In this document: positions 1-64,000 of the stretch, piece after piece
How positions within the stretch are numbered: position 1 is the first letter of the stretch
How the letters are laid out: each line of letters starts with the position of its first letter
Assembly (NCBI GenBank): GCA_903944345.1
Contig: CAJARJ010000009.1
Coordinates: forward strand, 65,875-129,874
Reading direction: 5' to 3'
Length of the DNA stretch: 64,000 nt
From: Candidatus Omnitrophota bacterium
GTDB taxonomy: Bacteria > Omnitrophota > Gorgyraeia > Zapsychrales > Fredricksoniimonadaceae
Notes under the pieces: model-generated
Told to the model about the DNA's origin: nothing
The model's input: the letters and a program-made list of their open reading frames with translations, nothing else
Databases searched by the model: none
Program-made: the position numbers and the translations under genes

Positions 1-198
1 GTTTTCAAAACTTTCATTACATTCGAAAGGAATATGATACTCATGCCCCTTGAAGGTCAATGACGAGCAACCCCAAAGACGGGTCAAAAAGTGAACAGAC
101 ATCCCCTCTTCCGCAAAGCGCTGCTTGTAATACCATATCTCGGGCTCATAATAATCCCCCTCCATCAGTATGCCAATTTTCTTTCCGCCTGCCATCAT
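1..198 (-). CDS. DJ-1/PfpI-like protein, N-terminal part (CDS runs off window start)
   Basis: Manual translation of the minus strand from ATG at 198 gives MMAGGKKIGILMEGDYYEPEIWYYKQRFAEEGMSVHF... with no stop before the window edge. The KKIGIL..G....E pattern is typical of DJ-1/PfpI. Its start overlaps the stop of the upstream gene (ATGA). It is absent from the ORF track because no stop lies in the window. Confidence 0.35.
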   Translation of the reverse strand, partial: MMAGGKKIGILMEGDYYEPEIWYYKQRFAEEGMSVHFLTRLWGCSSLTFKGHEYHIPFECNESFEN

Positions 199-1793
199 GA
201 CGCTCCCTTGTATCGGACTGCCAACATGGTAATATCATCGGATTGAGGAGCATCCAGCACGAAACCTTGAACTTCCTCGCGCATCCGCAGAATGATATCC
301 TTGACTGATTGCTTCTGAATTTGCCGTAAAATAGTTTTCAGGCGTTCTTCCGAAAACTGTTCCTGAGCGGCATTCATGGCTTCGGTAACACCGTCAGTAT
401 AAAGAAAAACGGTATCCCCGGGCTTGATAAGCATCGAATTGTTTTGCGAAAGTTTGTTTTCCATAACGCCCATAACAAAACCGCCCGGAACTTTGAGATA
501 ATTAAAACAACCCAGATGGTCACAATTTTCGATAGGATCATGACAATCGCCACAGCAGCTGCGGTCAAAGACCAACGGCGGATTGTGCCCGGCATTGCAG
601 AACTGCAATTCTCCGGTCTGGATATTAAGAATCGCACAAAAAACCGTAACAAACTGACACGTGGAATTGTCCGGATACATAATATTGTTAACCCGGGTCA
701 GGATCTCGTCAGTAGAAAGGCCGCGCTTGGCTTCATTCTTGATCAAGGTTTTACTGATGGCCATAAACAAGGCCGCCGGAACGCCTTTCCCGGAAACATC
801 ACCAATAACAAAACACAGCCTGTGATCATCAACAAAAAAGAAATCATAAAAATCCCCGCCTACTTCCTTGGCCGGATCCATCAAAGCAAACAAGTCAAAC
901 TCTTTACGTTCAGGGAACTCTACCGGAAGCATGCTGGCCTGAATATCTTTGGCAATACGTAATTCGCTCTCCATGCGTTCACGGGCCGCAGTTTCGGCCT
1001 TCAGATTCTCGATGAACCTTTTGATCGACACCTGAATAAGCTCAATAGCCAGCGAAGGATCTTTGCCAAAAAAACGAATAACCTCATCCTTGCCCATGGT
1101 AAAGACTTCGAGGTCCTCCTCGCAAACGGCAGAGCAAGTCCTCTCCTTGTAGGGAGAGAAAATTCCCATTTCCCCGATAACATCTCCCTCACCTACAACT
1201 TTCTTGATCTCAACCAGTCGAATAGCACCTTTGGCAATATAAAACATCCGGTCAGCAGGATCCCCGGCCTTGAAAAGAGTCTCACCCTGTCTGAAGGTTT
1301 CTTTCTTCATAAACTCGAGCGGCCAGCGGCAGACACAATCAGAAGCTCCGGAAGAAGATTTGCCTCCGTTTGGCTTTCCGTCATGACAGCAGGAGTTGGT
1401 CTTTACCAGAGTCAGGATGTTGCGGCCATCTTCCCGGCGATAAATGACATCGTCCATAATCTGGCGAATCATGAATATCCCAAGTCCACCAATACGCCGC
1501 GCCTCCATCGGAGCCGTAACGTCCGGAGCAGCTAATGCCAACGGATTAAACTCAATTCCGGAATCAATAATCGTAATCTCAAGACAGTGCTCCTGATTAA
1601 GAACAACAATCTCCAGATCACCTTCTGAACCGGGATAAGCGTAATTTATAACGTTAACCAGAGCTTCTTCGCAAGCAAGCTGAACCTTATCGATTGTTTC
1701 TTTCTTGAAATACTGCCGTGCAGCCGCATCGCGAATAAACACGAACATGCTCTCAAGATTGCCGAGTTTTGCGGGCAAACAAAGTCGTTCCAT
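195..1793 (-). CDS. Three-domain signalling protein: RsbW/SpoIIAB-like anti-sigma kinase (HATPase) + cNMP-binding domain + PP2C/SpoIIE phosphatase
   Basis: The N-terminal part has the GGLGIFMIRQIMDDV HATPase_c motif. The middle part is CAP_ED-like (GEMGIF...C). The C-terminal part carries the PP2C/SpoIIE motifs FYDFF..GDVSGKGVPAALFMA and DGVTEA. Cys-rich inserts are present (CCHDG..CVC and CCGDCHDPIENCDHLGC). Confidence 0.75.
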   Translation of the reverse strand: MERLCLPAKLGNLESMFVFIRDAAARQYFKKETIDKVQLACEEALVNVINYAYPGSEGDLEIVVLNQEHCLEITIIDSGIEFNPLALAAPDVTAPMEARRIGGLGIFMIRQIMDDVIYRREDGRNILTLVKTNSCCHDGKPNGGKSSSGASDCVCRWPLEFMKKETFRQGETLFKAGDPADRMFYIAKGAIRLVEIKKVVGEGDVIGEMGIFSPYKERTCSAVCEEDLEVFTMGKDEVIRFFGKDPSLAIELIQVSIKRFIENLKAETAARERMESELRIAKDIQASMLPVEFPERKEFDLFALMDPAKEVGGDFYDFFFVDDHRLCFVIGDVSGKGVPAALFMAISKTLIKNEAKRGLSTDEILTRVNNIMYPDNSTCQFVTVFCAILNIQTGELQFCNAGHNPPLVFDRSCCGDCHDPIENCDHLGCFNYLKVPGGFVMGVMENKLSQNNSMLIKPGDTVFLYTDGVTEAMNAAQEQFSEERLKTILRQIQKQSVKDIILRMREEVQGFVLDAPQSDDITMLAVRYKGAS

Positions 1794-1798
1794 AGGAT

Positions 1799-2134
1799 TT
1801 ACTCTGTCCAGGAATCCTGCAGGGTCATAAAATTATCCAGACCACTCATTTTAATGACATTCAATATTGCGGGGGCCGCAGCAACCATAAAGATATGAGC
1901 ATCCACTCCGATCTTCTGTTTTGCGAAAATGATCACACGCAATCCGGCGCTGGAGATATACTCCAGGTTCTTGGCTATAAAAACCAGCTTGGTTACACCT
2001 TGACCCGCGTACTGCTTGATCTCGGTCTGAAGAGCTTCCGAATTAGTGGCATCCAGTCGACCGATCAACTCGACTTTGACAACCTTATTGGCACATACTA
2101 CGCTAAATCTGGAATCCATAGTCTGTTTCTCCAT
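1799..2134 (-). CDS. STAS-domain anti-sigma-factor antagonist (RsbV/SpoIIAA-like)
   Basis: The protein is 111 aa and has the conserved phosphorylatable Ser motif YISSAGLRVII. It sits between the PP2C fusion protein and GlgX. Confidence 0.8.
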   Translation of the reverse strand: MEKQTMDSRFSVVCANKVVKVELIGRLDATNSEALQTEIKQYAGQGVTKLVFIAKNLEYISSAGLRVIIFAKQKIGVDAHIFMVAAAPAILNVIKMSGLDNFMTLQDSWTE

Positions 2135-2149
2135 TTATGATACATTCCC

Positions 2150-4282
2150 CTATCGGGTCTTTTTCCCTACCAGTATGACCACCGAGCGAGACCCCAGCAT
2201 AAAAGCGGATTGATCCGCTAATTCCACTTCTTTGCCCGGCTGCCAGATATCCTGGGGAGCCGGAGCATCCGTATTGGCAAAAACATGCCAAATCATCCCC
2301 GAAGGAAGCTGGGGCAATTCAAAAAGAGCACTCTGCCAATGCATGTTCATTGCGACATAAATCCCGTTATCATCAACTGTCCCGCCTTTGGCATGATGAC
2401 CACACAAAAGAAATGCAATCCGGCGACTTTCCGGGGACCAGTCAACATCCCAGGCCTTCTGACCGTGCCAGGTAATATCGGCATAACCACTGCCCATATA
2501 ATCCCTGTTCTGAAAATGAGCACGATTTCGCAATACCGGATGCGCTTTTCTGAAAGCGATCATCTGGCTGAAAAAATTGAACAACTCGCGATTTTTTTTT
2601 AGCATACGCCAGTCAATCCAGGAGATTTCATTGTCCTGGCAATAAGCGTTATTGTTACCCCATTGCGTATTGGCAAACTCATCCCCCGCCAGAATCATCG
2701 GAGTACCCTGACTGACCAGCAGCAGTGCGGCAGCATTTTTCATCTGCTTGATACGCAAACAATTGACCGCCGGATCTTCAGTCTCTCCCTCAACACCGCA
2801 ATTCCAGCTATCATTGTCATTCGATCCGTCAGAATTATTTTCGCCGTTGGCTTCATTATGCTTGTCATTATACGAAACCATGTCATAAAGAGTAAAGCCG
2901 TCGTGGGCAGTAATAAAATTGACCGACGCACAGGCCCCACGACCTTCCCATGAATACAAATCCGGAGACCCCTGCAATCTCTGTGCGACCGCTCCCAGCA
3001 TTCCGGGTTCACCTTTAATAAATTTGCGGATATCATCGCGGTATTTTCCGTTCCATTCGGCCCAACGACCCCATGCAGGAAAAGATCCCACCTGATATAA
3101 GCCGCCAGCATCCCAGGCTTCGGCAATCAGTTTGCATTTTCCAAGAATCGGGTCAAATGCCAAAGACTCCAAAAGCGGAGGACTATGCATGGGCGCTCCG
3201 TTTTGATCCCGGCCAAGAATCGAGGCAAGATCAAATCGGAAACCGTCCACATGATAATCCGAAGCCCAATAGCGCAGGCAATCAAGAATCATGCTGCGAA
3301 CAATCGGATTGTTACAATTAAGCGTATTGCCGCAACCGGAGAAATTGAAATAGTAGCCCTCGGGAGTCAGCAAATAATAGGTCTTATTATCGATGCCGCG
3401 ATAAGAAATATACGGGCCGCGTTCATTGCCCTCTGCGGTATGATTAAAAACAACGTCCAGAATAACTTCAATGCCGTTCTTGTGCAGTTCCTTGATCATG
3501 GTTTTGCATTCATCAACCTGCATCCCCAGTTTTCCGGTAGCCGCGAATCCGGCTTTGGGAGCAAAAAAGCCGACATTGCTGTACCCCCAGTAATTCATCA
3601 GCATTTTCCCGCTTGCAGAAGAAATGCGTGAGTTCTCGAATTCATCAAACTCGTGAATAGGCATAAGTTCAATGCAATTAACCCCAAGCTCTTTAAGATA
3701 GGCTATTTTCTCCCGAATACCGGAAAAAGTCCCCGGATGCTTGACACCCGAAGAACTATGGCGAGTAAACCCGCGCACATGCGCTTCATAAATAACCAGA
3801 TCTTCGACCGGAGTTTCCAGCGGCCGGTCGTTTTCCCAGTCAAAATCATCGAAGCAAATCCGGGCCCGGTGCTGATACGCATCCGACCAGTCCGGAGCCT
3901 TGCCCCAAACATCCCGACCACCAATTGCTTTGGCATAAGGATCCATAAGAATTTTTGTTTTGTCACAACGATGCCCTTCATGAGCATTAAAAGGGCCGTC
4001 TATGTAAAAACCATATTCGATATTTTCATAATCCAAGTCGAAAACAACCATCGTGAAAACATTGCCGATACGAAACTCGTCCTTGAAGGGTATTGTGGCA
4101 CAAGGCTTCTGCTCCCCCTTGCTGAATAACACCAAAGTACAGGATGTAGCAATGCGGGAATAAACCGAAAAATTAACCCCACCCTGAACGATTGTTGCTC
4201 CGAACGGCAAAGGTTTACCAACCCGCAGTTTGAATTTTCCGCAATCACTGTCATGGGTAGGATGCAGGTCAACCCTAAGCAT
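2150..4282 (-). CDS. glgX: Glycogen debranching enzyme GlgX (GH13 isoamylase-type)
   Basis: 710 aa. GH13 signature blocks are present: GFRFDLASILGRD, EAWDAGG and DGFTLYDMVSYNDKHNEANGE. The N-terminal region is CBM48-like. Confidence 0.85.
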   Translation of the reverse strand: MLRVDLHPTHDSDCGKFKLRVGKPLPFGATIVQGGVNFSVYSRIATSCTLVLFSKGEQKPCATIPFKDEFRIGNVFTMVVFDLDYENIEYGFYIDGPFNAHEGHRCDKTKILMDPYAKAIGGRDVWGKAPDWSDAYQHRARICFDDFDWENDRPLETPVEDLVIYEAHVRGFTRHSSSGVKHPGTFSGIREKIAYLKELGVNCIELMPIHEFDEFENSRISSASGKMLMNYWGYSNVGFFAPKAGFAATGKLGMQVDECKTMIKELHKNGIEVILDVVFNHTAEGNERGPYISYRGIDNKTYYLLTPEGYYFNFSGCGNTLNCNNPIVRSMILDCLRYWASDYHVDGFRFDLASILGRDQNGAPMHSPPLLESLAFDPILGKCKLIAEAWDAGGLYQVGSFPAWGRWAEWNGKYRDDIRKFIKGEPGMLGAVAQRLQGSPDLYSWEGRGACASVNFITAHDGFTLYDMVSYNDKHNEANGENNSDGSNDNDSWNCGVEGETEDPAVNCLRIKQMKNAAALLLVSQGTPMILAGDEFANTQWGNNNAYCQDNEISWIDWRMLKKNRELFNFFSQMIAFRKAHPVLRNRAHFQNRDYMGSGYADITWHGQKAWDVDWSPESRRIAFLLCGHHAKGGTVDDNGIYVAMNMHWQSALFELPQLPSGMIWHVFANTDAPAPQDIWQPGKEVELADQSAFMLGSRSVVILVGKKTR

Positions 4283-4636
4283 TTAAGCCCCTTTCTTGAC
4301 AGTTGTCAGCGCAGAAAAAGCAGAAGGAACATCCTCAAAACTCTTGAAAAAATTATTGAAGCCTGTCATCTCCATGACATCCTGAACCTCAGGAGAAAGA
4401 CCGCTAAGCACCATAACACCCCCGATTGCTGACATCTGCTTGGCAGCCATCAACAAAAGCCTTAAGCCGGCACTGGATATGTAGGCACACGCCCCCAGAT
4501 CCATAATAACCGCCGCCCCTTTTGTCGAAGCCAAAGGCAGTATCATTTCCTGTGCGGCATTAACCGTATTACCGTCAAGACTGCCGGAAAGCTTGATAAC
4601 AGTGACCCCGTCCAGAGCTGTAGTAGTAATCTCCAT
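4283..4636 (-). CDS. STAS-domain anti-sigma-factor antagonist (second copy)
   Basis: 117 aa with motif YISSAGLRLLL. It abuts the glgX start with no gap. Confidence 0.8.
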   Translation of the reverse strand: MEITTTALDGVTVIKLSGSLDGNTVNAAQEMILPLASTKGAAVIMDLGACAYISSAGLRLLLMAAKQMSAIGGVMVLSGLSPEVQDVMEMTGFNNFFKSFEDVPSAFSALTTVKKGA

Positions 4637-4676
4637 TTTCTATTCCTTAATTCCGGACTGCTGTATAGTCCGGATT

Positions 4677-6497
4677 TTATGCCACAGGCGTAAGACGCAC
4701 CTTGACCTTGGGCCTATAATTTAAATTCGGTAAATCAACCGTGAGTTTCTCCGCATCAAAATTTTTCCAGGGATTACCGTCAATCCAGACCTCCGAGATA
4801 CGCACACTACCTTTAGGAAGAATATCCGGCTGAACCCGCAGAATATCCCCAGGGAAGCCATGCGGTAACGGTTTGAAATAAAGATCCAGCGGTTTCTTTG
4901 TATAAAGCAAATTCTGGTAGACCTGGGACAAATAGCATAGTTCGATCGAATGGTAACAGGCCATGGAATGACTGCCCTTCAGGCGTTCCGTTCCGAGCAG
5001 AAATGGCAACCCGTTATTAAGCACATTGAAATATACTGCGCCATCATCATGATCCAGGAAGAAGGCATTGTAGAAAGCTGCAGACTCGCGCCCCAGACGC
5101 AAATACTCGGGGTCCTTCAATACACCATGCATAATCTGATAGGCAAGAATGGCCTGCTCCTGCTGCCACCAGGCTTTACGATCGTGCCAGACATGACGAT
5201 AACAGGTTTCCCCCGGAGCCAGTTCTCTTTCCATAACGTCGTACCACCCGCCCCTCTGGACATCCATGCCGACTGTCGGCATAATGCTGGCAATCTTGCG
5301 GGCGAAATCCACATATTCCTTCTTGGATTTCAAACTGTTGATGCGTAACAAATTCCAGGCAATCTTGAGATTGTGTCCGATCACGCCCCGATTCTGCTGC
5401 CAGCCCCAGGTCTTGTCATGGCTCCAATCCTCCAGAAACTTTTCCTGAACGAACGGACTGTGCTCATAATCAGGGAAATATTTGGTAATGCAGTCGGCCG
5501 TCTCAATCAGGAAATCTTCGTGCTTCTTGTCGCCGGTGGCCAGCCAGAGATTGATCAAATAAGCTGGCGCATGATCTCCCAGCGAATTCCAGTTCTTGCG
5601 TCCGCGGTTTCTACCCAAAGATTCGTGTCTGGGATTAAGATTAACCGGATCGATATGGGAGAAATATCCGCCCTTTTCCTTGTCCAGAAAGAAACGATCA
5701 AAAAGATCAATGGTCATCTTGATATCTTTCATAATCGCCGGATCCCCGGTAATACGATAGGTCTGAGTGGGACCCGCCAGAGCATAAATCTGTTCATACA
5801 TCGGGATGCCATCATAATCATCACCGAATTCCGAGGCAAAGACCTTATGCTCCCGGCCATGCTTGATATCAATACCGTGGTACCAGTAGACCACATTCTC
5901 ATCCGTGTCATAGAAACGCATATGATCGCGCAGATACTGAGTCCCCTTCTCTGCCGCCTCCAGAAAACGATCTTCTCCGGTCAAAAGAAACGCCGAGGCC
6001 ATTCCATAGACCATCCGCGAAATGGTATCTGTCTCCTGACGATGATCCTCTTTACGCTCCCCGGTCAAAGATATCATCGTACGATAGTTGTTGTAATCGA
6101 TGGTATCCGGACTTCCGAACTCTGCCTTGATATAGAAATCCGCAATACTGGCGGCCTGCTTGATCCACCAATCAGCTTCTTCAAAACGGAAGTTATCGAT
6201 CCCGGCTCCAGAAAAAACAAGCACCTTGGCATCAAAATCAAACCCCTTGCTCTCGGGATAAAAAATACCCATTACATACAAGTACTGCCCTTCAACCATG
6301 AGCTCATCGATCCTGCCGGTATAATCGCACCATCCTTCACCTAAATTACGTGGTCCACGAGCATAAGCAGAAGCGGTCAGACGGGCGAAGAACTCTCTGC
6401 CATCAGTTGTTTTGAGGGAAAATGTACGTTTGTCCTTATCAAATCTGGTGACATAGCCGGCAATCGTATCTGAAAACTCGAACTTGATGTTATTCAT
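4677..6497 (-). CDS. AGE-family (N-acylglucosamine 2-epimerase / cellobiose 2-epimerase-like) six-hairpin protein with N-terminal extension
   Basis: 606 aa. The C-terminal block RKAWWQQEQAILAYQ matches the K.WW.Q.EA pattern of the AGE/YihS superfamily. An N-terminal beta-rich domain of about 200 aa precedes it. Confidence 0.5.
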   Translation of the reverse strand: MNNIKFEFSDTIAGYVTRFDKDKRTFSLKTTDGREFFARLTASAYARGPRNLGEGWCDYTGRIDELMVEGQYLYVMGIFYPESKGFDFDAKVLVFSGAGIDNFRFEEADWWIKQAASIADFYIKAEFGSPDTIDYNNYRTMISLTGERKEDHRQETDTISRMVYGMASAFLLTGEDRFLEAAEKGTQYLRDHMRFYDTDENVVYWYHGIDIKHGREHKVFASEFGDDYDGIPMYEQIYALAGPTQTYRITGDPAIMKDIKMTIDLFDRFFLDKEKGGYFSHIDPVNLNPRHESLGRNRGRKNWNSLGDHAPAYLINLWLATGDKKHEDFLIETADCITKYFPDYEHSPFVQEKFLEDWSHDKTWGWQQNRGVIGHNLKIAWNLLRINSLKSKKEYVDFARKIASIMPTVGMDVQRGGWYDVMERELAPGETCYRHVWHDRKAWWQQEQAILAYQIMHGVLKDPEYLRLGRESAAFYNAFFLDHDDGAVYFNVLNNGLPFLLGTERLKGSHSMACYHSIELCYLSQVYQNLLYTKKPLDLYFKPLPHGFPGDILRVQPDILPKGSVRISEVWIDGNPWKNFDAEKLTVDLPNLNYRPKVKVRLTPVA

Positions 6498-6790
6498 GAC
6501 AATCTCCCCTGAATGTAACGAATCAGACTAGTCTTCCTCTAACAAAAAAACGAGTCCGGTGCGGGCTCGTCTTTTATACGCATTTTGCTATAAATCCGGC
6601 CAACAAGACATACTGGAACTCCACGAGGAAAAATGGTAGATTACTTGTAAGTTCAAATTGGCAAAATAATACCTACTTAACAGAGGGCATTCTATCACCC
6701 GTTTTGATTTACACAACTATTTTTCAAAATGTATCTTTATGGCTGAAAACTATCTAACATTCCCGTCGCCTAAAATGAAAGAAACTCGCT

Positions 6791-7249
6791 ATGCTTAAAA
6801 TATCAACAAAAACCCGCTATGCCATCCGTGCCCTGGTAGAAATGGCTAATGACAGCAAGCAACTTCATTTGCTGGATCAACTTGCCCTGCATCAAAACAT
6901 TTCCAGAAAATACCTCGAAAACATTTTTGCACTGCTTAAAAAAGGTTCCATCGTGCAAAGCAAAGTCGGCAAGAATGGCGGCTTTTACCTGCGAGAGAAA
7001 CTGGAAACCATTACCCTGTTAAGAATTTACGAATTGATGGAAGGAGAGGTCGAAGTTGTCAGCTGCCGGAGCAGGAAAAGAAGCTGCCCTCGCCTGTCAT
7101 TCTGCCCGGTCAGTCCGGTATGGAGCGAGGTCAGCGCGCAAATAAAAAAGACACTTGCCTCAAAAAGTCTCAAAGATCTTTGTGAAATCAATCGAACAGA
7201 AGCCAACTGCGAGGAATCAAAGCCCGCAAGTAAAAAAAGATCAGCATAA
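6791..7249 (+). CDS. Rrf2-family transcriptional regulator (IscR-like)
   Basis: The N-terminal HTH reads MLKISTKTRYAIRALVEMA. A three-Cys cluster (CRSRKRSCPRLSFCP) could ligate an Fe-S centre. The gene is divergent from the glgX/STAS operon. Confidence 0.8.
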   Translation: MLKISTKTRYAIRALVEMANDSKQLHLLDQLALHQNISRKYLENIFALLKKGSIVQSKVGKNGGFYLREKLETITLLRIYELMEGEVEVVSCRSRKRSCPRLSFCPVSPVWSEVSAQIKKTLASKSLKDLCEINRTEANCEESKPASKKRSA

Positions 7250-7286
7250 TCGCTTGAGACTCCCGGCTTGACAGGAGCTTCTGTTT

Positions 7287-7885
7287 CTACCGTCTTTTCT
7301 TTTTGGTGTCCACAACCCCGGGCGCTGATTTTACATGAGCTTTAATTAAATTCAAAATTTCGGTATTGCCCCTGCTTGTGGCCAACGACAGCGGCGTTGC
7401 TCCATTGTCCATCTTTGCGTTGACATCAGCTCCGTTTTGCAGCAGCATCCTGGCAACCTCGACATGCCCCTGCTTGCGCCCCTTAAAGCAGGCAAAATGC
7501 AAGGGAGTTGCCCCGTCCTTGGCTCTAGCGTTCACCATTGCACCACGATCAAGCAGCATCCTCGCGGCCTTGGTCTGGGCCTGAGAAGCCGCAACATGCA
7601 AAGGCGTTCCATCATTACCATTCGTAACATCTATTTTAACATGATACTCATCCAGAAGAACTTTAACCACTTCCAATTGTCCCCGCCCGACAGCCCAGTG
7701 TAGCGGCGTCTTGCCCTGTTCATCCTTGCTGTACAGCAGCGACTGATCATGATCCTGATCCAGTAATGTTCTAAGCAAGGTAACATCACCGCTTTTGGCG
7801 GCTTCATGAATAGGCTCCGAAAAAGAAATCCCAGGCGCCAGCGAACAGCACAATAGGATGAGAACAAGAGAGAATAAACTTTTCA
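7287..7885 (-). CDS. Secreted ankyrin-repeat protein
   Basis: At least four ANK repeats are present (G.TPLH.A....L.VV.LL). I trimmed the start to GTG at 7885, which has an AGGAG Shine-Dalgarno; this gives a signal-peptide-like N-terminus (VKSLFSLVLILLCCSLA). Confidence 0.7.
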
Positions 7886-8015
7886 CAAGGACTCCTTTCC
7901 TGACTCGATGATTTGCTGCTATTATAATGCGCAATAAAGCCTCAGAATATATTTCTTTACAAAATTTTATGTTCCAGACTTCTCTACATGGAACAAACAA
8001 TAAAGGAGTTCAGCA

Positions 8016-8762
8016 ATGAAACCTGTCAACGTCGGGATTACGGGAGCCGCCGGAAACATCGGAACCACTCTGCAGGAAGGCCTGGCTCGGGATTATTCTT
8101 TATCTCTTTATGACACAAAAGAGATTTTAACAGCCCCCGGTGCCAGATTTATAAAAACTAATCTAAGCGAAGAAACCACCCTTCACGGTCTTTTTGACGG
8201 TCTTGATGCACTTATTCACCTGGCCGGCAACCCGCGCCCTGATGCTCCCCGGAAACAAACCCTGCAAAACAACTTTCTCGCCACCAGCCTTGTGTTTGAA
8301 GAGGCCCGCCGCGCCGGAATTAAAAAAATCGTTTTTGCAAGCAGCAATTTCTACCATGAAAATGATCTTGCCCAAACACTCCACAATCCCAACCGGGGAT
8401 TGATCACTCTGGATGCGCCCCCCAGCCCCGTCTGCCTTTATGGCGAATCAAAAGTTTATGGAGAGAACCTGGGCCGACATCTCTCTTATACAGGTGGTTT
8501 AAAGTTTGCCGCTTTAAGAATCGGATGGACGGTTCCGCAGGACACCCCAAGACCATATGACAGTCCTTATATGCGGGCTGTATTTTGCAGCAAAAGGGAT
8601 CTGGTGCAGGCTTTTGTAAAAGCACTGGAAGTTGACACAGATTTTATCACTGCTTTTGCTGTCAGCAACAATTCCCGGGCAGTATTCGATCTGGATGAAA
8701 CCAGAAAAACTCTTGGCTTTATCCCCCAGGACAATGCCGAAAACTATTTCAGGAAAGACTAA
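8016..8762 (+). CDS. NAD-dependent epimerase/dehydratase family (SDR) protein
   Basis: Rossmann motif VGITGAAGNIGT at the N-terminus; 248 aa. Confidence 0.7.
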   Translation: MKPVNVGITGAAGNIGTTLQEGLARDYSLSLYDTKEILTAPGARFIKTNLSEETTLHGLFDGLDALIHLAGNPRPDAPRKQTLQNNFLATSLVFEEARRAGIKKIVFASSNFYHENDLAQTLHNPNRGLITLDAPPSPVCLYGESKVYGENLGRHLSYTGGLKFAALRIGWTVPQDTPRPYDSPYMRAVFCSKRDLVQAFVKALEVDTDFITAFAVSNNSRAVFDLDETRKTLGFIPQDNAENYFRKD

Positions 8763-9427
8763 CCCTTCCGCTGATGCCCGTTAAAAAGAAATGAAAACAT
8801 AAAATAAAGGGCGATCAGAAAATACAGTGTAAAAGCCAGCCCCGTGCTGACAAAAGCCAGAAAAGCGGCCACAAGATAGGCCACCGGTCCAAACAAGAAC
8901 GCGGCAACAATAGCCTTGCGATATGCGGGCAACGGAATGCCTTCCTTCAAAATCTTGCAATCGAAAATACCATACCATCTGACAGCCACCAATGCCCCAC
9001 CGGTCAAGGCCATCACCACTCCGTAAAAAGCCACGGCCAGAGGATTCTGTGGATAATCGCCTACAAGCGCAGTGGGGAAAGGGATAAACGAAACAAACAA
9101 CAGTACAAATACATTCAACCAGAACAGAATAATATTAAATCCACGAAAACTGTCAAAGATGCGATGATGATTCACCCAAACAATACAAACTGTCAAAAAA
9201 CTGATGATCCAGCTCAAGAATTTTGGCAGAAGACCCCGTAAAGCATCCAGTAAAACAGACACCGAATCTGCCTGGCCGATATGAGGAACCTTGATCTCCA
9301 GGATCAGCAGCGTGACAATAATGGCAAAAATACCATCGCTAAAAGCCTCCACACGGCTTTTGGTCAGTTCACCATAACGAAAAGTTTTCTGATCCGCCCT
9401 ATCGGCTGATAAATGTTCCGCTGCCAT
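8759..9427 (-). CDS. DUF1211 / TMEM175-like membrane protein (putative K+ channel family)
   Basis: RVEAFSDGIFAIIVTLLILEI signature, with multiple TM segments. Confidence 0.55.
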   Translation of the reverse strand: MAAEHLSADRADQKTFRYGELTKSRVEAFSDGIFAIIVTLLILEIKVPHIGQADSVSVLLDALRGLLPKFLSWIISFLTVCIVWVNHHRIFDSFRGFNIILFWLNVFVLLFVSFIPFPTALVGDYPQNPLAVAFYGVVMALTGGALVAVRWYGIFDCKILKEGIPLPAYRKAIVAAFLFGPVAYLVAAFLAFVSTGLAFTLYFLIALYFMFSFLFNGHQRKG

Positions 9428-9581
9428 AATAAAGATGAGCCTTTCTGATTCAATATTTCAAGAAGATAAAGCACGAAAACCTGAAAAACTCTTTGATAGT
9501 ATACCATCCGCATGGATTCTCCAAATCGAAATCAAAAGAAATGCTCAAGCTCTGTTGAGCGACTGACAGGTATTTTCTGTC

Positions 9582-9971
9582 TTATTCTATCTGCTGCCCC
9601 GGACGATGCCGAGCACAACAATTGGCTGCATCCGCCGCATCCGCATTTTCCTCGATGGTTTTAATTATTTTATGACACCGGCTCATCTGGGCTCGCGTCA
9701 AGACCTCTCTTAATCGGCTGTACAAATCCGAGCGCAATTCTTCGGATTGAGCCAACGTCGGGCCTGAACCTGACTCCGCCCAAAGTTGTTCGCGTCTGGC
9801 CATATTAGACTCGATGATCAAGGTCACTGCAGACAGCTGTTTCTGATCCAGATTCAAGTCTTTCTGTACCGTTTCAATAATCTGAATTGCGTCAGGCCAT
9901 TCTTGTGCACAGGCAGCCGCCCCCAAAAATATAGTGGCTAAAATAATAATACCGATCATCTTGCGTCTCAT
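9582..9971 (-). CDS. Periplasmic hypothetical protein (possible Spy/CpxP-like LTxxQ family)
   Basis: I trimmed the start to ATG at 9971 (MRRKMIGIIILATIFLGAAACA signal peptide), which has an AAAGGA Shine-Dalgarno. The protein is small, helical and charged. Confidence 0.35.
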   Translation of the reverse strand: MRRKMIGIIILATIFLGAAACAQEWPDAIQIIETVQKDLNLDQKQLSAVTLIIESNMARREQLWAESGSGPTLAQSEELRSDLYSRLREVLTRAQMSRCHKIIKTIEENADAADAANCCARHRPGQQIE

Positions 9972-10113
9972 AGAAACTGTCCTTTCTTCTGCAAACGTAA
10001 TCATTATGGAATAAAGGCGCATCCTTAAGGTATGCGCCTTTATTCCATAAACTACTTACTGCAATGGCTGGTCAACCCCGGATTCAACAGGCCGGCCTAG
10101 CAGCCTAAAACTA

Positions 10114-10899
10114 TTACTTGCCTGGAACAGAATCCGCAATGGTCATATTATTAATCACGCTCTTCACGCCATTGACATCTGCCACCAACTTGCCGACCAA
10201 AACCTTTTCGGCATCGTTCTTGGCAACCCCGCTAACAGTTACAATACCATCGACAACGGCCACCTTGGTATTCACAGCACTGGTCGAATGATGCGACAAG
10301 AGTGCCACCTTAACCTGGGCGACAATAGACGCATCATCAATCTTTTCACCCAACGTCTGCCCGCTGCTCGCCGGAATATTAGCCAAAGTCATCTCATTCT
10401 TGACATTCTTGACACCGCTTACATCTTTGGCATATTCTCCGGCCAAATCCTTCTGGGCCTGCGATGCAGCTTCACCTTTAAGTGTCACTACCCCGTCTTT
10501 AACCTCAACCAGCGTCTTGAAAGCATTGACGTTGGGATGGAACAAAAGAGTAGTTTTAACTTTCATACCGATCCAGCCATCCGAATTCTCGGCAGGACTG
10601 TCCCCTTTAAGAACCAGCTGATTATCCACGCTCTTGACACCCGGCAAATTTGCCACCGTTTCCTGTGCTAACGATTTGTGAGACTCTTGTGTAACGCTAC
10701 CAGTCAAAGTAACCACCCCGTCTCTGGACCGAGTAACAACCGAATCATCCTTAAGATATGTTCTATAAACATACGACTCCTGAGCCGTTGACTCAATCCG
10801 GCTGTCCGTCTCAGAAGCGAAAGCACCAAATACAAACGAGCCACTGCACAACACAACAGCCGCGATTGCTGTAAACGACTTCGAATAATTAGTTTTCAT
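10114..10899 (-). CDS. BON-domain periplasmic protein (OsmY-like, 3-4 BON repeats)
   Basis: Repeated VVTL.G.V......LA...V.N.PGVKSV.N.L blocks. I trimmed the start to ATG at 10899, which has a GGAAGG Shine-Dalgarno and a signal peptide. Confidence 0.7.
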   Translation of the reverse strand: MKTNYSKSFTAIAAVVLCSGSFVFGAFASETDSRIESTAQESYVYRTYLKDDSVVTRSRDGVVTLTGSVTQESHKSLAQETVANLPGVKSVDNQLVLKGDSPAENSDGWIGMKVKTTLLFHPNVNAFKTLVEVKDGVVTLKGEAASQAQKDLAGEYAKDVSGVKNVKNEMTLANIPASSGQTLGEKIDDASIVAQVKVALLSHHSTSAVNTKVAVVDGIVTVSGVAKNDAEKVLVGKLVADVNGVKSVINNMTIADSVPGK

Positions 10900-11144
10900 A
10901 AAACACCTTCCGTTAATTAAGTTTTGTGCCTTTAACAATATGCACATATCTCGATGCTTCCTTATAGTAAAACACCGACCATAGAAATCACTCCAACTCC
11001 TTTCCAATGCCAAGGTTGGCGCCCTTAGACATTGCGCGCATTATTCCTTTATTTCCTTATAGAATGATTCTAGTTGTCTATAAAAAGAAAACAATTGAAC
11101 CGGGGTATAACAGGCCTTGTGACCCGTCTTGAATGGGGGAAATA

Positions 11145-12125
11145 TCACGCCTCTATCAACTCAACAAGCCTGGGATAAATCACTGCGATTCTTTGGTAGG
11201 GCTGCTCGGGGTCAATCAAATCATGCAAAACACCTAAACTTCTATCGAATTCAAAACGCGTAATTCTTACACCGTTATGTTTCTTCCAGTTATCAATCAC
11301 CTTTGCAAAAATCCTGTCATTCACCGATTCATCTAGCGCATTGGCAACTACAAGAATGTCCTGCGTTTTGGGTGCCAGTCTGCTGGCATCTTTAATCACG
11401 AACCAGCCCAAAAGCATGATTTGAGCCAACCCTCTGGTTGAAAAACGATAGTACGCAGAAGTCGGCCCCAAAAGCTCCTTCTTTTTCTCATTACTCCACC
11501 ACAAGAACATATCAGGCAGGATCAGCAAGAAATTGATAGCCAGCTTCAAGCAACTGACGGGCAGCATCTTCCATCCCCAAAACGGCGATATTATAACCGC
11601 TTTATCGACATCACCCCTGTTCTGCGCAATCCAACAGGCCATGTTTGCCCCCATAGACAAACCGGCGACAATAACATGCCGGCCCAGTCCCCGGGCAATA
11701 TCCACAGATTCATCTGATAATTCGATCAATTCCGACACTGTCAGTCTGGAGTAATCTTCAGTCATTCGATCCTTGAGGCCATGATGTGGTACCCGGGGAA
11801 TCAAAACATTATAACCCTTATTGTAAAAGATCTCCCCCAGGGCCCTAAATTGTCGCGGGCTGTTTGTCCCTCCATGAAAAAAGACAATAACGCGCCCGAC
11901 CCGCTTGCCGTGAGTCAGAAAGACAAGATGTCCATCCGAAGAAACCTCATCCCCGTCGACATTGCGTAAATCATCAATACGCCTTACGCTTTCCTGATAA
12001 CTTCTCGATGGCACAGTTCCTGAAACGGGAGAATCTACCCGTAACAGTTTTGAGAATAAAGTCCTGAATTCATTAAATATTGACATCACGGCTTTCAGAA
12101 TGTTTCCTTGAATCTGTTGAGACAT
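11145..12125 (-). CDS. Alpha/beta-hydrolase (esterase/lipase-like)
   Basis: FFHGG oxyanion motif and GLSMG nucleophile elbow. Confidence 0.65.
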   Translation of the reverse strand: MSQQIQGNILKAVMSIFNEFRTLFSKLLRVDSPVSGTVPSRSYQESVRRIDDLRNVDGDEVSSDGHLVFLTHGKRVGRVIVFFHGGTNSPRQFRALGEIFYNKGYNVLIPRVPHHGLKDRMTEDYSRLTVSELIELSDESVDIARGLGRHVIVAGLSMGANMACWIAQNRGDVDKAVIISPFWGWKMLPVSCLKLAINFLLILPDMFLWWSNEKKKELLGPTSAYYRFSTRGLAQIMLLGWFVIKDASRLAPKTQDILVVANALDESVNDRIFAKVIDNWKKHNGVRITRFEFDRSLGVLHDLIDPEQPYQRIAVIYPRLVELIEA

Positions 12126-14173
12126 ATTCTCATAAACTGATCCGGAAAAACGTCAAACATCTTTTCGGCATGACCACCATTTGCCATAACCTTCAGAGCC
12201 TTGGGGTGCCGTGCTTTATCGAACAACAGCCGAGTATAACTCAACTTAACAAGCGAATCTTTGCCCCCATGCAGAAACAACACTGGCGTGGGCGCGATTT
12301 TGTCAACGACATCACCCGGGGGAAGCTTTTGCAAAGCCGGACTGCCCGGGCTGACCGCCTCCTCATCTTTGCCAATCTCTAAATTATGCTTGAGATCTTC
12401 CTCCATATCTTTCTTCCAATAATTATAATTAATACTTCCCAGATCGGACGGAGAGCTGACAGCTATAACACTGTCAATATTCTGATGAAAACTTGCTTCA
12501 ATCAAAGTTACGGCCGCGCCCAGTGAAAAGCCGATCACTCCAATTTTTTTATACTTATTCTCTCGGGCGTAAGCAGTAATAGCTCGCAAATCCTTATGCT
12601 CTTGTGCTGTCCATGTAAACACATCACCAATCTTGCCATGTTCACGAAAATCAAAAACAATCACATCGTACTCCCGGCTGAATGCCTCAGCCATCGCTTT
12701 CAACAGGGGCGTGTCCTTGTTTGTGTAAAAGCCGTGCGCAATGACAATGACCCTGGAAAACCCTTTATTAACATGATCAAAGGCAATGCGTTTCCCGTCA
12801 TCGGTCATCACATAACGATTGGCACCTCGCTCCTGTGCAGAAAAGGGCTCCGGCTGAACACTCCCTGAGGCTGTATTGACAATCTTCTCAGGTTCGGTGT
12901 TCCTGAAGTTTCCTTCAAAAATTGAAGTGAATACAGACCGGATATAATTTCTATAAATATCCCACTCGACTTTTATCCTCCAGAAATATAGATACTGTGA
13001 GCTGTTTCTTTTGCCCACAGCGACAGATTTTCGTGATCTGGCCTCCTCATACACAGCCAGCATGCGCTGGGCTGAAAGCTCAATCGTGTATTTCTGTGCG
13101 GTAGCTCTTGCGGAGTGCTTCATTGCCTGCAATTCTTCAGGAGCACAACGTAGTACCGATAACAATGCGTTAACAAAGCTATGCTGATCCATTTCAGCAA
13201 GCAAGCGTCCGTTAAAATGATCTTTAACAACATCCCTGGCTCCCGGAGCATCCAGTGCGACCACCGGCACTCCGGCTGCCATGGCCTCAACAAGAACAAT
13301 CCCTTGTGTTTCGCTCAAGGAGGCAAACGCAAAGACATCCATGGCAGAATATCCATCCACTAGATGCTCGTAATGCAAAACTCCGACCAAATGCAATCTA
13401 CTCTCAAGACCAGCATTCCTGAAGACATCCCTGATCATTGCCTCTGAGGAGCCTTTACCCACAATCAAAGCATGTGCGTTTGGTTCGATTTCCAATAATT
13501 CGACTATAGACGCTACCAGAAAATCCAGATTCTTCTCTGACGCCAGTCTGCCAACATGCCCAATCACAAAAGCAGCACTGGGAATCTGATTTTCTTTACG
13601 AAATCTTTTGCCATCGCCGTTTGAAAAACGCTTCAAATCTACCCCGGTTGGAACGACCTCCATAGGAGTCTTGACCCCCCGTCTAAGCAAGATTTCCTGT
13701 ATGCTTTCACTGGGAACAATCAGGCGATCGACACAATTGGCATAACCAGCCGCAAGCTTGACAATAAATCTTTTTACTCCTTCATTTTGTATCGGCCAAT
13801 CCTGCACGTACTCCTCAAACATTGTGTGATAGGTAAATACCAGCGGAATAGCGTGCTGCCGACTTAAACGTAACGCAAAATCTCCCATAAAAAACGGACA
13901 ATGGCTATGAACAATGTCCGGACTAAATTCTTTCATTAATCGAGTGAGAAGCCGGGAAACCGGAAAATTGACAGAAAAGATGGTCCAGCTGAATTTCTGG
14001 AAGGCGGGCAGACGAATTACCCCTGACTCCTCAACCGGAGCTCCCTGGAAAGTCGGAGTCACTATCAATACTTCATGCCCCAGGGCTTTAAATTCTTCGC
14101 TGAAAGAATGCACCGATTGCTCCAACCCCCCGACAATCGGAAAGTATGTATTGGTCATCATAAGAATTCTCAT
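12095..14173 (-). CDS. Fusion protein: GT4 glycosyltransferase (N) + alpha/beta-hydrolase (C)
   Basis: The N-terminal part is GT4-like (MRILMMTNTYFPIVGGLEQ...EAMAAGVPVVA). The C-terminal part has a GFSLGAA nucleophile elbow and LFLHGGKD. I trimmed the start to ATG at 14173, which has a strong GGAAGGAG Shine-Dalgarno. Confidence 0.65.
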   Translation of the reverse strand: MRILMMTNTYFPIVGGLEQSVHSFSEEFKALGHEVLIVTPTFQGAPVEESGVIRLPAFQKFSWTIFSVNFPVSRLLTRLMKEFSPDIVHSHCPFFMGDFALRLSRQHAIPLVFTYHTMFEEYVQDWPIQNEGVKRFIVKLAAGYANCVDRLIVPSESIQEILLRRGVKTPMEVVPTGVDLKRFSNGDGKRFRKENQIPSAAFVIGHVGRLASEKNLDFLVASIVELLEIEPNAHALIVGKGSSEAMIRDVFRNAGLESRLHLVGVLHYEHLVDGYSAMDVFAFASLSETQGIVLVEAMAAGVPVVALDAPGARDVVKDHFNGRLLAEMDQHSFVNALLSVLRCAPEELQAMKHSARATAQKYTIELSAQRMLAVYEEARSRKSVAVGKRNSSQYLYFWRIKVEWDIYRNYIRSVFTSIFEGNFRNTEPEKIVNTASGSVQPEPFSAQERGANRYVMTDDGKRIAFDHVNKGFSRVIVIAHGFYTNKDTPLLKAMAEAFSREYDVIVFDFREHGKIGDVFTWTAQEHKDLRAITAYARENKYKKIGVIGFSLGAAVTLIEASFHQNIDSVIAVSSPSDLGSINYNYWKKDMEEDLKHNLEIGKDEEAVSPGSPALQKLPPGDVVDKIAPTPVLFLHGGKDSLVKLSYTRLLFDKARHPKALKVMANGGHAEKMFDVFPDQFMRICLNRFKETF

Positions 14174-14208
14174 TGCCTCTCCTTCCGACAAAGACCAATC
14201 ACGCCCGG

Positions 14209-15666
14209 CTACAACCGGTTCTTTAATTCCAGAAGTTCTTTTCTTGCGGCCATACATATCGCACTATAGGAATCCTGCGCCCCCATCAATCGTCCATCCT
14301 TTTCCATATCCCCTGGGAGAAGCGGTTTCCCGAATCTCACCCTGATAGGGTGACGTTTGGGATACTTTACCGAACTGGCCCACGCTTCATGAGCCCCTTC
14401 AATAGCGACAGGTACAAGTTGAGCACCGCTTTCAAGAGCCAAAACCCCAAAACCTTTCTTGAAGCGGCCGATTTTCCCGGTCGTGCTGCGCAACCCTTCC
14501 GGGAAATAACACAAACCTTTCCCTCGTTTTAAAACCAGAAAGCAGCTGCGCAAGGCCTCGAGAAAATGGGTGGAGAAATCAAACGGAATAAATCGTCCCA
14601 TTTTTACTAAATTTCTTAAGACTCGGGACTTCACAAACGGCCTGAAGAAATAGGGCCCGAAAACAAAATAGAAAATCTGAAAGACCGGCCTGCGCGGCAA
14701 ACACGCGGCAATCGCCGGGCCATCAAGAAAGCTCGAATGATTGGCATAAAGAATATAAGCCCCTTCTTTGGGCACATTATCCGCCCCCTCACTTTTGATA
14801 CTAAAAAACAGTCTAAAAAGCAGACAATCAACAGCCGTTAAAGTAAATCGGAACAGCCAGGCGAAATAACCCGTACCCAGTTCGATCATTTCCCATGTTT
14901 CCTGATTTGGCGGCACACTTAAATTATTATTCCAGTAACCGGACCCAGAAGATATCCGCTGTCTCTTTGAAGCGATTATTTCAGGCGACTTAAGCGCGGA
15001 CTCCAGCTCCCGCAGCAGCTCTCTTACACTGAAGGATCTCGACACCGCCTCATCTTTTATGTCCGAACCAAACGCCAACTCGAGGCGTGATACAAGCTCT
15101 ATTCTGCCCAGAGAATCTATACCCAGATCAAGCTCCAGCGAATCCTCAAGCATGATCGGCCTGATAATCCCGCACTGCTCTTTCAGGCATTCCAGAACTT
15201 TTATCCCTTCCTCTGACCGCAAAAGCCCGGAATCACTGGCTAAGGCTTCTCCTGAGCCCGGAAGGGCCCCCTCGATTCCCGCGATGACTCTGGGCTCATA
15301 AATTTCCCTGACAGCATATCTTTCCAGCTTGCCAAAGAAATTGTGCGGCAAATCCTCGAGCGTAATGGTAAAGCCTTTGAGTCTTTTATAGACAGGCAAA
15401 GAAAGCGAGACATTGTCGAATCTCTCCTTAAGGACAGAACGCAAATTGACCTCGCCAAATTCCCTGAAACTATCCAGATCCGGCTGTATGACTGCCCAAA
15501 GCACCCTGGATTTCCTAACCCCATCCATTCCCGGGACTCCGAAAACACACATCTCTTTAACCGGAGCCATTTGGGTATAGACCGCCTCGATCTCCTCCGG
15601 ATAAATTTTCTCCCCCGGGTTCAACCTGAATGCTTCAATATATTTGCCCACAGGTCTCTCTGTCAT
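14209..15666 (-). CDS. Fusion protein: AMP-binding C-terminal subdomain + acyl carrier (PP-binding) domain + PlsC/LPLAT acyltransferase
   Basis: The N-terminal ~120 aa resemble only the C-subdomain of adenylate-forming enzymes (GEKIYPEEIEAV...GKLERY). An LGIDSL phosphopantetheine site follows. The NHSSFLD (HX4D) acyltransferase motif is present. The gene overlaps the upstream gene by 1 nt (TAATG). Confidence 0.6.
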   Translation of the reverse strand: MTERPVGKYIEAFRLNPGEKIYPEEIEAVYTQMAPVKEMCVFGVPGMDGVRKSRVLWAVIQPDLDSFREFGEVNLRSVLKERFDNVSLSLPVYKRLKGFTITLEDLPHNFFGKLERYAVREIYEPRVIAGIEGALPGSGEALASDSGLLRSEEGIKVLECLKEQCGIIRPIMLEDSLELDLGIDSLGRIELVSRLELAFGSDIKDEAVSRSFSVRELLRELESALKSPEIIASKRQRISSGSGYWNNNLSVPPNQETWEMIELGTGYFAWLFRFTLTAVDCLLFRLFFSIKSEGADNVPKEGAYILYANHSSFLDGPAIAACLPRRPVFQIFYFVFGPYFFRPFVKSRVLRNLVKMGRFIPFDFSTHFLEALRSCFLVLKRGKGLCYFPEGLRSTTGKIGRFKKGFGVLALESGAQLVPVAIEGAHEAWASSVKYPKRHPIRVRFGKPLLPGDMEKDGRLMGAQDSYSAICMAARKELLELKNRL

Positions 15667-18347
15667 TAATCTGCCCCATATTTCAGTTCATATAAATTCG
15701 TTCCCGGAAGAATTCTTTCCTTTTTAGAACCGGGAAAATGAATGTCAATCGCTGGCTCTTTCCCTTGCAGCCATTGCCCTTTCCACTCAACAAGGCTATT
15801 TCGCTTGAGGGGGCTGATTGTGATGTGGATATCACCAAAACTTGTAGGGGCCGGACCAAACGCAAGCGTCTGATTTTTATCCAGCCATATTCGGGGAACT
15901 CCTGAACACAAAATAAGCCCGTTGCCTTCTTCCCTAACAAAACAGTTGCGAATCATCAGGACCCATTCTGCTGCAGCCCAGACGTGCTGTCCGTCTCCCA
16001 TGCATCCGCCACCCGTGCGAGGATGAATGGATTCGGGCCACTGCCCTGTTGGAGACGCAAATTTTGCTACCGCGGCCATTAATGCAAAATATTCAGGATT
16101 CCCGGAACGCAAAAGCACCTGAGCCAAATGCAGAGACAGATAAGGATTGATCCCTGAATGAGTCATGTCATGAAAGAAGGCGCCAGAAACCAAACAGTTC
16201 TTCATTAAATAATCCGCTGTATTCGACATCCTGGGATCATTCGACTCTACAATACGAAGAGGATAGCTGGCCGCCAATGAACCTATCGCCCCGGAATCCA
16301 TGCGCCGATAAGGAGACGCGGGGATTGCTGGGCGATTCAAACGTTTCGCCACACTTTCCAGGCTTCGATCAATACTCTGCATTAAGGCCCGCGATTCGAT
16401 CTCGAAATAAGAAGCCTGATTATTATCGTTATATTTAGCAGACAAAAAAGCCGCACTTCTTAACCCTGCGACACACCAGTAGTCATCCCAATAATAAAAA
16501 TCATTTGGCCCCAGATGCTCGGCGCTAAATCCCGATGGCAACAAACCAGAATGCGGCGATAACAAATTATCGGGTAAACGCTTCTGACATATCCAGCGAC
16601 CGGCTTTATTGATCGATTCTTTCCACTCTTCGGGTGGAGCATTGCCTGTCATTTCACAATACTGCTGCATAATCCACAAGGCTTCTCCGTTAGAGTCCCA
16701 CTCCCCTTCCTGCGAAAGAAAATATCCCTGTAACGTCTGTCGGTCGCGGAAACAATCCAGAGCCCGGCGCACACGATCTTTCAGTCCGGCACACAACAAG
16801 GCCTTTAGAATAAAAGCCGCATCACGAAACCAGAACCTCCGGTAAATATACGGCCCCGGATAAACTTCCCTGGGAGAATGCAAGATCATGGTGCGAATTG
16901 CGGCTTCGTAAAGAAACTGGAAATGCTCATCGGGAACCTTAAGCAAACACTCACCCTGAAGACTGGCGGCCCAGGCTGTCCGGGCCATCTGTGCATCTTC
17001 CACACAGGCATTATTCCTGGTCCCTTTATTCTCTACTAACGGCACCGTAAGCGCTATCTTCCGTGCCTGCCCCGCTTTCAATTGATATATTACCGCCGCA
17101 GAAGCCATGCCAACTCGACAGCAAACAGCGTTCCTCTCCTCCTGAAACGCCAAACGAGCATAAACATCACCATGTTCATAACATGAAAATGCCCATTGAT
17201 CCGGAATTATGTCCCAATAGAGAGAGCTGTTCTGATTGACCTGCCAACCTATCCGGCCTTTCAATATGGCAATATCGTAAACAAGGCTCAATCCTTCCGG
17301 ATTGTAGGGCCGTAAAGCAATCACAAGTTTAGCGTCCTCATCTGTCCGGCCTTCAACCAGGATATGACAAACAGGTGACTGCGTCCCGCCTAAAACCTGA
17401 ACTTGGGTTATAAGCACCAGGCTCTCAAATCTGGATTCCGTAACAACGCAAAGACCTTTGTCCATGATCAATTTTTGTGAACACCCTGACAACCGGGAAG
17501 GAATCAAGGGCTCCCCCTTCCCGGGAATGATCCAGAAGTCCAGTGACCAACTGTCAAAATAGGGCGTTACCAGTCCGCGTGGATCAACCAGTGGATATTC
17601 GGTGCTGTCAGGAATGCCCAGAGCCGTCCAATTGCGATGGGTAAGATTAATCTGCGTTAACGAAAAGGACCGAGGTATAAACGCTTCGTTGAGCGGGTCA
17701 TATTGACATTCCACCCAGTATGGCCAGACCCAATCCAGATTATGCTGAATGGCCAGACTGTTCATCAGTCCGCGCGCGTGCAGAACAACTCCGGAGCGCA
17801 CCAACTCCAGCGGAGCCGGAACCTCGGAAGGCTGCATAAAATTCTGCAACTGAAACAGTATCTTGAACGGATCAGGAAAGCCTTGTCGGCGTGCCGCGTC
17901 TCTTACAAAGAATTTCCAAGGTATCCATTTCCACCACGTAAAAGAAGTACTCTGACCTATCATCGGGAGAAAAACCCACCATTTATAACCAATATAAACA
18001 AACACTCCTGTTGCTACCGAGGCTGCGATCAAGGCCGGAAGAATCGCTTCGGGCCATACGGCAAGAATGCCGTGATTTGTCAGAAGATTAAGACCTAAAG
18101 CCAGAAAGTTAACAAATATATAACGGCCAGCTTCACCGGACGCTTTCGAGCAATGGCATTGAAATATCCAATGCTTGTTAAACAGATACGCAACAAGCCC
18201 TGCGCATATGAAAGAAATTCCTTTCGCCAGACTGAAAGGAAGGAATTGAAATAAAAGATAATAAAGGCCGGCGTCTGTGGCCCCTACAAAAAAACCGACA
18301 AGACCAAACCGGAATATTTCTGTATGCATATTCATAAAGTACCGCAA
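15666..18347 (-). CDS. GtrA-like membrane domain fused to a large six-hairpin glycosidase-like (GDE_C/GH63/GH15-like) domain
   Basis: The N-terminal ~130 aa are GtrA-family (FGLVGFFVGATDAGLYYLL, with four TM segments). The ~750-aa C-terminal domain has a block typical of (alpha/alpha)6 glycosidases (SPTGQWPESIHPRTGGGCMGDGQHVWAAAEW). Confidence 0.5.
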   Translation of the reverse strand: MRYFMNMHTEIFRFGLVGFFVGATDAGLYYLLFQFLPFSLAKGISFICAGLVAYLFNKHWIFQCHCSKASGEAGRYIFVNFLALGLNLLTNHGILAVWPEAILPALIAASVATGVFVYIGYKWWVFLPMIGQSTSFTWWKWIPWKFFVRDAARRQGFPDPFKILFQLQNFMQPSEVPAPLELVRSGVVLHARGLMNSLAIQHNLDWVWPYWVECQYDPLNEAFIPRSFSLTQINLTHRNWTALGIPDSTEYPLVDPRGLVTPYFDSWSLDFWIIPGKGEPLIPSRLSGCSQKLIMDKGLCVVTESRFESLVLITQVQVLGGTQSPVCHILVEGRTDEDAKLVIALRPYNPEGLSLVYDIAILKGRIGWQVNQNSSLYWDIIPDQWAFSCYEHGDVYARLAFQEERNAVCCRVGMASAAVIYQLKAGQARKIALTVPLVENKGTRNNACVEDAQMARTAWAASLQGECLLKVPDEHFQFLYEAAIRTMILHSPREVYPGPYIYRRFWFRDAAFILKALLCAGLKDRVRRALDCFRDRQTLQGYFLSQEGEWDSNGEALWIMQQYCEMTGNAPPEEWKESINKAGRWICQKRLPDNLLSPHSGLLPSGFSAEHLGPNDFYYWDDYWCVAGLRSAAFLSAKYNDNNQASYFEIESRALMQSIDRSLESVAKRLNRPAIPASPYRRMDSGAIGSLAASYPLRIVESNDPRMSNTADYLMKNCLVSGAFFHDMTHSGINPYLSLHLAQVLLRSGNPEYFALMAAVAKFASPTGQWPESIHPRTGGGCMGDGQHVWAAAEWVLMIRNCFVREEGNGLILCSGVPRIWLDKNQTLAFGPAPTSFGDIHITISPLKRNSLVEWKGQWLQGKEPAIDIHFPGSKKERILPGTNLYELKYGAD

Positions 18348-19256
18348 TCAATCCGCAACGCGTGACCCAGCCTGCGCCCCGCGCAATGTTCTATAATTCT
18401 TATCCCTGTACATCAACATATCTGCTCTTTTGAGCAACTCTTCTATTGTCTGGGGTTTCTGCGGATTGTAATAAAGGATCCCGAGGCTGAATGTCAGCTT
18501 GCGTGGCGAATTGGTGTTATATTTTGTCTTTTCAAGATTTTCTTTCAGTCGCTTGTGCAACGCATCCAGGCTCTCGGACTTTGCTTCCAAAGCAAGTATT
18601 GCGAACTCATCGCCTCCGACTCTGCCAATAACATCCGAACTGCGGAACGTCTTTTTGAGAACATCGCCTGCTGTCACCAGCGCCCGGTCTCCCTCCTCGT
18701 GTCCAAACTTGTCATTAATCTGTTTCATATTATCCAGGTCTGCATAAATTAGAATAAGCCCCCTGCCCGAACGGTTAGACAACTTCAAAAGCTGATTGGC
18801 ATAGATCAAAAACCCCCTGCGATTACTCACGCCTGTCAAAACATCCACAAGTGCAAGCTCCCGCATTGTCACTTCCGCTTTCTTTAACCTGTCAAACTGG
18901 CTGACCATCGGCTTATAAAATAAAATATACAGCGCGGGGGAAAGCAAGACGATAAGCATGACTGAAGCAACTATGGGCATATCCGTCGTATGCAGATCAG
19001 GAAGCAGCATAAACAAATACTTTGCCAATAATCCACATCCCAGTATGGAGAGCGTCAGGACAAAAAGCAGCCTTCGGGGAGTGTACATTCTTTCAAAACT
19101 GTCCGGCCTGCATTTTCTATCGGAGGCACCAGCCGGGTTTAAAGTGGGATGATAACCCTCTTTCTTTGCCATATTAACAGTCTTTTCCTCAACAGCCCGA
19201 CGATAAAGTGTCGGGCTGATCTTGTCCTGAAGGAACCTCAAAACATCAATTCGCAT
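18348..19256 (-). CDS. Membrane-anchored GGDEF diguanylate cyclase
   Basis: An N-terminal TM region is followed by the RVGGDEFAIL active-site motif. Confidence 0.8.
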   Translation of the reverse strand: MRIDVLRFLQDKISPTLYRRAVEEKTVNMAKKEGYHPTLNPAGASDRKCRPDSFERMYTPRRLLFVLTLSILGCGLLAKYLFMLLPDLHTTDMPIVASVMLIVLLSPALYILFYKPMVSQFDRLKKAEVTMRELALVDVLTGVSNRRGFLIYANQLLKLSNRSGRGLILIYADLDNMKQINDKFGHEEGDRALVTAGDVLKKTFRSSDVIGRVGGDEFAILALEAKSESLDALHKRLKENLEKTKYNTNSPRKLTFSLGILYYNPQKPQTIEELLKRADMLMYRDKNYRTLRGAQAGSRVAD

Positions 19257-19307
19257 GAAACAAATCCCGTTATTCCGGATTTATCTTCAAAAAACGATAA
19301 CCCGGAT

Positions 19308-21221
19308 TTATTTATCATCCTTAACAACAAAATCCGCATCAATGACACCTTCATGCCTGCTGGCAGCCGCACTCGCAGAGCTATCCTTATAATTATTTTG
19401 CGTCTTAGCATCCGAATCCATCTTCATTGCGTCTTCTTCAACTGGATCCTTCTGAGACCTGGTGGATTTATACATCCCTTCGGCTAACGAGTGAGTTAAT
19501 TTGCTCAGAGACTCCATACAGGACTTGATGCGGTCAGACGCCTTATCTTTCACTGCCTGTTTGAGTGACTCCAACGCCTTGAATATGTTATCCCGATCAG
19601 ACGCCAAGACCTTCTCGCCATAATCCTTGAGCGCTTTTTCGGTTGAATACACCAGCGCATTGGCCTGATTAACAGCCTCTGCCTCCTCCTTGTGTTTCCG
19701 ATCCGCCTCAGCAAACTTCTCGGCCTCTTTTACCATCTTCTGAATTTCCTGCTCGGAAAGCTTTTTAGGAGATAAAATCCTGATTGACTGCTCCTTACCC
19801 GTGGCCTTGTCTTTGGCCCCCACATGTACGATCCCGTTAACATCGATATCAAAAATCACCTCAATTTGCGGAACTCCACGCGGCGCGGGCGGTATTCCTA
19901 CAAGATCAAACTTGCCCAATTCGGTGTTATCATTGGCCATCGGCCGTTCTCCCTGAAGAACGCGTATCGTTACCGCAGGCTGATTGTCATCAGCTGTCGA
20001 AAATATATTGGTCATTTTGGTGGGAATTGTCGTATTACGGTCAATCATTTTAGTCATGACCCCCCCCATCGTCTCAATGCCAAGGGTCAGTGGAGTTACG
20101 TCAAGAAGAAGAACATCCTTAACCTCTCCCTTGATAATTCCAGCCTGAACAGCCGCACCCAGAGCCACGCATTCCATCGGATCAATCCCGCGTTCAATCT
20201 TCTGCCCGGCTTCTGCCTCGACAAACGCCTGCACAATCGGCATTCTGGTCGGGCCGCCAACCATGATAATTTTGTCAATCTTGATTTGTCCCCCAACTTT
20301 GGCTGACGCATCCTTCAGCGCCTGGCGGATTGGATTCCGACATCTTTCGATAATCGGACCCAGAAGACTTTCCAGTTTTGCGCGATCCAGAGTCTGGATC
20401 ATATGTTTGGGCCCTGAAGCATCCGCCGTGATAAATGGCAAATTAATCTGGGTTTGAACAGTGGATGAAAGCTCTACCTTTGCTTTTTCCGCTGCTTCAC
20501 GCAAGCGCTGAAACGCCATTTTGTCCGCTGAAATATCGATACCTGTCTCATTCTTAAACTCACTGACAACATGTCCAATCAGAATATTGTCCATATCCGT
20601 GCCACCCAGCAAATTATCTCCGCTTGTGGCCAGAACCTCAAACGTTCCGCCTTCTCCCATATCAAGAACAGTCACATCCAGCGTGCCTCCACCAAGATCA
20701 AAAACCATGATCTTCTGTTCTTTACCCACACGGTCAATCCCGTAAGCCAGACAGGCAGCTGTTGGCTCGTTGATTATTCGTAACACTTTTAACCCGGCAA
20801 TCTCACCTGCGTCTTTGGTTGCCTGACGCTGGTTATCATTAAAATAGGCCGGAACCGTAATGACCACACTCTCGACAGTATCTCCAAGATATTTCTCAGC
20901 ATCCGCCTTGATCTTCTGCAAAAGGAAGGCCGAAATCTGCTGAGGCGTATATTCTTTACCAAAAATATTAAATTTGTGATCAGTTCCCATCTTGCGTTTG
21001 GCTGCGTAAACCGTGCCTTGCGGATTGATAGCTGCCTGCCGGTGCGCAGGTTCTCCTACCAACCGCTGGCCATCTTTGGTAAACGCAACAAAAGAAGGAA
21101 ACGCCTTGCCTGAGGCGACGCCTGCGCCTTCTGCAGACGGGATAATAACCGGCCGACCGCCTTCCATGACAGCCGCAGCTGAATTGGATGTACCCAAATC
21201 AATTCCTATAAATCGTGGCAT
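19308..21221 (-). CDS. dnaK: Hsp70-family chaperone (DnaK-like)
   Basis: [10 protein letters not shown] and [13 protein letters not shown] motifs; 637 aa. A short insertion lies near the N-terminus. No grpE or dnaJ is adjacent. Confidence 0.8.
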
Positions 21222-21302
21222 TAATAGCTCCTTTAAATTTTACTGGAAATAACCCAGATTTATTGCCTCGAATCAAAGCAAATGCAGCTGCACAACCTAC
21301 AG

Positions 21303-21974
21303 CTATTTTGTAGTGGTCACAGTTGTTGTGGTTGTCCTTGTTAGCCTTGGCGCGTACAGGGTTAACGCCTGAGCCAGCCGTTTCCCGTCTTTAACAACAT
21401 ATTCGACCCTCACCATATCGCCCGGCTTGATTCTTAACTGGACAGGCTCCAGCCCGGGACTCTGTCTGACCACAATCTTCCCCGGCTCAAAAACAAAAAA
21501 GGAGAAATTATCCCCTGCTTTTTCAAGGGCTGATGACCTGACAGCCAGAGTCAACGTTCCGGCGTCATTGATGTCCACAACTTCACCATAAGTATTCTGA
21601 TAGACCGACAAAGACTGGGGATCAACTGTAATCTTCTCTACAAACATCTCCTTGCGACCATTGATCATATCAATTGTGACATGTTGGCCAGGTTGTAAAT
21701 CCAGAACAGAGAGCAGTTTGTTGTCAGCAGGATCAGTGACCCGGGTTTCATGCTCGCTAACTCTGTACTCGGTTACTGCCCCTGTCCTTGGCGACGCATC
21801 GGCTTCAAGTTGCAGCTTGCCAGACCTGGTGTCCAGCCAAGTGATTTCACCCGATATGCGTTGCATCTCTTGCGCATTTGAAGCACGAGTAAAGATGCCA
21901 ACTAAAAGAACCGCAAACGTGAGCACAACAATCCTTCTGAAATATTTACAACTCATAATATGAATTCCTTTCAA
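21303..21974 (-). CDS. Secreted hypothetical protein
   Basis: Signal-peptide-like N-terminus (IVVLTFAVLLVGIFTRASNA). No recognisable motifs. Confidence 0.4.
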   Translation of the reverse strand: MKGIHIMSCKYFRRIVVLTFAVLLVGIFTRASNAQEMQRISGEITWLDTRSGKLQLEADASPRTGAVTEYRVSEHETRVTDPADNKLLSVLDLQPGQHVTIDMINGRKEMFVEKITVDPQSLSVYQNTYGEVVDINDAGTLTLAVRSSALEKAGDNFSFFVFEPGKIVVRQSPGLEPVQLRIKPGDMVRVEYVVKDGKRLAQALTLYAPRLTRTTTTTVTTTK

Positions 21975-21990
21975 ATTTTAGACATGTCTC

Positions 21991-22458
21991 TCAACGAATC
22001 AGCGACAAACGTCTGTTCTGGACTTCAGGTAGAACGCTTGCCAGCTGTGCCGGAATATCAGCGTTTAATTCTAATTTGACGACTCTCATGCGCGCCTGCC
22101 CCTGACTTATATCGTAGCCAGTCTGTTCCATGACTATTTTTTCGATATCTTCCAGGCTGGTATTTCCTGGATCAAATTTGACCTCCTGAATGTTCTTTAC
22201 ATCCAGCGAACTACTGGCTGTACCAGGCAAATAAATTGTACCGTTACTAAAATCAACAATATAGGCAATAACGCCAGGAATTATAAAGAACAAAAGCCCT
22301 ACTCCATCCAGAACTGCGACTCCGGCATCAATACGTCCGGATTTCTGTCCCCGGCGTTCAGGATATAGAAGAGTTCCGCACCCGGAAGATACAAAAATAA
22401 ACACCGAGCAAAACAATACATATAAAGTTTTGGTGGAAATCTGACTGATGCCTGTCAT
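21991..22458 (-). CDS. Hypothetical lipoprotein (YceK-like?)
   Basis: Lipobox SSGCGT after a signal peptide, and one predicted TM/amphipathic segment. Confidence 0.4.
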   Translation of the reverse strand: MTGISQISTKTLYVLFCSVFIFVSSGCGTLLYPERRGQKSGRIDAGVAVLDGVGLLFFIIPGVIAYIVDFSNGTIYLPGTASSSLDVKNIQEVKFDPGNTSLEDIEKIVMEQTGYDISQGQARMRVVKLELNADIPAQLASVLPEVQNRRLSLIR

Positions 22459-22693
22459 ATTCTGTCTCCTTTTTTAGTCATATCTTTTAAACGACGCGCA
22501 TCCAGCTTCTTTGGCGTTTACCCCTAAAGGGATACTACGCTCATTGAAAAACGATTCAATTGTACCGAGGTATACACCCCATCCGATCGCTCAGGCAGAG
22601 TTCGCACGCTTCCCCGCTCGCAAAATCGCCTGGTGGCAGATATTCTGACAATATTGATGTGCTTAAGGCCGGGATTTTGCAGCAGTTGGCAAT

Positions 22694-23320
22694 CTAGGGG
22701 TGATTCTCAAGCCTTGCCAGCGCTTCGGCAATTTCAAAGCTCAATAATGCAAAGGCTTTACTTAGGGCCTGAGTCAGACCCGGGTAATCATGCGGAATGA
22801 TCGGCTGCCTGAACTCCGAGCTTTTTATAAGAACAGTTTCTGAGCTTTGCACCTTGATGAGCTGCCACTGCACTACAAGGATCAGGTCTTTTTCCAGTTC
22901 GCTATCCAGTTGAACGATATTTAGCAGCACCTGGTATTTAACCGGCATCGACTGATTCCATGGATAGGCAGCTAATTCTGCCATAGGAAAGACAAGTGAA
23001 AGATTCTCCCTGATCAATCGCTCCAGACCACGATCAAGCGACTCTCCCCAGCGATCTAATTGGGAAAATTTAAGCATTCCATCCTGGTCTTGAGTTACGA
23101 TCTGAGGACGATCCTGATACTCCGGTATTTTTACCGGACCAATGCCGATCACTACGCTAACAGGCATATTTATTAACTTGCTGACTGAATCCCGGCTAGT
23201 GGCCTGTAGTTTATAAAAACGGGGTGTCGGACTGCTGGAAACAGATATGCACCCGCTAAGTAGCAAGGCCAAACATATCCCGTTTATAATCCTAAAGGGA
23301 TGTGTCCTGATCAGTCTCAT
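22694..23320 (-). CDS. PqiC/YmbA-like (DUF330) lipoprotein, ABC-transport auxiliary component
   Basis: Lipobox LLSGC. It lies immediately downstream of the MCE protein. Confidence 0.55.
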   Translation of the reverse strand: MRLIRTHPFRIINGICLALLLSGCISVSSSPTPRFYKLQATSRDSVSKLINMPVSVVIGIGPVKIPEYQDRPQIVTQDQDGMLKFSQLDRWGESLDRGLERLIRENLSLVFPMAELAAYPWNQSMPVKYQVLLNIVQLDSELEKDLILVVQWQLIKVQSSETVLIKSSEFRQPIIPHDYPGLTQALSKAFALLSFEIAEALARLENHP

Positions 23321-23321
23321 C

Positions 23322-24038
23322 TTATTCTCCTTTAGGCAACGCTTTGCCTTTCAAAATCGCTTCCGGATGCTGCTCAAGATATTCAGTCAGAAAACGTAAA
23401 GAACGCATGGACTGTTTTGTCTCCCTGATCATATCCCTGAGGTCATAGAGACTCCCGTGCAAATCACTCGAATTGACCAGTTTGTCCACTCCCCTGGTCG
23501 TTGCCTCGAGATTCTTTGCAATTTCCTTGATCGGTAATTCATTCATAAGATCAAAAATATCCAGAGGCGTAGGAAGCGTGGGCAACTCGGGGTACTCTTT
23601 GAGAATGCCTCGCAATTTTGCCGGCGTATCAGGATACAAATCAAATGAGATCAAAAGCTGTCCAGTCAGGAAACTCTGGACTTCAAGTTGTCCTCGCAGC
23701 CCCAGCGCAATCAGTTTTCTGTCTCCATCCTGTTCGCCGAAACCCGGAGTACCCTTTATACGGCCCTGTTCAATCTCCACAATGACCGGGAGCATCACAG
23801 TCCCGGCCTTCGAGTCATAAATAAGACTGATCTCTTTCACAACCCCAATGCTGACACCGCGAAACATGACCGGCGCTCCAATATCCAGACCTTTCACCGA
23901 ACCATCAAAATACAGGACAAATTTATTCGTACGCCTGAATATTTGCCCGGAACCAAAAGCCACAATAGCTATCAATAAGAACAGAATAGCCACAACCACA
24001 AACAGACCGATTAAGGTTTTATTCGCTGTTTTATTCAT
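23322..24038 (-). CDS. mlaD: MlaD-like MCE-domain protein
   Basis: An N-terminal TM segment followed by the MCE domain (FDGSVKGLDIGAPVMFRGVSIGVV). Confidence 0.75.
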   Translation of the reverse strand: MNKTANKTLIGLFVVVAILFLLIAIVAFGSGQIFRRTNKFVLYFDGSVKGLDIGAPVMFRGVSIGVVKEISLIYDSKAGTVMLPVIVEIEQGRIKGTPGFGEQDGDRKLIALGLRGQLEVQSFLTGQLLISFDLYPDTPAKLRGILKEYPELPTLPTPLDIFDLMNELPIKEIAKNLEATTRGVDKLVNSSDLHGSLYDLRDMIRETKQSMRSLRFLTEYLEQHPEAILKGKALPKGE

Positions 24039-24811
24039 GGTTCTGACTCCTTTGATTCCACCCCTCTTGTCAGAAAACGAACAACCCTGGAATCCGTACT
24101 ATTAGCCAATAAAAACCTCGGATCTCCGGTCGCGATAATTGTTTTACTCTCCGCATCCAGAAATGCGCCATTATTTCCGATTGCAAAAATACTGGCAAGT
24201 TCGTGCGTGATCACAACCACAGTAGCTCCCAAACCGTCTCTCAACTCAAGAATAAGATCATCAAACTTTCGGGCATTGACAGGATCCAGTCCGGCTGACG
24301 GCTCATCAAGAAAAATAATCTGCGGATCAAGCGCTATGGCTCGCGCCAGACTGGCTCTTTTGCGCATCCCTCCGCTTATTCCTGAAGGAAACAAGTCTTC
24401 CTGTCCACTCAAGCCTACCAGCGCCAGCTTAAAGGCAACAAGCTCACGAATCTGGGAAAAGGACAAGCTTGTAAACAATTGCAACGGCAAGGCAACATTC
24501 TCGCCGATCGTCATGGAACTCCACAAGGCTCCGCTTTGATAAAGAATCCCGAAACGGCACAGAATATTCTGCCGACCGCTTTCATCTTCATCCCAGAAAC
24601 TCCTGGCGTAGTACAGGACTTTACCCTTTATCGGAGATTTAAGGCCAATCAAGCTCTTGAGCAAAGTGCTTTTACCGCAACCGCTGACTCCCATAACGAT
24701 AAATATATCGCCTTTATTGACAGTAAAATTTACAGCCCGCAGCACAATATGCTCGTCGTACCCCAAATCAACATCCATAACTTGTATAACGGGCTGTTTT
24801 GCTGGTTCCAT
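24035..24811 (-). CDS. mlaF: MlaF-like ABC transporter ATPase
   Basis: Walker A GVSGCGKST, ABC signature LSGGMRKR and Walker B FLDEP. I trimmed the start to MEPAKQ. Confidence 0.8.
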   Translation of the reverse strand: MEPAKQPVIQVMDVDLGYDEHIVLRAVNFTVNKGDIFIVMGVSGCGKSTLLKSLIGLKSPIKGKVLYYARSFWDEDESGRQNILCRFGILYQSGALWSSMTIGENVALPLQLFTSLSFSQIRELVAFKLALVGLSGQEDLFPSGISGGMRKRASLARAIALDPQIIFLDEPSAGLDPVNARKFDDLILELRDGLGATVVVITHELASIFAIGNNGAFLDAESKTIIATGDPRFLLANSTDSRVVRFLTRGVESKESEP

Positions 24812-24815
24812 AAGC

Positions 24816-25943
24816 TTATATCCCCAGTGTCTGGCAGATAAACGTGATGACCGCTGTCGCAATGACAATGCCGGTTATCCCGGTAACGACTGCCGACATT
24901 GTTGCACTTGCAACGCCAACCGAGCTTCTTTCACATTTCATCCCGTGCCAGCATCCCGAGACAGCGATGATAACGGCAAACGCCAGAGAATGCACAAGTC
25001 CGATCCATATATAGCTGACCTTGACCGCCTGTTGGGTATGATTCAGATATTCCGCAAAATTAAGATGCAACATTCCGATACTGATAACCAAACCTCCCAG
25101 CACTCCCGAAATATCTGCGTATATGGTCAAAATCGGCATCATCAAAAATAATGCCAGAACCCGCGGAATGACCAGAAACTCGACCGGAGAAACACCCAAT
25201 GTTCTAAGCGCATCAATTTCTTCATTGGTTTGCATCATCCCCAGTTCAGCGGCAAATGATGCTCCAATACGGCCGGAAACAATTATTCCGGTCATCACAG
25301 CCGACAACACCCGTACCATGGCAATGCCCACGATATCGGAAATATAAATCTGCGCTCCGAACATCCTGAGCTGTATCGATGCTACAAAAGCGAGGATCAT
25401 GCCAACCAGAAAGCCTATTAAAGAAACAAGCAGAAAAGTGTCAATGCCACAGCGCCGGACCAAAAATATGAAGTCATCCCGACGAAAGTACAACTTTCCT
25501 ATCACAAGACGGCCAAAAGAAACAACAACATCTCCCAGAAATTCAAACCCGTTACGCACACTTTCATATTCCTGCAGCAACCCTACTCCCACCCGTTCAA
25601 GAAATGTCTCATGATTCTTCGCAGGCGCAATACCGCCTTTATGAGCCTTTGAGGCCAGCGCAAGCAGTCTCTGCGCAGTCTCTGGCAAGCCCGAGCGATC
25701 AACGGGAATATTCATGGATTCGCACTTACGAATCAGCTGATGTAAAAACGAGACGAGCCCGCTATCCCACTTCAAGTCCTGCGCAGCAGTAAGATTTATT
25801 TGCACAATATCAGGATGGCTGGCGAGGCAGGAGGTGACTGTATTTATTGAAAGAATGCCGGTCGCGATGCGCCAATCACCGCGCAACTTAACAAACAACT
25901 TGCCTGGATTTAAATAATCGAAAACAAGTTTCTCGGATATCAT
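24816..25943 (-). CDS. mlaE: MlaE-like permease with fused N-terminal STAS (MlaB-like) domain
   Basis: About 110 aa of STAS fold precede the MlaE permease core (several TM segments). Confidence 0.7.
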   Translation of the reverse strand: MISEKLVFDYLNPGKLFVKLRGDWRIATGILSINTVTSCLASHPDIVQINLTAAQDLKWDSGLVSFLHQLIRKCESMNIPVDRSGLPETAQRLLALASKAHKGGIAPAKNHETFLERVGVGLLQEYESVRNGFEFLGDVVVSFGRLVIGKLYFRRDDFIFLVRRCGIDTFLLVSLIGFLVGMILAFVASIQLRMFGAQIYISDIVGIAMVRVLSAVMTGIIVSGRIGASFAAELGMMQTNEEIDALRTLGVSPVEFLVIPRVLALFLMMPILTIYADISGVLGGLVISIGMLHLNFAEYLNHTQQAVKVSYIWIGLVHSLAFAVIIAVSGCWHGMKCERSSVGVASATMSAVVTGITGIVIATAVITFICQTLGI

Positions 25944-26015
25944 GCCGTCATTCTAAAGACAGCGCAAGAAACAGACAATTGTACCTGGGTACAACACAGC
26001 AAAAAGCAGGCAGTG

Positions 26016-26636
26016 TCAGGAGGAAACAATACCTGCTTGCCGGGCGAAAGAAATAAGCTCGGTTATGGTCTTGGCGTGCATCTTGCGCATGACTCGGCTT
26101 CGATGTACTTTGATCGTCTGAAGGGCTGTCCCGCGTCTGGACGCAATCTGCTTGTTCAACATCCCCCGGGCAACAAAGTGGAAAACTTCCAGCTCTCTGG
26201 GACTGAGTGTTTTAATTCGCGAACTAATCTTTTCTTTTTCGACGCTGGTTTCGTTCTGGTTCCTGCTTCTGGCCAATGCACGTTCCACCGCATCCAACAG
26301 GTCTTTTTCAGAGAAAGGTTTGGTAAGAAAATCAACGGCCCCTTTTTTCATGGCCTTGACACCCATGGGAATGCTCCCATGCCCGGTGATAAAGATAATC
26401 GGGATATCAAGATGCTCTGCCGCCATAGTTTCCTGAAGAATCGGTCCGCTGATGTCCGGAAGACGGACATCCAGAAGCAGGCATGACGGAAGCCGGGGGT
26501 GCTTGCAAGCCATAAACTCTGTTGCGCAGGAGAAGGTTTCCGCTTTGAATCCGTTGGCCATTAACAATAACGCTAATGACTTGCGAACCGAAGCATCGTC
26601 GTCAACAACATAAATAACGGACTGGCATCTGTGCAT
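26016..26636 (-). CDS. Response regulator, FixJ/NarL (LuxR-HTH) family
   Basis: REC domain (VVDDDASVR, LLLDVRLPDISG, KP) plus a C-terminal LuxR-type HTH (LSPRELEVFHFVARGMLNKQIA). Confidence 0.85.
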   Translation of the reverse strand: MHRCQSVIYVVDDDASVRKSLALLLMANGFKAETFSCATEFMACKHPRLPSCLLLDVRLPDISGPILQETMAAEHLDIPIIFITGHGSIPMGVKAMKKGAVDFLTKPFSEKDLLDAVERALARSRNQNETSVEKEKISSRIKTLSPRELEVFHFVARGMLNKQIASRRGTALQTIKVHRSRVMRKMHAKTITELISFARQAGIVSS

Positions 26637-26858
26637 AGGCTATCTTTTCTGCAGATATTTAAAAATAAAAGAGCGAGCCAATAAGGCCCCCCACCTCAGA
26701 AAGAATTATACTCTCTGTCGTCATCAAACACCAACAATAAAGAGCTCCCACTCCCGCCAAGAACGGGCTGAGCCCCTTGATATGTCAATTCATTCGAGCA
26801 AGTAAGCGGCATATGGAAACATTATCAGAAATATTAATGCTAGCGTCACGATTACTCA

Positions 26859-28118
26859 TCATAAATCCTTTCCGGAAACAGGAAGGGTAAAATAAAATGT
26901 CGCCCCGGGACCAGAATTGTTCCTGGCATCCAGGAGGCCTCCGTGCGCCTCTACTATAGAGCGACTGATCGACAATCCCATGCCCAAACCATCGAGCTTG
27001 CTCGTAAAAAAATGGCTGAACAATTTACTCAGGCTTTCCTCGGGAATACCACAGCCCGAATCCGTGACCTCAACCATGATCGAATTGGCATCCTGGAGAA
27101 AAGTTCGGAGAGTTAATTGCCTGGAATCACTGCGCTCATCCATGGCTTCCAGACTGTTGCTGATAAGATTCAGGATGACCTGCTGCAACTGGATACGATC
27201 ACCTTCTGTTAAAGGAATATCCTCTGCCAGATTAAAAACAAGGACTTTATTTCTTGCCGTAATATGCGGCATAATCAGCAGCACCGTGTCCCTGATAAGA
27301 ATATTGATATCAAGAGGCTCCAGTGATGGCTTGGTCTTTTTTAACAAAGTCCGCAACCGCCGAATAACCTCACAAGCCCGCTGGTCATCACTAATAATAA
27401 ACTGCAAAATTTCATGCAATTGAGGCTCTCTGTCTACAAGTAAACGCTGACCTGCCTGAGCATATGAGAGAATGGCTGTAAGCGGCTGACTGATCTCATG
27501 CGCCAGCGATGAAACGAATTCCGCCAGCTTGCCGACTCTTGTCACATGCAAAAGCTCCTCGCGCTGTTCCGCAATCTCCATATCCCGCTGCTTTATCAAT
27601 GTCGTATCAGTTTTGATCCCTACATAGTGAGTGACAATCCCGTTTTCATCCCGCACAGGAGAAATGCGCAGAAAACACCAGAATTTCTCACCATTCTTCT
27701 TAAAACTGAGCATTTCTCCATAAAAGATTTTTCCTTGCTCCAGTGTCTTTCTGATCTCGTGAGAAACGCGCTGATCAAAATCAGGCCCATAGAGAAGAAA
27801 ATAGTCTTTGCCTATAATGTCACCCTTCATATAACCCGTTATTTTATAAAATGAAGGATTGGCATAAACAACGAGAAATGCCTGATTTCTGGCTTCAATA
27901 ATAAAAATTCCATCAGCTGCGGCTTCCATGGCTTTGGTTCGGATATGGATTTGTTCTTCTGCAATCTTCTCTCGATCCGCCCCCAGCTGAAGCTGCCCTT
28001 GCTTGACATTCAACTCATCCGTTTTCTGGCGAACTTGATCTTCAAGACTTTGACGGGTTATTTTGTTTAATAAAGATTTTTTGCCCGGTTTAACTTTACC
28101 AACAGATTTCTTTATCAT
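26859..28118 (-). CDS. PAS-domain sensor histidine kinase (FixL-like)
   Basis: An N-terminal coiled coil, a PAS domain, the HisKA H-box HEISQPLTAIL and an HATPase domain (GLGMGLSISRSIVEAHGG). Confidence 0.8.
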   Translation of the reverse strand: MIKKSVGKVKPGKKSLLNKITRQSLEDQVRQKTDELNVKQGQLQLGADREKIAEEQIHIRTKAMEAAADGIFIIEARNQAFLVVYANPSFYKITGYMKGDIIGKDYFLLYGPDFDQRVSHEIRKTLEQGKIFYGEMLSFKKNGEKFWCFLRISPVRDENGIVTHYVGIKTDTTLIKQRDMEIAEQREELLHVTRVGKLAEFVSSLAHEISQPLTAILSYAQAGQRLLVDREPQLHEILQFIISDDQRACEVIRRLRTLLKKTKPSLEPLDINILIRDTVLLIMPHITARNKVLVFNLAEDIPLTEGDRIQLQQVILNLISNSLEAMDERSDSRQLTLRTFLQDANSIMVEVTDSGCGIPEESLSKLFSHFFTSKLDGLGMGLSISRSIVEAHGGLLDARNNSGPGATFYFTLPVSGKDL

Positions 28119-28498
28119 TCAAGCACCGCCTGGCTAATCCCTGGCAAGCCGTCAATGAGGTCAACCAGAGTCTGCCCATCCACCGGTTTCTGCAAAAAAC
28201 CAACAGCGCCAACTTCCAAAGCACGGGCGACTCCGTCAGCCTGTCTCACGGCTGAAATAAAGATAACCGGACGTCCTGACCCGGAGGCCAGAATAATTTT
28301 CTGAGTTGCCCAACCATCCAATCCGGGCATATTAACATCAAGTAGTAAACAACCTGGAGTATCCGCTGAAACAGTGTCAAAGAAATTTCTGGAAGAATTA
28401 AAAGTTTCAACCTGGAAATCAAAAGTCCCTAACAGGATCTTGAGAGCGCGGCAGACCGATTCGTCATCATCAACAACATAGACTTTCTTCATTTCCAT
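28115..28498 (-). CDS. Single-domain response regulator (CheY-like receiver)
   Basis: VVDDDESV, LLLDVNMPGLDG, KP. Confidence 0.75.
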   Translation of the reverse strand: MEMKKVYVVDDDESVCRALKILLGTFDFQVETFNSSRNFFDTVSADTPGCLLLDVNMPGLDGWATQKIILASGSGRPVIFISAVRQADGVARALEVGAVGFLQKPVDGQTLVDLIDGLPGISQAVLE

Positions 28499-28647
28499 AA
28501 GTTTACAATTACGCTCCCTGCCGATATATTTATAAATACAATCCCTTCAAATCAAAGATGGAAACAACTGAAGTCGCTTGAATTGATCCCGTCCATGAGT
28601 ATACACCCTTAAGATTCCAAAATTTCACAACATTTGTTAAGCGTCCA

Positions 28648-29064
28648 TTACAAGCAACGACTCCCGGAAAGTTCCAGCTTACCGCATGGATGACTTGACA
28701 CAATTTCGCTCTCTATGGCCCAGATTATATCCAGAGGCTGAAAGGGCTTCCTAAGCAACTTTCTAATACCGCACAAATTCATTAGCCCAAGGAACTCGTC
28801 TTTCAAGAACTCTGACATCGCAATAATCGGGATTCTCCTTGCTTCAAAAACACGATTAAGGGTAGCAGTCAATTCAAAGCCGTTTCCGCGTTTCATTTGT
28901 AATTCCATTAAAACAACATCCGGTTTATGCTGCATGACTACATCATCAGCCGACAACGGATCCATAACCAGTATAGGTGCATACCCACCCATCAACAAAA
29001 TATCTTCAATTTCGAAGATAAATTTCTTGTCCTCACCGATAACCGCTATCTTATTATTCTGCAT
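28648..29064 (-). CDS. Receiver-like domain protein with Glu at the phospho-acceptor position (pseudo-receiver)
   Basis: REC fold, but the acceptor context reads VVLMELQM (D to E). The conserved Lys is retained (LRKPF). Confidence 0.6.
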   Translation of the reverse strand: MQNNKIAVIGEDKKFIFEIEDILLMGGYAPILVMDPLSADDVVMQHKPDVVLMELQMKRGNGFELTATLNRVFEARRIPIIAMSEFLKDEFLGLMNLCGIRKLLRKPFQPLDIIWAIESEIVSSHPCGKLELSGSRCL

Positions 29065-29215
29065 AATTCGCCTTCATTTTTGTTGGCTTTTCGTTGGTTG
29101 GCTGGCATTGAACCACCCTCTTCCGGCAACTTGCTGCCGCTATTCTAACGAAATAGAAAATTGAATCAATTGTACCGAGGTATAACAGAAGCGTTTGAGG
29201 GGGGTTTTTGACTTC

Positions 29216-29254
29216 CAAAGAAAAATCCTCTGAACAGCTGTTGCCATTCAGAGG
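29216..29254 (-). terminator. Rho-independent terminator downstream of tRNA-Ser(GGA)
   Basis: Inverted repeat CCTCTGAA(N12)TTCAGAGG at 29227-29254. On the minus strand it is followed by a T-run (plus-strand AAAAA at 29221-29225). Confidence 0.4.
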
Positions 29255-29317
29255 ACTTTCTAATCTTTATTGTCGCATCCAGCGGGGCTCAATTAAAATC
29301 CCTGCTACAAAAAAAAA

Positions 29318-29405
29318 CGGAGAAGCAGGGATTCGAACCCTGGAGTCGCTATTAACGACCACACGCTTTCCAGGCGTGCGCCTTCAACCACTCGGCCACC
29401 TCTCC
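29318..29405 (-). tRNA. tRNA-Ser (anticodon GGA)
   Basis: The minus-strand sequence GGAGAGGTGGCCGAGTGGTTGAAGGC...CUGGAAA...GGGTTCGAATCCCTGCTTCTCCG folds as a class II tRNA with a long variable arm. It has G73 and no encoded CCA. Confidence 0.85.
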
Positions 29406-29442
29406 AAAAGCTGCGAAATATTATCATCCGTCAGAAAGAAAG

Positions 29443-29973
29443 TCAATGCTTTCCAGCGTCATTAAAAAACAGTTTAGCCGGATCAAACTTATCGCGCGGC
29501 TTATCCCCACCCACCGGATGGCCAACAGCAATAACACACAAAGGACTTATATTCTCCGAAAGGCCAAGAATAGCACGCACCGCGCTGGCCCGTTCAGGTC
29601 TTGGATGCGCCGCGGTCCAGCAAGCCCCCAAACCAAGCGCCTGAGCCGCAATCAAAATATTCTGCGCCGCCGCTGCACAATCCTGAACCCAATAATCCGT
29701 AGAATCTCCGCCATGCGCAAGACTCAAATCACTGCCAACCACAATAGCATGCTTGGCCGTAAGAAGCATTTTGGCATATGGAAGTTCTTCGGCCATTTTA
29801 TGAATCAGTGACATATCATCGACAACGACAAAACAAAAATGCCGGGTATCACGCGAAGTCGGAGCCGCCATGCCGGCACGAACCAACTCGGTAAGAACTT
29901 CGCGGCTAACTGGCTCTCCGGTATAACGACGGATACTGCGCCGATCAAAAATAGCCTTAAGAACAGGTTCCAT
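29443..29973 (-). CDS. Nitroreductase-family protein
   Basis: IFDRRSIRRYTGEPVSREVL..AG..APTS signature. Confidence 0.8.
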   Translation of the reverse strand: MEPVLKAIFDRRSIRRYTGEPVSREVLTELVRAGMAAPTSRDTRHFCFVVVDDMSLIHKMAEELPYAKMLLTAKHAIVVGSDLSLAHGGDSTDYWVQDCAAAAQNILIAAQALGLGACWTAAHPRPERASAVRAILGLSENISPLCVIAVGHPVGGDKPRDKFDPAKLFFNDAGKH

Positions 29974-30033
29974 CTTGTCTCCAGAAAAAAGAGGCGGATG
30001 AACCCGCCTCTTTAATTAATAAACATTCTCACA

Positions 30034-32154
30034 TTACAAAAGAATCCGCGCGTCAGCAGCGAATGAACCATCTTTGTTGGTGAACAAAGGATTGATATCA
30101 ACTTCTTTAACATACGGGGCGATGCGCTGAACGGCCATTAATGTTTTGACGATAGACTCCTTGTGCGCGCCCTGTCCGCGATAACCATCTAGCAACTTGC
30201 GGGCTTTAATTTCGCCAATCATTCTGACAGCATCCTGTTCGGCAAACGGTACAACTCGGAACGTAACATCTTTCAAAACTTCAACAAAAATGCCGCCCAT
30301 CCCGAACATCACCGCCGGACCGAACTGCGGATCTTTGTTCATGCCAACGATACACTGAATGCCATCAACCATCTGGCACAAGTTAACACCCATAATCTTT
30401 GCTTTGGGAGCGTTTTTGGCAACATTCTCCATCATCCGCGCAAAAGCTGCGCGCATTTCGTCGGCATTTTTGATATTCAAAATAACGCCGCCAACATCTG
30501 ATTTATGAATAATATCCACCGAGGCAATCTTCATGGCCACCGGATACATCTTCTTGGTTTCAGCCTCACGGACAGCATCCTCCGCGGTAACCGCCATGCC
30601 CCATTTAGGCATCGGGACTCCACATGCTTCCAGAACCTCCCTGGATTCATGTTCAAGTAAATACGTACGGCCTTCCTTGCGGACACGCTCAATAAGCTCA
30701 AGCGCTTGGGCTGGAGGAAGAACCACCGCAGCTTTCTCCTTGGGACGCGAAGAAATCTCCTGCCAATGATAAAGTGTCTTTAAACCGGAAACAGCTTCCC
30801 TGACTTCAGTCATGGCAGGGATCTGGTTCTCATTCAATATCTGAATAGCAGTCCGGGAGCGCTCGCCACCGACCATGGTAACCACAATCGGCTTGTTACG
30901 CTTAACCGTATTGTATTCTTCCACAATCGCCTTGGCGACCTCAACCGGATCGGTTACTGCGGTTTCGCAATAAAGAACAATGACTGCATGAATTCTTGCT
31001 TCATTTAAAGCGATCTTGACCGCCTCCCGATAGCTCTTGCAACCACCGCCACCCGTAACATCAATCGGATTCTTTGTACTGCCAAACTCGGGCATGGTAC
31101 AACGGAATTTTTCCTCAAGCCAAACCGGATCTTCCAGAAGCTTGATCCCGGAATGTTCGCATTCATCGGTTGCGCTCACCCCAATACCGCCGCCATTGGT
31201 AATGATTACGGCATCGTTGCCCTTGGGCATCGGCATACAAAGCACCGAACAGGCACAGAAAGCCTGCGTAAAATTCCTGGCCCGCATCATTCCCAACTGA
31301 TTGAAAGCTGCCGTATAAATAGTATCTGACCCGGCCAATGAGCCTGTATGCGACGCCGCTGCCTGAGCTCCTCGTGAGGAGGAGCCAGACTTGAGTACAA
31401 CCACCGGCTTTTTAACCTGGGTCGTCATAAACTTGCGCCCGTCTTTAATCCCTTCCATATAAATCAGGATAACGCTGGTATTAGGATCATCATTAAAATA
31501 CTCAATGAGTTCTTTTTCCCCTATGTCGGCCTTGTTCCCAAGACTGACCACCGCGGCAAGACCAATTTTTTCCATCATGGTCCACCCCATCAGAGAAATC
31601 GCCAATGCTCCACTCTGGGACACAAAAGCAATCTTCCCGGCAGCCAAATTCTGAGGGCCAAAAGATGCATTCAAATGCGCAGGCGTATAAACAAAACCAA
31701 AAGTATTCGGCCCCAGAAGAGCAATATTGTTTTTGTCGGCAATATCCTTAAGAGCCTGCTCTTCTTTGGTCTTCCCTATTTCAGAAAAACCGGAAGTAAT
31801 AATAACTGTTCCCTTGGTGTTCTTTTTAACGCACTCCTGCAAAACTCCCTCAACCAAAGGCGCCGGGACAGCAATAACCACAAAGTCAATATCGCCGGGG
31901 ACATCCAGCAAAGAAGAAAAACAGGGAACGCCAAGAATTTCCCTGGCTTTCTTGTTAATAGGATAAAGTTTTCCCTTAAAACCATTCTGAACAATATTAT
32001 TCAGAATCTGATAACCGATCTTTCCCGGCTCAGCAGAAGCCCCCACAACAGCAACACTTCTAGGGTTAAAAACATGTTGCAGGTTCTGAACCTTGACTTT
32101 GTTATCTTCTACCTGCCCGCAAGCTACATGACTGTCACTAGACATAATAACCAT
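30034..32154 (-). CDS. Acetyl-CoA synthetase (ADP-forming), fused alpha/beta (CoA-binding + ATP-grasp)
   Basis: CoA-binding N-terminus (VAVVGASAEPGKIGY), succinyl-CoA synthetase-like flavodoxin domain and a C-terminal ATP-grasp; 706 aa. Confidence 0.8.
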   Translation of the reverse strand: MVIMSSDSHVACGQVEDNKVKVQNLQHVFNPRSVAVVGASAEPGKIGYQILNNIVQNGFKGKLYPINKKAREILGVPCFSSLLDVPGDIDFVVIAVPAPLVEGVLQECVKKNTKGTVIITSGFSEIGKTKEEQALKDIADKNNIALLGPNTFGFVYTPAHLNASFGPQNLAAGKIAFVSQSGALAISLMGWTMMEKIGLAAVVSLGNKADIGEKELIEYFNDDPNTSVILIYMEGIKDGRKFMTTQVKKPVVVLKSGSSSRGAQAAASHTGSLAGSDTIYTAAFNQLGMMRARNFTQAFCACSVLCMPMPKGNDAVIITNGGGIGVSATDECEHSGIKLLEDPVWLEEKFRCTMPEFGSTKNPIDVTGGGGCKSYREAVKIALNEARIHAVIVLYCETAVTDPVEVAKAIVEEYNTVKRNKPIVVTMVGGERSRTAIQILNENQIPAMTEVREAVSGLKTLYHWQEISSRPKEKAAVVLPPAQALELIERVRKEGRTYLLEHESREVLEACGVPMPKWGMAVTAEDAVREAETKKMYPVAMKIASVDIIHKSDVGGVILNIKNADEMRAAFARMMENVAKNAPKAKIMGVNLCQMVDGIQCIVGMNKDPQFGPAVMFGMGGIFVEVLKDVTFRVVPFAEQDAVRMIGEIKARKLLDGYRGQGAHKESIVKTLMAVQRIAPYVKEVDINPLFTNKDGSFAADARILL

Positions 32155-32168
32155 CCTTGAATTATGTA

Positions 32169-35100
32169 TTAAGCCTGAGGCGGTTGAACTGACTTAACCG
32201 CAGCAGCCGTCTGGGCTGCCAATGCCTCGTAAATTGCCCACTTCTGATTTACATCCTGTTGCGCCAGCTCAATCAGGCGTTCAGCCTCAACAGGATTCGA
32301 CTTGACCAGCGATTTAAACCTGGTTTCACGATAAGCATAATCACGGAAGGAAAGTTTTGGTGCCGCAGAATCCAAAATAAGTGGATTCTTGCCTTCCTTG
32401 ATCAGCTCAGGATTATAACGGAATAACGGCCAATGACCGCTATCAACAACAGCCTTCTGCTCCAGCAAACCATTAGACATGTTGATGCCGTGCGCTATGC
32501 AATGACTATAGGCAATAATAATAGAAGCACCAGGGTACTTTTCTGCCTCAACGAATGCCTTGACTGTATGTTCGTCCTTGGCTCCTAAAGCCACCATGGC
32601 TACATACACACTGTTATAAGTCATGATCATCCGGGCCAAATCTTTCTTGGCCGTCGGTTTTCCCGAAGCCGCGAACTTGGCCACTGCGCCACGCGGAGAA
32701 GATTTGGACGCCTGTCCTCCGGTGTTCGAATAAACCTCGGTATCCAGCACCAAAACATTGACATTACGCCCGACAGCCAGAACATGATCCAGTCCGCCGA
32801 AACCGATGTCATACGCCCACCCGTCACCCCCGACAATCCAGACGCTCTTTTTGACAAGATTGTCCGCCAGCGAAATCAGGTGCGCGGCTTGTGAGGTTTT
32901 AATTCCGGCCAGTTTCTCTTTAAGAATCTGAATTCTTTTGCGCTGCTCAAAAATCTCGGATTCATCCACCTGCTGGCTATTGAGAATGGCTGCAACCAGA
33001 TCTCCGCCAACCTGTCCTTCCAGACCCTTGAGGAGCTCGCAAGCGAATTCCTGTTTTTTGTCGATGGATAAACGCATCCCCAATCCGAACTCGGCATTAT
33101 CCTCAAAAAGAGAATTCGACCAGGCCGGACCGCGTCCTTCACAATTCTTGGTATACGGCGTTGTCGGAAGATTCCCGCCATAAATAGAGGAACATCCAGT
33201 AGCATTGGCAATAACCGCTCGATCACCGTAAAGCTGGGTAATCAGCTTAACGTAAGGGGTTTCTCCGCAACCGGCGCAAGCACCGGAGAACTCAAACAAT
33301 GGCTGCAAGAACTGAACCCCGCGTACCGTATTTTGTTTGACCTTGCTGCGATCGACCTCGGGAAGACGGAAAAAGAAATCCCAGTTTCTTGCTTCCTGTT
33401 CACGGATCGGCAGAATCGGAACCATATGAATGGCCTTACGGGCAGGATCTTTCTTGCTTTTGGCCGGACAAGCTGATACGCAAACACCGCATCCTGTACA
33501 ATCTTCCGCCGCAACCTGAATACGAAAACGCTTGCCGGAGAACTCCTTGTCTTTGGCCGCTGCTGTCACAAAAGATTCCGGAGCGTTCTTGAGATCCGAT
33601 TCCTCAATAACTTTGCTACGAATAACTGCATGCGGACATACCATAACGCATTTGCCACACTGAATACAAGTTTCAGAATCCCAGTCCGGACACTCGAGCG
33701 CAATACAACGCTTTTCATACTGGGATGTCCCTGTCGGGAATGTCCCGTCTATCGGCATTTTGCTCACCGGGAGACTGTCTCCGCGATTGGCGATAATCTC
33801 GGCCGTTACAGAAGAGACAAACGCAGTAGGTGTCCCGGAAACCGGTGACTTGAGCTCCAGCGCGCTTGTAACAGCTGACGGAACCTTGACTTCATGCAGA
33901 TTGGCAATCGTCGTATCAACCGCCTTGAAATTCTGGGCAACAACATCAGCGCCTTTCTTTCCATAAGCTTTCTCGATCGACTTTTTAATCTGCTTGATGG
34001 CCTCTTCACGCGGCAAAACACCCGATATAGCAAAGAAACATGTTTGCATAATCGTATTGATACGCCCCCCCATGCCAGTCTCGTTAGCAACTGCGTAAGC
34101 ATCAATAACATAAAATTTCAGTTTCTGAGAAATAATATGCTGCTGGGTAACCCGGCTCAATTTATCCCAAACCTTATCATGAGCATAAGGACTGTTTAGA
34201 AGGAATACTGCCCCCTCGGCGGCATCCTTGAGGACATCATATCTTTCCAGGAAAAAGAACTGATGACAACCGATAAAGTTGGCTTTTCCGATCAGATAAG
34301 GAGCATGAATAGGATTTGGTCCGAAACGCAGATGAGAAAATGTCATTGATCCGGATTTTTTGGAATCATAAACAAAATATCCCTGTCCGTAATTAGGAGT
34401 ATTCTCTGCAATGATCTTAATCGTGTTCTTGTTTGCTCCGACTGTACCATCCGCTCCCAGACCATAAAAAAGGCAGCCGACACTCTGGGGATCTTCTATA
34501 ACAAAACTGTAGTCGACATCCAAGCTGGTGTGCGAAACATCATCATTTATGCCCACTGTAAAATGATTCTTGGGAGCAGTCTTTTTGGTCTCGTCAAACA
34601 CCGCCTTGACCATGGCCGGAGTAAACTCCTTGGAAGAAAGACCGTACCGTCCTCCGATAACCTTTGGAACTGAAGAAATAAGACCATCCTGACGACCTTC
34701 AAACAGGGCATTAAGAACATCCTGATAGAGCGGCTCTCCCGCAGAACCTGGCTCCTTGGTGCGATCAAGAATAGCCAGGGTTTTGACAGAGGCAGGCAAA
34801 GCCGCAATAAACGCCTTGACCGAGAACGGACGATAAAGACGAACCTTGATTAACCCAACCTTCTCTCCTTTTTTAAGCAAAGCATCAATTGTGGTCTGGA
34901 TCGTTTCACACGCAGACCCCATAGCAACAATAACCCGATCAGCGTCAGCAGGACCATAATACTGGAACAACTTGTACTGCCGGCCAACCAAAGCCGCCAG
35001 CTTATCCATCGAAGCCTGAACAATATCCGGACATTTCGTATAGAAAGGATTAACCGTCTCACGGCCCTGGAAATACACATCAGGATTCTGGGCTGTGCCA

Positions 35101-35747
35101 CGCATAAAAGGAGCATCAGGTGACAAACCTCTGTTCCGATGGGCAATCACCAACTCGTCACTGATCATTGAACGAATATCGTCATCAGAAAGCTGCTCAA
35201 TCTTGGCCACCTCATGTGACGTCCGAAAACCGTCGAAAAAATGCAGGAAAGGCACCCGACTTTCGAGGGTTGCAGAATGCGCAATCAGAGCCATATCCAT
35301 GGCCTCCTGAACACTACAAGAAGACAATAAGGCAAAACCGGTCTGGCGAACCGACATGATATCCGAATGATCGCCAAAGATGGACAAAGCCTGTGCGGCC
35401 AAAGAGCGGGCTGACACATGAAACACAGTACTGGTCAGTTCGCCAGCTATCTTGTACATGTTAGGAATCTTCAGAAGCAAACCCTGCGAGGCAGTAAACG
35501 TTGTAGTCATGGCCCCGGTCTGCAAAGCGCCGTGAACTGTTCCGGCTGCCCCGCCTTCCGACTGCATTTCCTGCACCAAAGGCACAGACCCCCAGATGTT
35601 TTTAATTTTATTGGCTGACCACTCATCAGCCAGCTCTCCCATGGTCGATGAAGGCGTAATCGGGTAGATTGCCGCAACATCGCTGACTCTGTAAGCAACG
35701 TAAGCCGCTGCTTCGTTTCCATCCAGTGTTACCATTTTACGCGCCAT
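32169..35747 (-). CDS. por: Pyruvate:ferredoxin (flavodoxin) oxidoreductase, single-polypeptide PFOR
   Basis: 1192 aa. The N-terminus MARKMVTLDGNEAAAYVAYRVSDVAAIYPITPSS is typical of PFOR. Two 4Fe-4S ferredoxin motifs (CIQCGKCVMVCPH, CTGCGVCVSACP) and the TPP-binding GDG motif are present. Confidence 0.9.
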   Translation of the reverse strand: MARKMVTLDGNEAAAYVAYRVSDVAAIYPITPSSTMGELADEWSANKIKNIWGSVPLVQEMQSEGGAAGTVHGALQTGAMTTTFTASQGLLLKIPNMYKIAGELTSTVFHVSARSLAAQALSIFGDHSDIMSVRQTGFALLSSCSVQEAMDMALIAHSATLESRVPFLHFFDGFRTSHEVAKIEQLSDDDIRSMISDELVIAHRNRGLSPDAPFMRGTAQNPDVYFQGRETVNPFYTKCPDIVQASMDKLAALVGRQYKLFQYYGPADADRVIVAMGSACETIQTTIDALLKKGEKVGLIKVRLYRPFSVKAFIAALPASVKTLAILDRTKEPGSAGEPLYQDVLNALFEGRQDGLISSVPKVIGGRYGLSSKEFTPAMVKAVFDETKKTAPKNHFTVGINDDVSHTSLDVDYSFVIEDPQSVGCLFYGLGADGTVGANKNTIKIIAENTPNYGQGYFVYDSKKSGSMTFSHLRFGPNPIHAPYLIGKANFIGCHQFFFLERYDVLKDAAEGAVFLLNSPYAHDKVWDKLSRVTQQHIISQKLKFYVIDAYAVANETGMGGRINTIMQTCFFAISGVLPREEAIKQIKKSIEKAYGKKGADVVAQNFKAVDTTIANLHEVKVPSAVTSALELKSPVSGTPTAFVSSVTAEIIANRGDSLPVSKMPIDGTFPTGTSQYEKRCIALECPDWDSETCIQCGKCVMVCPHAVIRSKVIEESDLKNAPESFVTAAAKDKEFSGKRFRIQVAAEDCTGCGVCVSACPAKSKKDPARKAIHMVPILPIREQEARNWDFFFRLPEVDRSKVKQNTVRGVQFLQPLFEFSGACAGCGETPYVKLITQLYGDRAVIANATGCSSIYGGNLPTTPYTKNCEGRGPAWSNSLFEDNAEFGLGMRLSIDKKQEFACELLKGLEGQVGGDLVAAILNSQQVDESEIFEQRKRIQILKEKLAGIKTSQAAHLISLADNLVKKSVWIVGGDGWAYDIGFGGLDHVLAVGRNVNVLVLDTEVYSNTGGQASKSSPRGAVAKFAASGKPTAKKDLARMIMTYNSVYVAMVALGAKDEHTVKAFVEAEKYPGASIIIAYSHCIAHGINMSNGLLEQKAVVDSGHWPLFRYNPELIKEGKNPLILDSAAPKLSFRDYAYRETRFKSLVKSNPVEAERLIELAQQDVNQKWAIYEALAAQTAAAVKSVQPPQA

Positions 35748-35802
35748 AACTACTCCTCTTCTCTAATCTGATATTAAACAATAAAAAGTGACTGCTCCTC
35801 AT

Positions 35803-35833
35803 TAAAAAACAAACCCCGCATACTTATGCGGGG
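35803..35833 (-). terminator. Rho-independent terminator after the HD-GYP gene
   Basis: Perfect hairpin CCCCGCAT-ACTT-ATGCGGGG at 35814-35833. On the minus strand it is followed by TTTGTTTTTT. Confidence 0.5.
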
Positions 35834-36038
35834 CAGCGCCATTCGAACGTCGTGGCCTTGGCGGCCTTGATGGATACAACCGGTGAAAAACAACTATCTG
35901 TGATGACGTGTGCTGAGCTCATAACAAGATGGGATTAAGATTCCTGAAAGAAAATATTTCTCCATATTACACCAATTCCCGAAAGTGTAAATATTTTTTT
36001 CTGAAATACCTAGAGGAAAAAACAGGCTTCCAGATTTG

Positions 36039-37496
36039 TTAAACAAGTCCGGCCAGAACTTCCACAACCCGTTGATCCAACTTTGCGTCCATCGACCTTA
36101 ACTCCGCCACAGCCTCCGCTCTGGACATCGCTCGACGGTGTGGTCGATCTATAACCAGATCATCATAAATGTTAACCGCACACAAGATGCGCACGGCAAG
36201 GGAAATCTGTTCAGCACGCAGACCGTCCGGGTAACCGGAACCATCCAGCATTTCATGATGATGACGAACAATTTCACACAAAGGCTGCAAAGAAGGAATC
36301 GGTCGAATAATCCCCTCTCCGATCTCGGGGTGCCGCTTCATCATGAGCAGTTCCTGATCGGTCAAAGACGATGGCTTGGCCAGAATTTCGTCGGCAACTC
36401 CAATCTTGCCCAAGTCGTGCAACCGCGCGGCATCCCGTAAATATCCGGCAAGCTGATGATCAACTTCAAGCGCCTGGGCTACTCTTGCGGACAAATCAGC
36501 GACCCGCTCCAAATGCCCACGCGCATACGGATCCTTTGCCTCGACCGCCATGGCTAACGCAGCCAGAGTCTCAAAATATGCCCGATCCTGATTTTTACTC
36601 AAAGAAGAATTCTCAATCGCAACCGCAGTCTGGCCGGCCAGATTCGTCAAAAGATCCATTTCTTCATTGCGAAAATTTGATCCCTCTTTCCGTCCGGAAA
36701 TAACCAACACCCCCTGAACATTCTCTCCCAGAAACAACGGTGCGCACATCATGGGGAAATCGAGCCCCTCCTCACCCTCAACAGTGTCCGCATGGTAATG
36801 TGTCTTGGATAATATCAACGCACTCCGATTTAAAAGAACGGGGGCAAAAAGACCGGTTTCAGCTGAAAACCCGTTCTTGGCGAAAGCCCGGGGAGATATA
36901 CCACAAACAGCTTTAACCCGCAAAGTCTTCTTGTCTTCATCCAGAAGCAGCAGAATGCCTTTACGACCAAACATCGCTTCAGTTGTTGTCTCGACGATCA
37001 GATCCAGAAAGGTATCCAGGCTGCTGAGGCTGGAAATGCCATGGCCTACGCGGGTCAAAACCGACTGCAGGGTTTTTTTGGTCAGCTCTAAAGTCTGAAC
37101 ATTCTCTTCCAAGCGATGCGTTACTTCACCAAAAGTTCTGGTCAGAACTTCAATTTCATTCTCACTTCCCTTGAGGTAAGACTGGATCTTCTCCGGACCG
37201 AGAACCTGTCCAAGCCTTGCCATACTGGCATTAGTCACATCAATCAGATTTTTCAACATAAGCCGCATGGCAACATAACCTGCAGCAACACCAAGAATAA
37301 CAATGATAAGCGTAATATTGAGCTGATCAACCGTCAGATCAATGCCTCCCGAATCCTCCAGCTGGGCGTAAAGATACATCAGAACACCAACAGGAATGAT
37401 TGTCATCAACACAAAAAAAACATGAAATTTTAATAAAATAGAACTGTTTTCAAAAGTTTGCAAACGAAATAGCTTCACACCTGCTCCTTTTGTCAT
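36039..37496 (-). CDS. HD-GYP c-di-GMP phosphodiesterase with N-terminal TM/HAMP-like and GAF-like regions
   Basis: HD motif HDLGKIGV, HHE and GYP (GSGYPDGL). The ORF-track start at 37613 is a TTG that overlaps purU by 80 nt, so I trimmed to ATG at 37496. Confidence 0.75.
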   Translation of the reverse strand: MTKGAGVKLFRLQTFENSSILLKFHVFFVLMTIIPVGVLMYLYAQLEDSGGIDLTVDQLNITLIIVILGVAAGYVAMRLMLKNLIDVTNASMARLGQVLGPEKIQSYLKGSENEIEVLTRTFGEVTHRLEENVQTLELTKKTLQSVLTRVGHGISSLSSLDTFLDLIVETTTEAMFGRKGILLLLDEDKKTLRVKAVCGISPRAFAKNGFSAETGLFAPVLLNRSALILSKTHYHADTVEGEEGLDFPMMCAPLFLGENVQGVLVISGRKEGSNFRNEEMDLLTNLAGQTAVAIENSSLSKNQDRAYFETLAALAMAVEAKDPYARGHLERVADLSARVAQALEVDHQLAGYLRDAARLHDLGKIGVADEILAKPSSLTDQELLMMKRHPEIGEGIIRPIPSLQPLCEIVRHHHEMLDGSGYPDGLRAEQISLAVRILCAVNIYDDLVIDRPHRRAMSRAEAVAELRSMDAKLDQRVVEVLAGLV

Positions 37497-37533
37497 TCGA
37501 AAAATAAAGAACAATTTCCTGATTTTCCCTTGA

Positions 37534-38400
37534 TCAATCGAACACAACAGTTTTGTTGCCATAACAAAAGATCTTATGCTCAAGATGCCAGCGCACTGCC
37601 TTGTATAGAACAACCCGCTCCAGATCCTGACCGATCCGCATCATGTCTGCAATCGAGTCTCTGTGAGTTACACGCACCGTATCCTGGTCAATGATAGGGC
37701 CCTGATCCAGTTCAGGAATCACATAGTGACTGGTTGCCCCTATAATCTTGACCCCTTTCTGATAAGCCTGCGCGTAAGGACTGCCTCCGGCAAAGGCAGG
37801 TAGAAAAGAATGATGGATGTTAATGATCCGCCTTGGGTATTGATCTACAAAAGCCGACGTCAATATTTGATGATACCTGGCCAACACCACAAGGTCAATC
37901 TGTCTGTCTGCCAGAATTTCAAGCTGACGAAGCTCCTGCTCATCCTTTGTCTGCGGACTGACAGGAATATGCACAAAATCGACGCCCGCCTGAGCACAGA
38001 AAAACGCAGCATCAGCGTGATTGCTTATGACAAGACGAAAATCACAAGGAAGATGTCCGGAAATATGACGAAACCAAAGGTCATAAAGGCAATGCAGATG
38101 CCGAGAAACAAAAACTGCGATACGAGGAACATGATCACTGAAAGAAATCCTCCAGTCCATGGAAAACTGCTCGGCCACCGAAGAAAACTCTTCGGAAATC
38201 CGATCGCGACTGACCAGAAACCCCTCAAGCTCCCATTTTACCCGGATGAAAAAGACAGAAGCATCCATATCTGTGTGCTGATCAGCATCAACAATATTTC
38301 CACCGCGACGATAAATAAAATCCGTTACAACAGCGGTTATCCCTTTCTGATCAGGGCAAGAAGCCAGAAGTATCGCGTATGCCATGCAGGGAATCCTCAA
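37534..38400 (-). CDS. purU: Formyltetrahydrofolate deformylase
   Basis: N-terminal ACT domain plus the formyl-transferase core (HHSFLPAFAG, SHYV). 288 aa. Confidence 0.8.
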   Translation of the reverse strand: MRIPCMAYAILLASCPDQKGITAVVTDFIYRRGGNIVDADQHTDMDASVFFIRVKWELEGFLVSRDRISEEFSSVAEQFSMDWRISFSDHVPRIAVFVSRHLHCLYDLWFRHISGHLPCDFRLVISNHADAAFFCAQAGVDFVHIPVSPQTKDEQELRQLEILADRQIDLVVLARYHQILTSAFVDQYPRRIINIHHSFLPAFAGGSPYAQAYQKGVKIIGATSHYVIPELDQGPIIDQDTVRVTHRDSIADMMRIGQDLERVVLYKAVRWHLEHKIFCYGNKTVVFD

Positions 38401-38428
38401 TATATAAAAAGATCAATGAACAAAAACT

Positions 38429-38596
38429 CTAATCGTAAGCCGCGTCAAAATCTTTGCCTTCGTATTTCTCCATATAATCTGCCTTGCGCAACCCCCACAA
38501 ATAAACTCCTGCCGCCATGGCGACCGCCAGAAGAATAAAAAAAAGAAATGTCCAGGAATAAGGCTTTCGAGTCGACGGGTCATAAAAAATAGACAT
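38429..38596 (-). CDS. Small single-TM membrane protein (55 aa), possibly CcoS/FixS-like
   Basis: Hand-translated: MSIFYDPSTRKPYSWTFLFFILLAVAMAAGVYLWGLRKADYMEKYEGKDFDAAYD. A GAGAGG Shine-Dalgarno lies 7 nt upstream. The ORF is below the 60-aa cut-off of the supplied track. The W.L[RK]..Y[DE] tail resembles CcoS. Confidence 0.35.
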   Translation of the reverse strand: MSIFYDPSTRKPYSWTFLFFILLAVAMAAGVYLWGLRKADYMEKYEGKDFDAAYD

Positions 38597-38608
38597 CGGG
38601 CGACCTCT

Positions 38609-39181
38609 CTATTTCTTTTGCACAGGCAAAGCCCCCAGACACGCTTCAATTACTATGCATTCTTTGGCCCAATATGTAAAAACAATTTCCTGCATCTTGT
38701 AAAGATCGTAATTAAACTTGGCCCCTGCCGGAGCATTGTTCTTGGACTTTATAGGCGACGAAATAAGCAAAGAAGGGTACCCCATCCCCGCCAGTTCAGT
38801 CCTGATATCCTCGGCTACAGTATTACATATTTCCGCACAAATATCACTTAAAAGCCCCTCGTCAGGCTTGACATCAAGCCGGTCGATCGCCTGAAGAAAC
38901 TTTTCCATCACGTCTTCTTTGATATAAAGAGCCATGGTTCCGACAGGACGCTCATCCTGCTGCTCCTTATCGGAAAGATAAAAATTAAGGGCAGAAAGAT
39001 AGCAGGGAGAATTAAACTTTCCCATTGCAAAAAGACGCATATATCCATTGGACTCGATAATGTCATGCTCACTGACCACCGGTTCGGACGTCGGAAGGAC
39101 ATTAAGCATTTTCTCCATGCTTTGCCTGAGAATCTTGATGATGGTCGCATTCAGTATCTTGTTATCAAATGTTTTTGTCAT
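38609..39181 (-). CDS. CheX/CheC-like phosphatase-family protein
   Basis: SDICAEICN matches the D-x3-E-x2-N motif of the CheC/CheX family, with Pro residues about 16-23 aa downstream. Confidence 0.4.
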   Translation of the reverse strand: MTKTFDNKILNATIIKILRQSMEKMLNVLPTSEPVVSEHDIIESNGYMRLFAMGKFNSPCYLSALNFYLSDKEQQDERPVGTMALYIKEDVMEKFLQAIDRLDVKPDEGLLSDICAEICNTVAEDIRTELAGMGYPSLLISSPIKSKNNAPAGAKFNYDLYKMQEIVFTYWAKECIVIEACLGALPVQKK

Positions 39182-39308
39182 ATAGAAATTCCTGTTGATG
39201 GATATTGATTTATCTTAATCAAATCCGGCTCACGATGGAAGAAAAAATCAAAAAAACAATTGCGCGGGAATGCTCTGGAAGACTATTAAGAATACGGCGA
39301 GCAGTTCG

Positions 39309-39337
39309 TTGACTTTTTGAAAAACGGATGATAATAT
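39309..39337 (+). promoter_or_regulatory. Sigma70-type promoter for the tRNA-Ser pair
   Basis: TTGACT (39309-39314), a 17-nt spacer, then TAATAT (39332-39337). The tRNA 5-prime end is at 39351. Confidence 0.5.
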
Positions 39338-39350
39338 GCCCTGCCTTACA

Positions 39351-39439
39351 GGAGAGGTGCCTGAGTGGTTGAAAGGGACGGTCTCGAAAACCGTTGTATC
39401 GGGTAACTGATACCCAGGGTTCGAATCCCTGCCTCTCCG
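39351..39439 (+). tRNA. tRNA-Ser (anticodon CGA)
   Basis: GGAGAGGTGCCTGAGTGGTTGAAAGG...ACGGT-CTCGAAA-ACCGT...GGGTTCGAATCCCTGCCTCTCCG; class II tRNA, G73. Confidence 0.85.
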
Positions 39440-39454
39440 TGTTATTTGACTTTG

Positions 39455-39581
39455 CAAGCAGGGATTCGAATTGAGCCTCGCTGGATGCGACGAACAGGAG
39501 CATCCTCCAGGCGAGGCGAAGGGCTGACCCGAACGAGCGTAACGAGAGAAGGGCACCGAATCCCTGCCTCTCCGTTTTTTT
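39455..39581 (+). pseudogene. Degenerate tRNA-Ser 3-prime fragment (T-arm + acceptor 3-prime strand) with T-run, preceded by an inverted copy of the T-arm
   Basis: 39556-39574 (CCGAATCCCTGCCTCTCCG) repeats the 3-prime end of the upstream tRNA and is followed by T7. 39455-39470 (GCAAGCAGGGATTCGAA) is the reverse complement of the T-arm. An internal hairpin GCCTCGCTGGATGC/GCATCCTCCAGGCGAGGC is present. There is no 5-prime acceptor half. Confidence 0.4.
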
Positions 39582-39592
39582 AGTTTCTCTGT

Positions 39593-39677
39593 GGAGAGGT
39601 GGCTGAGCGGCCGAAAGCGGCGGTCTTGAAAACCGTTGACTCGTAAGGGTCCGTGAGTTCGAATCTCACCCTCTCCG
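39593..39677 (+). tRNA. tRNA-Ser (anticodon TGA)
   Basis: GGAGAGGTGGCTGAGCGGCCGAAAGC...CGGT-CTTGAAA-ACCG...GAGTTCGAATCTCACCCTCTCCG, followed by CTCTTTTTT. Confidence 0.85.
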
Positions 39678-39869
39678 CTCTTTTTTCATCTGCGCATCCC
39701 GGACTACTTCATTTTTATCATCCGTTACGTTATTGACGGGCTGGTCAAACGGACAGACTGGAGCAAGTCTGCGGTGGAAGACAGCCATCTCTGCTGTATT
39801 CGCTCCAACTAGAAACCTAATAACACCAGATCTCCGTCCAGCTGCCAAAAGTGACGTTCCGGTTTTTCT

Positions 39870-40469
39870 TCAAAAAAGCTGTCTGAATATCTTCAGATAG
39901 ACATCCCCGGATTTATCCACCATGCCCCGAAAAAATTCAGGAAACGAAAAGCCTGGAAGAATCAACCCGGACACAAGTGCCACCAAAAAGATATCAACCA
40001 GATAAATCAGCGACATGGCAAAAAAGTAATCCGGTTTGCCAGGAACATTATCTTTGGCATATAAATCCCCGGCGGTCATAACGATATGCATGACGATGGT
40101 AAAAGACAACAAGAAAAGCAGAAATGGCCGGAAAGTCTCAATTTGGCCAATGGCCGTTGCCAGCATATAACCTAAAAGAACAAACAAAGTATAAATCGGA
40201 AGAACAAACGGCGCAGTGCTGATCAGGGGTTTGAGAAAACCGCACAGACTCGCTACGACCTTCTGCCCGAATAAATAAACGTGAGAAAAATCGTAAACAA
40301 AAAGTCTGCAAAAAAGATAACTGCCCAGCCCTAACTGCAACATGTCGCGGACCGAAGCTTCAAAAGAAGAATAACCGGCCAAAAGAGCCGCAGTTGTTCC
40401 GATCACAGCGGGAAATAAGGAAGCCGCAGCAAAAAATTTGAAAATATACAAAAAAGTCTCTTTCACCAA
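39870..40469 (-). CDS. Hypothetical polytopic membrane protein
   Basis: 199 aa with 5-6 hydrophobic segments. No recognisable motif. Confidence 0.45.
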   Translation of the reverse strand: MVKETFLYIFKFFAAASLFPAVIGTTAALLAGYSSFEASVRDMLQLGLGSYLFCRLFVYDFSHVYLFGQKVVASLCGFLKPLISTAPFVLPIYTLFVLLGYMLATAIGQIETFRPFLLFLLSFTIVMHIVMTAGDLYAKDNVPGKPDYFFAMSLIYLVDIFLVALVSGLILPGFSFPEFFRGMVDKSGDVYLKIFRQLF

Positions 40470-40481
40470 TACCTCCGAAGA

Positions 40482-41753
40482 TCAGACAGTTATCTTCTTT
40501 AATCCATTAGTGTACGGCCAAAGCACCTCGGGAACCATGATAGAACCATCCGCCTGCTGATAATTCTCTATGATAGCAATCATTGTTCTGGGAGTGGCCA
40601 CTCCGGAACCATTGAGAGTATGCACAAAAACCGGCTTCTTCATCCCTGCGCCCTTATAGCGGATATTGGCCCGGCGCGCCTGGAAATCTTCGAAATTAGA
40701 ACAGCTGGAAGCCTCCAGCCATTTATCCAGCCCAGGGGCGTAAACCTCGAGATCATAACACTTTGCTGCCGCAAAACTCATATCTCCGGCAGCCAGTTCG
40801 ATCACGCGGTAAGGTAATTTCAAGAGCTGAAACACTCTTTCAGCATTACTGACGAGCATCTCAAGCTCGTCATACGACGCCTCAGGCTTGACGAACTTGA
40901 CCAGCTCGACTTTATTAAACTGGTGAACACGCATCAGTCCGCGGGTATCCTTGCCGTAAGACCCCGCCTCCCTGCGAAAACACGACGAATAGGCGGTATG
41001 ATAAAGCGGCAATCTGGATTCATCCAGAATTTCGTCACGATACATGTTGGTAACCGGGACTTCCGCCGTAGGAATAAGATAAAGCGCATCTTCCGGAAGA
41101 AAATACATATCATCCTTCATTTTGGGCAGCTGCCCTGTCCCCTGCATACTGGCAGCATTAACCAAAACCGGAGGGAAGACCTCTTCGTAACCATGGTGAC
41201 GGGTATGCAGATCCAGCATAAAATTTATCAACGCCCGCTCAAGCAAGGCTCCGGCTTTCTTGTAAAGCAGAAAATTGGCACCGGAAAGTTTAGTCGCCCG
41301 CTTGAAATCAATAATATCCAGACGTTCCGCCAAAGCCACGTGATCCTGGGGCTTGAAGTCAAAAGAAAAAAGTTCCCCGCAACGGCGAACCTCCCTGTTG
41401 TTCTCCGGCCCCCCCCAGGGAACCTGGGGATACGGCACATTAGGAACATACAGTAACTTCTGCGTGATTTCATCCTCGATCAAGGCAAGCCGCGGATCGA
41501 TAGCGTCAATCTCGACTGCCACCGATTTCATGGCGGCGATAGCCTGCGCCGGATCTTTCTTCTCTCGAATCATCAACGAAATCTCGTCATTGGCTGCATT
41601 CTTGCGAGCCTTGAGCTGGTCAGCCCTGACAATCAGCGCCCGGCGTTCCTCGTCAAGAGCGAGAATAGCATCAAGATCCGCTCGCGAATTCTTCGCGGCC
41701 AATCCCTGCCTGACCCGCTCCACATTCTCCCGAATAAATTTCAAATCCAGCAT
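40482..41753 (-). CDS. serS: Seryl-tRNA synthetase
   Basis: MLDLKFIRENVERV N-terminal coiled coil and class II aaRS motifs; 423 aa. Confidence 0.9.
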   Translation of the reverse strand: MLDLKFIRENVERVRQGLAAKNSRADLDAILALDEERRALIVRADQLKARKNAANDEISLMIREKKDPAQAIAAMKSVAVEIDAIDPRLALIEDEITQKLLYVPNVPYPQVPWGGPENNREVRRCGELFSFDFKPQDHVALAERLDIIDFKRATKLSGANFLLYKKAGALLERALINFMLDLHTRHHGYEEVFPPVLVNAASMQGTGQLPKMKDDMYFLPEDALYLIPTAEVPVTNMYRDEILDESRLPLYHTAYSSCFRREAGSYGKDTRGLMRVHQFNKVELVKFVKPEASYDELEMLVSNAERVFQLLKLPYRVIELAAGDMSFAAAKCYDLEVYAPGLDKWLEASSCSNFEDFQARRANIRYKGAGMKKPVFVHTLNGSGVATPRTMIAIIENYQQADGSIMVPEVLWPYTNGLKKITV

Positions 41754-41786
41754 GTTAGAAACCTTTCCGCCTGTCCGGTACGCCCT

Positions 41787-42344
41787 TCAGGCCTTTAGAC
41801 ACCATTTAATTGAACACCCCATTGACGGATTCTGCTTTTTGTCCACCGAAAGTCCGGCGGCCATATTATTCATTGCTTCTTTTAATTCTTCCCGGGTCAC
41901 AGCGTCTTCATCTTTCCAATTGTCATCAATACGTCCATGATAAACAAGCTCTTTCTTTCCGTTAAAAAGATAAATGTCGGGAGTACACTGCGCCTTAAAA
42001 AGCCGAGCCACATCCTGCTTGTCATCAACAAGATACGGGAAAGACATCTCCAGTGTATGGCTTAACTCTTCCATCTTGGCGGGAGAATCTTCCGGATATT
42101 CCGGATGAATATTAGGATTAATCGCCACAGTAGCCACACGCATGCCCGCAGCATACCGGGCCAAACGAAGCAACCGCGGCCAGACAGCCTGGGCATACGG
42201 GCAATGGTTGCACGAAAATATAACAAGCAACCCCCGTTCCGCCGGCAAAGCGGCGCTGCAAAAAAGCTTGCCTGAAAAGTCTTTAAGCTCGAACGTCGGC
42301 AAAGGGAAACCCAGAGGAATCTTGACCGATTCAAGTAAAGCCAT
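41787..42344 (-). CDS. Thioredoxin-fold thiol-disulfide oxidoreductase (TlpA/AhpC-like)
   Basis: CNHCPY (CxxC) active site. I trimmed the start to MALLESVK. Confidence 0.6.
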   Translation of the reverse strand: MALLESVKIPLGFPLPTFELKDFSGKLFCSAALPAERGLLVIFSCNHCPYAQAVWPRLLRLARYAAGMRVATVAINPNIHPEYPEDSPAKMEELSHTLEMSFPYLVDDKQDVARLFKAQCTPDIYLFNGKKELVYHGRIDDNWKDEDAVTREELKEAMNNMAAGLSVDKKQNPSMGCSIKWCLKA

Positions 42345-42455
42345 AATAATCCTTTCGTAATAAAGCAAAAAAATAATACAATAACAACAATCCTGCAAGC
42401 GTCATAGCCAAGGACAGCGTTAAATCACCGCACAGTATATAACAAAGGACTGAAA

Positions 42456-43097
42456 ATGCGAAACAAAAGCCCCCTTATCGTAATCCAGATGGAACTTGGC
42501 CTCATGGCCAATTTTACCTATGTCGTCGCAGATCCGGCCAGCCGTAAAGCCATGTTAATCGACCCTGCCGACGACAAGAAAAGCATCCTGAACAAAATCC
42601 GGGACAACGCCCTGCTTCTGTCCGGGATTCTGCTGACTCACGGGCACTTCGATCACACCGGAGGCGCCAAAGCTATCGCAAGCGAGCTGAACATTCCCGT
42701 TTATCTCTCCGCTCATGAAGCCAAGTTTTATATCCCGAATTGCCCCCATCTGACATTCGTTAACGATGGCCAGACCATTCCTCTTGGAGATCTTTCCATT
42801 GAATGCCTGCACACTCCGGGTCATACTCCAGGCTGTCAGTGTTTTCTGATCAACCAGAACCTATTTACAGGAGATACTCTGTTTGTTGATGCGATTGGAA
42901 GAACCGACTTTCCTGGCGGCGACCCTAAAGCCCTCTTTGAGAGTCTGCAGAAAATCAAGCAGCTCCCCGACGAAACAATGACATGGCCCGGACATAACTA
43001 CGGAGCAACACCAAACGGGAAACTGGGAGACCTGAAAAAATCCAATCCTTTTCTGGCCAGTGCCAGAATAGAAGATTTTTTGCATATTAACGAATAA
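42456..43097 (+). CDS. MBL-fold metallo-hydrolase (glyoxalase II-like)
   Basis: THGHFDHTGG (HxHxDH) motif, and HTPGHTPG. Confidence 0.8.
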   Translation: MRNKSPLIVIQMELGLMANFTYVVADPASRKAMLIDPADDKKSILNKIRDNALLLSGILLTHGHFDHTGGAKAIASELNIPVYLSAHEAKFYIPNCPHLTFVNDGQTIPLGDLSIECLHTPGHTPGCQCFLINQNLFTGDTLFVDAIGRTDFPGGDPKALFESLQKIKQLPDETMTWPGHNYGATPNGKLGDLKKSNPFLASARIEDFLHINE

Positions 43098-43129
43098 GGA
43101 CAACCTTTATTGCTGCACAATAACCAGGT

Positions 43130-44197
43130 TCAGGTTGATCTGACAGCCGAACGGGAAGACAGCAAGACGAGTGTTTCAATATGCCTGGTCCGGGGGAAAA
43201 AATCAAACGGACGAACCTGAGCAATATCCCATTGTTTTTCCAACAGAACCAAATCTCTGGCCAGGCTTTGCGGAGAGCAGGATAAATACAACAAACTGTC
43301 CGCGCCACGGGTTTCGTTAAGAAGTGCGATAGCAGAAGCGCTTAATCCGGCTCGTGGCGGATCCACCATAAGAATCCCGCGGGATAAACCGGCCTCGGCA
43401 ACCAGAGCGGGAAAAACATCCTCAACTCTTCCCTGACGAACTTCCAGATTCCCTGCCTTATTATGCATCAAGTTATATCGAGCCAGACGGACTGAATGCT
43501 CGTTTTCTTCGATATTGATCACTTTTCTGACCAGATCATTGGTCATTAACCCGAAAAACCCAACACCTCCGTAGAGGTCATAGAGGATCTTATCCTCTCC
43601 CCAAACCGGCAAAGACCGCAGGACGCCAGCCAGGGAGGGAAGGATTGAAAGGTTGGCCTGAAAAAAAGTATCGAGCGAATAAAAAACTTTTCGCCCCAGC
43701 AACTCCGTATACAAATACTCACTGTCCTGAAGACGGGTGGACTTGCGGCCAATCCCCCCCCAACGCACCGGAGCAGCATCCCCACAACGCACAACCAGAC
43801 TGGCCATACGATAATCAGCCGGAATCCTGGCCTCAGCTTCCCGACGCAAATCAGGAATGAAATCGGAAATCTGCTCCATTGCTATCGGACAGGACGTAAT
43901 TTCCAGAACAGGGCCACGCTCAACCGGAGAAAAGCCGATATAAACCTTCCGGTCACGTCGCTGTAACAGCTTGAGATCCAGACGATTACGATAATGATAA
44001 ACCCGAGGCGAAGGCTCCACCGGAAAAAGTTTTTGCTCAACAAATCCGGGAACCGGCAAAAGAGCTGAACGTAGCACCTCAGCCTTCAGCTGCAACTCCC
44101 GTTCGTAAGGGATATCCTGATACTGACAGCCTCCGCAAAGCCCGAAAACCGGACAAACAGGAGTCGCCTGATCAAAAGAATCTGATGTATGAATCAA
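43130..44197 (-). CDS. RumA/TrmA-family SAM-dependent RNA (uracil-5)-methyltransferase
   Basis: N-terminal Fe-S Cys cluster (CPVFGLCGGCQYQ) and a class I methyltransferase core (DLYGGVGFFG). Confidence 0.7.
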   Translation of the reverse strand: MIHTSDSFDQATPVCPVFGLCGGCQYQDIPYERELQLKAEVLRSALLPVPGFVEQKLFPVEPSPRVYHYRNRLDLKLLQRRDRKVYIGFSPVERGPVLEITSCPIAMEQISDFIPDLRREAEARIPADYRMASLVVRCGDAAPVRWGGIGRKSTRLQDSEYLYTELLGRKVFYSLDTFFQANLSILPSLAGVLRSLPVWGEDKILYDLYGGVGFFGLMTNDLVRKVINIEENEHSVRLARYNLMHNKAGNLEVRQGRVEDVFPALVAEAGLSRGILMVDPPRAGLSASAIALLNETRGADSLLYLSCSPQSLARDLVLLEKQWDIAQVRPFDFFPRTRHIETLVLLSSRSAVRST

Positions 44198-44781
44198 AAG
44201 GTTGCCTTGAATGTATGCATCATGTATAACAAGTTCCAGCGATCACGTTTCTGGTAATGCCCGGCCGCTCCGATATATGTAATGGAATAAGCTTTCTTTT
44301 CAGACAAAAAAACATAAACAACTATGACCGAAGGCGTGTCCCCCTCGGCCGACAGCACCGTTTTCCAACCGGGCCGTCCGGAAATCTTGATCGCGACCGA
44401 TTCGATCACCTTGACATTAGGAAAAATCTCGGTCATCTGCAGACCAGCCACACGGGCATATTCTTCCACGGAAACAGCGTCGGCAGGCACATCGTTGACT
44501 GTCAGTGCTACATTCTCAAGAAAGATATCCAAAGGGGTTTCCTGAGGTGACACAAAGGCCACCAGAGCCTGGGGCTGCGGATGCACAACAACCTTCCAGG
44601 CGGATGGATAAGCCAAACTAAAACGATCTTCGAAACTTCGATAGTTCTTGAACATAATAGAAAGAAAAACAAAAACCGACAAACCTGCAAACAGCAAAAC
44701 GCCAAGAATGGAAAAGAGCACAATTTTAAATATTCCAACAGGTTTGTCTTTCACTATTCCTTCTCCATTCCGGTTTACCAT
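44194..44781 (-). CDS. Membrane-anchored hypothetical protein (PsbP/DcrB-like fold?)
   Basis: One N-terminal TM segment followed by a beta-rich domain. I trimmed the start to MVNRNGEG to avoid a 64-nt overlap with the upstream gene. Confidence 0.4.
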   Translation of the reverse strand: MVNRNGEGIVKDKPVGIFKIVLFSILGVLLFAGLSVFVFLSIMFKNYRSFEDRFSLAYPSAWKVVVHPQPQALVAFVSPQETPLDIFLENVALTVNDVPADAVSVEEYARVAGLQMTEIFPNVKVIESVAIKISGRPGWKTVLSAEGDTPSVIVVYVFLSEKKAYSITYIGAAGHYQKRDRWNLLYMMHTFKATF

Positions 44782-46103
44782 CTGATCGGCTCCAAAGGCA
44801 TTTCTAGCGAGCGCCACACAGCCAACGGCTCCATACATAAATATACAGGAACCCTGGCACCGAACTTCTCCCTGATCAAAGAGAGCATCACCCGATAAAT
44901 CCCCAGGCGAACTGATTCATGATAACGCAGTTTCCTGTCCGAACCCGGCAGCAGTTCTGCATCAAGGATTGTATTGCAGGGAAACCGATTTTCAATCATT
45001 TTCTTCTGGGTGAATGTCATGCGCAAGGTTCCCAGGCTAATCCAGGCCATGCTGGCTGAAGGAACGGCCGAAGCAATGGCCTTTACAACATCAGCATAAT
45101 CTCCCTCCCAGCCAGGGTAATAAAAAACAGGGTCGAAATGAAATGCTGTGCGATAACCCGCCCGGGCACAGAAAGCAGCGGCCTCGATCCTCTGCAACAG
45201 TCCAGCAGACAAGAATTCTTCCCGGTCAATAACCGTCTGTGGATTGACCGACCAGGCTGCCACAATATTCGGCCGTCCCGCATGGGCGAGGAGTCCCTGG
45301 ACATTCGCGCTTTTGGTTTTAAACTCAAACACACTCTCGGGATGCCCGCGAAAGAAATCCACTATTTTGCCAGAAAAACCGGTTAGATGATCAAAAGCAA
45401 GGGAATCCGTCGTCTCTCCGGATCCCACCCGAACAGCTTTGCGATACCCGGCAAAAGAAGAAAAGAAATCATCAATATTCGCTGGCAGAACAATTCCAGG
45501 AGCGTTGGTATAACTCTGCAGAAAACAGTACGAGCACTCGTAAGGACAACCAAATCCGAGGTTTACATTATGATAACCGCACCCCAGAACTCCGGGAGAA
45601 CAGGGACACGGTTTGTAATAATCATAAGCTTCCCGGACAATAAACAATTCCTTTGTCCGCTGATTATAAGCCTCGGCTGTGAAACGTGTTTGTCCGACAA
45701 ACTGCTTGTAACTTTTAATCTGGCGAAACTGTGCCCGTGGAAACAAGCGACCAACCTGTGCAGATAAATCTGTTTTGCTGACAGATTCTTCAATAAAAAT
45801 TCTTTCCGGGGAGAAAGCGGCTTCCCTGGCGGTGTCGACCTGACGATCCGGAGAAATATCCAGTACAGGAAAAACGGCATTGACAATAATGCCAGCGCTC
45901 GCAAGCTCCGGAAAACGTCTTTTAACCAGCTTGTGCTTGAGCTGTTCAAAAGACAGGCTTTCTTCAGATATGGATGCCAAAACAGTATCCGGAGAAATCT
46001 TTTCTCTTTTGGCAATTTCATAAACCAGCCGCACCAGTTCCTGTCGCTTATTGGGCCCTGCCCAGGGGAAACGCAGTAGAACAAGTTCTTGCAAACCCGA
46101 CAT
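44775..46103 (-). CDS. Radical SAM protein, spore-photoproduct-lyase-like family
   Basis: CPYECSYC (Cx3Cx2C) motif. I trimmed the start to ATG at 46103, which overlaps the AKR stop as TGATG. Confidence 0.6.
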   Translation of the reverse strand: MSGLQELVLLRFPWAGPNKRQELVRLVYEIAKREKISPDTVLASISEESLSFEQLKHKLVKRRFPELASAGIIVNAVFPVLDISPDRQVDTAREAAFSPERIFIEESVSKTDLSAQVGRLFPRAQFRQIKSYKQFVGQTRFTAEAYNQRTKELFIVREAYDYYKPCPCSPGVLGCGYHNVNLGFGCPYECSYCFLQSYTNAPGIVLPANIDDFFSSFAGYRKAVRVGSGETTDSLAFDHLTGFSGKIVDFFRGHPESVFEFKTKSANVQGLLAHAGRPNIVAAWSVNPQTVIDREEFLSAGLLQRIEAAAFCARAGYRTAFHFDPVFYYPGWEGDYADVVKAIASAVPSASMAWISLGTLRMTFTQKKMIENRFPCNTILDAELLPGSDRKLRYHESVRLGIYRVMLSLIREKFGARVPVYLCMEPLAVWRSLEMPLEPIRW

Positions 46104-47029
46104 CACACCCCCTCTGCGGAAGTCTGCCCACAAAGCGCATACTCCCGCTCGGACAAGCTCCACCCCGCAGCCCCGGCGTTTTCTTTGAGCTGCAAATGCG
46201 TCCGCGCACCGGCCAGCACAGTGAGCACCCCTTTTTTCCCCCTGACCCAGTTCAAGGCAGACTGGCTGGACGGATGGCCAAAAGACTCAAGCATCTGCGC
46301 CACACGGTACGCGTGACCAAAGGCATCTCCTTCAAAAAAACGATAAAATCTCTTTCGAGCATCCTGTTTGCCAAACTGTGGATAGCTCCGATACTTGCCA
46401 GTCAGAATGCCACCGCCCAACGCTCCATAAGCAATAAACCCGATACCGTGCTCCAGACAATATGGCAAGATTTCTTTCTCTGCCTCTTGCTGTAACAAGG
46501 AGTACTGCATTTGCAGTGTGCTAACCGGTGCGACCCTGCGGGCACGCTCCAGAAGAGAAATATCCGCATTACACATCCCGATATGACGAATTTTTCCTGA
46601 ACCCTGCAATTTGAACAAAATCTCCATTGTCCGCTCAATCAGGACATCCGGATCAGGCCAGTGACACTGGTAAAGATCAATCACATCGCATTGCAGTCGC
46701 GACAAAGAAGCATCGACTTCTTTCAAAACCGAGGCAGCAGACAAATCGTGCCGGATCCGGCCATTCTCACGGATAATCCCGCACTTTGTGGCAATAAAGA
46801 ATTTATCTCTCCTGCCTTGTATAGCCTCGCCAACAATTTGCTCCGCTATGCCATTCGAGTAGAATGGAGCCGTATCGATAAAGTTAATCCCTGCCTCCAT
46901 GGCAGCCTCTACCACCCTGCGGCTGTCCGCTGGATTTCCCCCGCCCCAATGCTCTCCCCCGAAAACCCAGGTGCCAAGTCCAATAACGGAAATCTCCTGC
47001 TTCGAACCGGGAAAAGTTTGATACTGCAT
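46103..47029 (-). CDS. Aldo/keto reductase
   Basis: GLGTWVFGG N-terminus and an AKR-family core; 308 aa. Confidence 0.8.
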   Translation of the reverse strand: MQYQTFPGSKQEISVIGLGTWVFGGEHWGGGNPADSRRVVEAAMEAGINFIDTAPFYSNGIAEQIVGEAIQGRRDKFFIATKCGIIRENGRIRHDLSAASVLKEVDASLSRLQCDVIDLYQCHWPDPDVLIERTMEILFKLQGSGKIRHIGMCNADISLLERARRVAPVSTLQMQYSLLQQEAEKEILPYCLEHGIGFIAYGALGGGILTGKYRSYPQFGKQDARKRFYRFFEGDAFGHAYRVAQMLESFGHPSSQSALNWVRGKKGVLTVLAGARTHLQLKENAGAAGWSLSEREYALCGQTSAEGV

Positions 47030-47116
47030 CTTTATCCTTTCACGCCGAGAAACTTTCGCCAGACAGCTGTGCTATACTTGCAAAACAGAATAACAGCATC
47101 CATGTAAAAGGCAACC

Positions 47117-47827
47117 ATGGACCGATTCCAGTCAATCTTCGGCATACCCACACAAGATATTCGCCGCACTGTAGTTTTACTACCCTTTATCCAACCGGGC
47201 ACCTTGGCTCTTCTGGGCATTGAAAAACTGCAAAACGGAGCGCTTTATTCAAGCGCCTCAACGCACTGCCTTTCGGTCATCCGCACTGGTATCGGTGCAG
47301 CTTTTACCGGGGACGCTGTTCTCTATCTAACTGAAACCCCGGTTCAAAATATCCTGTTTCTGGGAACCTGTGGATTAATTCAACAGACAAAAGACATTAA
47401 CACCGGCTCACTGGTTATTCCCAAACTTTCCTATAACATGGAAAGCTTCTGCGATATCCTGCTCGATGACTGTTCCAGCCCGGTCGCCGCCAACTGCGAT
47501 CCGCAGCTGGCTCATGATGCCCGTATCCTTACCGGACTGAGCCTCCCGGAAGTTTGCTGTGCGAGTTTCGGCTCACTTTATCTGGAAGAACAAAATCAGC
47601 CCCGCCTGCGCGCTCTGGGTATCGAGGTTATTGACATGGAATGCGCTGCGCTTTTTTTTGCTGCCGGCAAGACCGGTCACAGGGCACTGGCACTCCTGTC
47701 GGTGACCGATATCCCCGGGGAAAAACCCTATTACAGCAAAACCACTTCTTCTGACAAAAAAAGCCTGGCTGATAATCTCAGCCAGGCTTGTCTTGCAATC
47801 AATAAAATTGCCAGGCTGTATGCCTAG
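47117..47827 (+). CDS. PNP/MTAN-family nucleosidase (MTA nucleosidase or futalosine hydrolase-like)
   Basis: GTCGLI and VIDMECAALF motifs of the Pfs/MqnB family. Confidence 0.6.
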   Translation: MDRFQSIFGIPTQDIRRTVVLLPFIQPGTLALLGIEKLQNGALYSSASTHCLSVIRTGIGAAFTGDAVLYLTETPVQNILFLGTCGLIQQTKDINTGSLVIPKLSYNMESFCDILLDDCSSPVAANCDPQLAHDARILTGLSLPEVCCASFGSLYLEEQNQPRLRALGIEVIDMECAALFFAAGKTGHRALALLSVTDIPGEKPYYSKTTSSDKKSLADNLSQACLAINKIARLYA

Positions 47828-48771
47828 GATTTCTTTCTGGCAATAACTTTCCGGACGGCAGCCACAATATCAACAGACTTCAGCCGGTAATGCTGTAACA
47901 ACTGCTCCGGAGTTCCTGTCTGGCCAAAAGAATCATCAACACCAACCATCTCCACCGGAACAGGATAATTTCTGACCAAAACCTCCGCCACAGCACTGCC
48001 CAGCCCGCCCGCCAACTGATGCTCTTCTGCTGTAACAACCGCTCCGGTCGTCCGGGCACAATCCAGGATCATTTCGGTGTCCAGGGGCTTGATCGTGTGC
48101 ATGTTAACAACACGTACATGAATATTCTGACCTTGCAAGACTCTGGCAGCATCCAGAGCCTCCGAGACCATCGAGCCACAAGCAATAATCGCCGCATCTT
48201 TGCCATCGCACATCATATTAGCCTTACCCACAATAAAAGGCGAATCTTCCTCTGTCACAACGGGCAGCGGTGATCGCGATAAACGGACATAAAACGGCCC
48301 TGACTGGGCAATGATTGCATCCGCGGCTTTTCGGGCCTCCAAAGTATCGACAGGACAAATCACCCGCATGTTGGGCAGAACCCGCATAATAGCCAAATCC
48401 TCCAGGCACTGGGCACTGGCACCATCCTCTCCGACAGTAACTCCGGCGTGAGTGGCGATCAATTTAACATTCAGGTTGTTGTAACAAACATCCATCCGAA
48501 TCTGGTCGTAGGCACGGTTAGTCAGAAACACCGCAAACGAATTGGTCACAGCAATAAAGTTCTCGCTGGCGAGTCCGGCCGCCATGCCGATCATATCCTG
48601 TTCCGCTATACCGAGCGTAAAAAAACGCTCCGGACAGGCTTTTTTAAAATATTCCGCTCGAGTCGCATCTTCCAGATCAGCGGAAACAACCACAACCGAA
48701 GGATTATTCTTGCCAAGAACAGCCAACTGTTCACCAAAACCATCGCGTGTAGGAACGGGTTTTCTTTCCAT
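47824..48771 (-). CDS. Transketolase, C-terminal subunit (pyrimidine-binding + C-terminal domains)
   Basis: Split-transketolase B chain; 315 aa. It directly follows the N-terminal subunit gene. Confidence 0.85.
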   Translation of the reverse strand: MERKPVPTRDGFGEQLAVLGKNNPSVVVVSADLEDATRAEYFKKACPERFFTLGIAEQDMIGMAAGLASENFIAVTNSFAVFLTNRAYDQIRMDVCYNNLNVKLIATHAGVTVGEDGASAQCLEDLAIMRVLPNMRVICPVDTLEARKAADAIIAQSGPFYVRLSRSPLPVVTEEDSPFIVGKANMMCDGKDAAIIACGSMVSEALDAARVLQGQNIHVRVVNMHTIKPLDTEMILDCARTTGAVVTAEEHQLAGGLGSAVAEVLVRNYPVPVEMVGVDDSFGQTGTPEQLLQHYRLKSVDIVAAVRKVIARKKS

Positions 48772-48773
48772 AA

Positions 48774-49589
48774 TTAGTAGAGCACCTTCAATGCATCAGC
48801 GAGTTGTTCTTTATTGGGAGCTTTTCCATGCCAGGCACTCTTTAATTCCATGAAAGGCACGCCCTTGCCTTTGAGGGTATGCGCAATAATAACAGTCGGC
48901 TTGTTCTCGACCGTTTTGAAAGCCTCGAACGCCTGGATCAAAGACTGAATGTCATGCCCGTCCACTTCGATCACATTCCAACCGAAACTGGACCATTTCT
49001 GCGCTAACGGCTCCAGCCCCTTGATCTCGCTGACCAGCCCGTTCTCCTGAACTTTATTGTAATCCACAATCGCGCAAACATTATTGAGTTTGTAGTGAGC
49101 CGCGCTCATCGCCGCCTCCCACACAGACCCTTCCTGAATCTCGCCATCGCCCATAAGACAATAGACCTTAAAGCCCTTATTCTTCATCTTGGCTGCCATG
49201 GCCACCCCGTTGGAATAGGAAAGCCCATGCCCCAACGATCCGGTATTAAACTCGACTCCGGGCACCTTATGATGAACGTGGCCCTGCAGACGACTGCCAA
49301 ACTTGCGAAAGGTGGACAACTCCTCTTCCGGGAAATAACCAAAACCGGAAAGAGCAACGTAAGTAACGGGAGTAATATGCCCTTTGGAAATAATCAGACG
49401 ATCCCGATCCTCCCAGCGTGGCTCGTTCGGACGATGAGCCATAACCAATCCATACAAAACCACGAATATCTCAACCGCAGACAAAGATCCCCCCGGATGC
49501 CCGGAACCTGCTGCTTCCAGTGTCTCCAGAATCTTCTTTCGAAACTGTAATGCTTTTGTTTTTAATGCTACTGTTTCCGGTTTGCTCAC
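48774..49589 (-). CDS. Transketolase, N-terminal subunit (TPP-binding)
   Basis: GHPGGSLS and GDGE...EA TPP-binding motifs; 271 aa. Confidence 0.85.
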   Translation of the reverse strand: MSKPETVALKTKALQFRKKILETLEAAGSGHPGGSLSAVEIFVVLYGLVMAHRPNEPRWEDRDRLIISKGHITPVTYVALSGFGYFPEEELSTFRKFGSRLQGHVHHKVPGVEFNTGSLGHGLSYSNGVAMAAKMKNKGFKVYCLMGDGEIQEGSVWEAAMSAAHYKLNNVCAIVDYNKVQENGLVSEIKGLEPLAQKWSSFGWNVIEVDGHDIQSLIQAFEAFKTVENKPTVIIAHTLKGKGVPFMELKSAWHGKAPNKEQLADALKVLY

Positions 49590-49846
49590 ACAAGTCTCCT
49601 GTTAGAAAACTTCCTCAAAAAAATGACTGTGAAACTCAAGGAATATATCGCAAGCAAAGGAGGGAGTCAAGTCAAACCCGGCAAAATCTTGATATCAGCC
49701 CTAGGGCAGGTAAAAAGAAGTCTTTGTGGTTCCGGCTGAAAAAATATTCAGCGCACATTCTGGCATTATTCATCTGGTTCAATAATTCCCTAAGTGCAAA
49801 CTTTGGAATTAGAAATACATCGAAGCGAAAATGAGGAGTTTTCAAC

Positions 49847-49875
49847 TTGTCAACCCTTCCAAAAGAGGGTAGAGT
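49847..49875 (+). promoter_or_regulatory. Sigma70-like promoter giving a near-leaderless transcript of the STT3-like gene
   Basis: TTGTCA (49847-49852), a 17-nt spacer, then TAGAGT (49870-49875). The ATG is at 49882 with no Shine-Dalgarno. Confidence 0.35.
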
Positions 49876-49881
49876 GCCTGC

Positions 49882-52383
49882 ATGAAAAAAAACATAATCC
49901 CGCATTTGCTTCCCTGGCTGCTCACCGGATGCCTGGTCTTTATAGCAGGAATTTCTGTCCGCTTGTATCCACTAACCCATAATGTCACTTCTGATGCCTA
50001 TGAAGAAGGGACCCTTCTGGTCATCAACGGCATCCGCTCGATGCTGTCCGCACAGATCAGCGCCCAATTTCCACAAATGTCGTCAACTGAAAAAGAAGCA
50101 CTGGTTTCCAGCCGGCTCAACGAAACACTCCGCCAGGAGAACACCCGGGTTCGGAAAGCTTTCGAAGATGCCAGTCTGGAACTGCTCAAACAAAAGCCGG
50201 ACTCTGAGCACTACTTACTGGCTTCAGACGGATACTATTTTCTTAATCTGACCGAGAACATTCTGGCCAAAGGTGACGTAAGCGACCTAATCAAAGGAAG
50301 CCGTTACTTTAACACCCTTATGATGGCCCCGCTTGGCTACTGGGAGCCCCATTCATGGCATCCTTATGTCGGAGCATGGATCACCCGAGCTATCCGGCTC
50401 TTTGCCCCGGAAACTTCGACCATGTCCGCCGTTGCCTGGACTCCTATTGTTCTTCTGCCTTTTGCCATCGCCGCCTTTCTTTTTGCCTGCCGCGCCTCCG
50501 GCTGCTCCGTTGTCCCTTCTTTTACTGCTGCGGTCTTTTTTATTATGGCTTCTATTTACGTCAAGCGCAGCACCTACGCCTGGTACGACAATGACTCCTA
50601 TGCGGTTATCTTCCCGGCACTAGTTCTCGGCTGTCTCTTTATGGCATTACGCAGCCTCGGTCATACCAAAAAATTTATCCTCTACAGCGCTCTGGGGGCA
50701 GCATCCCTGGCCCTTTATTCGATGTTCTGGTCCGGATGGGTTTATCTCTGGGCCCTGACGCTGATAGCCATGACTGGAATAGGAATAAAATATCTTCTGT
50801 TGTCAGATCCCCGGATTAATCGGATAGCCCTGAGCGCAGCAACCCTGCTGGTTCTGACATTGCTCCTGGTCGCACTTTTGATCGGTCTGCCGCAAATCGG
50901 TGGAGTCATTCAAGCGGCATGGGGCGAATTGCAAAAATTTACAAATCCGGCTTTCAAAAGCTGGCCAGATCTTTTTGTTGTAGTCGGCGAACTAAAAAAA
51001 GGGTCCTGGAGCGATATTGCAGAACTCGGCGGAGGGCCTATTCCTCTTTTGGGTGCAGCGGTCAGTTTATTCTTCACACTTTATCTATTCCTGCGTAAAC
51101 GCATCCCTCCTTCGGATGAAATTATTATTCTGACTGCTTTTTCTTTGGTAACCTGCATGCTTGGCCTGTCTGCCCAGCGTTTTATTATCCTCTGCCTGGT
51201 TCCTGTATCTCTTCTTTTTGCTCTCGCCCTTGAGCAATCCTACGGCGCCAGAAAGAAACTTATCCGCCTTCTGCGAATCAATAAATCCTCTCTACGCTGG
51301 CTTGAAAAAGGCCTTCTTGCTTTGATGATTCTTTCTGTTTTTGTGCCGATTATCCATGGACAGCGTGCCATTCGCTCCCTGCTTAACCCCATTTTTAATT
51401 CAGCCTGGGACCGGGCGTTGACCAAACTCGCGCAAGAAACTCCTCCCGAAAGCATCATCAATACCTGGTGGACTCCCGGGCATTTCGTCAAAGCTATTGC
51501 CAAAAGATCTGTTACTTTTGATGGCGCCAGTATTAAAGGAGAACAGGCTTACTGGCTGACCAGAATCTATCTTGCCAATGATGAACGCGCTGCACTCGGT
51601 ATCCTGCGAATGCTTAACACCAGTTCAAACCAGGCAGCGGAATACCTGCAAAGCCTTGGTCTGCCTTTATCCATGGCCGTTCCTCTGCTTCTTGAAATCA
51701 CCAAGATGCCCGAAACAACGGCCAGACAAGCCCTGCGTAAAGTTTTCCCTGAAAACGCTACCAAAGAAATCCTGCGATTAACACATACCCCGCCCCCCCC
51801 CTCTTATATGCTGATTTATAACGAAATCGCGGAAAACAACCCGATGCTCGGGTACGTCGGCAAATGGGACTTCAGCCGTATCGAAAAACTTAACCAGACG
51901 CCTGCTGCGCTTAAGAAAATCCCTGCCCGGGGATCCTCTGGCTATACCGATTTTCTCTGGGGTCTTGTCGGAGGCCCTTTTCGTCAAAGCCCGATAATGA
52001 CTATGAATGGCCGCAATGGCACAAAAGAAATCTTTGCTGACACCCTGATCATCGATACTGACACAATGACCGCTGAGGTCCGTTCCAAAACTTATGGACA
52101 AGGCATCCCTTACAGTATTGTCTATCTTGATCCACACAAAAAAATTGTCACTGAGAAACCTCTCCCGGGAGCCAGTCTTACCTATTCCGTCGTTTATTTC
52201 ACCGATCGCCAGTCAAAAAAAGCCATCCTGATGGATCGGCTTCTGGCAAATTCACTCATTGTAAAAATGTATTATTTTGAAGGGAAAGGCCTTGAATATT
52301 TCGAGCCTTTTGCACAGGAACAGGATTTAACCGGACGCACCAGGATTTTCATTTACAAAATAAACTGGCCGAAGGATTTCTGA
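49882..52383 (+). CDS. STT3/AglB/PglB-family oligosaccharyltransferase-like membrane protein (GT-C) with a variant WWTPG motif
   Basis: 833 aa with about 13 N-terminal TM segments and a ~300-aa C-terminal soluble domain. The first-loop motif SDGYYF is comparable to the PglB NDGYAF motif. NTWWTPGH occupies the WWDYG position and is followed by TFDGAS, like PglB VDGGKH. Confidence 0.5.
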   Translation: MKKNIIPHLLPWLLTGCLVFIAGISVRLYPLTHNVTSDAYEEGTLLVINGIRSMLSAQISAQFPQMSSTEKEALVSSRLNETLRQENTRVRKAFEDASLELLKQKPDSEHYLLASDGYYFLNLTENILAKGDVSDLIKGSRYFNTLMMAPLGYWEPHSWHPYVGAWITRAIRLFAPETSTMSAVAWTPIVLLPFAIAAFLFACRASGCSVVPSFTAAVFFIMASIYVKRSTYAWYDNDSYAVIFPALVLGCLFMALRSLGHTKKFILYSALGAASLALYSMFWSGWVYLWALTLIAMTGIGIKYLLLSDPRINRIALSAATLLVLTLLLVALLIGLPQIGGVIQAAWGELQKFTNPAFKSWPDLFVVVGELKKGSWSDIAELGGGPIPLLGAAVSLFFTLYLFLRKRIPPSDEIIILTAFSLVTCMLGLSAQRFIILCLVPVSLLFALALEQSYGARKKLIRLLRINKSSLRWLEKGLLALMILSVFVPIIHGQRAIRSLLNPIFNSAWDRALTKLAQETPPESIINTWWTPGHFVKAIAKRSVTFDGASIKGEQAYWLTRIYLANDERAALGILRMLNTSSNQAAEYLQSLGLPLSMAVPLLLEITKMPETTARQALRKVFPENATKEILRLTHTPPPPSYMLIYNEIAENNPMLGYVGKWDFSRIEKLNQTPAALKKIPARGSSGYTDFLWGLVGGPFRQSPIMTMNGRNGTKEIFADTLIIDTDTMTAEVRSKTYGQGIPYSIVYLDPHKKIVTEKPLPGASLTYSVVYFTDRQSKKAILMDRLLANSLIVKMYYFEGKGLEYFEPFAQEQDLTGRTRIFIYKINWPKDF

Positions 52384-52482
52384 CCCTGACTGTCCCCGAG
52401 AACAGAGAACATCAAGGTTTAAGAATCTGCTCCAAAATATCTTGTTTTTGAAAAATGTTCTGCTATTATTAATTTCTCTCGT

Positions 52483-52559
52483 GGGTCGGTAGCTCAGTTT
52501 GGGAGAGCGCCTCGTTCGCAATGAGGAGGTCGTGGGTTCGACTCCCATCCGATCCACCA
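52483..52559 (+). tRNA. tRNA-Ala (anticodon CGC)
   Basis: GGGTCGGTAGCTCAGTTTGGGAGAGCGCCTCG-TTCGCAA-TGAGGAGGTCGTGGGTTCGACTCCCATCCGATCCACCA. It has the G3:U70 Ala identity pair and an encoded CCA. Confidence 0.85.
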
Positions 52560-52626
52560 TTTTTATCCCAAACATTTCCCCAAACATGCGGCTGGTTCGA
52601 TGCTGACACTTCTTGCTGCAGAATAA

Positions 52627-54291
52627 TCACGGAAATTCATATAAATATAAACCGACACCTTTGTCTTCTTTCTGAACTACCTTTTTGGCAGAAAGATCAA
52701 ATGAACGCTTAACTATATCAATCAACGCCTGCTCCAATGGATCATGTGTTGCCACATAGAGCCAAACGCGCCCCCAACGCTCTTTACTAATCACCGGCAC
52801 ATCCTGACAGGCGAAAAGTAACTGATCTCCTCCGCTTAACAGGCGTCGGAAATGTCCTCCGGCGTCATAAACGTTATACTCATAACGCATCGGAACACAT
52901 TCCCTGCCATTACTTTTGATCGAATCCAAAGCAAATTTTACCACGCGAACACCTCGCTGCAATTCCCCCTCAAACAACCCCAACGGTTGCGCTAAGAAAC
53001 GACCGTAGCCGTAAATAGGAGCGTAATGCCAAAAAGGCTCTTGTCCGGCAGTATTAAACACCAGCAAGTCCCCTTGCCGATAATTTTCATGAAACAGCCT
53101 CAAAGCCTCTCGTGTCTCAATTTTTGCGTGTGAATGGAAAAGATAGAACCCCGCTTCCAGAAAAGAAGGAACCACCAGAACCGCAACCAAGCCCACGGTC
53201 AATACAATCCTTCTCGCAGCAGAGAATTTGCTGATTAAAGCACCGACCGCCTCTGCAATCAGAAGGATGACTCCCGGCATAAGAAACAGGATCAGCCTGC
53301 CACGGAAAGGATACTTTTCCAGCGCTGCCGCAAGCAGCGCAGCCAGAACCGGAAACAAAAACATCCAGAATCGCGCACGATCGCGCTTCCATAACAGAAC
53401 CGCCCCGCTCAAACAAAGAAATCCCGCCAAAGGTGTCACATAAATCCCGGCAGCACCTCTGAACATTTCAAGAAAAGCCTTCAACGCCCACCATATCAAA
53501 GCCGGAAGATTGGTCCAACTACCTGTATAGACCGAACCGGAAAAAGTTGACAAAATAGCGGTACTCCCTACCATTGAGGCCAGACTAAGTCTATAGATAA
53601 CAAGCAAAACCAATAGCCAAACCGCCGCAATCAGAAACAAAAGCGGCGCTGCCGCATATCTTTTACGCGCCCACATATCATCCAGCAAAATGACTCCGAA
53701 CGCTGCCAGAACAAAAAGCAGGGCATTGGACATCCAGAGCCCTGCCACACCGAAGGCAAGCAGCCATAAAAGAGCTCTGGTTTTGTACTCACAGCGACGA
53801 ATCCATTCAAAAACCCACAAAGCCAGAACCGCCATTAAAAGATCACTGGAATACTGTTTCACCTCACCTGCGTAATAGACCATCGGTTCAGCAAAAGCAA
53901 ACAGCGCCAGAGCCCAAGGCAAAACATCTCGTGAGGCGTAACGACAAAGGTAACGATAAAAAAGTATTAAAGCAAGAATCGCCGAAAAAAACGGAAAAAA
54001 GCGCAAAACCATATCTGTCGGGCCAAAAAGAGAGACCAATATCCGTTCAATCACAAGAAAAAATAGCGGCTGTTTGGGAAATTCGGGGAAGATTTCGAAA
54101 TAAGAAAAAATTTCTCCCAATGACCGGCTTGTGATACTGACCGTCAAACAAGCCTCATCCAGCCATACCGAACGGTTCTCCAGATAATGCTTTAGACGAA
54201 ATATAATTCCCAGCGACAAAATTATCCATGACAAGCGGCCCGCAAGAACATTATAAAAAGCTCTTGTTTTATCCCGAAAGAATGACATCAT
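52627..54291 (-). CDS. GT-C fold glycosyltransferase (GT39/GT83, ArnT/PMT-like)
   Basis: 554 aa and polytopic. The first periplasmic loop carries the DE motif (RSVWLDEACL). A C-terminal soluble domain is present. Confidence 0.6.
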   Translation of the reverse strand: MMSFFRDKTRAFYNVLAGRLSWIILSLGIIFRLKHYLENRSVWLDEACLTVSITSRSLGEIFSYFEIFPEFPKQPLFFLVIERILVSLFGPTDMVLRFFPFFSAILALILFYRYLCRYASRDVLPWALALFAFAEPMVYYAGEVKQYSSDLLMAVLALWVFEWIRRCEYKTRALLWLLAFGVAGLWMSNALLFVLAAFGVILLDDMWARKRYAAAPLLFLIAAVWLLVLLVIYRLSLASMVGSTAILSTFSGSVYTGSWTNLPALIWWALKAFLEMFRGAAGIYVTPLAGFLCLSGAVLLWKRDRARFWMFLFPVLAALLAAALEKYPFRGRLILFLMPGVILLIAEAVGALISKFSAARRIVLTVGLVAVLVVPSFLEAGFYLFHSHAKIETREALRLFHENYRQGDLLVFNTAGQEPFWHYAPIYGYGRFLAQPLGLFEGELQRGVRVVKFALDSIKSNGRECVPMRYEYNVYDAGGHFRRLLSGGDQLLFACQDVPVISKERWGRVWLYVATHDPLEQALIDIVKRSFDLSAKKVVQKEDKGVGLYLYEFP

Positions 54292-54306
54292 ACACTCTCC
54301 ATAGAA

Positions 54307-55128
54307 TTATAAAGCACCCCGTAACCGCACCTGGATGCCCTCTGATTTGCTGTCGGCATCGACCCGGCTCTGTCCAAAAGCATTGATCTGATCAGCAAAA
54401 AAAGAACGTTCTTGTTCGGTCCCGGTCACTAAAGGCCGACCTTTCTCTGAGACAATCTTAACCCGTTGCTTTAAAAGGTCTTCAAGCCTCACGGCCAGGT
54501 CTTCTCTCTTTCTAGAGCGAAGCGCAGTGATGGCATCCATAACCTTGAATCGCTGATTGAGGATCATATAACACAGTCCGGCTCCGTAATGAAGCATGGC
54601 ATTATCGTCGCGATTCAGATTCTTCTCAAAAAACGGCAAAGCTTCATCCGCATTGGACTGTCCTAAAAGATAAACCCAGGCCAAAGAAACCTCAATGTCC
54701 GGCTGGGAGGTCTTCAGAGCAAGTGAACGGCTTAACGCTTGAGCGGCTTGAGAAAAATCACCAGAAGAATAACAGGCCCGACCCAGATTATTCAAAGCAT
54801 CCACACTTTGAGGATCAATATCAGCAGCCAGTCTGAAATATCGGATAGATTCCCGAGTATCCGCCATTGGCCCGGATTCAAAAACAACGCCAAGGCCGTT
54901 ATAGGCTGCGGAAAACCTGGGGTCGAGTTCTATCGCTTTCTTGAAAAATTCAATAGCCTGCTCATAGGCGCCATCACGAGTAGCCATTACTCCCATTTGA
55001 TAAAAATTTTCTTTAGTCAACGACGCGGCTGCGCACAAAGAAGAAAATGAAGAATGGACGACCAGAATTGCCAGGAATATAAAAGTAGACAAACAAAACT
55101 TTTTACTAGACACAGGATTACTGAACAT
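54307..55128 (-). CDS. Secreted TPR-repeat protein
   Basis: Signal peptide; I trimmed the start to MFSNPVSSKKFCLSTFIFLAIL. At least four TPR units (AYNGLGVV, ALNNLGRACY and others). Confidence 0.65.
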   Translation of the reverse strand: MFSNPVSSKKFCLSTFIFLAILVVHSSFSSLCAAASLTKENFYQMGVMATRDGAYEQAIEFFKKAIELDPRFSAAYNGLGVVFESGPMADTRESIRYFRLAADIDPQSVDALNNLGRACYSSGDFSQAAQALSRSLALKTSQPDIEVSLAWVYLLGQSNADEALPFFEKNLNRDDNAMLHYGAGLCYMILNQRFKVMDAITALRSRKREDLAVRLEDLLKQRVKIVSEKGRPLVTGTEQERSFFADQINAFGQSRVDADSKSEGIQVRLRGAL

Positions 55129-55792
55129 TCGAAGCTTTAGACTGATCAGACGAAAGACTGTCCTTGATTCTGACCAATGTCTTGGCACTTACAGAAGGAT
55201 CTGCCCCGATCACAAGCCTTGAGATGGTCAATGTAGCCTGAACAACATCCTCGGCTTTTCCAGAGGAAACAGTCATCTTTTCAACCTTAAAAAGATTTTT
55301 CGATGATTGTAAAGCATAAATAAAACTGGTCAAATCTGTCAAGGACGCTGAACAATCCAGCGAAACCAGATACTTTAAAAAATCATCCGTATACTCCTGA
55401 CCTGCCGGGGTCAGCTTGGACATCTGCACATTGGCTTTAGTGGCCATTAATTCGACTTGCTTCAAAAAATCGGCTATGACCTCTTCTTCAGCCTTGACCT
55501 CTTGAGTGAAATAATCTCCAAAAACAGAAGCATCCTTCATAATTCGTTCGCGATAGGCCAAAAAGTGCTGATTCTGCCGAACCACATTTTGCTCTTTTTC
55601 AATGGCTTCATTAAGCTGCCGCAACCGTCCCGTAGCAGGCGAAATCAAGAGCCGATCAAAAAGTGCCGCTGTCACCGCCAATGCGGCCAATAAAAAAACT
55701 TTTTTCTCCGTTGCTGAAAGACCGGAAATAAACTTGTGAATCAAGGGTTGCTCCTTATTTATCCTGGGCGATAGAAGAATCCTGGCGCTCAA
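55118..55792 (-). CDS. gspM: GspM/PilO-like T2SS inner-membrane component
   Basis: N-terminal TM, coiled coil and periplasmic domain. Placed by position downstream of gspL. Confidence 0.5.
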   Translation of the reverse strand: MSARILLSPRINKEQPLIHKFISGLSATEKKVFLLAALAVTAALFDRLLISPATGRLRQLNEAIEKEQNVVRQNQHFLAYRERIMKDASVFGDYFTQEVKAEEEVIADFLKQVELMATKANVQMSKLTPAGQEYTDDFLKYLVSLDCSASLTDLTSFIYALQSSKNLFKVEKMTVSSGKAEDVVQATLTISRLVIGADPSVSAKTLVRIKDSLSSDQSKASNVQ

Positions 55793-57224
55793 CCGGTTGC
55801 CCGAAAGAAGATATCCCGAGAACTATCTCGAAAACAGCGACATCTTTGCTGCGTTCTTTCCTGGTTGCCGTAGACTTGGTCTTGACACTCTCAAAAAGAT
55901 CTGACTCTTCCAGACTGGTTACAAAAGAAAACACCTGGGACATTGAATCAGAAACTCCCTGCAAACTCATTGTTCCGGAAAGGTCCATACTGACATTCGA
56001 AAGATACATCTCATCTGGAACCAGTCGATAAAGCTCCCGTATGACCTCCAAAGGAATTTCACGGGCAAACATATGTTGACGCAAAATGCGCGTCTTGGCT
56101 GCCATATTTTCAAGGTTGCGGACTTCCAGCTTTTGCTCAGCGAATTTCTCGATCAAATTCTGTTTCAAAAACATGTCTCTAAAATAGACCCGGCTGGACA
56201 TTCCTCCACTGATAAAAAAAAGAAAAAGAATAACCAAAACTCCAGCTTTGAAAGTTTCCTGTCCGCGCTGGAAAACAGCTCTCTGATCTTTTATTTCCTG
56301 CGGAACAAGATCGACCTGACATTTTGAGGCATATATCGCAGGCGCGATAACGTCCAAAGCTGTGTCATCAGTAAAATCCTTGACCAAAGCATCTTTGACC
56401 TGAGCATCTGCCTGGAGCAAATTGATATAAGAAAGTCGCTCTACTTTAACGCCATATGCGGCAGTGATTGCATCAGCAATCTGGGCCAAAGAAGACTGAT
56501 TCGAAGTTAGTACAAAGCGTCCCGGCTTAAGCGGTGTCCCCTGCTGTTCATAAGCATCCAGGGAAAGTTTTAACTCGTTCATGAATTGCCCGACAGCCTC
56601 GACATCCACCGTCAGATGCTCCAGTCCAATAGGAATCGAGCGGGCAGAAAGCAACGAAGACTGATTCTCCAGCATAAAAGTCGCGCTGGTTTTTGCAAAA
56701 TCTATAATCACAACCGGAGAATCATTCTTTTTGTGCTTGAAAATAGCCGCATAAAAATGCGCAATACCTTCCGGAACAAACTGAACCGAAGTTGTCTCCA
56801 GTTTGGCACGCCGCATCAAAGCAATTTTGTCTTTAACCACATCCCGCTTGACCACAACCAGAAGCACCCGGGTGGAATTAGGCTTTGGATGCCCCAACTG
56901 AATATACCCTGTCAGAATCTCATCTTTACTAAAAGGAGTTTGCCGGGCGGCCTGCAAAGCAAGAATCGAATCCAATTCATCTTTGTCGACAGAAGGAACC
57001 TCAATACTCTTGAGAGTCACAACGTCTGCGGGAATCAGGCAGATAACACCAGCGCCTTTGGTGTTGAACCCGGACAATACGCCAAGAAGCGCTGCGTCTG
57101 CTCCGGCATTATTGATAGGACGTTTGACCAGTTTTTCAATATATCCAGAACTCCTGATCTGGGCGATCTTGAGTGTGTCGGAAGAAATTGAAATACTGAT
57201 ATATCTGGAGTATCTTAAAGACAT
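55755..57224 (-). CDS. gspL: GspL-like (PilM-like cytoplasmic actin-fold + TM + periplasmic domain)
   Basis: 489 aa, matching the domain organisation of GspL. It directly follows gspK. Confidence 0.6.
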   Translation of the reverse strand: MSLRYSRYISISISSDTLKIAQIRSSGYIEKLVKRPINNAGADAALLGVLSGFNTKGAGVICLIPADVVTLKSIEVPSVDKDELDSILALQAARQTPFSKDEILTGYIQLGHPKPNSTRVLLVVVKRDVVKDKIALMRRAKLETTSVQFVPEGIAHFYAAIFKHKKNDSPVVIIDFAKTSATFMLENQSSLLSARSIPIGLEHLTVDVEAVGQFMNELKLSLDAYEQQGTPLKPGRFVLTSNQSSLAQIADAITAAYGVKVERLSYINLLQADAQVKDALVKDFTDDTALDVIAPAIYASKCQVDLVPQEIKDQRAVFQRGQETFKAGVLVILFLFFISGGMSSRVYFRDMFLKQNLIEKFAEQKLEVRNLENMAAKTRILRQHMFAREIPLEVIRELYRLVPDEMYLSNVSMDLSGTMSLQGVSDSMSQVFSFVTSLEESDLFESVKTKSTATRKERSKDVAVFEIVLGISSFGQPVERQDSSIAQDK

Positions 57225-57288
57225 GTCACCTCACCTGTTTGATTTTTATTATATCGCAATGCTTTTTAAAGGTTCAATGGAAATCGTA

Positions 57289-58305
57289 TTATTTTTGCAC
57301 CCAAAGTTCAACCTTCCCGGTTAAAACATCGAGCACTCCAAAAATCTCCGCATTCTCAGCGTCAGGTGTCCGGCTGCGGAAAGAATATACTGTCGACTCA
57401 ACGCCGATTATCCCCCTGGAATTAAGTGCGTCTATCTGCCGGGCGGAGTCTTCCTCAAGGCCAACGAGCTTGCCCACATCCGCAGCCACATCGAACGAAC
57501 GCAGAAAAATATGGTCATCAGCAGTTGCTTCAAGACCGTCTTTGCCCCGTCTTGCCTGCAAAATCCTGTCTGTCACCATGGCCTCCAGTCCCAAAGCCAA
57601 CAGCACTGTGCGGGAAGCTGTATTAATATTAACCCTGCCATTGCCATAAATTGTAAGATATGCAGCCAGCTTTCTGAACTTCTCTGCATTCATGCCTTTA
57701 ACCAGCAACAACTCATCCAGTCGCTCGAAAGGAGATTCCTTCATCGGATAAGGGGAATCCAGATTCTGGTAATAGCTATCACTAAAAAATCCCTGCGCCG
57801 AACGCATCCCGTAATCGCGCCAGTCGAGAATATCATCCGCGAGCGTCTGCGCCTCATCCGTCATCAGACCCAAAACAAGTGAAAGAAGCCTGGACAGAAC
57901 CGTCCGGTCGGACGTGTTTAAGTTGATCTTGGCCTGCTCATCGGCAAGACCAAAAAGAAAGCCGCTTCCCGCCACCGGATCCAGCTGATAGTCAACCTGA
58001 ACTTTTAAACCGGCAACCATAATTTCAGAAAAATCAGACGAATTATTATGCCTGCGTAATTTCGCGGATAATGACGGAAAAACTCCTGAAGTTTCCACAT
58101 CGTCTGTCAGCACCGCAATAGCTTTTTTTGCTCCGGCCTGCACTGCGGCGCGAACCTGAGAACGTGACTCAAGCCTTTTGAGCATGACAATTCTTTGCCG
58201 GGCGCCCAACCCGATCGAAACGGCCAGAATTGTCAGAAAAGATAACGACCACAAGGACAATAACAATACAGCAGCATCTTTACGAAACAAGAAAACTTTC
58301 CCCAA
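57289..58305 (-). CDS. gspK: GspK minor pseudopilin
   Basis: GspK hallmark GRVNINTAS and a hydrophobic N-terminal segment (AAVLLLSLWSLSFLTILAV). The track ORF (to 58566) overlaps gspJ by 260 nt, so I trimmed to TTG at 58305, 1 nt after the gspJ stop. Confidence 0.6.
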   Translation of the reverse strand: MGKVFLFRKDAAVLLLSLWSLSFLTILAVSIGLGARQRIVMLKRLESRSQVRAAVQAGAKKAIAVLTDDVETSGVFPSLSAKLRRHNNSSDFSEIMVAGLKVQVDYQLDPVAGSGFLFGLADEQAKINLNTSDRTVLSRLLSLVLGLMTDEAQTLADDILDWRDYGMRSAQGFFSDSYYQNLDSPYPMKESPFERLDELLLVKGMNAEKFRKLAAYLTIYGNGRVNINTASRTVLLALGLEAMVTDRILQARRGKDGLEATADDHIFLRSFDVAADVGKLVGLEEDSARQIDALNSRGIIGVESTVYSFRSRTPDAENAEIFGVLDVLTGKVELWVQK

Positions 58306-58306
58306 C

Positions 58307-58891
58307 TTACACCCCCGCCGGCAAAACAAAATATCTTGCAATTTTTCTGTTTTGCTTTTGTTCCACCCATTCGACCTCAACCATAATGCCAGCCGGAAGA
58401 ATCTGCCCTTCCTTAAATGGCAGAGCCTCGGATGAACCCGGATAATAATACAAGAAACGCAGACTACTGACGCCAGGTGCAACCTGGACAGGTGTCTGCC
58501 AATTGCCATGAACCGCCCGACCATAATCAGCCTGCTGCCGCACAATCTGGCCAGAAACTTCATCATAAAAGTACCTGACCACCCCTATCTGCTCACCGGC
58601 CACTTCATCGACCCGGGAACTTTTTGCATCAGTCTTTGCGTAAATAATAGTTGGAAAAGTAAGTGCAGAGATTTCGCCTTCAACCGAAAGCGTAGAAAAA
58701 AGAAAAGCGTTGGCTGTCTCGACTGCCAACCGGTCAAAAAAGACCGTCACGGCTTCCGCCGTCCTCACAGCCTGCATCTTCTTCCATAATTTTAACCCAT
58801 TTGACAAACAAAGAAAAACAGCAAGACTGATGGAAGCTACCAGCGCCGTAACCAGCAACATTTCCAGAAGAGAAAAGCCCTGTCTTTTCAC
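58307..58891 (-). CDS. gspJ: GspJ-like minor pseudopilin
   Basis: Prepilin-type N-terminus MKRQGFSLLEMLLVTAL. Confidence 0.6.
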   Translation of the reverse strand: MKRQGFSLLEMLLVTALVASISLAVFLCLSNGLKLWKKMQAVRTAEAVTVFFDRLAVETANAFLFSTLSVEGEISALTFPTIIYAKTDAKSSRVDEVAGEQIGVVRYFYDEVSGQIVRQQADYGRAVHGNWQTPVQVAPGVSSLRFLYYYPGSSEALPFKEGQILPAGIMVEVEWVEQKQNRKIARYFVLPAGV

Positions 58892-59313
58892 TGAGCTCCC
58901 GTGTTATTGAATGAAGAAAGTCCAGAAAAGTATGCACTCCGGGAAAGAGTAAACATTCTTTCCCTCTCCTGCCAGGATACGCTCAGATCAAGTTGAAAAA
59001 CTGACAACAATGTCCCCACAGGTTTGAGGACTGCAGACAGCTGAAAACTGACGGGTCGGACACCATATCCTTCCTCGCCCCCTGACGAAGAAACATCCGC
59101 GGCATGCAAAGAGCGCAGCTCCTTTTCGATAAAGGCGGATCTGGACTCCAAAAGATTCAGCGCATAAAGACGATTTGCCAAATGCTCATTCAAATCCGCA
59201 CCGAGCAAAAACGAACGATAGATGGCTACCAGACCGGCGGAAAGAATAATGATCGCGACCATAACCTCGATAAAAGTCAGGCCGGAACAATTACTTCCAG
59301 TTCGTAATATCAT
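58888..59313 (-). CDS. GspI/GspH-like minor pseudopilin
   Basis: Prepilin motif SG/LTFIEVMVAIIIL with E at +5. I trimmed the start to MILRTGSNCSG to limit overlap with gspG. Confidence 0.5.
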   Translation of the reverse strand: MILRTGSNCSGLTFIEVMVAIIILSAGLVAIYRSFLLGADLNEHLANRLYALNLLESRSAFIEKELRSLHAADVSSSGGEEGYGVRPVSFQLSAVLKPVGTLLSVFQLDLSVSWQERERMFTLSRSAYFSGLSSFNNTGAQ

Positions 59314-59710
59314 CCGCCTCGGCATCAGCATCCTTTCCCTTGGAGAAAAGATCATAGTCAGTTCTGTGCGCCCCGGGAGCCTGATAAACATAGGCATTGT
59401 TCCAGGGATCAAGCGGATCTTTTTCTAAATAGGGACCCTGCCAGTTTCTGGGAACAGGGGCCAGCGATGATTTCTCCCGCAATGCTCTAAGTCCCTGGGA
59501 AGTTGTCGGGAAAGATCCATTGTCAAGTTCATAAAGCTTGAGCGCCGTGGCAATATTAGTCTGGATATCGGCTTTAGCCACAGCAATCAGGGCTTGCTCC
59601 GACCGACCGGACAGACGCGGCATGATCATGGCCGCCAAAGCCCCGATTATAACTACAACCAGCATAATCTCCACCAAAGTAAAACCCTGGTCATTATTCT
59701 TCATACCCAA
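59291..59710 (-). CDS. gspG: GspG major pseudopilin
   Basis: MGMKNNDQGFTLVEIMLVVVIIGALAAMIMP ... NWQGPYL...DPWNNAY; a classic GspG. Confidence 0.85.
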   Translation of the reverse strand: MGMKNNDQGFTLVEIMLVVVIIGALAAMIMPRLSGRSEQALIAVAKADIQTNIATALKLYELDNGSFPTTSQGLRALREKSSLAPVPRNWQGPYLEKDPLDPWNNAYVYQAPGAHRTDYDLFSKGKDADAEADDITNWK

Positions 59711-59717
59711 CCTCCGG

Positions 59718-60575
59718 TTAAATGTTGTCCAATGACAAAAACGCTTTCCATCTTTTCTCCAGATCGTTCACCGATGGAAAGACCAAAGGATACGCAGTCT
59801 GGAGCGCCTGCTCAAAATCCTTGCCATCGCGCAATTCTCGCAGCAAGCGGCGAAAAGCGTCCCGTCCGTGCTTCTCCAGCATAAAAAGAACCAATGAAAG
59901 ACTCTGCGCATAAAATAATGATACTTTTGCGGTGTCCTTCTCATTAACAATATCCATTCCCGCAAGGATCGCTAACGGAATAATCTGCCCTGACGCTTCA
60001 ACCTGCTTTATTGCCTGCTGAACAATTTCTCGCTTATCGCTTTCCGCTAACTGGGCAATTCCCTCCTCAAGCCATAAAGGAACTTTGCTTGAAAACCCGA
60101 GAAAATCCCAAAGAACCAGATGGGCGATTTCATGCGGCAATGCTTCTTCCAGAAAACCGAGCTGCCCCAGCCAGGAAACGATCACCCGGCTTGAAAAAAA
60201 TTTTGAATACCGACTGGCATACGCTTTGGACCACTGCGGTTGTCCGGTAAAACGATTATAGCTGAACTGGTCTGGATATAAAACAATCCTAACCCTGCGA
60301 TCCCATGCCCAGGACTGCTGATGTCGGCTGTGACCAATATCAGAGGTAATCTTGCTGTAATACAATTCCGCCCGATCCAGAATTTGCCGGGCACTAGCCC
60401 GCTCCTGCTCGGCAGTAAACTCAACAAGAAAGTGCTCGCCCCTGACCTCCTGAAACGGCTGATTATCCCCGGCGCACGCTATCGAAAATAGCTGCGATAA
60501 AAAAAAGCACGACAGTAAAATAAAAACATGGAATCCTGACAAAATTCGGGGCAATAACGAAACTGTTCCGGTCAT
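59718..60575 (-). CDS. Secreted zinc metallopeptidase-like protein (HExxH...E gluzincin motif) embedded in the T2SS operon
   Basis: Signal peptide. HEIAHLV is followed 20 aa later by LEEGIAQ. The gene overlaps the gspF stop by 4 nt. Confidence 0.55.
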   Translation of the reverse strand: MTGTVSLLPRILSGFHVFILLSCFFLSQLFSIACAGDNQPFQEVRGEHFLVEFTAEQERASARQILDRAELYYSKITSDIGHSRHQQSWAWDRRVRIVLYPDQFSYNRFTGQPQWSKAYASRYSKFFSSRVIVSWLGQLGFLEEALPHEIAHLVLWDFLGFSSKVPLWLEEGIAQLAESDKREIVQQAIKQVEASGQIIPLAILAGMDIVNEKDTAKVSLFYAQSLSLVLFMLEKHGRDAFRRLLRELRDGKDFEQALQTAYPLVFPSVNDLEKRWKAFLSLDNI

Positions 60576-61777
60576 TGAAAGGCGTCCATCTGAAAGATTG
60601 GCATTAACATGGCGAAAACCAGAAACCCCACCACCAGTCCAACGCCAAGAATTAAAACCGGCTCCAGCAAAGTCATAAGAACTTTTGTCGATTCGGAAAT
60701 TTCTTCTTCATAGGTATCCGCGATGTCTTCCAAAGCCCGTGCCAGCTCACCGGACTCTTCCCCGACTGCAATCAACTGAACAAAGGAGTCCGGAATATTC
60801 TCGGCAGCAGACAACGCTTGCGCAAATCCGGCGCCTCCCGCAATTTGTTGCTGACAAAGCGTCAAAGCATCGGCCAGACGTTCATTAACAACTGTTGGCC
60901 CTGCAATCTCCAAAGAACGTAAAACAGGTATTCCACTGCGCAAAAGCAGACTGGTCGTCCGGGAAAAACGTTCGAGATCAATCTTGAGAAAAAAAGTCGC
61001 AAAAAAAGGGATCCCTGACATCATCCGGAAACAAACACCTCGCAAAGAGACCACGAACGCCGGTGAACGCAACAGCACAAGAAAAAGCAAAATTGCCGGA
61101 ATGGCAAAAGGCCACAACTTGCAGGCCAAATCACTTAAACGCATCACAATCAAAGTCGGCAGTGGCAAATTGCTGCCCAAATCACGAAAAAGCACCAGAA
61201 TCCGGGGAAGAACAAAAGTGAGAATAAAAACAACTGTCACAAAACCAAGTGCCAGCATAAAAGCCGGATAAACCAAAGCAGTTCTAACCTTGGAGGCTAT
61301 CTCCTCCTGTTTTCGGTAATAAACCACAACATTGGCCAGCATTTCTTTTAACTGTCCGCTTTCCTCTCCGGCTCTGGCCATGGCAATATACAAACGGGGA
61401 AAGAAATCCGCATGTTCTGCCAGGCATGCAGAAAAAGACCGGCCATTACGGATATTCGACGCAATATCTTTCAACACCCCAACAAGTCGTATATCTTTGG
61501 TCCGCCGCAAAATCATTTCAAGCGCCTTCAACAAAGGAACTCCCGATTTCAGCAGACTAACCAGTTGTTTGGAGAACGACAGCAGACTACGGCTACCAGA
61601 AGCTGACACTTGCAGAGGAACATGAACGCTAATCCCCCCATTTTTCTCTTCAACAACAACCGGCAACAAACTCATACGGCTAACCAGATCAATAGCCTCG
61701 CGCTGATCCGTCGCCAGAATTTCTCCCAAAACGGTTTCCCCGCTATCTTTCTTTGCTTTATAGGAAAAAAGCGGCAT
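60572..61777 (-). CDS. gspF: GspF inner-membrane platform protein
   Basis: 401 aa with two GspF repeats and three TM segments. Confidence 0.85.
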   Translation of the reverse strand: MPLFSYKAKKDSGETVLGEILATDQREAIDLVSRMSLLPVVVEEKNGGISVHVPLQVSASGSRSLLSFSKQLVSLLKSGVPLLKALEMILRRTKDIRLVGVLKDIASNIRNGRSFSACLAEHADFFPRLYIAMARAGEESGQLKEMLANVVVYYRKQEEIASKVRTALVYPAFMLALGFVTVVFILTFVLPRILVLFRDLGSNLPLPTLIVMRLSDLACKLWPFAIPAILLFLVLLRSPAFVVSLRGVCFRMMSGIPFFATFFLKIDLERFSRTTSLLLRSGIPVLRSLEIAGPTVVNERLADALTLCQQQIAGGAGFAQALSAAENIPDSFVQLIAVGEESGELARALEDIADTYEEEISESTKVLMTLLEPVLILGVGLVVGFLVFAMLMPIFQMDAFQ

Positions 61778-61780
61778 TGC

Positions 61781-64000
<2,220 letters not shown>

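Follow-up and report, generated by a model that had tools for sequence, protein, structure and literature searches.

The 64-kb window analysed here, the whole stretch of DNA under study, from the candidate phylum Omnitrophota, carries a cassette that is, on its gene content, of the icfG type and not a new kind of system, an equivalence that rests on the published gene order and three short peptides. We regard it as an evenly balanced proposition that this Omnitrophota version is a cNMP-gated phosphorylation switch built into a carbohydrate-enzyme operon. ORF calls on the minus strand give a run of five genes for an AGE-fold enzyme, a STAS protein, a GlgX-type enzyme, a second STAS protein and a fusion of RsbW-like kinase, cNMP-binding and PP2C domains. 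The gaps are 40, 0, 15 and 5 nt, in agreement with the tight run (gaps of 40 nt or less) described in the initial annotation. The features are:

1..198, minus strand: 5' end (~66 codons) of DJ-1a, a DJ-1/PfpI-family gene cut by the window edge
195-1793, minus strand: fusion protein, 532 aa; HATPase_c_2 aa 6-131, cNMP_binding aa 165-243, SpoIIE/PP2C aa 322-528
210..899, minus strand: SpoIIE/RsbU-type PP2C phosphatase domain, aa 299-528 (PF07228, 158 bits)
930..1058, minus strand: long connecting helix from the cNMP-domain C-helix into PP2C, aa 246-288 (AF2 secondary structure)
1065..1301, minus strand: cyclic-nucleotide-binding domain, aa 165-243 (PF00027, 55.9 bits)
1332..1391, minus strand: low-complexity linker, predicted disordered, aa 135-154 (AF2 pLDDT <50)
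1398..1793, minus strand: RsbW/SpoIIAB-like serine kinase domain, aa 1-132 (PF13581, 89.6 bits)
1799..2134, minus strand: STAS_B, Slr1859 type, 111 aa (PF01740 and TIGR00377 above cutoff)
2150..4282, minus strand: GlgX2-type (Slr1857-type) GH13 isoamylase-like enzyme, 710 aa (TIGR02100; CBM48 and alpha-amylase domains)
4283..4636, minus strand: STAS_A, Slr1856-type, anti-sigma-factor-antagonist-like, 117 aa (PF01740 and TIGR00377 above cutoff)
4637..4676, minus strand: 40-nt spacer separating STAS_A from the AGE-like gene, with a 9-bp inverted repeat at 4652-4674
4677..6497, minus strand: AGE-fold (alpha/alpha)6-barrel enzyme, Slr1855 type, 606 aa (PF07221), first gene in the run
6498..6790, no strand: intergenic region 5' of the AGE-like gene, presumed promoter region
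6791-7249, divergent: Rrf2 gene (Cys92/99/105)

The STAS_A stop codon directly abuts the glgX ATG, and an alternative STAS_B start at Met6 (nt 2119), preferred by the gene caller, gives 106 aa. The DJ-1-like gene is coupled to the fusion stop, as had been proposed, with its start at 198 (ATGA overlap) or 195 (TGATG, 1-nt overlap). DJ-1a runs past the window start to a full length of 187 aa and keeps its Cys-His nucleophile elbow, and ~48 of 80 loci have a close orthologue (45-84% identity) no more than 10 kb from the cassette. Past DJ-1 the operon runs on for at least 10 further co-directional genes beyond the window edge. The larger conserved operon around the module, with DJ-1, cupin, tautomerase, TPP enzyme and VOC genes, is new. 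On the other flank, a hairpin followed by U7 is found on the minus strand at ~6543-6570, 46 nt ahead of the AGE-like ATG, and an Rfam search of the intergenic region gave no match. The divergent gene for an Rrf2 Fe-S regulator noted earlier is present upstream, but the link is not conserved (1 of 80 related loci). Elsewhere in the window, an MlaE permease gene lies at 24816-25943, 19 kb from the STAS genes.

The arrangement is not novel, having been described before as the Synechocystis icfG cluster, slr1855-slr1861 (Shi, Bischoff & Kennelly 1999; Gonzalez et al. 2001; New Phytol 2025, PMC12329169). In strain PCC 6803, slr1855 (GlcNAc-2-epimerase family), slr1856 (antagonist), slr1857 (isoamylase) and slr1859 (antagonist) are followed by slr1860 (IcfG, PP2C) and slr1861 (kinase). 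The two clusters thus share an AGE-family protein, a STAS protein, a GlgX-type isoamylase and a second STAS protein, then PP2C phosphatase and RsbW-like kinase, together with an SSAGLR phospho-site in both STAS proteins and the lack of a sigma gene. The ties of icfG to carbon, glucose and glycogen physiology were counted as a further likeness. In Synechocystis, the cluster kinase phosphorylates both STAS proteins, which are more phosphorylated in the dark, and the PP2C dephosphorylates Slr1856. Slr1861 is also an anti-sigma factor for the unlinked SigC; it binds SigC and controls assembly of the RNAP-SigC holoenzyme, and the antagonist that partners SigC is Ssr1600, a third, unlinked STAS protein, not the two encoded in the cluster. 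The window cassette differs from icfG in that kinase and phosphatase form one polypeptide with the kinase first, whereas icfG has two genes with the phosphatase first. Its phosphatase sensor is cNMP-binding, while that of the one cyanobacterial cassette phosphatase scanned (Calothrix, L035) is GAF. Its host, unlike Synechocystis, belongs to a non-photosynthetic candidate phylum, and only the window cassette extends into the long DJ-1/cupin/tautomerase/TPP/VOC operon.

Both STAS proteins have the phosphorylatable Ser claimed for them, in ISSAG at aa 53-57 (STAS_A) and aa 60-64 (STAS_B); the predicted phospho-acceptors are Ser55 (codon 4472-4474) and Ser62 (codon 1949-1951). The family consensus is 'ldm..v.Y.SSAGLR' for STAS_A (n=65 sequences) and 'lv.....Ley.aSAGlRv.iFaKQK.G' for STAS_B (n=64 sequences). 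The published phosphopeptides of Slr1856, ILLDMTAVPYMS-pS-AGLR, and Slr1859, LVLMMDQLEYMS-pS-AGLR, fit the STAS_A and STAS_B consensus, respectively, position by position, with the conserved Ser carrying the phosphate, and phosphorylation of this residue in vivo is documented for the Synechocystis homologues. In profile searches against TIGR00377, which models anti-sigma-factor antagonists, STAS_A (83.8 bits) and STAS_B (65.4 bits) both passed the cutoff of 53.45, which upholds their RsbV-like, not MlaB-type, identity.

The AGE-like protein scored 57.8 bits against PF07221 (cutoff 23.4), has additional beta domains (N-terminal, aa ~8-99; C-terminal, aa ~537-604) and is 63-89% identical to homologues from many phyla. 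The top Foldseek PDB matches of its AF2 model (pLDDT 80) were glucose 2-epimerase, cellobiose 2-epimerases, mannose isomerase and YihS, with E 1e-13 to 1e-8 at 13-20% identity. Arg161 and Gly-His375 motifs are retained, and at His+3 an invariant Lys378 takes the place of the usual Glu. The GlgX protein scored 717.7 bits against TIGR02100 (cutoff 640.9), and all of 64 cassette GlgX orthologues keep the GH13 catalytic motifs DVVFNH, GFRFD, AEAWD and HD unchanged. Its N-terminus, MLRVDLHPTH, resembles the MERIDI of the slr1857 cloning primer, which also occurs in cyanobacterial cassette GlgX orthologues. On its own, the GlgX2 of Synechocystis shows no activity in vitro, for which a different substrate may be a simple reason, and its deletion has no phenotype.

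In the fusion protein, the kinase catalytic residues are intact: the N box (E42 E43 .. N47), G1 (D77.G79) and G2 (G102 G103 L G105) show no variation among 31 fused homologues, and the three boxes are at least 95% conserved across 68 homologues. The PP2C motifs GGDFYDF, GDVSGKG, YTDG and SDDIT are conserved. Residues of the phosphate-binding cassette, G207-E208-M-G ... R218-T219, are invariant or nearly so in the 31 homologues, and presumably align with CRP Glu72/Arg82/Ser83. The best NCBIfam matches were RsbW (NF003144, kinase), the anti-sigma-factor antagonist family and SpoIIE, with scores far under equivalog cutoffs (for RsbW, 51 bits where the cutoff is 145). Judged by its intact kinase boxes, PP2C metal motifs, phospho-Ser and cNMP cassette, this is a genuine RsbV/RsbW/RsbU-type phospho-switch.

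Three lines of evidence from sequence and modelling indicate that the cNMP domain belongs with the phosphatase. The linker position is a gene boundary in related loci (L007, L008 and L017) where the kinase is a separate gene, and split forms of kinase and cNMP-PP2C occur in these three and in many 385-aa homologues. In other lineages, dCache-HAMP, 5TMR-LYT, GAF, REC or cNMP-GAF stands in place of cNMP at the same PP2C position. The AF2 model has a disordered kinase linker and an unbroken helix from cNMP into PP2C, with an uncertain inter-domain arrangement (pTM 0.51); among 68 homologues the helix keeps the consensus 'kRfiENL.aET.a.ERi.SELRIA..IQ.sMLP'. The kinase gene would have become fused to the cNMP-PP2C gene in one sub-lineage only, and a kinase fused to a predicted cNMP-gated phosphatase, seen only in some Omnitrophota, is new. 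The operon had been thought to be under cyclic-nucleotide control. A cNMP domain is indeed present, but it is better read as probably gating phosphatase activity, and its location within the regulator protein points to post-translational, not transcriptional, control.

The AGE-like protein is encoded at at least 590 loci, of which gene order was sampled in 80. The complete order AGE-STAS_A-GlgX-STAS_B was found in 53 of these 80, in many phyla, so the STAS-glgX-STAS order is conserved among relatives. STAS_B is kept beside AGE and GlgX despite loss of STAS_A in L025, L026, L028, L031, L034 and L036, and in Selenomonadales the AGE, STAS_B and kinase genes are together with glgX kilobases off. 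Distance-matrix co-variation was strong between STAS and kinase (partial r 0.43-0.52) and weak, exceeding permutation, between STAS and GlgX (partial r 0.20-0.28, p ~0.005), these being small effects in partial Mantel tests, a method that readily gives false positives when the sequences are related. No co-variation was seen for kinase and GlgX or for STAS_A and AGE.

The domain set, catalytic motifs and gene order presented here are consistent with proteins that would act like their Synechocystis homologues. The fusion kinase domain would phosphorylate both STAS proteins at the second Ser of SSAGLR, and the PP2C domain would strip the phosphate, probably chiefly from STAS_A. The cNMP domain would gate PP2C through the long connecting helix, so that the cAMP/cGMP level would determine how much STAS is phosphorylated relative to the unphosphorylated form.

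A sigma factor gene is lacking from the run, as first noted; the whole 64-kb window likewise has no detectable sigma-70-family gene, and in the 80 genomes none lay within 10 kb of the cassette. This absence in cis had been used to argue for direct enzyme control, an argument that fails because Slr1861 controls the unlinked SigC. Nor is a partner switch without a sigma factor the departure from the norm it was taken for, being well documented in SypE/SypA and All4160. RsbU/RsbV/RsbW-SigB and SpoIIE/SpoIIAA/SpoIIAB-SigF of Bacillus subtilis share the three protein families and the phospho-Ser chemistry with the window, which differs in its two antagonists, fused kinase/phosphatase and lack of a sigma gene in or near the operon. 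SypE of Vibrio fischeri likewise runs from an RsbW-like Ser kinase at the N-terminus through a central sensor to a C-terminal PP2C, a likeness of domain architecture in which the central domain is a receiver (REC) and not cNMP-binding. It toggles phosphorylation of one substrate (against two STAS proteins here), SypA, a single-domain STAS protein that controls a polysaccharide phenotype with no sigma factor known to take part; SypE/SypA lie in an exopolysaccharide biosynthesis locus, the window switch beside GlgX and an AGE-fold enzyme. In HenR/All4160 of Anabaena PCC 7120, a partner-switching-like phospho-switch, a STAS domain directly controls a carbohydrate-active enzyme (Mol Microbiol 2026, PMC13555669); there it is covalently part of a glycosyltransferase, whereas the window STAS proteins are free-standing.

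By analogy with SypE/SypA and like kinase/phosphatase fusions, the likeliest output, although we rate it somewhat short of an even chance, would be unphosphorylated STAS acting on the cassette enzymes, the GlgX2-type first. Sigma absence, the SypE/SypA and All4160 precedents, GlgX2 inactivity and STAS-GlgX co-variation support such enzyme-directed output. Against it, STAS-enzyme (Rosetta stone) fusions were absent from the 80 loci, and the sole demonstrated Synechocystis output, Slr1861-SigC, is sigma-directed. A parallel or alternative route, in which the kinase domain would bind an unlinked sigma factor, is rather unlikely.

A stricter reading, which we consider possible but on balance doubtful, is that the partner switch is sigma-independent and that the STAS proteins each act directly on a neighbouring carbohydrate enzyme, STAS_A on the AGE-like enzyme or GlgX and STAS_B on GlgX. 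The interleaved order kept across many phyla, the six loci where STAS_B stays with AGE and GlgX, the properties of GlgX2, All4160 as a glycosyltransferase under a phosphorylation-controlled STAS, and the weak STAS-GlgX co-variation fit this reading; the lack of fusions, the nil STAS_A-AGE co-variation, the distant glgX of Selenomonadales and the sigma factor output of Synechocystis do not. It is unlikely, in our judgement, that the output is a classical anti-sigma one in trans, modelled on Slr1861-Ssr1600-SigC, with the kinase sequestering a distant sigma factor that unphosphorylated STAS frees, and the sugar enzymes as co-expressed cargo. The homologous Slr1861 binds SigC, the kinase domain bears the full RsbW/SpoIIAB signature with RsbW as its top match, and the sigma search of the host genome spanned 64 kb. 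However, the antagonist of SigC is Ssr1600 and not a cluster STAS protein, the 80 genomes have no sigma gene near the cassette, and the host lineages have very different sigma repertoires. The window kinase is moreover tethered to a phosphatase, an architecture that in SypE outputs via STAS, and the fixed positions of two distinct STAS orthologue groups beside the enzymes are left unexplained. That the STAS proteins are MlaB-like and transporter-associated, or their adjacency to sugar enzymes accidental, can be dismissed despite the MlaE permease gene in the window and the use of STAS domains by transporters, being refuted by the TIGR00377 scores, the phospho-Ser consensus, the adjoining cognate kinase and phosphatase (with the mla gene 19 kb distant) and a gene order whose recurrence in 53 of 80 genomes excludes chance juxtaposition.

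Enzyme-directed output is plausible and remains our preferred reading, at less than an even chance. The gene arrangement itself is conserved in many bacterial phyla, beyond the cyanobacterium Synechocystis.

All five minus-strand reading frames proposed in the initial annotation were found exactly at the positions claimed for them, and searches against Pfam and NCBIfam confirmed each family assignment:

4677-6497, minus strand: AGE-like protein, 606 aa; PF07221 above the curated Pfam threshold
4283-4636, minus strand: STAS_A, the upstream STAS protein, 117 aa; PF01740 and TIGR00377 (anti-sigma-factor antagonist) above thresholds
2150-4282, minus strand: GlgX-type enzyme, 710 aa; TIGR02100 (glgX_debranch) at 717.7 bits against a cutoff of 640.9
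1799-2134, minus strand: STAS_B, the downstream STAS protein, 111 aa; PF01740 and TIGR00377 above thresholds
195-1793, minus strand: fusion protein, 532 aa; HATPase_c_2 at aa 6-131, cNMP_binding at aa 165-243 and SpoIIE/PP2C at aa 322-528

The genes form a tight run, as had been described with gaps of 40 nt or less; the measured intergenic gaps are 40, 0, 15 and 5 nt. The ISSAG motif ascribed to both STAS proteins is present in both sequences. A DJ-1/PfpI gene follows the fusion gene, and its start overlaps the fusion stop codon as proposed, but the ATGA at 198 is only one of two possible starts, the other being TGATG at 195. A scan for promoters and terminators inside the gene run gave nothing convincing. 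Most of the 40-nt spacer between the AGE and STAS_A genes is occupied by a 9-bp inverted repeat (TCCGGACT...AGTCCGGA) at 4652-4674, which may be a candidate mRNA processing or stability element.

Functional residues were compared in two sets: the cassette genes of 80 related loci, and 68 full-length sequences homologous to the fusion protein. The catalytic boxes of the kinase domain are intact, with the N box (E42 E43 .. N47), G1 (D77.G79) and G2 (G102 G103 L G105) invariant or at least 95% conserved. The PP2C metal-site motifs GGDFYDF, GDVSGKG, YTDG and SDDIT are kept among homologues. The cNMP-binding domain (PF00027, 55.9 bits against a cutoff of 27.5) retains its phosphate-binding cassette, in which G207, E208 and R218 are invariant and T219 nearly so (31 homologues). 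Serine is found at the phospho-acceptor position in more than 90% of sequences in the STAS_A and STAS_B families alike, a residue that we take to align with the phospho-acceptor of SpoIIAA/RsbV. In GlgX, the four GH13 catalytic motifs (Asp/Glu/Asp) are invariant in 64 orthologues. The features of an RsbV/RsbW/RsbU-type system are all present, namely STAS proteins with a phosphorylatable Ser, a GHKL Ser kinase with N, G1 and G2 boxes, and PP2C metal-binding Asp motifs. Judged from these sequence features, the module is a genuine partner-switching system with intact catalytic motifs. MlaB-type transporter subunits were considered as an alternative identity for the STAS proteins and rejected, as both fit the antagonist family (TIGR00377 above cutoff), their neighbours are a kinase and a phosphatase, and mlaE lies 19 kb off.

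The module is of a known kind. In gene content and order, all co-directional, it equals the icfG cluster of Synechocystis PCC 6803: an AGE-family protein, STAS, a GlgX-type isoamylase, STAS, and PP2C plus RsbW-like kinase. The same order is found in the cyanobacterial loci L019, L023, L035, L037 and L061, among others. The published Synechocystis operon slr1852-1862 includes Slr1855 (N-acetylglucosamine 2-epimerase family), Slr1856 (anti-sigma-factor antagonist), GlgX and IcfG; slr1856 and slr1859 are described as antagonists, slr1857 as isoamylase, slr1860 as the IcfG phosphatase and slr1861 as kinase. No Synechocystis locus was among the 80 related loci, and orthology was assigned from this gene order and three short peptides. 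The published Slr1856 phosphopeptide, ILLDMTAVPYMS-pS-AGLR, fits the STAS_A consensus ldm..v.Y.SSAGLR, and that of Slr1859, LVLMMDQLEYMS-pS-AGLR, fits the STAS_B consensus lv.....Ley.aSAGlR. The upstream STAS protein of the window is therefore of the Slr1856 type and the downstream one of the Slr1859 type, and the phosphate falls on the serine equivalent to Ser55 of STAS_A and Ser62 of STAS_B. The third peptide, MERIDI, is encoded by an slr1857 cloning primer; GlgX of cyanobacterial cassettes begins MERIDIHPTH and GlgX of the window MLRVDLHPTH.

In Synechocystis, three antagonists are substrates of the Slr1861 kinase: Slr1856, Slr1859 and the unlinked Ssr1600. IcfG removes the phosphate from Slr1856 but not from Slr1859. 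Growth at low inorganic carbon with glucose is impaired by deletion of slr1859 or icfG, but not of slr1856, and phosphorylation of both Slr1856 and Slr1859 rises in the dark. Recent work gives the targets of the two antagonists as unknown. A coupled assay showed no debranching by purified GlgX2 (Slr1857), a deletion mutant was without phenotype, and the authors called the function of the enzyme elusive. Its true substrate is thus uncertain. By homology to these tested proteins, the kinase domain of the window would phosphorylate STAS_A at Ser55 and STAS_B at Ser62, and the PP2C domain would reverse this, probably with a preference for STAS_A. The anatomy of the fusion protein suggests that a cyclic nucleotide may modulate the phosphatase.

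Relatives of the AGE-like protein number at least 590 among species-representative genomes, and gene order was mapped on the best 80 of these at least 590 loci. Conservation of the STAS-glgX-STAS order, which had been suggested as a check, was strong: AGE - STAS_A - GlgX - STAS_B is complete in 53 of the 80 loci, in many phyla, mostly followed by a gene for a ~140-aa RsbW-like kinase and a PP2C gene. Another eight loci are compatible but ended by contig ends. Nine (Bacillota, Treponema and one Spirochaetota) carry AGE - GlgX - STAS_B without STAS_A, and three (Selenomonadales) carry AGE - STAS_B - kinase with glgX a few kb off. The switch is missing from just two untruncated loci of the 80. 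The window is most closely related to Candidatus Omnitrophota MAGs. Host labels, mostly from MAG records, also include Cyanobacteriota (with Calothrix NIES-22 and Nostoc isolates), Chloroflexota, Bacteroidota (with a Phocaeicola isolate), Bacillota, Spirochaetota, Myxococcota, Gammaproteobacteria, Deinococcota and others. Within the incomplete coverage of our literature search, nothing came up that describes the cassette as a unit shared between phyla; looking for the gene combination outside cyanobacteria gave only the Synechocystis salt-stress paper.

Two individual loci deserve mention. Contig CAWHAE010000016.1 (1.22 Mb; loci L066 and L067) carries two complete AGE - STAS_A - GlgX - STAS_B - PP2C - kinase copies, ~620 kb apart. 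An 8.5-kb contig binned as a Methanobacteriaceae archaeon (L024, PWMT01000082.1) has the full cassette at 44-68% identity. If that binning were correct, the host would be one without any sigma factors; a binning error is the more likely explanation.

The operon goes on past the five genes, which make up its first third; it has at least 15 genes, all co-directional and either overlapping or no more than 80 nt apart. Genes past the start of the window were read from the same contig in other assemblies (L001:2892-12892) and follow in this order:

First genes: DJ-1a, 187 aa; cupin, 126 aa; DJ-1/HchA-like protein, 258 aa
Next: 4-oxalocrotonate-tautomerase-like protein, 73 aa, with a conserved N-terminal Pro
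Next: acetolactate-synthase-like TPP enzyme, 550 aa, under all equivalog cutoffs
Last: VOC/glyoxalase-I-like protein, Lcl_C-domain protein, third DJ-1, MFS transporter and FGE-sulfatase-domain proteins

A close orthologue of DJ-1a, the first gene past the fusion gene, lies within 10 kb of the cassette in ~48 of the 80 loci. The order DJ-1a - VOC - AGE is found in Chloroflexota, some cyanobacteria, Gammaproteobacteria and Trueperaceae. The DJ-1b/tautomerase/TPP/cupin/Lcl_C set, with identities of 50-87%, is found alongside the cassette in Omnitrophota, Riflebacteria, Bacillota, Spirochaetota, Geobacteraceae and Bacteroides/Phocaeicola. A literature search of incomplete coverage returned no paper on this extended enzyme combination.

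Further gene groups were seen elsewhere in the window. The region 12095-19256 encodes a GT4 glycosyltransferase-alpha/beta hydrolase fusion (720 aa), an acyltransferase with a phosphopantetheine-binding domain (485 aa), an 893-aa membrane protein with a GtrA domain and a GGDEF diguanylate cyclase (302 aa), and may be a glycolipid or polysaccharide locus. At 30034-37613, an ADP-forming acetyl-CoA synthetase lies beside a 1192-aa pyruvate:ferredoxin oxidoreductase, with a GAF and HD-GYP-type protein at 36039-37613. The region 49882-63998 holds an STT3-like oligosaccharyltransferase homologue (49882-52383) and a type II secretion/type IV pilus gene set (55755-63998).

Upstream of the AGE gene lie three further genes:

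6791-7249, plus strand: Rrf2 regulator with a three-Cys motif (Cys92/99/105), divergent from the AGE gene
7287-8000, minus strand: ankyrin-repeat protein, recurring upstream of the cassette in the related loci L003 and L005
8016-8762, plus strand: SDR/epimerase, likewise recurring upstream in L003 and L005

The divergent Rrf2 gene that had been reported is real, but the regulatory link implied for it did not survive comparison: such a gene recurs upstream in one related locus only of the 80 (L017), and Rrf2 was rejected as a dedicated regulator of the cassette. A hairpin followed by U7 lies at 6543-6570 on the minus strand, 46 nt 5' of the AGE start codon. A hairpin and T-run of unrelated sequence occupy the same relative position in L003-L006, L008 and L017, where they may be the terminator of an upstream co-directional gene; the upstream neighbour in the window is the divergent Rrf2 gene. 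Compared with shuffled sequences, 6498-6620 does not fold more stably (z = -0.87), so no riboswitch or attenuator is claimed. An Rfam search of window positions 1-9000 at E ≤ 1 returned nothing.

The AGE-like protein required a fold comparison because an AGE-profile sequence search of the PDB gave marginal matches (best E 4e-5). Its AF2 model (pLDDT 80) is an (alpha/alpha)6 barrel with extra N- and C-terminal beta domains. Foldseek against the PDB placed glucose 2-epimerase, cellobiose 2-epimerases, mannose isomerase and YihS best, with probability 1.0 and a target-normalised TM-score of ~0.7; identity to any solved AGE-family enzyme is only 13-20%. Arg161 lines up with Arg66 in the cellobiose 2-epimerase of Rhodothermus (3wkf), and the protein retains the Gly-His375 motif. 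An invariant Lys378 replaces the AGE-family Glu at His+3, the WW..E region is off by one residue, and the second-His region is modelled at low confidence. Given this divergent active site, we name the protein only as an AGE-fold enzyme and assign no specificity. Its conservation is unusually high, at 63-89% identity between phyla and a mean column identity of 79% over 14 sequences from different phyla.

The sensory part of the cassette is freely exchanged between lineages. Most of them encode the kinase in a gene of its own, and the N-terminal input domain of the PP2C protein varies by lineage: dCache+HAMP, 5TMR-LYT, GAF, REC, cNMP+GAF or none were seen in phosphatase genes 3' of the kinase (L012, L010, L015, L033, L050, L029, L035, L060, L042). 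In L033, a separate 201-aa cNMP-binding protein follows PP2C. The output core is thus constant and the sensory input exchangeable. The input domain of Omnitrophota is cNMP-binding. Kinase and cNMP-PP2C are fused in the window and in L003-L006; cNMP-PP2C stands apart from the kinase in L007, L008, L017 and many 385-aa homologues, and the kinase was probably appended secondarily to cNMP-PP2C. In the AF2 model of the fusion protein, a disordered 20-residue linker follows the kinase and one helix (aa 246-288) joins the cNMP and PP2C domains, an arrangement in which a cyclic nucleotide could gate the phosphatase; at a pTM of 0.51 the domain packing is uncertain. The kinase-sensor-PP2C layout parallels that of SypE of Vibrio fischeri, in which a kinase, REC and PP2C toggle the STAS protein SypA. 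However, the central domain of SypE is REC, whereas that of the window protein is PF00027 cNMP_binding with no Response_reg match, and the fusion protein is therefore not a member of the SypE family, though SypE-like in working.

Neither the window nor 82 related loci (1.47 Mb) gave a sigma-70-family match when searched with PROSITE patterns, tblastn and phmmer, for which SigF, SigB, RpoE and RpoD region 2 served as queries, a search of low sensitivity for divergent ECF sigma factors. In none of 80 genomes did this search place a sigma gene within 10 kb of the cassette, and the 28 window ORFs scanned yielded neither a sigma factor nor a nucleotide cyclase. The initial annotation was thus right that the module has no detectable sigma factor beside it in the window. 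Its step from there to direct enzyme control does not follow, because in the homologous cluster Slr1861 holds SigC, which is unlinked. As an overall interpretation, the real, intact switch and its conserved interleaving with glgX stand; the deduction of direct enzyme control from the missing sigma factor does not, and the kind of system is already known.

We nevertheless lean, tentatively and at less than an even chance, towards an enzyme-directed output, in which the unphosphorylated STAS proteins would act on the interleaved enzymes. This is favoured by the lack of a detectable sigma gene near the cassette, by the two STAS orthologue groups in fixed positions across phyla, and by fused switches of SypE architecture, where the STAS protein is the output. 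A precedent exists in Anabaena, where a STAS domain directly controls a glycosyltransferase (PMC13555669), and the inactivity of purified GlgX2, together with its silent deletion, points the same way. Distance matrices from 47 complete cassettes gave strong co-variation for STAS-kinase (partial r 0.43-0.52) and AGE-GlgX (0.48), weak but above-permutation co-variation for STAS-GlgX (0.20-0.28, p about 0.005), and none for kinase-GlgX or STAS_A-AGE in partial Mantel tests; since related sequences inflate such mirror-tree tests, these values are a weak hint only. The nil result for STAS_A-AGE speaks against an enzyme-directed output, as does a Rosetta-stone search of the 80 loci, in which no STAS domain was fused to GlgX, AGE, kinase or PP2C.

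Also against enzyme control, and in support of its main rival, the only demonstrated output of the homologous system is a sigma factor. In that rival, a sigma factor encoded elsewhere would be sequestered by the kinase domain of the window in the way that Slr1861 sequesters SigC; we regard this as rather unlikely here. The remaining probability falls to another output or to both. A broader form of the enzyme-directed reading, which we advance as doubtful, is that icfG is the cyanobacterial face of an ancient, self-contained cassette of many phyla. Its two STAS phosphoproteins would directly gate a GlgX2-type glucan hydrolase and the AGE-fold enzyme, with the co-occurring DJ-1-like, VOC, tautomerase, cupin and TPP enzymes, and partner switching would act on an undescribed carbohydrate/reactive-carbonyl pathway at the level of enzymes and not of transcription. 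If true, this would explain both the inactivity of GlgX2 on its own and a gene order frozen across phyla.

For the window, the practical annotation is an icfG-type cassette with a SypE-like fused switch that is putatively cNMP-gated. The fused, presumably cNMP-gated switch protein and the host phylum are new; as far as our literature search reached, the same holds for the wide conservation and for the additional enzymes. The functions of the icfG cluster and of its GlgX2 enzyme have been under question since the 1990s. A six-gene core with two STAS groups in fixed positions is now seen in cyanobacteria, Omnitrophota, Bacteroidota, Bacillota, Spirochaetota, Chloroflexota and others, usually with DJ-1, VOC and TPP enzymes. 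These comparative data narrow the hypotheses towards a switch for the cassette's own chemistry rather than for a lineage-specific sigma factor, and they offer tractable non-cyanobacterial hosts such as Phocaeicola or Bacteroides isolates. The output of the switch and the role of GlgX2, both long-standing questions, thereby become more testable.

What the first reader, a model, noticed from the sequence alone, without database searches (positions are those of the whole stretch)
195..1793. Single polypeptide combining RsbW-like kinase, cNMP-binding domain and PP2C phosphatase, with Cys-rich inserts
Opposing partner-switch activities (kinase and phosphatase) are fused around a CAP-type effector domain. 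Two Cys clusters are present: CCHDG...CVC in the linker and CCGDCHDPIENCDHLGC inside the PP2C fold. These could bind a metal or act as a redox switch. Such a single-chain switch would give ligand-dependent bidirectional control of STAS phosphorylation.
Basis: seen in the sequence. Interest (0 to 1): 0.6.

Follow-up and report, generated by a model that had tools for sequence, protein, structure and literature searches.

The report
Fused kinase–cNMP sensor–phosphatase switch protein
This is a real single gene joining a protein kinase, a cyclic-nucleotide sensor and the opposing phosphatase; it is a fused, lineage-specific version of a kinase/phosphatase pair that sits with two small target proteins around a glycogen-debranching gene in several bacterial phyla, and reportedly in the cyanobacterium Synechocystis, so it is a new variant of a known kind of switch.

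Summary
ORF 195..1793 (minus strand, 532 aa) is intact. It carries HATPase_c_2 (aa 6-131), cNMP_binding (165-243) and SpoIIE/PP2C (322-528), all above Pfam cut-offs. Kinase N/G1/G2 boxes, the cNMP phosphate-binding cassette (G207, E208, R218) and the PP2C metal-binding Asp residues are invariant in 68 full-length homologues.

The fusion is natural. Candidatus Omnitrophota relatives carry the same operon with the kinase as a separate gene.

The operon (AGE-like epimerase / STAS / GlgX / STAS / kinase+PP2C) recurs in Bacteroidota, Elusimicrobiota, Latescibacterota and Gemmatimonadota MAGs, with other sensor domains on the phosphatase. Its gene content and order match the published Synechocystis icfG cluster (slr1855-slr1861).

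The closest functional precedent is Vibrio fischeri SypE (kinase-REC-PP2C acting on the STAS protein SypA).

Cys clusters: in the PP2C insert, C414-x2-C417-x6-C424-x4-C429 is kept in every insert-bearing homologue found (9 of 9). This points to a probable Zn site, but it is untested. In the linker only C135 and C155 are semi-conserved.

Verdict: new variant of a known kind; moderate interest.

The parts
195..1793 (-). Whole gene: 532-aa RsbW-like kinase / cNMP-binding / PP2C fusion protein. Its stop overlaps the start of the downstream DJ-1-like gene (ATGA at 195-198).
1401..1778 (-). HATPase_c_2 (RsbW/SpoIIAB-type Ser kinase) domain, aa 6-131. N-box E43/N47, G1 box D77-x-G79, G2 box G103-G-L-G106.
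1323..1400 (-). Linker at the fusion junction, aa 132-157, predicted disordered (pLDDT about 32). Holds C135, C136, C153 and C155; only C135 and C155 are semi-conserved.
1065..1301 (-). cNMP_binding (CRP/PKA-type) domain, aa 165-243. Phosphate-binding cassette G207-E208-M-G210...R218-T219-C220-S-A222.
930..1058 (-). Long helix, aa 246-288, running from the C-helix of the cNMP domain into the PP2C domain (conserved ELRIAxxIQxSMLP). Presumed signal-transmitting linker.
   Evidence: PMC12143880
210..830 (-). SpoIIE/PP2C phosphatase domain, aa 322-528. Metal-binding motifs GGD314FYD, GD332VSGKG, TD467G, SD519D520IT.
507..554 (-). Cys4 motif C414-x2-C417-x6-C424-x4-C429. C414 and C417 lie in a 15-aa insert after the NAGHNPPLV strand. 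C424 and C429 flank the hairpin turn.
1799..2134 (-). STAS1 (anti-sigma-factor-antagonist type). Probable true start is ATG at 2119, giving 106 aa. Phospho-acceptor Ser in YISS*AGL (S62 of the long ORF).
2150..4282 (-). GlgX glycogen-debranching enzyme (TIGR02100, 718 bits), lying between the two STAS genes.
4283..4636 (-). STAS2, 117 aa. Phospho-acceptor S55 in YISS*AGL. Its stop abuts the glgX start.
4677..6497 (-). AGE-family (GlcNAc 2-epimerase-like) 606-aa protein, the first gene of the conserved cluster.
1..198 (-). 5' part of the downstream gene, cut by the window edge. Its orthologues in relatives are DJ-1/PfpI proteins.
   Evidence: no Pfam hit for the 66-aa fragment

Best explanation
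The gene encodes a bifunctional partner-switching regulator. An N-terminal RsbW/SpoIIAB-type serine kinase and a C-terminal RsbU/SpoIIE-type PP2C phosphatase act on the conserved serine of the two small STAS proteins encoded on either side of glgX. A central CRP-type cyclic-nucleotide-binding domain sets the balance between the two activities.

It arose by fusing the kinase and phosphatase genes of a conserved cluster (AGE-like enzyme / STAS / GlgX / STAS / kinase / PP2C). That cluster occurs in several phyla, and by published gene content and order it corresponds to the Synechocystis icfG cluster.

Inferred mechanism: cNMP binding moves the C-helix of the sensor. This helix continues as the long helix aa 246-288 into the PP2C regulatory (switch) region, and so changes phosphatase activity relative to the kinase. 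The phosphorylation state of STAS1 and STAS2 then controls an output linked to glycogen and carbon metabolism. That output could be direct binding to enzymes or release of a sigma factor.

The C414/C417/C424/C429 motif is most likely a lineage-specific structural metal (Zn) site, stiffening a hairpin that by sequence position lies near the PP2C flap.

Shown: gene integrity, domains, catalytic and ligand-binding residues, fusion versus split forms, cluster conservation, and Cys conservation. Inferred: cNMP regulation, the direction of the switch, the targets, and metal binding.
For: - Domains are above Pfam cut-offs.
- Kinase motifs align with RsbW 6m36 and SpoIIAB 1th8.
- All catalytic and cassette residues checked are present in 68 of 68 full-length homologues.
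- The PP2C fold matches RssB, Rv1364c, SiaA, SpoIIE and RsbX. The cNMP fold matches GlxR, CAP and Mtb CRP.
- STAS1 and STAS2 have Ser at the SpoIIAA phospho-site.
- L006 and L008 carry the same operon with a separate 138-139-aa kinase gene upstream of a 387-aa cNMP-PP2C gene.
- The same cluster with orthologous STAS (42-60% identity), GlgX (69-76%), AGE-like (70-72%) and kinase (44-52%) genes is found in Bacteroidota, Elusimicrobiota, Latescibacterota and Gemmatimonadota MAGs.
- Literature on slr1855-slr1861: Slr1861 phosphorylates Slr1856 and Slr1859, and IcfG dephosphorylates Slr1856 (PMC12329169; PMC8670252).
- SypE is a kinase-REC-PP2C protein that controls the STAS protein SypA (PMC10120452).
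- A helical-linker and switch-element mechanism has been proposed as general for sensor-PP2C phosphatases (PMC12143880).
- The model shows one continuous helix at aa 246-288.
- Cys4: C414 and C417 are the only invariant positions within the 15-aa insert (9 of 9 insert-bearing sequences including the query, others 6 of 9 or fewer). C424 and C429 are also 9 of 9. One split protein, P0040, also carries the motif.
Against: - There are no biochemical data for any member of this family.
- No nucleotide cyclase was found among the 30 further window ORFs scanned.
- CRP/FNR-type domains can bind ligands other than cNMP.
- The model is weak at the Cys insert (pLDDT about 59-66) and the linker (about 32). 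No coordinates were available, so clustering of the Cys residues was not measured.
- Sequence orthology to Slr1855-1861 was not tested.
- An NJ tree without support values places the insert in two separate clades.
Confidence: 0.7

Rival explanations
1. Classical sigma-factor partner switch. The kinase domain is mainly an anti-sigma factor that holds an alternative sigma factor, and unphosphorylated STAS releases it. The output is then transcriptional, not enzyme-directed. The fused PP2C simply resets the STAS proteins.
For: The Synechocystis cluster kinase Slr1861 is reported as an anti-SigC factor (PMC12329169). The more distant fused homologue in L005 lies two genes from an ECF-type sigma factor gene. 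NCBIfam's best match for the kinase domain is RsbW.
Against: No sigma factor gene is present in the conserved cluster in any of the loci examined. In SypE/SypA, which has the same tripartite design, the STAS protein is the output rather than the kinase. Covalent attachment to a large, probably dimeric, phosphatase may hinder sigma binding; this last point is inference only.
Confidence: 0.3
2. The Cys residues form a redox or iron-sulfur sensor, either FNR-like (linker Cys plus C224) or a redox-sensitive Cys4 site in the PP2C hairpin. Oxygen or thiol redox state would then be a second input gating phosphatase activity. The site would not be a structural Zn site.
For: The protein has 18 Cys in 532 aa. 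C135/C155 and C424/C429 co-occur in 21 of 69 sequences. C224 is present in 67 of 68. Pyruvate:ferredoxin oxidoreductase at 32169-35747 suggests an anaerobic lifestyle. By sequence position the hairpin lies near the PP2C flap (my own knowledge of PPM folds).
Against: The spacing does not match FNR (C-x2-C-x5-C plus one central Cys) or ferredoxin motifs. Only 2 of the 4 linker Cys are conserved. The linker pair and the hairpin pair also occur independently of each other (3 and 4-6 sequences). C224 is conserved even in homologues with no linker Cys. The cNMP cassette is invariant. Pfam finds nothing for either peptide.
Confidence: 0.15
3. The central domain is a cNMP-binding fold that binds a different ligand, or none, and serves mainly as a dimerisation or scaffold module. 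The kinase/phosphatase balance would then be set by something else, for example substrate level or partner proteins.
For: CRP/FNR-superfamily domains are known to bind diverse ligands (general knowledge). No cyclase was found in the window. Orthologous clusters use entirely different sensors, dCache-HAMP or HAMP.
Against: G207, E208, G210, R218 and A222 are present in 68 of 68 homologues and T219 in 64 of 68. These match the CAP positions E72, R82 and S83 that contact cAMP. The best structural and sequence matches are the cAMP-binding proteins GlxR and Mtb CRP. The cNMP-PP2C module recurs with many other partner domains, as expected of a real sensor-effector unit.
Confidence: 0.2
4. The fusion is an artefact: an assembly error, or a frameshift that joined two separate genes.
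For: Split versions of the same genes exist in relatives.
Against: There are 68 distinct full-length homologue clusters from many independent assemblies with the same three domains. Two representatives at the 50%-identity clustering level match colinearly over aa 1-530. The ORF is continuous, with a linker that aligns across homologues.
Confidence: 0.01

Closest known systems
SypE of Vibrio fischeri (regulator of the STAS protein SypA)
   Same: Same tripartite design in the same order: an N-terminal RsbW-like Ser kinase, a central sensor domain and a C-terminal PP2C phosphatase. One polypeptide both phosphorylates and dephosphorylates a single-domain STAS protein (SypA Ser56). That STAS protein is encoded in a polysaccharide locus and is the downstream output (PMC10120452).
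   Different: The central domain here is cNMP_binding, not a receiver (REC) domain, so the input would be a second messenger and not a phosphorelay. There are two STAS substrates. The context is glycogen debranching, not exopolysaccharide synthesis. Sequence relatedness to SypE was not tested.
[quoted passage not shown] PCC 6803 (slr1855-slr1861)
   Same: According to the literature, gene content and order are the same: AGE-type epimerase (Slr1855), STAS (Slr1856), isoamylase/GlgX (slr1857), STAS (Slr1859), PP2C phosphatase IcfG (slr1860) and RsbW-like kinase Slr1861. The kinase phosphorylates both STAS proteins, and the cluster is linked to carbon and glucose metabolism (PMC12329169; PMC8670252).
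   Different: Here the kinase and phosphatase form one polypeptide, the kinase comes first, and a cNMP-binding domain lies between them. The sensor domain of IcfG is not known to me. Orthology was inferred from gene content only and was not tested with Synechocystis sequences.
Rv1364c of Mycobacterium tuberculosis; OsaC of Streptomyces coelicolor (OsaC architecture from my own memory)
   Same: These are single polypeptides that combine RsbU-type PP2C and RsbW-type kinase domains. Rv1364c is the best PDB sequence hit (3ke6, E 2.5e-11) and a top fold match. As I recall it, OsaC is RsbW-like kinase / PAS / GAF / PP2C, which would be the same domain order as here.
   Different: Rv1364c has the order PAS-PP2C-kinase-STAS, with its own substrate domain attached. 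OsaC uses PAS/GAF sensors and acts on a SigB system. Neither has a cNMP-binding domain or a glgX context.
Sensor-PP2C phosphatases regulated through a helical linker (RsbU, RsbP, RsbZ, P. aeruginosa RssB)
   Same: An N-terminal sensor is joined to the PP2C domain by an alpha-helical linker that controls the switch helices of a phosphatase dimer (PMC12143880). RssB 3f7a is the top fold match. The model has a continuous helix at aa 246-288 entering the PP2C domain.
   Different: The cNMP_binding domain is not among the sensors listed in the passages of that paper retrieved here. Dimerisation and linker behaviour of this protein are untested.

Membership tests
RsbW/SpoIIAB-type serine kinase (HATPase_c_2) | Bergerat-fold ATP-binding motifs: N-box (E...N), G1 box (D-x-G) and G2 box (G-G-x-G) | tested here: met
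   E43, N47, D77, G79 and G103 align with RsbW and SpoIIAB and are present in 68 of 68 homologues. Pfam score 89.6 bits against a cut-off of 27.4.
RsbW/SpoIIAB-type serine kinase (HATPase_c_2) | Phosphorylates the cognate STAS protein; binds a sigma factor | not testable with these tools
   Needs biochemical assays.
SpoIIE/RsbU-type PP2C (PPM) phosphatase | Metal-coordinating Asp residues in the motifs GGDxxD, GDVxGxG, TDG and DD(I/V)T | tested here: met
   D314, D332, D467, D519 and D520 are invariant in 84 aligned sequences and present in 68 of 68. Pfam score 158 bits. Fold matches to RssB, Rv1364c, SiaA, SpoIIE and RsbX.
CRP/PKA-type cyclic-nucleotide-binding domain | Phosphate-binding cassette G-E-x-G...R-[ST]-A on a beta-roll | tested here: met
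   G207, E208, G210, R218 and A222 are present in 68 of 68 and T219 in 64 of 68. Pfam score 55.9 bits against a cut-off of 27.5. Matches to GlxR, CAP and Mtb CRP.
CRP/PKA-type cyclic-nucleotide-binding domain | Actual binding of cAMP or cGMP | not testable with these tools
   Needs ITC or a similar assay. No cyclase gene was found in the 30 further window ORFs scanned.
SypE-type tripartite regulator | N-terminal Ser kinase plus C-terminal PP2C in one chain, with a STAS substrate encoded nearby | tested here: met
SypE-type tripartite regulator | Central receiver (REC) domain | tested here: not met
   The central domain is cNMP_binding and there is no Response_reg hit. The protein is therefore an architectural analogue, not a SypE family member.
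icfG-type glgX-associated partner-switching cluster | Gene set and order: AGE-like / STAS / GlgX / STAS / kinase and PP2C | tested here: met
   Window genes. The same order is found in L001-L004, L006, L008 and L087-L090. The Synechocystis order comes from the literature.
icfG-type glgX-associated partner-switching cluster | Sequence orthology to Slr1855-Slr1861 | not tested
   No Synechocystis sequences could be fetched. The primary paper PMC93959 is not held.
Cys4 structural zinc site (knuckle or ribbon type) | Four conserved Cys arranged as two short knuckles | tested here: met
   C414-x2-C417 and C424-x4-C429 are present in 9 of 9 insert-bearing sequences including the query, while the intervening residues vary. 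P0040 also carries the motif.
Cys4 structural zinc site (knuckle or ribbon type) | The four thiols converge in three dimensions; metal is present | tested here: inconclusive
   The model has pLDDT 59-66 in this region and no coordinates were returned. Pfam has no match for the peptide. Metal content is not testable here.
FNR-type [4Fe-4S] sensor | N-terminal C-x2-C-x5-C plus one central Cys, all conserved | tested here: not met
   The linker Cys spacing differs. C136 is present in 8 of 68 and C153 in 3 of 68. The linker is predicted disordered.

The most novel reading that the evidence does not exclude
The AGE-like / STAS / GlgX / STAS / kinase (+PP2C) cluster is found in at least five phyla here, and by the literature also in Synechocystis. 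It may be a sigma-independent partner switch in which the two phospho-regulated STAS proteins directly bind and gate the glycogen-debranching enzyme and/or the AGE-like enzyme. In this Omnitrophota lineage the switch would have been compacted into one chain that integrates a cyclic-nucleotide signal and, through the Cys4 hairpin near the PP2C flap, a metal or redox signal. If so, it would assign a post-translational function to the long-unexplained icfG cluster.
Probability: 0.2. Interest if true: 0.7.

Novelty: new variant of a known kind. Interest (0 to 1): 0.45.

Why it matters
Partner-switching modules (STAS protein, RsbW-like kinase, PP2C phosphatase) are widespread, but their inputs and non-sigma outputs are mostly unknown.

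This gene shows a clean natural fusion of the two opposing enzymes around a second-messenger sensor. That is strong 'Rosetta-stone' evidence that the three parts work on the same substrates. In my searches I found no characterised example of a cyclic nucleotide as an input to a partner switch.

The genomic context matters more than the fusion. The fused gene belongs to a five-gene cluster built around glgX, which is conserved across distant phyla and matches the Synechocystis icfG cluster. That cluster's link to carbon metabolism has been known since the 1990s without a mechanism. The compact Omnitrophota version, with one enzyme and two substrates, would be a convenient system for reconstituting it in vitro.

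Tried and rejected
1. Frameshift or assembly artefact. Rejected: the ORF is continuous and there are 68 full-length homologue clusters.

2. Genome-contig scan with alignment A1. It returned mostly PP2C-only hits. Many apparent 'full-length' matches were a PP2C gene followed by a separate kinase gene that the tool had joined. Only L007 was a true same-order fusion, so this scan did not measure how widely the architecture is distributed.

3. Structure model. No coordinates are returned, so distances between the Cys residues could not be measured. The insert and the linker have low confidence.

4. Pfam on the two Cys-rich peptides. The only hit was a chance match (FPV060, E 0.031).

5. FNR-like Fe-S reading of the linker Cys. 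Rejected as the main explanation: only 2 of the 4 Cys are semi-conserved, the spacing is wrong, and the cNMP cassette is invariant.

6. Idea that the linker pair and the hairpin pair form one four-Cys site. Not supported: each pair also occurs without the other.

7. Search for a nucleotide cyclase. None was found among 30 further window ORFs. Not every ORF was scanned.

8. Literature searches for a characterised cNMP-PP2C or kinase-cNMP-PP2C protein. None was found. The primary icfG paper (PMC93959) is not held. PhsP (PMC12344097) turned out to be a GAF-PP2C protein unrelated to icfG.

9. Taxon names for the roughly 50%-identity group of fused homologues. None were available.
Full report
**1. 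The observation**

The window holds one uninterrupted 532-aa ORF at 195..1793 on the minus strand. Pfam places three domains on it, all well above the curated cut-offs:
- HATPase_c_2 at aa 6-131 (E 2e-25)
- cNMP_binding at aa 165-243 (E 4e-15)
- SpoIIE/PP2C at aa 322-528 (E 3e-46)

NCBIfam's nearest named models are RsbW, SiaA/RssB/SpoIIE and CRP. All score below the equivalog cut-offs, which is expected for a distinct family.

The quoted Cys strings are present. They correspond to C135, C136, C153 and C155 in the kinase-cNMP linker, and to C413, C414, C417, C424 and C429 inside the PP2C domain.

All neighbouring genes lie on the same strand, with gaps of -4 to 40 nt:
- AGE-family epimerase-like protein (4677..6497)
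- STAS (4283..4636)
- GlgX (2150..4282; TIGR02100, 718 bits)
- STAS (1799..2134)
- the fusion gene
- a DJ-1-like gene whose start overlaps the fusion's stop

**2. Are the three parts functional?**

The kinase domain aligns with RsbW (6m36) and SpoIIAB (1th8). It keeps the N-box E43/N47, the G1 box D77-x-G79 and the G2 box G103-G-L-G.

Across 68 full-length homologues the following are conserved:
- kinase E43, N47, D77, G79 and G103: 68 of 68
- cNMP phosphate-binding cassette G207, E208, G210, R218 and A222: 68 of 68; T219: 64 of 68
- PP2C D314, D332, S334, G335, K336, G337, D467, G468, D519 and D520: 68 of 68

In CAP, the residues equivalent to E208, R218 and T219 are E72, R82 and S83, which contact cAMP (established knowledge). 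The nearest solved cNMP domains are the cAMP receptors GlxR and Mtb CRP.

An AlphaFold2 model built from 84 sequences has mean pLDDT 83.7. All three domains are confident, and a single long helix (aa 246-288) joins the sensor to the phosphatase. The ATP lid, the linker at 136-154 (pLDDT about 32) and the Cys insert (about 59-66) are weak. Foldseek's best PP2C matches are P. aeruginosa RssB, Rv1364c, SiaA, SpoIIE and RsbX.

Both STAS proteins carry Ser at the position of the SpoIIAA phospho-serine, within YISS*AGL. STAS1 probably starts at the second ATG (2119), which is preceded by GGAG. That gives 106 aa, the length of its orthologues.

**3. The fusion is real and natural**

The word-indexed search returned 68 full-length clusters (47-96% identity) with the same three Pfam domains. 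Those that carry a source name are from Candidatus Omnitrophota, except one Acidobacteriota partial (P0120). The search also returned about 50 proteins of roughly 385 aa that hold only cNMP_binding plus SpoIIE.

In the exhaustive search of 1.84 billion representatives clustered at 50% identity, only two (P0027 and P0074) match colinearly over aa 1-530. The exact architecture is therefore a compact family.

The next-best hits share the cNMP-PP2C module joined to other parts:
- a C-terminal kinase, which is a permuted fusion (P0123, P0124, P0190)
- REC
- dCache-HAMP
- HAMP
- 5TMR-LYT
- a second cNMP domain
- nothing else

In L006 the same operon carries a separate 139-aa kinase gene 37 nt upstream of a 387-aa cNMP-PP2C gene. 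In L008 the kinase is followed by a 719-aa ORF ending in a PP2C domain, probably dCache-HAMP-PP2C by similarity to P0142, and then by a cNMP-PP2C gene. The window's gene is therefore a fusion of neighbouring kinase and phosphatase genes.

**4. The cluster it belongs to**

Relatives at 66-76% identity keep the whole neighbourhood: AGE-like / STAS / GlgX / STAS / fusion / DJ-1 / DUF1330 / cupin / DJ-1 / TPP enzyme / glyoxalase.

The 606-aa AGE-like protein is 68-89% identical across Omnitrophota, Desantisbacteria, Elusimicrobiota, Bacteroidota, Latescibacterota, Gemmatimonadota and Riflebacteria. Following it into other phyla gave four contexts:

| Locus | Phylum | Context |
|---|---|---|
| L087 | Bacteroidota | AGE / STAS / GlgX / STAS / 131-aa kinase / dCache-HAMP-PP2C |
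| L088 | Elusimicrobiota | same five genes, then DJ-1; no adjacent PP2C |
| L089 | Latescibacterota | same five genes; a dCache-HAMP-PP2C 2.4 kb downstream |
| L090 | Gemmatimonadota | AGE / GlgX / STAS / broken kinase / HAMP-PP2C on the opposite strand |

tblastn across the loci outside the fused Omnitrophota group (L006, L008, L087-L090) shows consistent positional orthology. The STAS2 type always precedes GlgX (42-51% identity). The STAS1 type always follows it (46-60%). The kinase is 44-53% identical and the PP2C 44-60%.

The published Synechocystis icfG cluster has the same content and order:
- Slr1855, N-acetylglucosamine 2-epimerase
- Slr1856, STAS
- slr1857, isoamylase/GlgX
- Slr1859, STAS
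- IcfG, PP2C (slr1860)
- Slr1861, RsbW-like kinase

In that system Slr1861 phosphorylates both STAS proteins, IcfG dephosphorylates Slr1856, and mutants have carbon and glucose phenotypes (PMC12329169; PMC8670252). I could not fetch the Synechocystis sequences, so this correspondence rests on gene content and order only.

**5. The Cys residues**

In the PP2C domain, the stretch between the NAGHNPPLV strand and the GGFVMGV motif is a simple hairpin in most homologues.

- C424 and C429 flank the hairpin turn (C-x4-C) in 31 of 68 fused and 32 of 49 split Omnitrophota-type proteins.
- This pair is absent from the roughly 50%-identity fused group and from the orthologous dCache/HAMP-PP2C proteins of other phyla.
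- A 15-aa insert carrying C414-x2-C417 is present in the query, in 8 of 68 fused homologues and in one split protein (P0040).
- Across the nine fused sequences with the insert, the two Cys are the only invariant positions inside it. All other insert positions are conserved in 6 of 9 or fewer. C424, G428 and C429 are also present in 9 of 9.
- An NJ tree built without these regions places the insert-bearing sequences in two clades nested among insert-less ones. This means either one gain followed by losses, or two gains. The tree has no support values.

The pattern C-x2-C-x6-C-x4-C, with four invariant Cys and variable spacers, is what a Cys4 metal site looks like. By sequence position it lies at the start of the region that forms the PPM flap next to the active site. 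That placement comes from my knowledge of PPM folds and was not measured here.

In the linker, C135 (24 of 68) and C155 (28 of 68) are semi-conserved, whereas C136 (8 of 68) and C153 (3 of 68) are not. The five stand-alone kinases examined lack C135, and C155 sits in the conserved C-R-W-P-L motif at the start of the sensor. The linker pair and the hairpin pair usually co-occur (21 sequences) but also occur separately. Because all of these sequences belong to one clade, the association may simply reflect shared ancestry. C220 in the cassette (RTCS) is peculiar to this lineage; 66 of 68 homologues have Ala there.

**6. How it most likely works**

*Shown:* a competent-looking kinase, cNMP sensor and phosphatase in one chain; two phosphorylatable STAS proteins in the same operon; and the same parts encoded as separate genes in relatives.

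[quoted passage not shown] By analogy, the sensor here decides whether net phosphorylation or net dephosphorylation of STAS1 and STAS2 prevails.

*Inferred from the helical-linker and switch-element model of sensor-PP2C phosphatases* (PMC12143880), together with the continuous helix at aa 246-288: cNMP binding repositions the C-helix of the sensor and so alters the state of the PP2C dimer and switch.

The output is unknown. The invariable placement of glgX between the two STAS genes points to glycogen and carbon metabolism. Control of a sigma factor, as with Slr1861 and SigC, is not excluded.

**7. Novelty and score**

The architecture already exists in databases under automatic names such as 'SpoIIE family protein phosphatase'. 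The design principle has experimental precedent in SypE and, from my own memory, in OsaC, with Rv1364c as a related case.

The new elements are:
- a cNMP-binding sensor in this role
- the kinase-first fusion within an icfG-type cluster
- the conserved Cys4 insert
- the observation that the glgX-centred cluster spans many phyla, which I did not find noted in the literature searched

I rate this a new variant of a known kind, with an interest score of about 0.45.

Noticed in passing
window 1799-6497; L087-L090: The five-gene cluster AGE-like / STAS / GlgX / STAS / RsbW-like kinase is conserved in gene order across Omnitrophota, Bacteroidota, Elusimicrobiota and Latescibacterota, and partly in Gemmatimonadota. 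It matches the published Synechocystis slr1855-slr1861 order. The attached PP2C carries a different sensor in each lineage (cNMP, dCache-HAMP or HAMP).
   Followed up: yes
window 4677-6497 (-): The 606-aa AGE-family protein is unusually conserved (68-89% identity across at least seven phyla), about as well as GlgX and far better than the STAS proteins. Its Pfam match is modest (GlcNAc_2-epim, 57.8 bits), and it is about 200 aa longer than typical AGE enzymes as I recall them. Its function is unknown.
   Followed up: partly
L008 1428-5182: In Candidatus Omnitrophica 4484_171 the stand-alone kinase is followed by two phosphatase genes in tandem: a 719-aa ORF ending in a PP2C domain (probably dCache-HAMP-PP2C by similarity to P0142) and a 387-aa cNMP-PP2C gene. 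Their PP2C domains have nearly identical hairpin sequences. This suggests duplication followed by a sensor swap.
   Followed up: partly
P0123, P0124, P0190: A permuted fusion also exists, cNMP_binding / SpoIIE / HATPase_c_2 with the kinase at the C-terminus. The kinase has therefore been fused to the cNMP-PP2C module at either end independently.
   Followed up: partly
window 1-198 (-); L001-L004, L006, L088: The downstream gene starts at an ATGA overlap with the fusion's stop. In relatives it is a DJ-1/PfpI protein followed by DUF1330, cupin, a second DJ-1/ThiJ, a TPP-dependent enzyme and a glyoxalase. This looks like a conserved reactive-carbonyl (methylglyoxal-type) detoxification theme next to the glycogen genes.
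   Followed up: partly
window 2119-2134: The STAS1 ORF as listed is 111 aa, but its orthologues are 105-106 aa. A GGAG motif lies 8 nt upstream of the second ATG (2119), so the true start is probably M6.
   Followed up: partly
window 1134-1136 (aa C220): The cNMP phosphate-binding cassette reads R-T-C-S-A here, whereas 66 of 68 homologues have R-T-A-S-A. The extra Cys next to the ligand-contacting Arg-Thr is specific to this lineage (the query and P0001).
   Followed up: no
L088 1421-2197; L089 6214-6777: In the Elusimicrobiota and Latescibacterota loci the cluster phosphatase has no cNMP domain, or no phosphatase is adjacent. In both, a separate CRP-type or cNMP-binding protein gene lies a few kb upstream of the cluster. 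This may be chance.
   Followed up: no
window 6791-7249 (+), 7287-8000 (-), 8759-9427 (-): Upstream of the operon lie a divergently oriented Rrf2-family regulator, an ankyrin-repeat protein and a TMEM175-type K+ channel homologue. Ankyrin and TMEM175 genes also lie near the cluster in the Bacteroidota locus L087.
   Followed up: no
window 18348-19256, 26859-28118, 36039-37613: Other signalling genes are present in the window: a GGDEF diguanylate cyclase, a PAS histidine kinase and a GAF-HD_5 (HD-GYP-like) protein. No class III adenylate or guanylate cyclase was seen among the 30 ORFs scanned.
   Followed up: partly
window 30034-35747; 49882-52383; 55755-63538; tRNAs at 29318, 39351, 39593, 52483: The rest of the window holds an acetyl-CoA synthetase (ADP-forming)-like gene and pyruvate:ferredoxin oxidoreductase, consistent with an anaerobic lifestyle. 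It also holds an STT3-type oligosaccharyltransferase homologue, a type II secretion / type IV pilus gene set and four tRNA genes.
   Followed up: no

Follow-up and report, generated by a model that had tools for sequence, protein, structure and literature searches.

Fused enzymes in a conserved gene cluster of Candidatus Omnitrophota: a candidate module for membrane glycolipid synthesis and acyl remodelling

Small operons that combine a GT4 synthase, a head-group modifier and a flippase have been described in Pseudomonas aeruginosa (gpgSDF, glucosaminyl-phosphatidylglycerol) and in Clostridioides difficile (hexSDF) (PMC12713373). The locus analyzed here lies in the window, a 64-kb stretch of Candidatus Omnitrophota DNA that was studied as a whole, and it resembles these systems as a putative small operon with a cytoplasmic GT4 lipid glycosyltransferase, a head-group enzyme and a flippase-like membrane protein (PMC12713373). 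Whereas the described operons encode a deacetylase and an AglD2/YbhN-type protein, a 750-aa GH15-fold protein is found here together with GtrA or DedA, and gpgSDF, unlike the present cluster, has no acyltransferase, ACP or esterase. The GlcNAc-phosphatidylglycerol synthase model ranks within the top two to four matches of our GT4 domain, but it gives 101-113 bits, where the cut-off is 480, so that the protein is not an ortholog. The best-scoring named GT4 family, aligned end to end, is the alpha-monoglucosyl-diacylglycerol synthase (Mgs, alMGS-type), likewise a retaining GT-B enzyme with an EX7E motif; this top NCBIfam model gives 149 bits here and 131 bits in Thiohalophilus, although its equivalog cut-off of 400 bits is far above these scores. 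To our knowledge, the known Mgs genes are neither paired with a GH15-fold protein nor fused to hydrolases. With the GtrABC system of O-antigen glucosylation, the locus shares the four-helix membrane domain of the GtrA family (PF04138, above cut-off), but no GtrB-type GT2 or GtrC-type GT-C partner is present, and GtrA is fused to a predicted cytoplasmic GH-fold enzyme and substituted by DedA in other phyla. Finally, the proteobacterial versions link or fuse GT4 with NPP::EEP phosphodiesterase domains, which could free diacylglycerol from phospholipid, and so recall PlcP-Agt, the lipid renovation under phosphate stress by a phospholipase C and a GT4 glycolipid synthase. However, the phosphodiesterases belong to different families, 10 proteobacterial operons had no Pho box upstream, in the window an esterase and an acyltransferase take the place of these partners, and PlcP-Agt has nothing that corresponds to the obligatory GH-like partner.

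The locus consists of five consecutive minus-strand genes with overlapping or adjacent boundaries, encoding a GGDEF protein (18348-19256, 302 aa), a GtrA::GH-like fusion (15666-18347, 893 aa), an ANL-C::ACP::PlsC protein (14209-15666, 485 aa), a GT4::ABH fusion (longest ORF 12095-14257, 720 aa) and a stand-alone alpha/beta hydrolase, ABH326 (11145-12125, 326 aa). The observations of an earlier sequence-only reading hold: all five ORFs were recovered at these positions, the domain calls were each confirmed by Pfam and NCBIfam, and 51 nt separate the stop codon of the upstream Hsp70 gene (dnaK) from the GGDEF start. Its interpretation stands in part, as discussed below. The distance between the GGDEF and GtrA::GH-like genes is 0-18 nt depending on the choice of start codon (gene callers place it at 18329, which gives 887 aa), and the next junction is an ATGA overlap. 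Between ANL-C::ACP::PlsC and GT4, a 35-nt gap is more likely than the listed 49-nt overlap, as an ATG at 14173 stands downstream of a ribosome-binding site, GGAAGGAGAGG, and coincides with position 1 of the GT4 models; with this likely start, GT4::ABH spans 12095..14173 on the minus strand. GT4::ABH and ABH326 overlap by 31 nt.

Comparison across genomes redraws the unit. GtrA::GH-like, ANL-C::ACP::PlsC and GT4, the latter with or without its ABH domain, are the first, second and third genes of a core conserved in Omnitrophota, which keeps the same order with 60-80% amino acid identity in at least 23 independent genomes, so that the cluster is more than a chance arrangement. A deeper, invariant core had been missed: in 70 of the 75 loci that could be evaluated, a GT4 gene comes after the GH-like gene in the same orientation, with carriers in at least six phyla (among others Omnitrophota, Gammaproteobacteria, Nitrospirota, Desulfobacterota and Planctomycetota), and beyond Omnitrophota this pair is accompanied by a DedA gene and an NPP::EEP phosphodiesterase. 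GtrA is fused to the GH-like protein in 30 loci, and of the 46 loci that lack the fusion, 23 have a DedA/VTT gene adjoining the GH-like gene; Marinobacter has DedA and GH-like genes with no adjoining GT4. The GT4 domain carries an ABH fusion in about 10 loci and an NPP::EEP fusion in four. ABH326 is an accessory gene, present in the cluster at only three loci, and the five genes proposed earlier do not form the unit. Nor do the relatives lie in other deltaproteobacteria, as had been assumed, every named close relative being Candidatus Omnitrophota.

The GtrA::GH-like protein has more than 3000 homologues, the best 120 of which share 62-69% identity over about 890 aa and, where named, are Omnitrophota entries annotated "GtrA family protein". 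Its GtrA/DPMS domain (17970..18311, minus strand, residues 13-126) matches PF04138 with 51.5 bits against a cut-off of 26.1 and forms four helices in the full-length model; both of its ends are predicted to be cytoplasmic by the positive-inside rule, from loop charges read off the sequence. The GH-like domain (15669..17945, minus strand, residues 135-893) opens with an aromatic amphipathic stretch, WWKWIPWKFF, and is predicted to be cytoplasmic. This part of about 750-760 aa belongs to no Pfam family: the Pfam search gave no match, GH15, GH65 and GH94 included, and neither did a search of PDB sequences. Sequence signals for GH15 were weak (TIGR01577, E 1.3e-4; 17% probability in an hhalign comparison with a single GH15 sequence), and they did not place the catalytic residues. 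The AlphaFold model (pLDDT 83, pTM 0.87) comprises a beta-sandwich, an (alpha/alpha)6 barrel and a C-terminal beta-sandwich, and Foldseek retrieved the glucoamylase 1lf6 as the best hit (E 1.6e-16), with GH94 and GH65 phosphorylases next in rank. The model thus confidently places the predicted fold with GH15, GH94 and GH65, in support of the earlier guess of a six-hairpin glycosidase-like domain. The three-part fold is shared with GH15 glucoamylase, glucodextranase and dextran dextrinase and with GH94 and GH65 enzymes (Foldseek E 1e-16 to 1e-10, TM about 0.5), but identity to them is only 10-13% and the protein here is membrane-tethered and predicted to be cytoplasmic. Invariant acidic and aromatic blocks lie at the starts of alternate barrel helices. 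Always annotated as "hypothetical", these GH-like proteins are a large unannotated family, which was overlooked by the sequence-only reading.

The GT4 domain (residues 29-406, EX7E motif ETQGIVLVE) matches Glyco_transf_4 and Glycos_transf_1 with 126 and 113 bits and is predicted to be cytoplasmic. PimA and PimB', both lipid mannosyltransferases, are among the structures nearest to it in PDB, but MshA and GlgA match about as well as PimA, which, with scores far under the equivalog cut-offs, means that the acceptor could be soluble. The fused ABH domain (Abhydrolase, 42 bits, residues 503-696) has a GFSLG motif plus Asp and His. ABH326 (Abhydrolase_6, 46 bits, GLSMG nucleophile) has thermostable monoacylglycerol lipases as nearest solved structures (E 1.5e-8).

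The 485-aa acyltransferase protein begins at the hinge of a relic ANL C-terminal subdomain (15292..15666, minus strand; AMP-binding_C 18.5 bits, under the Pfam cut-off), in which the A10 lysine position varies within the family (K/Q/A/R). A 907-aa AMP-binding+ACP+PlsC paralogue matches it over residues 439-907 with 37.5% identity, and full-length, fatty-acid-activating paralogues of this type are present in three of the related loci. The absence of the N-terminal adenylation domain is common to more than 120 relatives, and no AMP-binding N-domain was found anywhere in the 64-kb window; the protein therefore cannot activate fatty acids itself, and its carrier must be loaded in trans. The acyl-carrier domain (15010..15201, minus strand, PP-binding 32 bits) has its phosphopantetheine serine in LGIDSLGRIE, invariant (DSL) across 29 sequences. 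A hydrophobic, membrane-anchoring stretch precedes the PlsC/AGPAT domain (14401..14799, minus strand, PF01553, 59 bits; E 5e-11 with Thermotoga maritima PlsC 5kym), and the HX4D context, whose absence would have spoken against this assignment, is present as NHSSFLDG together with FPEGLRS, both motifs being invariant in the family alignment. NCBIfam Aas-type models are the top matches of the PlsC part. As in Aas (2-acylglycerophosphoethanolamine acyltransferase/acyl-ACP synthetase), PlsC is coupled to ACP-dependent acyl transfer, but the domain order is reversed, and the 485-aa protein differs from both Aas and FAAL-like fusions in lacking the whole N-terminal adenylation domain. FAAL-like::ACP::lysophospholipid-acyltransferase fusions are uncharacterized and have been mentioned as unexplained architectures (PMC8460268).

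Upstream of the core, the 302-aa protein (GGDEF domain 132 bits, with GGDEF motif and RxxD I-site legible) appears from its sequence to be a membrane-anchored diguanylate cyclase, an occasional local neighbour outside the conserved core. Orthologs (59-68% identity) occur near the cluster in only 4 of 34 Omnitrophota loci, once immediately upstream, so that the cyclase does not head the operon as had been proposed; dnaK adjoins the cluster in none of 82 related loci. Both genes may nevertheless be co-transcribed with the core in this genome. What recurs instead is a PAS histidine kinase with a LuxR/GerE-type response regulator (26016..28118, minus strand), candidate regulators with orthologs encoded upstream in the same orientation in 22-24 of the 34 Omnitrophota loci (response regulator 58-69%, kinase 54-74% identity). 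Two unannotated envelope proteins (21303..22458, minus strand), one of 155 aa and lipoprotein-like, the other of 223 aa with a signal peptide, gave no matches in family searches and are retained in 13 and 16 of 34 Omnitrophota loci, usually just upstream of GtrA::GH-like; here dnaK and GGDEF intervene. Near the cluster, a patatin gene was found in 10 and a GH1 gene in 8 Omnitrophota loci, and an Mla-like transporter in the window and five other loci. A BON (OsmY-like) gene lies downstream of the cluster here and in four other loci, GlgX and a second (alpha/alpha)6 protein are encoded 7-9 kb away, and the window also encodes an ankyrin-repeat protein.

Taken together, these data point towards a module for membrane glycolipid synthesis and acyl remodelling at the cytoplasmic face of the inner membrane, a proposal to which we give about an even chance, each step being deduced from the families, folds and fusions of the proteins and from the genes around them. 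In this model, GT4, as a retaining GT-B enzyme, would use a nucleotide sugar as hexose donor and diacylglycerol, or a lipid like it, as acceptor, yielding an alpha-glycosyl lipid. The GtrA helices and the aromatic amphipathic segment would hold the GH-like domain at the membrane, where, as an inverting enzyme (glycosidase, phosphorylase or transglycosylase), it might trim, recycle or extend the alpha-linked head group, and the lipid would be bound or flipped by GtrA here and by a separate DedA in other phyla. The hydrolase fused to GT4 would provide or edit the lipid substrate, here as a serine esterase or lipase, while in other lineages NPP::EEP could free diacylglycerol from phospholipid. 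ACP::PlsC would re-acylate a lyso-lipid or a sugar hydroxyl with the acyl group on its own phosphopantetheine arm; this arm might be loaded by a stand-alone ligase or by one of the serine hydrolases through transacylation. The lipid or glycolipid reading fits best, as had been suggested from the sequence, in view of the top GT4 model, the resemblance of ABH326 to monoacylglycerol lipases and the recurrence of patatin, NPP::EEP, DedA and Mla nearby. Against it, a synthase and a hydrolase in one predicted compartment look futile, and relatives of GtrA are tied to polyprenyl-phosphate sugars, not to glycerolipids.

Other readings draw on the same evidence. The GH-like protein and GT4 could make and degrade a soluble alpha-glucoside or alpha-glucan (for instance a compatible solute, or an oligosaccharide of a glycogen-like or periplasmic kind), for which GtrA or DedA would serve as exporter and the acyltransferase, esterase or phosphodiesterase as decorating enzyme. 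The GH15, GH65 and GH94 relatives all use soluble sugars (glucoamylase, glucodextranase, disaccharide and glucosylglycerol phosphorylases), GT4 also matches GlgA glycogen synthase, sucrose-phosphate-synthase-like proteins and MshA, halophiles and haloalkaliphiles are common among the carriers (Thiohalophilus, Thioalkalivibrio, Marinobacter), and the BON, GlgX and second (alpha/alpha)6 genes would fit. We consider both the soluble product and its export and decoration unlikely, however: lipid glycosyltransferases are the best GT4 families, with glycogen-synthase models at 54-57 bits against 149, the recurring partners are lipid enzymes (membrane-anchored PlsC, patatin, monoacylglycerol-lipase-like ABH, Mla), the GH-like protein is tethered to the membrane through its fusion or aromatic N-terminus, and the conserved neighbourhood has neither a sugar-phosphate phosphatase nor a solute transporter. 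GtrA has been implicated in the translocation of undecaprenyl-phosphate-glucose, and DedA proteins in undecaprenyl-phosphate recycling. The fused GtrA domain, its replacement by DedA in other phyla and weaker GT4 matches to families of undecaprenyl-linked glycans (PglJ, WcaL, TuaC) would suit a GtrABC-style modification of a polyprenyl-phosphate-linked or envelope glycan, with GT4 glycosylating a lipid-linked intermediate, GtrA or DedA flipping or recycling the carrier, and acyltransferase and esterase O-acylating or de-acylating the glycan. Both the modification and this division of labour seem quite unlikely to us, given a GH-like domain predicted to be cytoplasmic, a single glycosyltransferase in the cluster and no conserved priming phosphoglycosyltransferase, GT2 polyprenyl-phosphate sugar synthase, Wzx/Wzy, GT-C transferase or ligase nearby.

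A salvage of host or prey lipids, in which lipases, patatin and glycosidases (GH-like, GH1) dismantle foreign glycolipids and phospholipids and PlsC/ACP and GT4 rebuild them into the cell's own membrane, would suit a reduced lifestyle that depends on hosts, as has been proposed for many members of Omnitrophota, and it could draw on the catabolic partners in their loci (patatin in 10, GH1 in 8, ABH326 in 3), the full-length paralogue in three loci, the nearby Mla-type transporter and the ankyrin-repeat protein. Yet free-living Gammaproteobacteria and Nitrospirota keep the GH-like and GT4 pair equally, and the enzymes are all cytoplasmic or at the inner membrane, which makes either half of this scheme very unlikely. 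That the five genes are mere neighbours with unrelated functions, neither operon nor pathway, is highly improbable: GGDEF, dnaK and ABH326 are indeed poorly conserved beside the core, and promoter and terminator scans favour neither side, but the three central genes lie with overlaps or almost no space between them, in an order kept in at least 23 genomes, the GH-like and GT4 pair is retained in 70 of 75 loci across phyla, and the components are joined by repeated domain fusions.

The earlier statement that this gene combination corresponds to no named pathway agrees with our own search, which found none. Returning to the glycolipid module, the probable task of its core, the GH-like protein and GT4, is to synthesize and remodel a so far undescribed membrane glycolipid.

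Six long minus-strand open reading frames are arranged head to tail between positions 11145 and 21221 of the window: dnaK (19308-21221); a GGDEF protein of 302 aa (18348-19256); an 893-aa fusion of a four-helix GtrA domain with an unannotated part resembling a glycoside hydrolase (GtrA::GH-like, 15666-18347); a 485-aa ANL-C::ACP::PlsC protein (14209-15666); a 720-aa fusion of a GT4 glycosyltransferase with an alpha/beta hydrolase (GT4::ABH, 12095-14257); and a stand-alone alpha/beta hydrolase of 326 aa (ABH326, 11145-12125). The sequence-only reading had described the five genes that follow dnaK as a run of genes with adjoining or overlapping boundaries lying 51 nt from dnaK; the open reading frames, profile matches and junction lengths confirm this description, both profile collections together recovered each of its domain calls, and the gap to dnaK measures 51 nt. 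The 49-nt overlap listed for the acyltransferase gene with the GT4 gene is probably spurious, since the ATG at 14173 lies behind a strong ribosome-binding site and matches the first position of the GT4 models, so that this junction would be a 35-nt gap. Indirect hints of a co-transcribed unit are the shared strand, the overlaps or gaps of at most 51 nt and the conserved order. Promoter and terminator scans returned background level only and were uninformative, and an Rfam scan of the window detected four tRNAs alone, with no riboswitch or other RNA control element. A triple-BON-domain (OsmY-like) protein is encoded 131 nt downstream of the cluster (10114-11013, minus), with orthologs near the cluster in four related loci from other genomes (L003, L016, L033 and L034; L numbers denote such loci throughout).

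We fetched 82 related loci and mapped the window domains onto each. The order GtrA::GH, ANL-C::ACP::PlsC, GT4 was found in 23 of them, at 60-80% identity, with the alpha/beta hydrolase fused to GT4 in about 10 of these. The remaining members proved far less constant: ABH326 recurs in three loci, a GGDEF ortholog (59-68% identity) lies near the cluster in four and immediately upstream only in L020, and DnaK adjoins the cluster in none of the 82, which led us to reject a heat-shock operon. The proposal of a five-gene operon headed by the cyclase therefore does not hold as a conserved unit and, judging from these loci, the GGDEF cyclase is not the head of any conserved operon. The protein itself has an intact GGDEF active site and an RxxD I-site (RSSDVIGRVGGDEF), and scores 132 bits with PF00990 and 134 bits with TIGR00254. 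The usual upstream genes in Omnitrophota encode an orthologous histidine kinase and LuxR-type response regulator (22-24 of 34 loci). The corresponding pair in the window, a PAS histidine kinase with a LuxR/GerE response regulator (26016-28118, minus), makes a better regulator candidate than the GGDEF protein, since most Omnitrophota loci have its orthologs alongside the cluster. Two envelope proteins without family assignment (21303-22458, minus) likewise recur as conserved neighbours of the cluster, in 13 and 16 of the 34 loci; one, of 155 aa, is lipoprotein-like (lipobox VSSGC and a hydrophobic stretch), the other, of 223 aa, is secreted and has two CusF-like beta domains and a poly-threonine tail, and family searches with both gave no match. 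As the regulators and the envelope genes lie beyond them, dnaK and the GGDEF gene separate the usual upstream genes from the core in the lineage of the window. Elsewhere in the window, a 532-aa fusion of a HATPase_c_2 anti-sigma-type kinase, a cyclic-nucleotide-binding domain and a SpoIIE/PP2C phosphatase (195-1793, minus) would be a cyclic-nucleotide-gated partner-switching regulator. An ankyrin-repeat protein (7287-8000, minus) and a TMEM175-type potassium-channel homologue (8759-9427, minus) belong to eukaryote-flavoured families.

Searches with the GtrA::GH fusion turned up more than 3000 homologs. The 120 top-ranking ones measure about 890 aa and are 62-69% identical, and all of those with a name belong to Candidatus Omnitrophota, not to the deltaproteobacteria among which relatives had been expected. 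The GH-like part (residues 135-893) also exists without GtrA as a protein of ~750 aa with 50-55% identity, in Gammaproteobacteria (including the cultured Methylobacter, Thiohalophilus and Marinobacter), Thiobacillus, Nitrospirota, Nitrospinaceae, Desulfobacterota and Planctomycetota; within this group, identity reaches 70-89% across phyla. A GT4 gene follows the GH-like gene on the same strand in 70 of the 75 loci with enough sequence, immediately in 45 and with the ACP::PlsC gene intervening in 23. In loci outside Omnitrophota, the usual order is a DedA/VTT membrane protein, the GH-like protein, GT4 and an 810-aa protein with type-I phosphodiesterase and endonuclease/exonuclease/phosphatase domains (NPP::EEP), DedA being present in 23 and NPP::EEP in 24 of 46 loci of this type; GT4 and NPP::EEP are fused in four loci. 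In four Marinobacter loci (L073, L075, L077 and L078) DedA and the GH-like gene have no adjacent GT4, their neighbours being two EamA transporters, an alpha/beta hydrolase and a YegS-type lipid-kinase-fold protein. Apparent DedA::GH fusions (905-1042-aa frames in L060, L063 and L076) were dismissed as long-open-frame artefacts in GC-rich DNA, the true start being the W-K-W-L-P-W-R-F motif. Control by phosphate starvation was also rejected, as nothing like a Pho box was found upstream of 10 proteobacterial DedA-GH operons (at least 4 mismatches over 14 positions in the best site). Additional neighbours in Omnitrophota are patatin (10 loci), GH1 (8) and DUF3108 (11). An Mla-like lipid transporter is encoded nearby in several loci of either type as well as in the window, where an operon for MlaE, an ATPase, MlaD and an auxiliary lipoprotein is located upstream (22694-25943, minus); similar operons lie near the GH-like gene in L018, L031, L034, L072 and L082. 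Immediately upstream of GtrA::GH, a B12-binding radical SAM gene was observed in L010 (8684-9979), L031 and L038; other bacteria use such enzymes to modify lipids. A plasmid search returned only 23-25% identical 'discoidin domain' relatives of the GH-like protein in unrelated contexts; one of them, at 23% identity, is annotated 'discoidin domain-containing protein' on Methylosinus plasmid pMSC49c (L083, 7191-10064), 3.6 kb from a bona fide GH15 gene.

The GtrA domain of the window protein was recognised above cut-off (PF04138, 51.5 bits against a cut-off of 26.1, residues 13-126) and forms four helices in a full-length model of low confidence (893 aa, 24 close homologs, pLDDT 56). The ~760 residues that follow have no Pfam match, their homologs are all labelled 'hypothetical protein' or, when fused, 'GtrA family protein', and no Pfam domain besides GtrA was found in these homologs; the search was equally empty for nine sampled distant family members. 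A profile search of 1.84 billion cluster representatives retrieved 3291 at E ≤ 1e-3, of which 701 reach E ≤ 1e-30; the family comprises about 3,300 clusters at 50% identity. Glyco_hydro_15 matched neither the window protein, nor two proteobacterial homologs, nor the nine distant relatives; the only GH15 signal in sequence was TIGR01577 (20.8 bits against a cut-off of 820, E 1.3e-4), and GH65 and GH94 profiles did not match the protein. Alignment of the family profile to one bona fide GH15 protein with hhalign gave 17% probability, too low for mapping residues onto the catalytic glutamate pair of GH15, and PDB sequence searches with two query profiles yielded nothing meaningful. An AlphaFold model of the GH part, built on a 106-sequence alignment, was of higher confidence (pLDDT 83, pTM 0.87) and consists of a beta-sandwich, an (alpha/alpha)6 barrel and a C-terminal beta-sandwich. 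The modelled protein has the N-terminal beta-sandwich and barrel of the GH15 fold together with the C-terminal beta domain of GH65/GH94. The top Foldseek match in the PDB was the bacterial glucoamylase 1lf6 (GH15; E 1.6e-16, TM 0.54/0.59), followed by GH94 cellobiose and chitobiose phosphorylases, glucodextranase, dextran dextrinase, GH65 phosphorylases and cyclic-glucan synthase, all at 10-13% identity and TM about 0.5. Six blocks are invariant in the family (RFWFRD, SQEGEWDSNGE, GLLPxGFSAEHLGPND.YYWDD.W, RRxD, HSGxNxY and GQWPE..HP.TGGGCMGDG) and include acidic residues, for example in WDD, WPE and SQEGEWD. Every block sits in the model at the start of a barrel helix, which is where (alpha/alpha)6 enzymes form their active site, so the GH-like protein appears to be a functional enzyme of the GH15/GH65/GH94 type. 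The charges of the GtrA loops, according to the positive-inside rule, place the GH domain in the cytoplasm, and the unfused proteins, which lack a signal peptide, begin directly at the aromatic W-K-W-L-P-W-R-F motif; both features suggest peripheral attachment to the inner face of the membrane.

In the 485-aa protein, the PlsC domain (PF01553, 59 bits against a cut-off of 23) contains NHSSFLDG and FPEGLRS, invariant in 29 homologs, so that the HX4D context whose absence would have spoken against an acyltransferase is present. The carrier domain (PF00550, 32 bits against 20.8) has an invariant GIDSLGR serine motif, and AMP-binding_C gave a weak match below its cut-off. JGI names this protein an acyl-CoA/ACP synthetase. 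It begins at the hinge and aligns solely to residues 439-907 of a 907-aa AMP-binding::ACP::PlsC paralogue; an AMP-binding N-domain is absent from the protein and from the entire window, and the A10 adenylation lysine varies (K, Q, A or R). The short form is not a pseudogene: its relatives, more than 120 in number, share a length of about 485 aa and are 66-77% identical. It is a conserved acyltransferase that has kept its carrier and lost its activating domain. Full-length proteins of ~900 aa are encoded in or beside the cluster in L002 (16229-18952), L032 (3802-6531) and L058 (539-3238); they likely represent the ancestor of the decapitated form and are possibly its trans-loading partner. Fusions of FAAL-like domains with lysophospholipid acyltransferases have been noted and are uncharacterised (PMC8460268).

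The glycosyltransferase scored 126 bits with Glyco_transf_4 and 113 bits with Glycos_transf_1, and its EX7E motif reads ETQGIVLVE. For the window and Thiohalophilus proteins alike, the best named family was alpha-monoglucosyl-diacylglycerol synthase, with all scores well under ortholog cut-offs (NF049988, 149 bits against an equivalog cut-off of 400, hence a best match and not an ortholog); GlcNAc-phosphatidylglycerol synthase was also among the top matches, below cut-off. The closest solved structures are MshA, PimA, PimB' and GlgA. A match to the GT4-conflict Pfam family fell below cut-off and the stronger matches were all to ordinary GT4 families, for which reason a defence system was rejected. 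Both hydrolases matched Pfam above cut-off and retain a nucleophile, Asp and His: GFSLG...GGKDS...GGHAE in the GT4-fused domain, which is similar to microbial esterases, and GLSMG...LDES...LHD in ABH326, which is similar to thermostable monoacylglycerol lipases.

Taken together, these results are explained most economically by a module for the synthesis and remodelling of a membrane glycolipid, a reading to which we give about an even chance and every step of which we infer. Four lines agree in its favor: the GT4 is of lipid type; it is repeatedly fused or adjacent to an esterase or an NPP::EEP phosphodiesterase; a sugar-processing enzyme is predicted to be tethered to the membrane; and the partners are GtrA or DedA, with PlsC, patatin, lipase-like hydrolases and Mla as neighbours. 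In layout, the module would be analogous to the gpgSDF and hexSDF operons, in which a GT4 synthase is combined with a head-group modifier and a flippase (PMC12713373). The main weak point of this reading is that the synthase and the glycosidase seem to be in one compartment, which makes a phosphorylase or transglycosylase role for the GH-like protein worth testing. It is tempting to speculate, as a tentative and on balance doubtful extension, that the GH15/GH94-fold family would be an obligate companion to a lipid-type GT4 within an undescribed membrane-glycolipid pathway spread over at least six phyla, acting as a membrane-bound glycolipid phosphorylase or transglycosylase and not as a simple hydrolase, and that in Omnitrophota it would be coupled to a transacylation module, ACP-mediated and independent of ATP, derived from a decapitated acyl-ACP synthetase.

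Other explanations have to be weighed against the glycolipid module. The structural likeness to glucoamylase and to disaccharide phosphorylases would suit a soluble alpha-glucoside or alpha-glucan cycle, which we regard as unlikely beside the predicted membrane tether and the lipid-type GT4. Further sugar-handling genes, for a GlgX-type isoamylase (710 aa) and a 606-aa GlcNAc-2-epimerase-like (alpha/alpha)6 protein (2150-6497, minus), were observed 5-9 kb downstream of the cluster. The GtrA domain brings to mind the modification of a polyprenyl-linked envelope glycan; the cluster differs from GtrABC, as neither the GT2 polyprenyl-phosphate glucose synthase GtrB nor the GT-C protein GtrC was found in the window neighbourhood or in the 82 loci, and this explanation seems to us decidedly improbable. 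Salvage of foreign lipids, for which patatin and the Mla-like transporter could be cited, is very doubtful. Mere adjacency of the genes, in favor of which inconstant members such as ABH326 could be cited, has hardly any probability.

The individual superfamilies in the cluster are ordinary. What stands out is a very large, strongly conserved enzyme family of GH15/GH94 fold lacking a Pfam model, its almost obligatory pairing with a lipid-type GT4 in different phyla, and a conserved acyltransferase that has a carrier and no activating domain; our literature search on the gene combination and on Omnitrophota glycolipids returned nothing relevant and no description of the combination. The decapitated ANL::ACP::PlsC protein exemplifies a domain loss that spares a carrier and raises the testable question of how this carrier is loaded. 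As several carriers of the GH-like gene are cultivable, heterologous expression and lipidomics could put the glycolipid hypothesis directly to the test. If true, it would provide the first functional context for thousands of 'hypothetical proteins' of environmental and cultivable bacteria, with Marinobacter, Methylobacter, Thiohalophilus and Thioalkalivibrio among those that have them, would reveal a membrane glycolipid, or a route for its turnover, absent from present lipid maps, and would define a candidate new CAZy-type family of GH15/GH94 fold active at the membrane. For Omnitrophota, a phylum with almost no experimental biology, this highly conserved envelope locus would then offer a handle on membrane composition.
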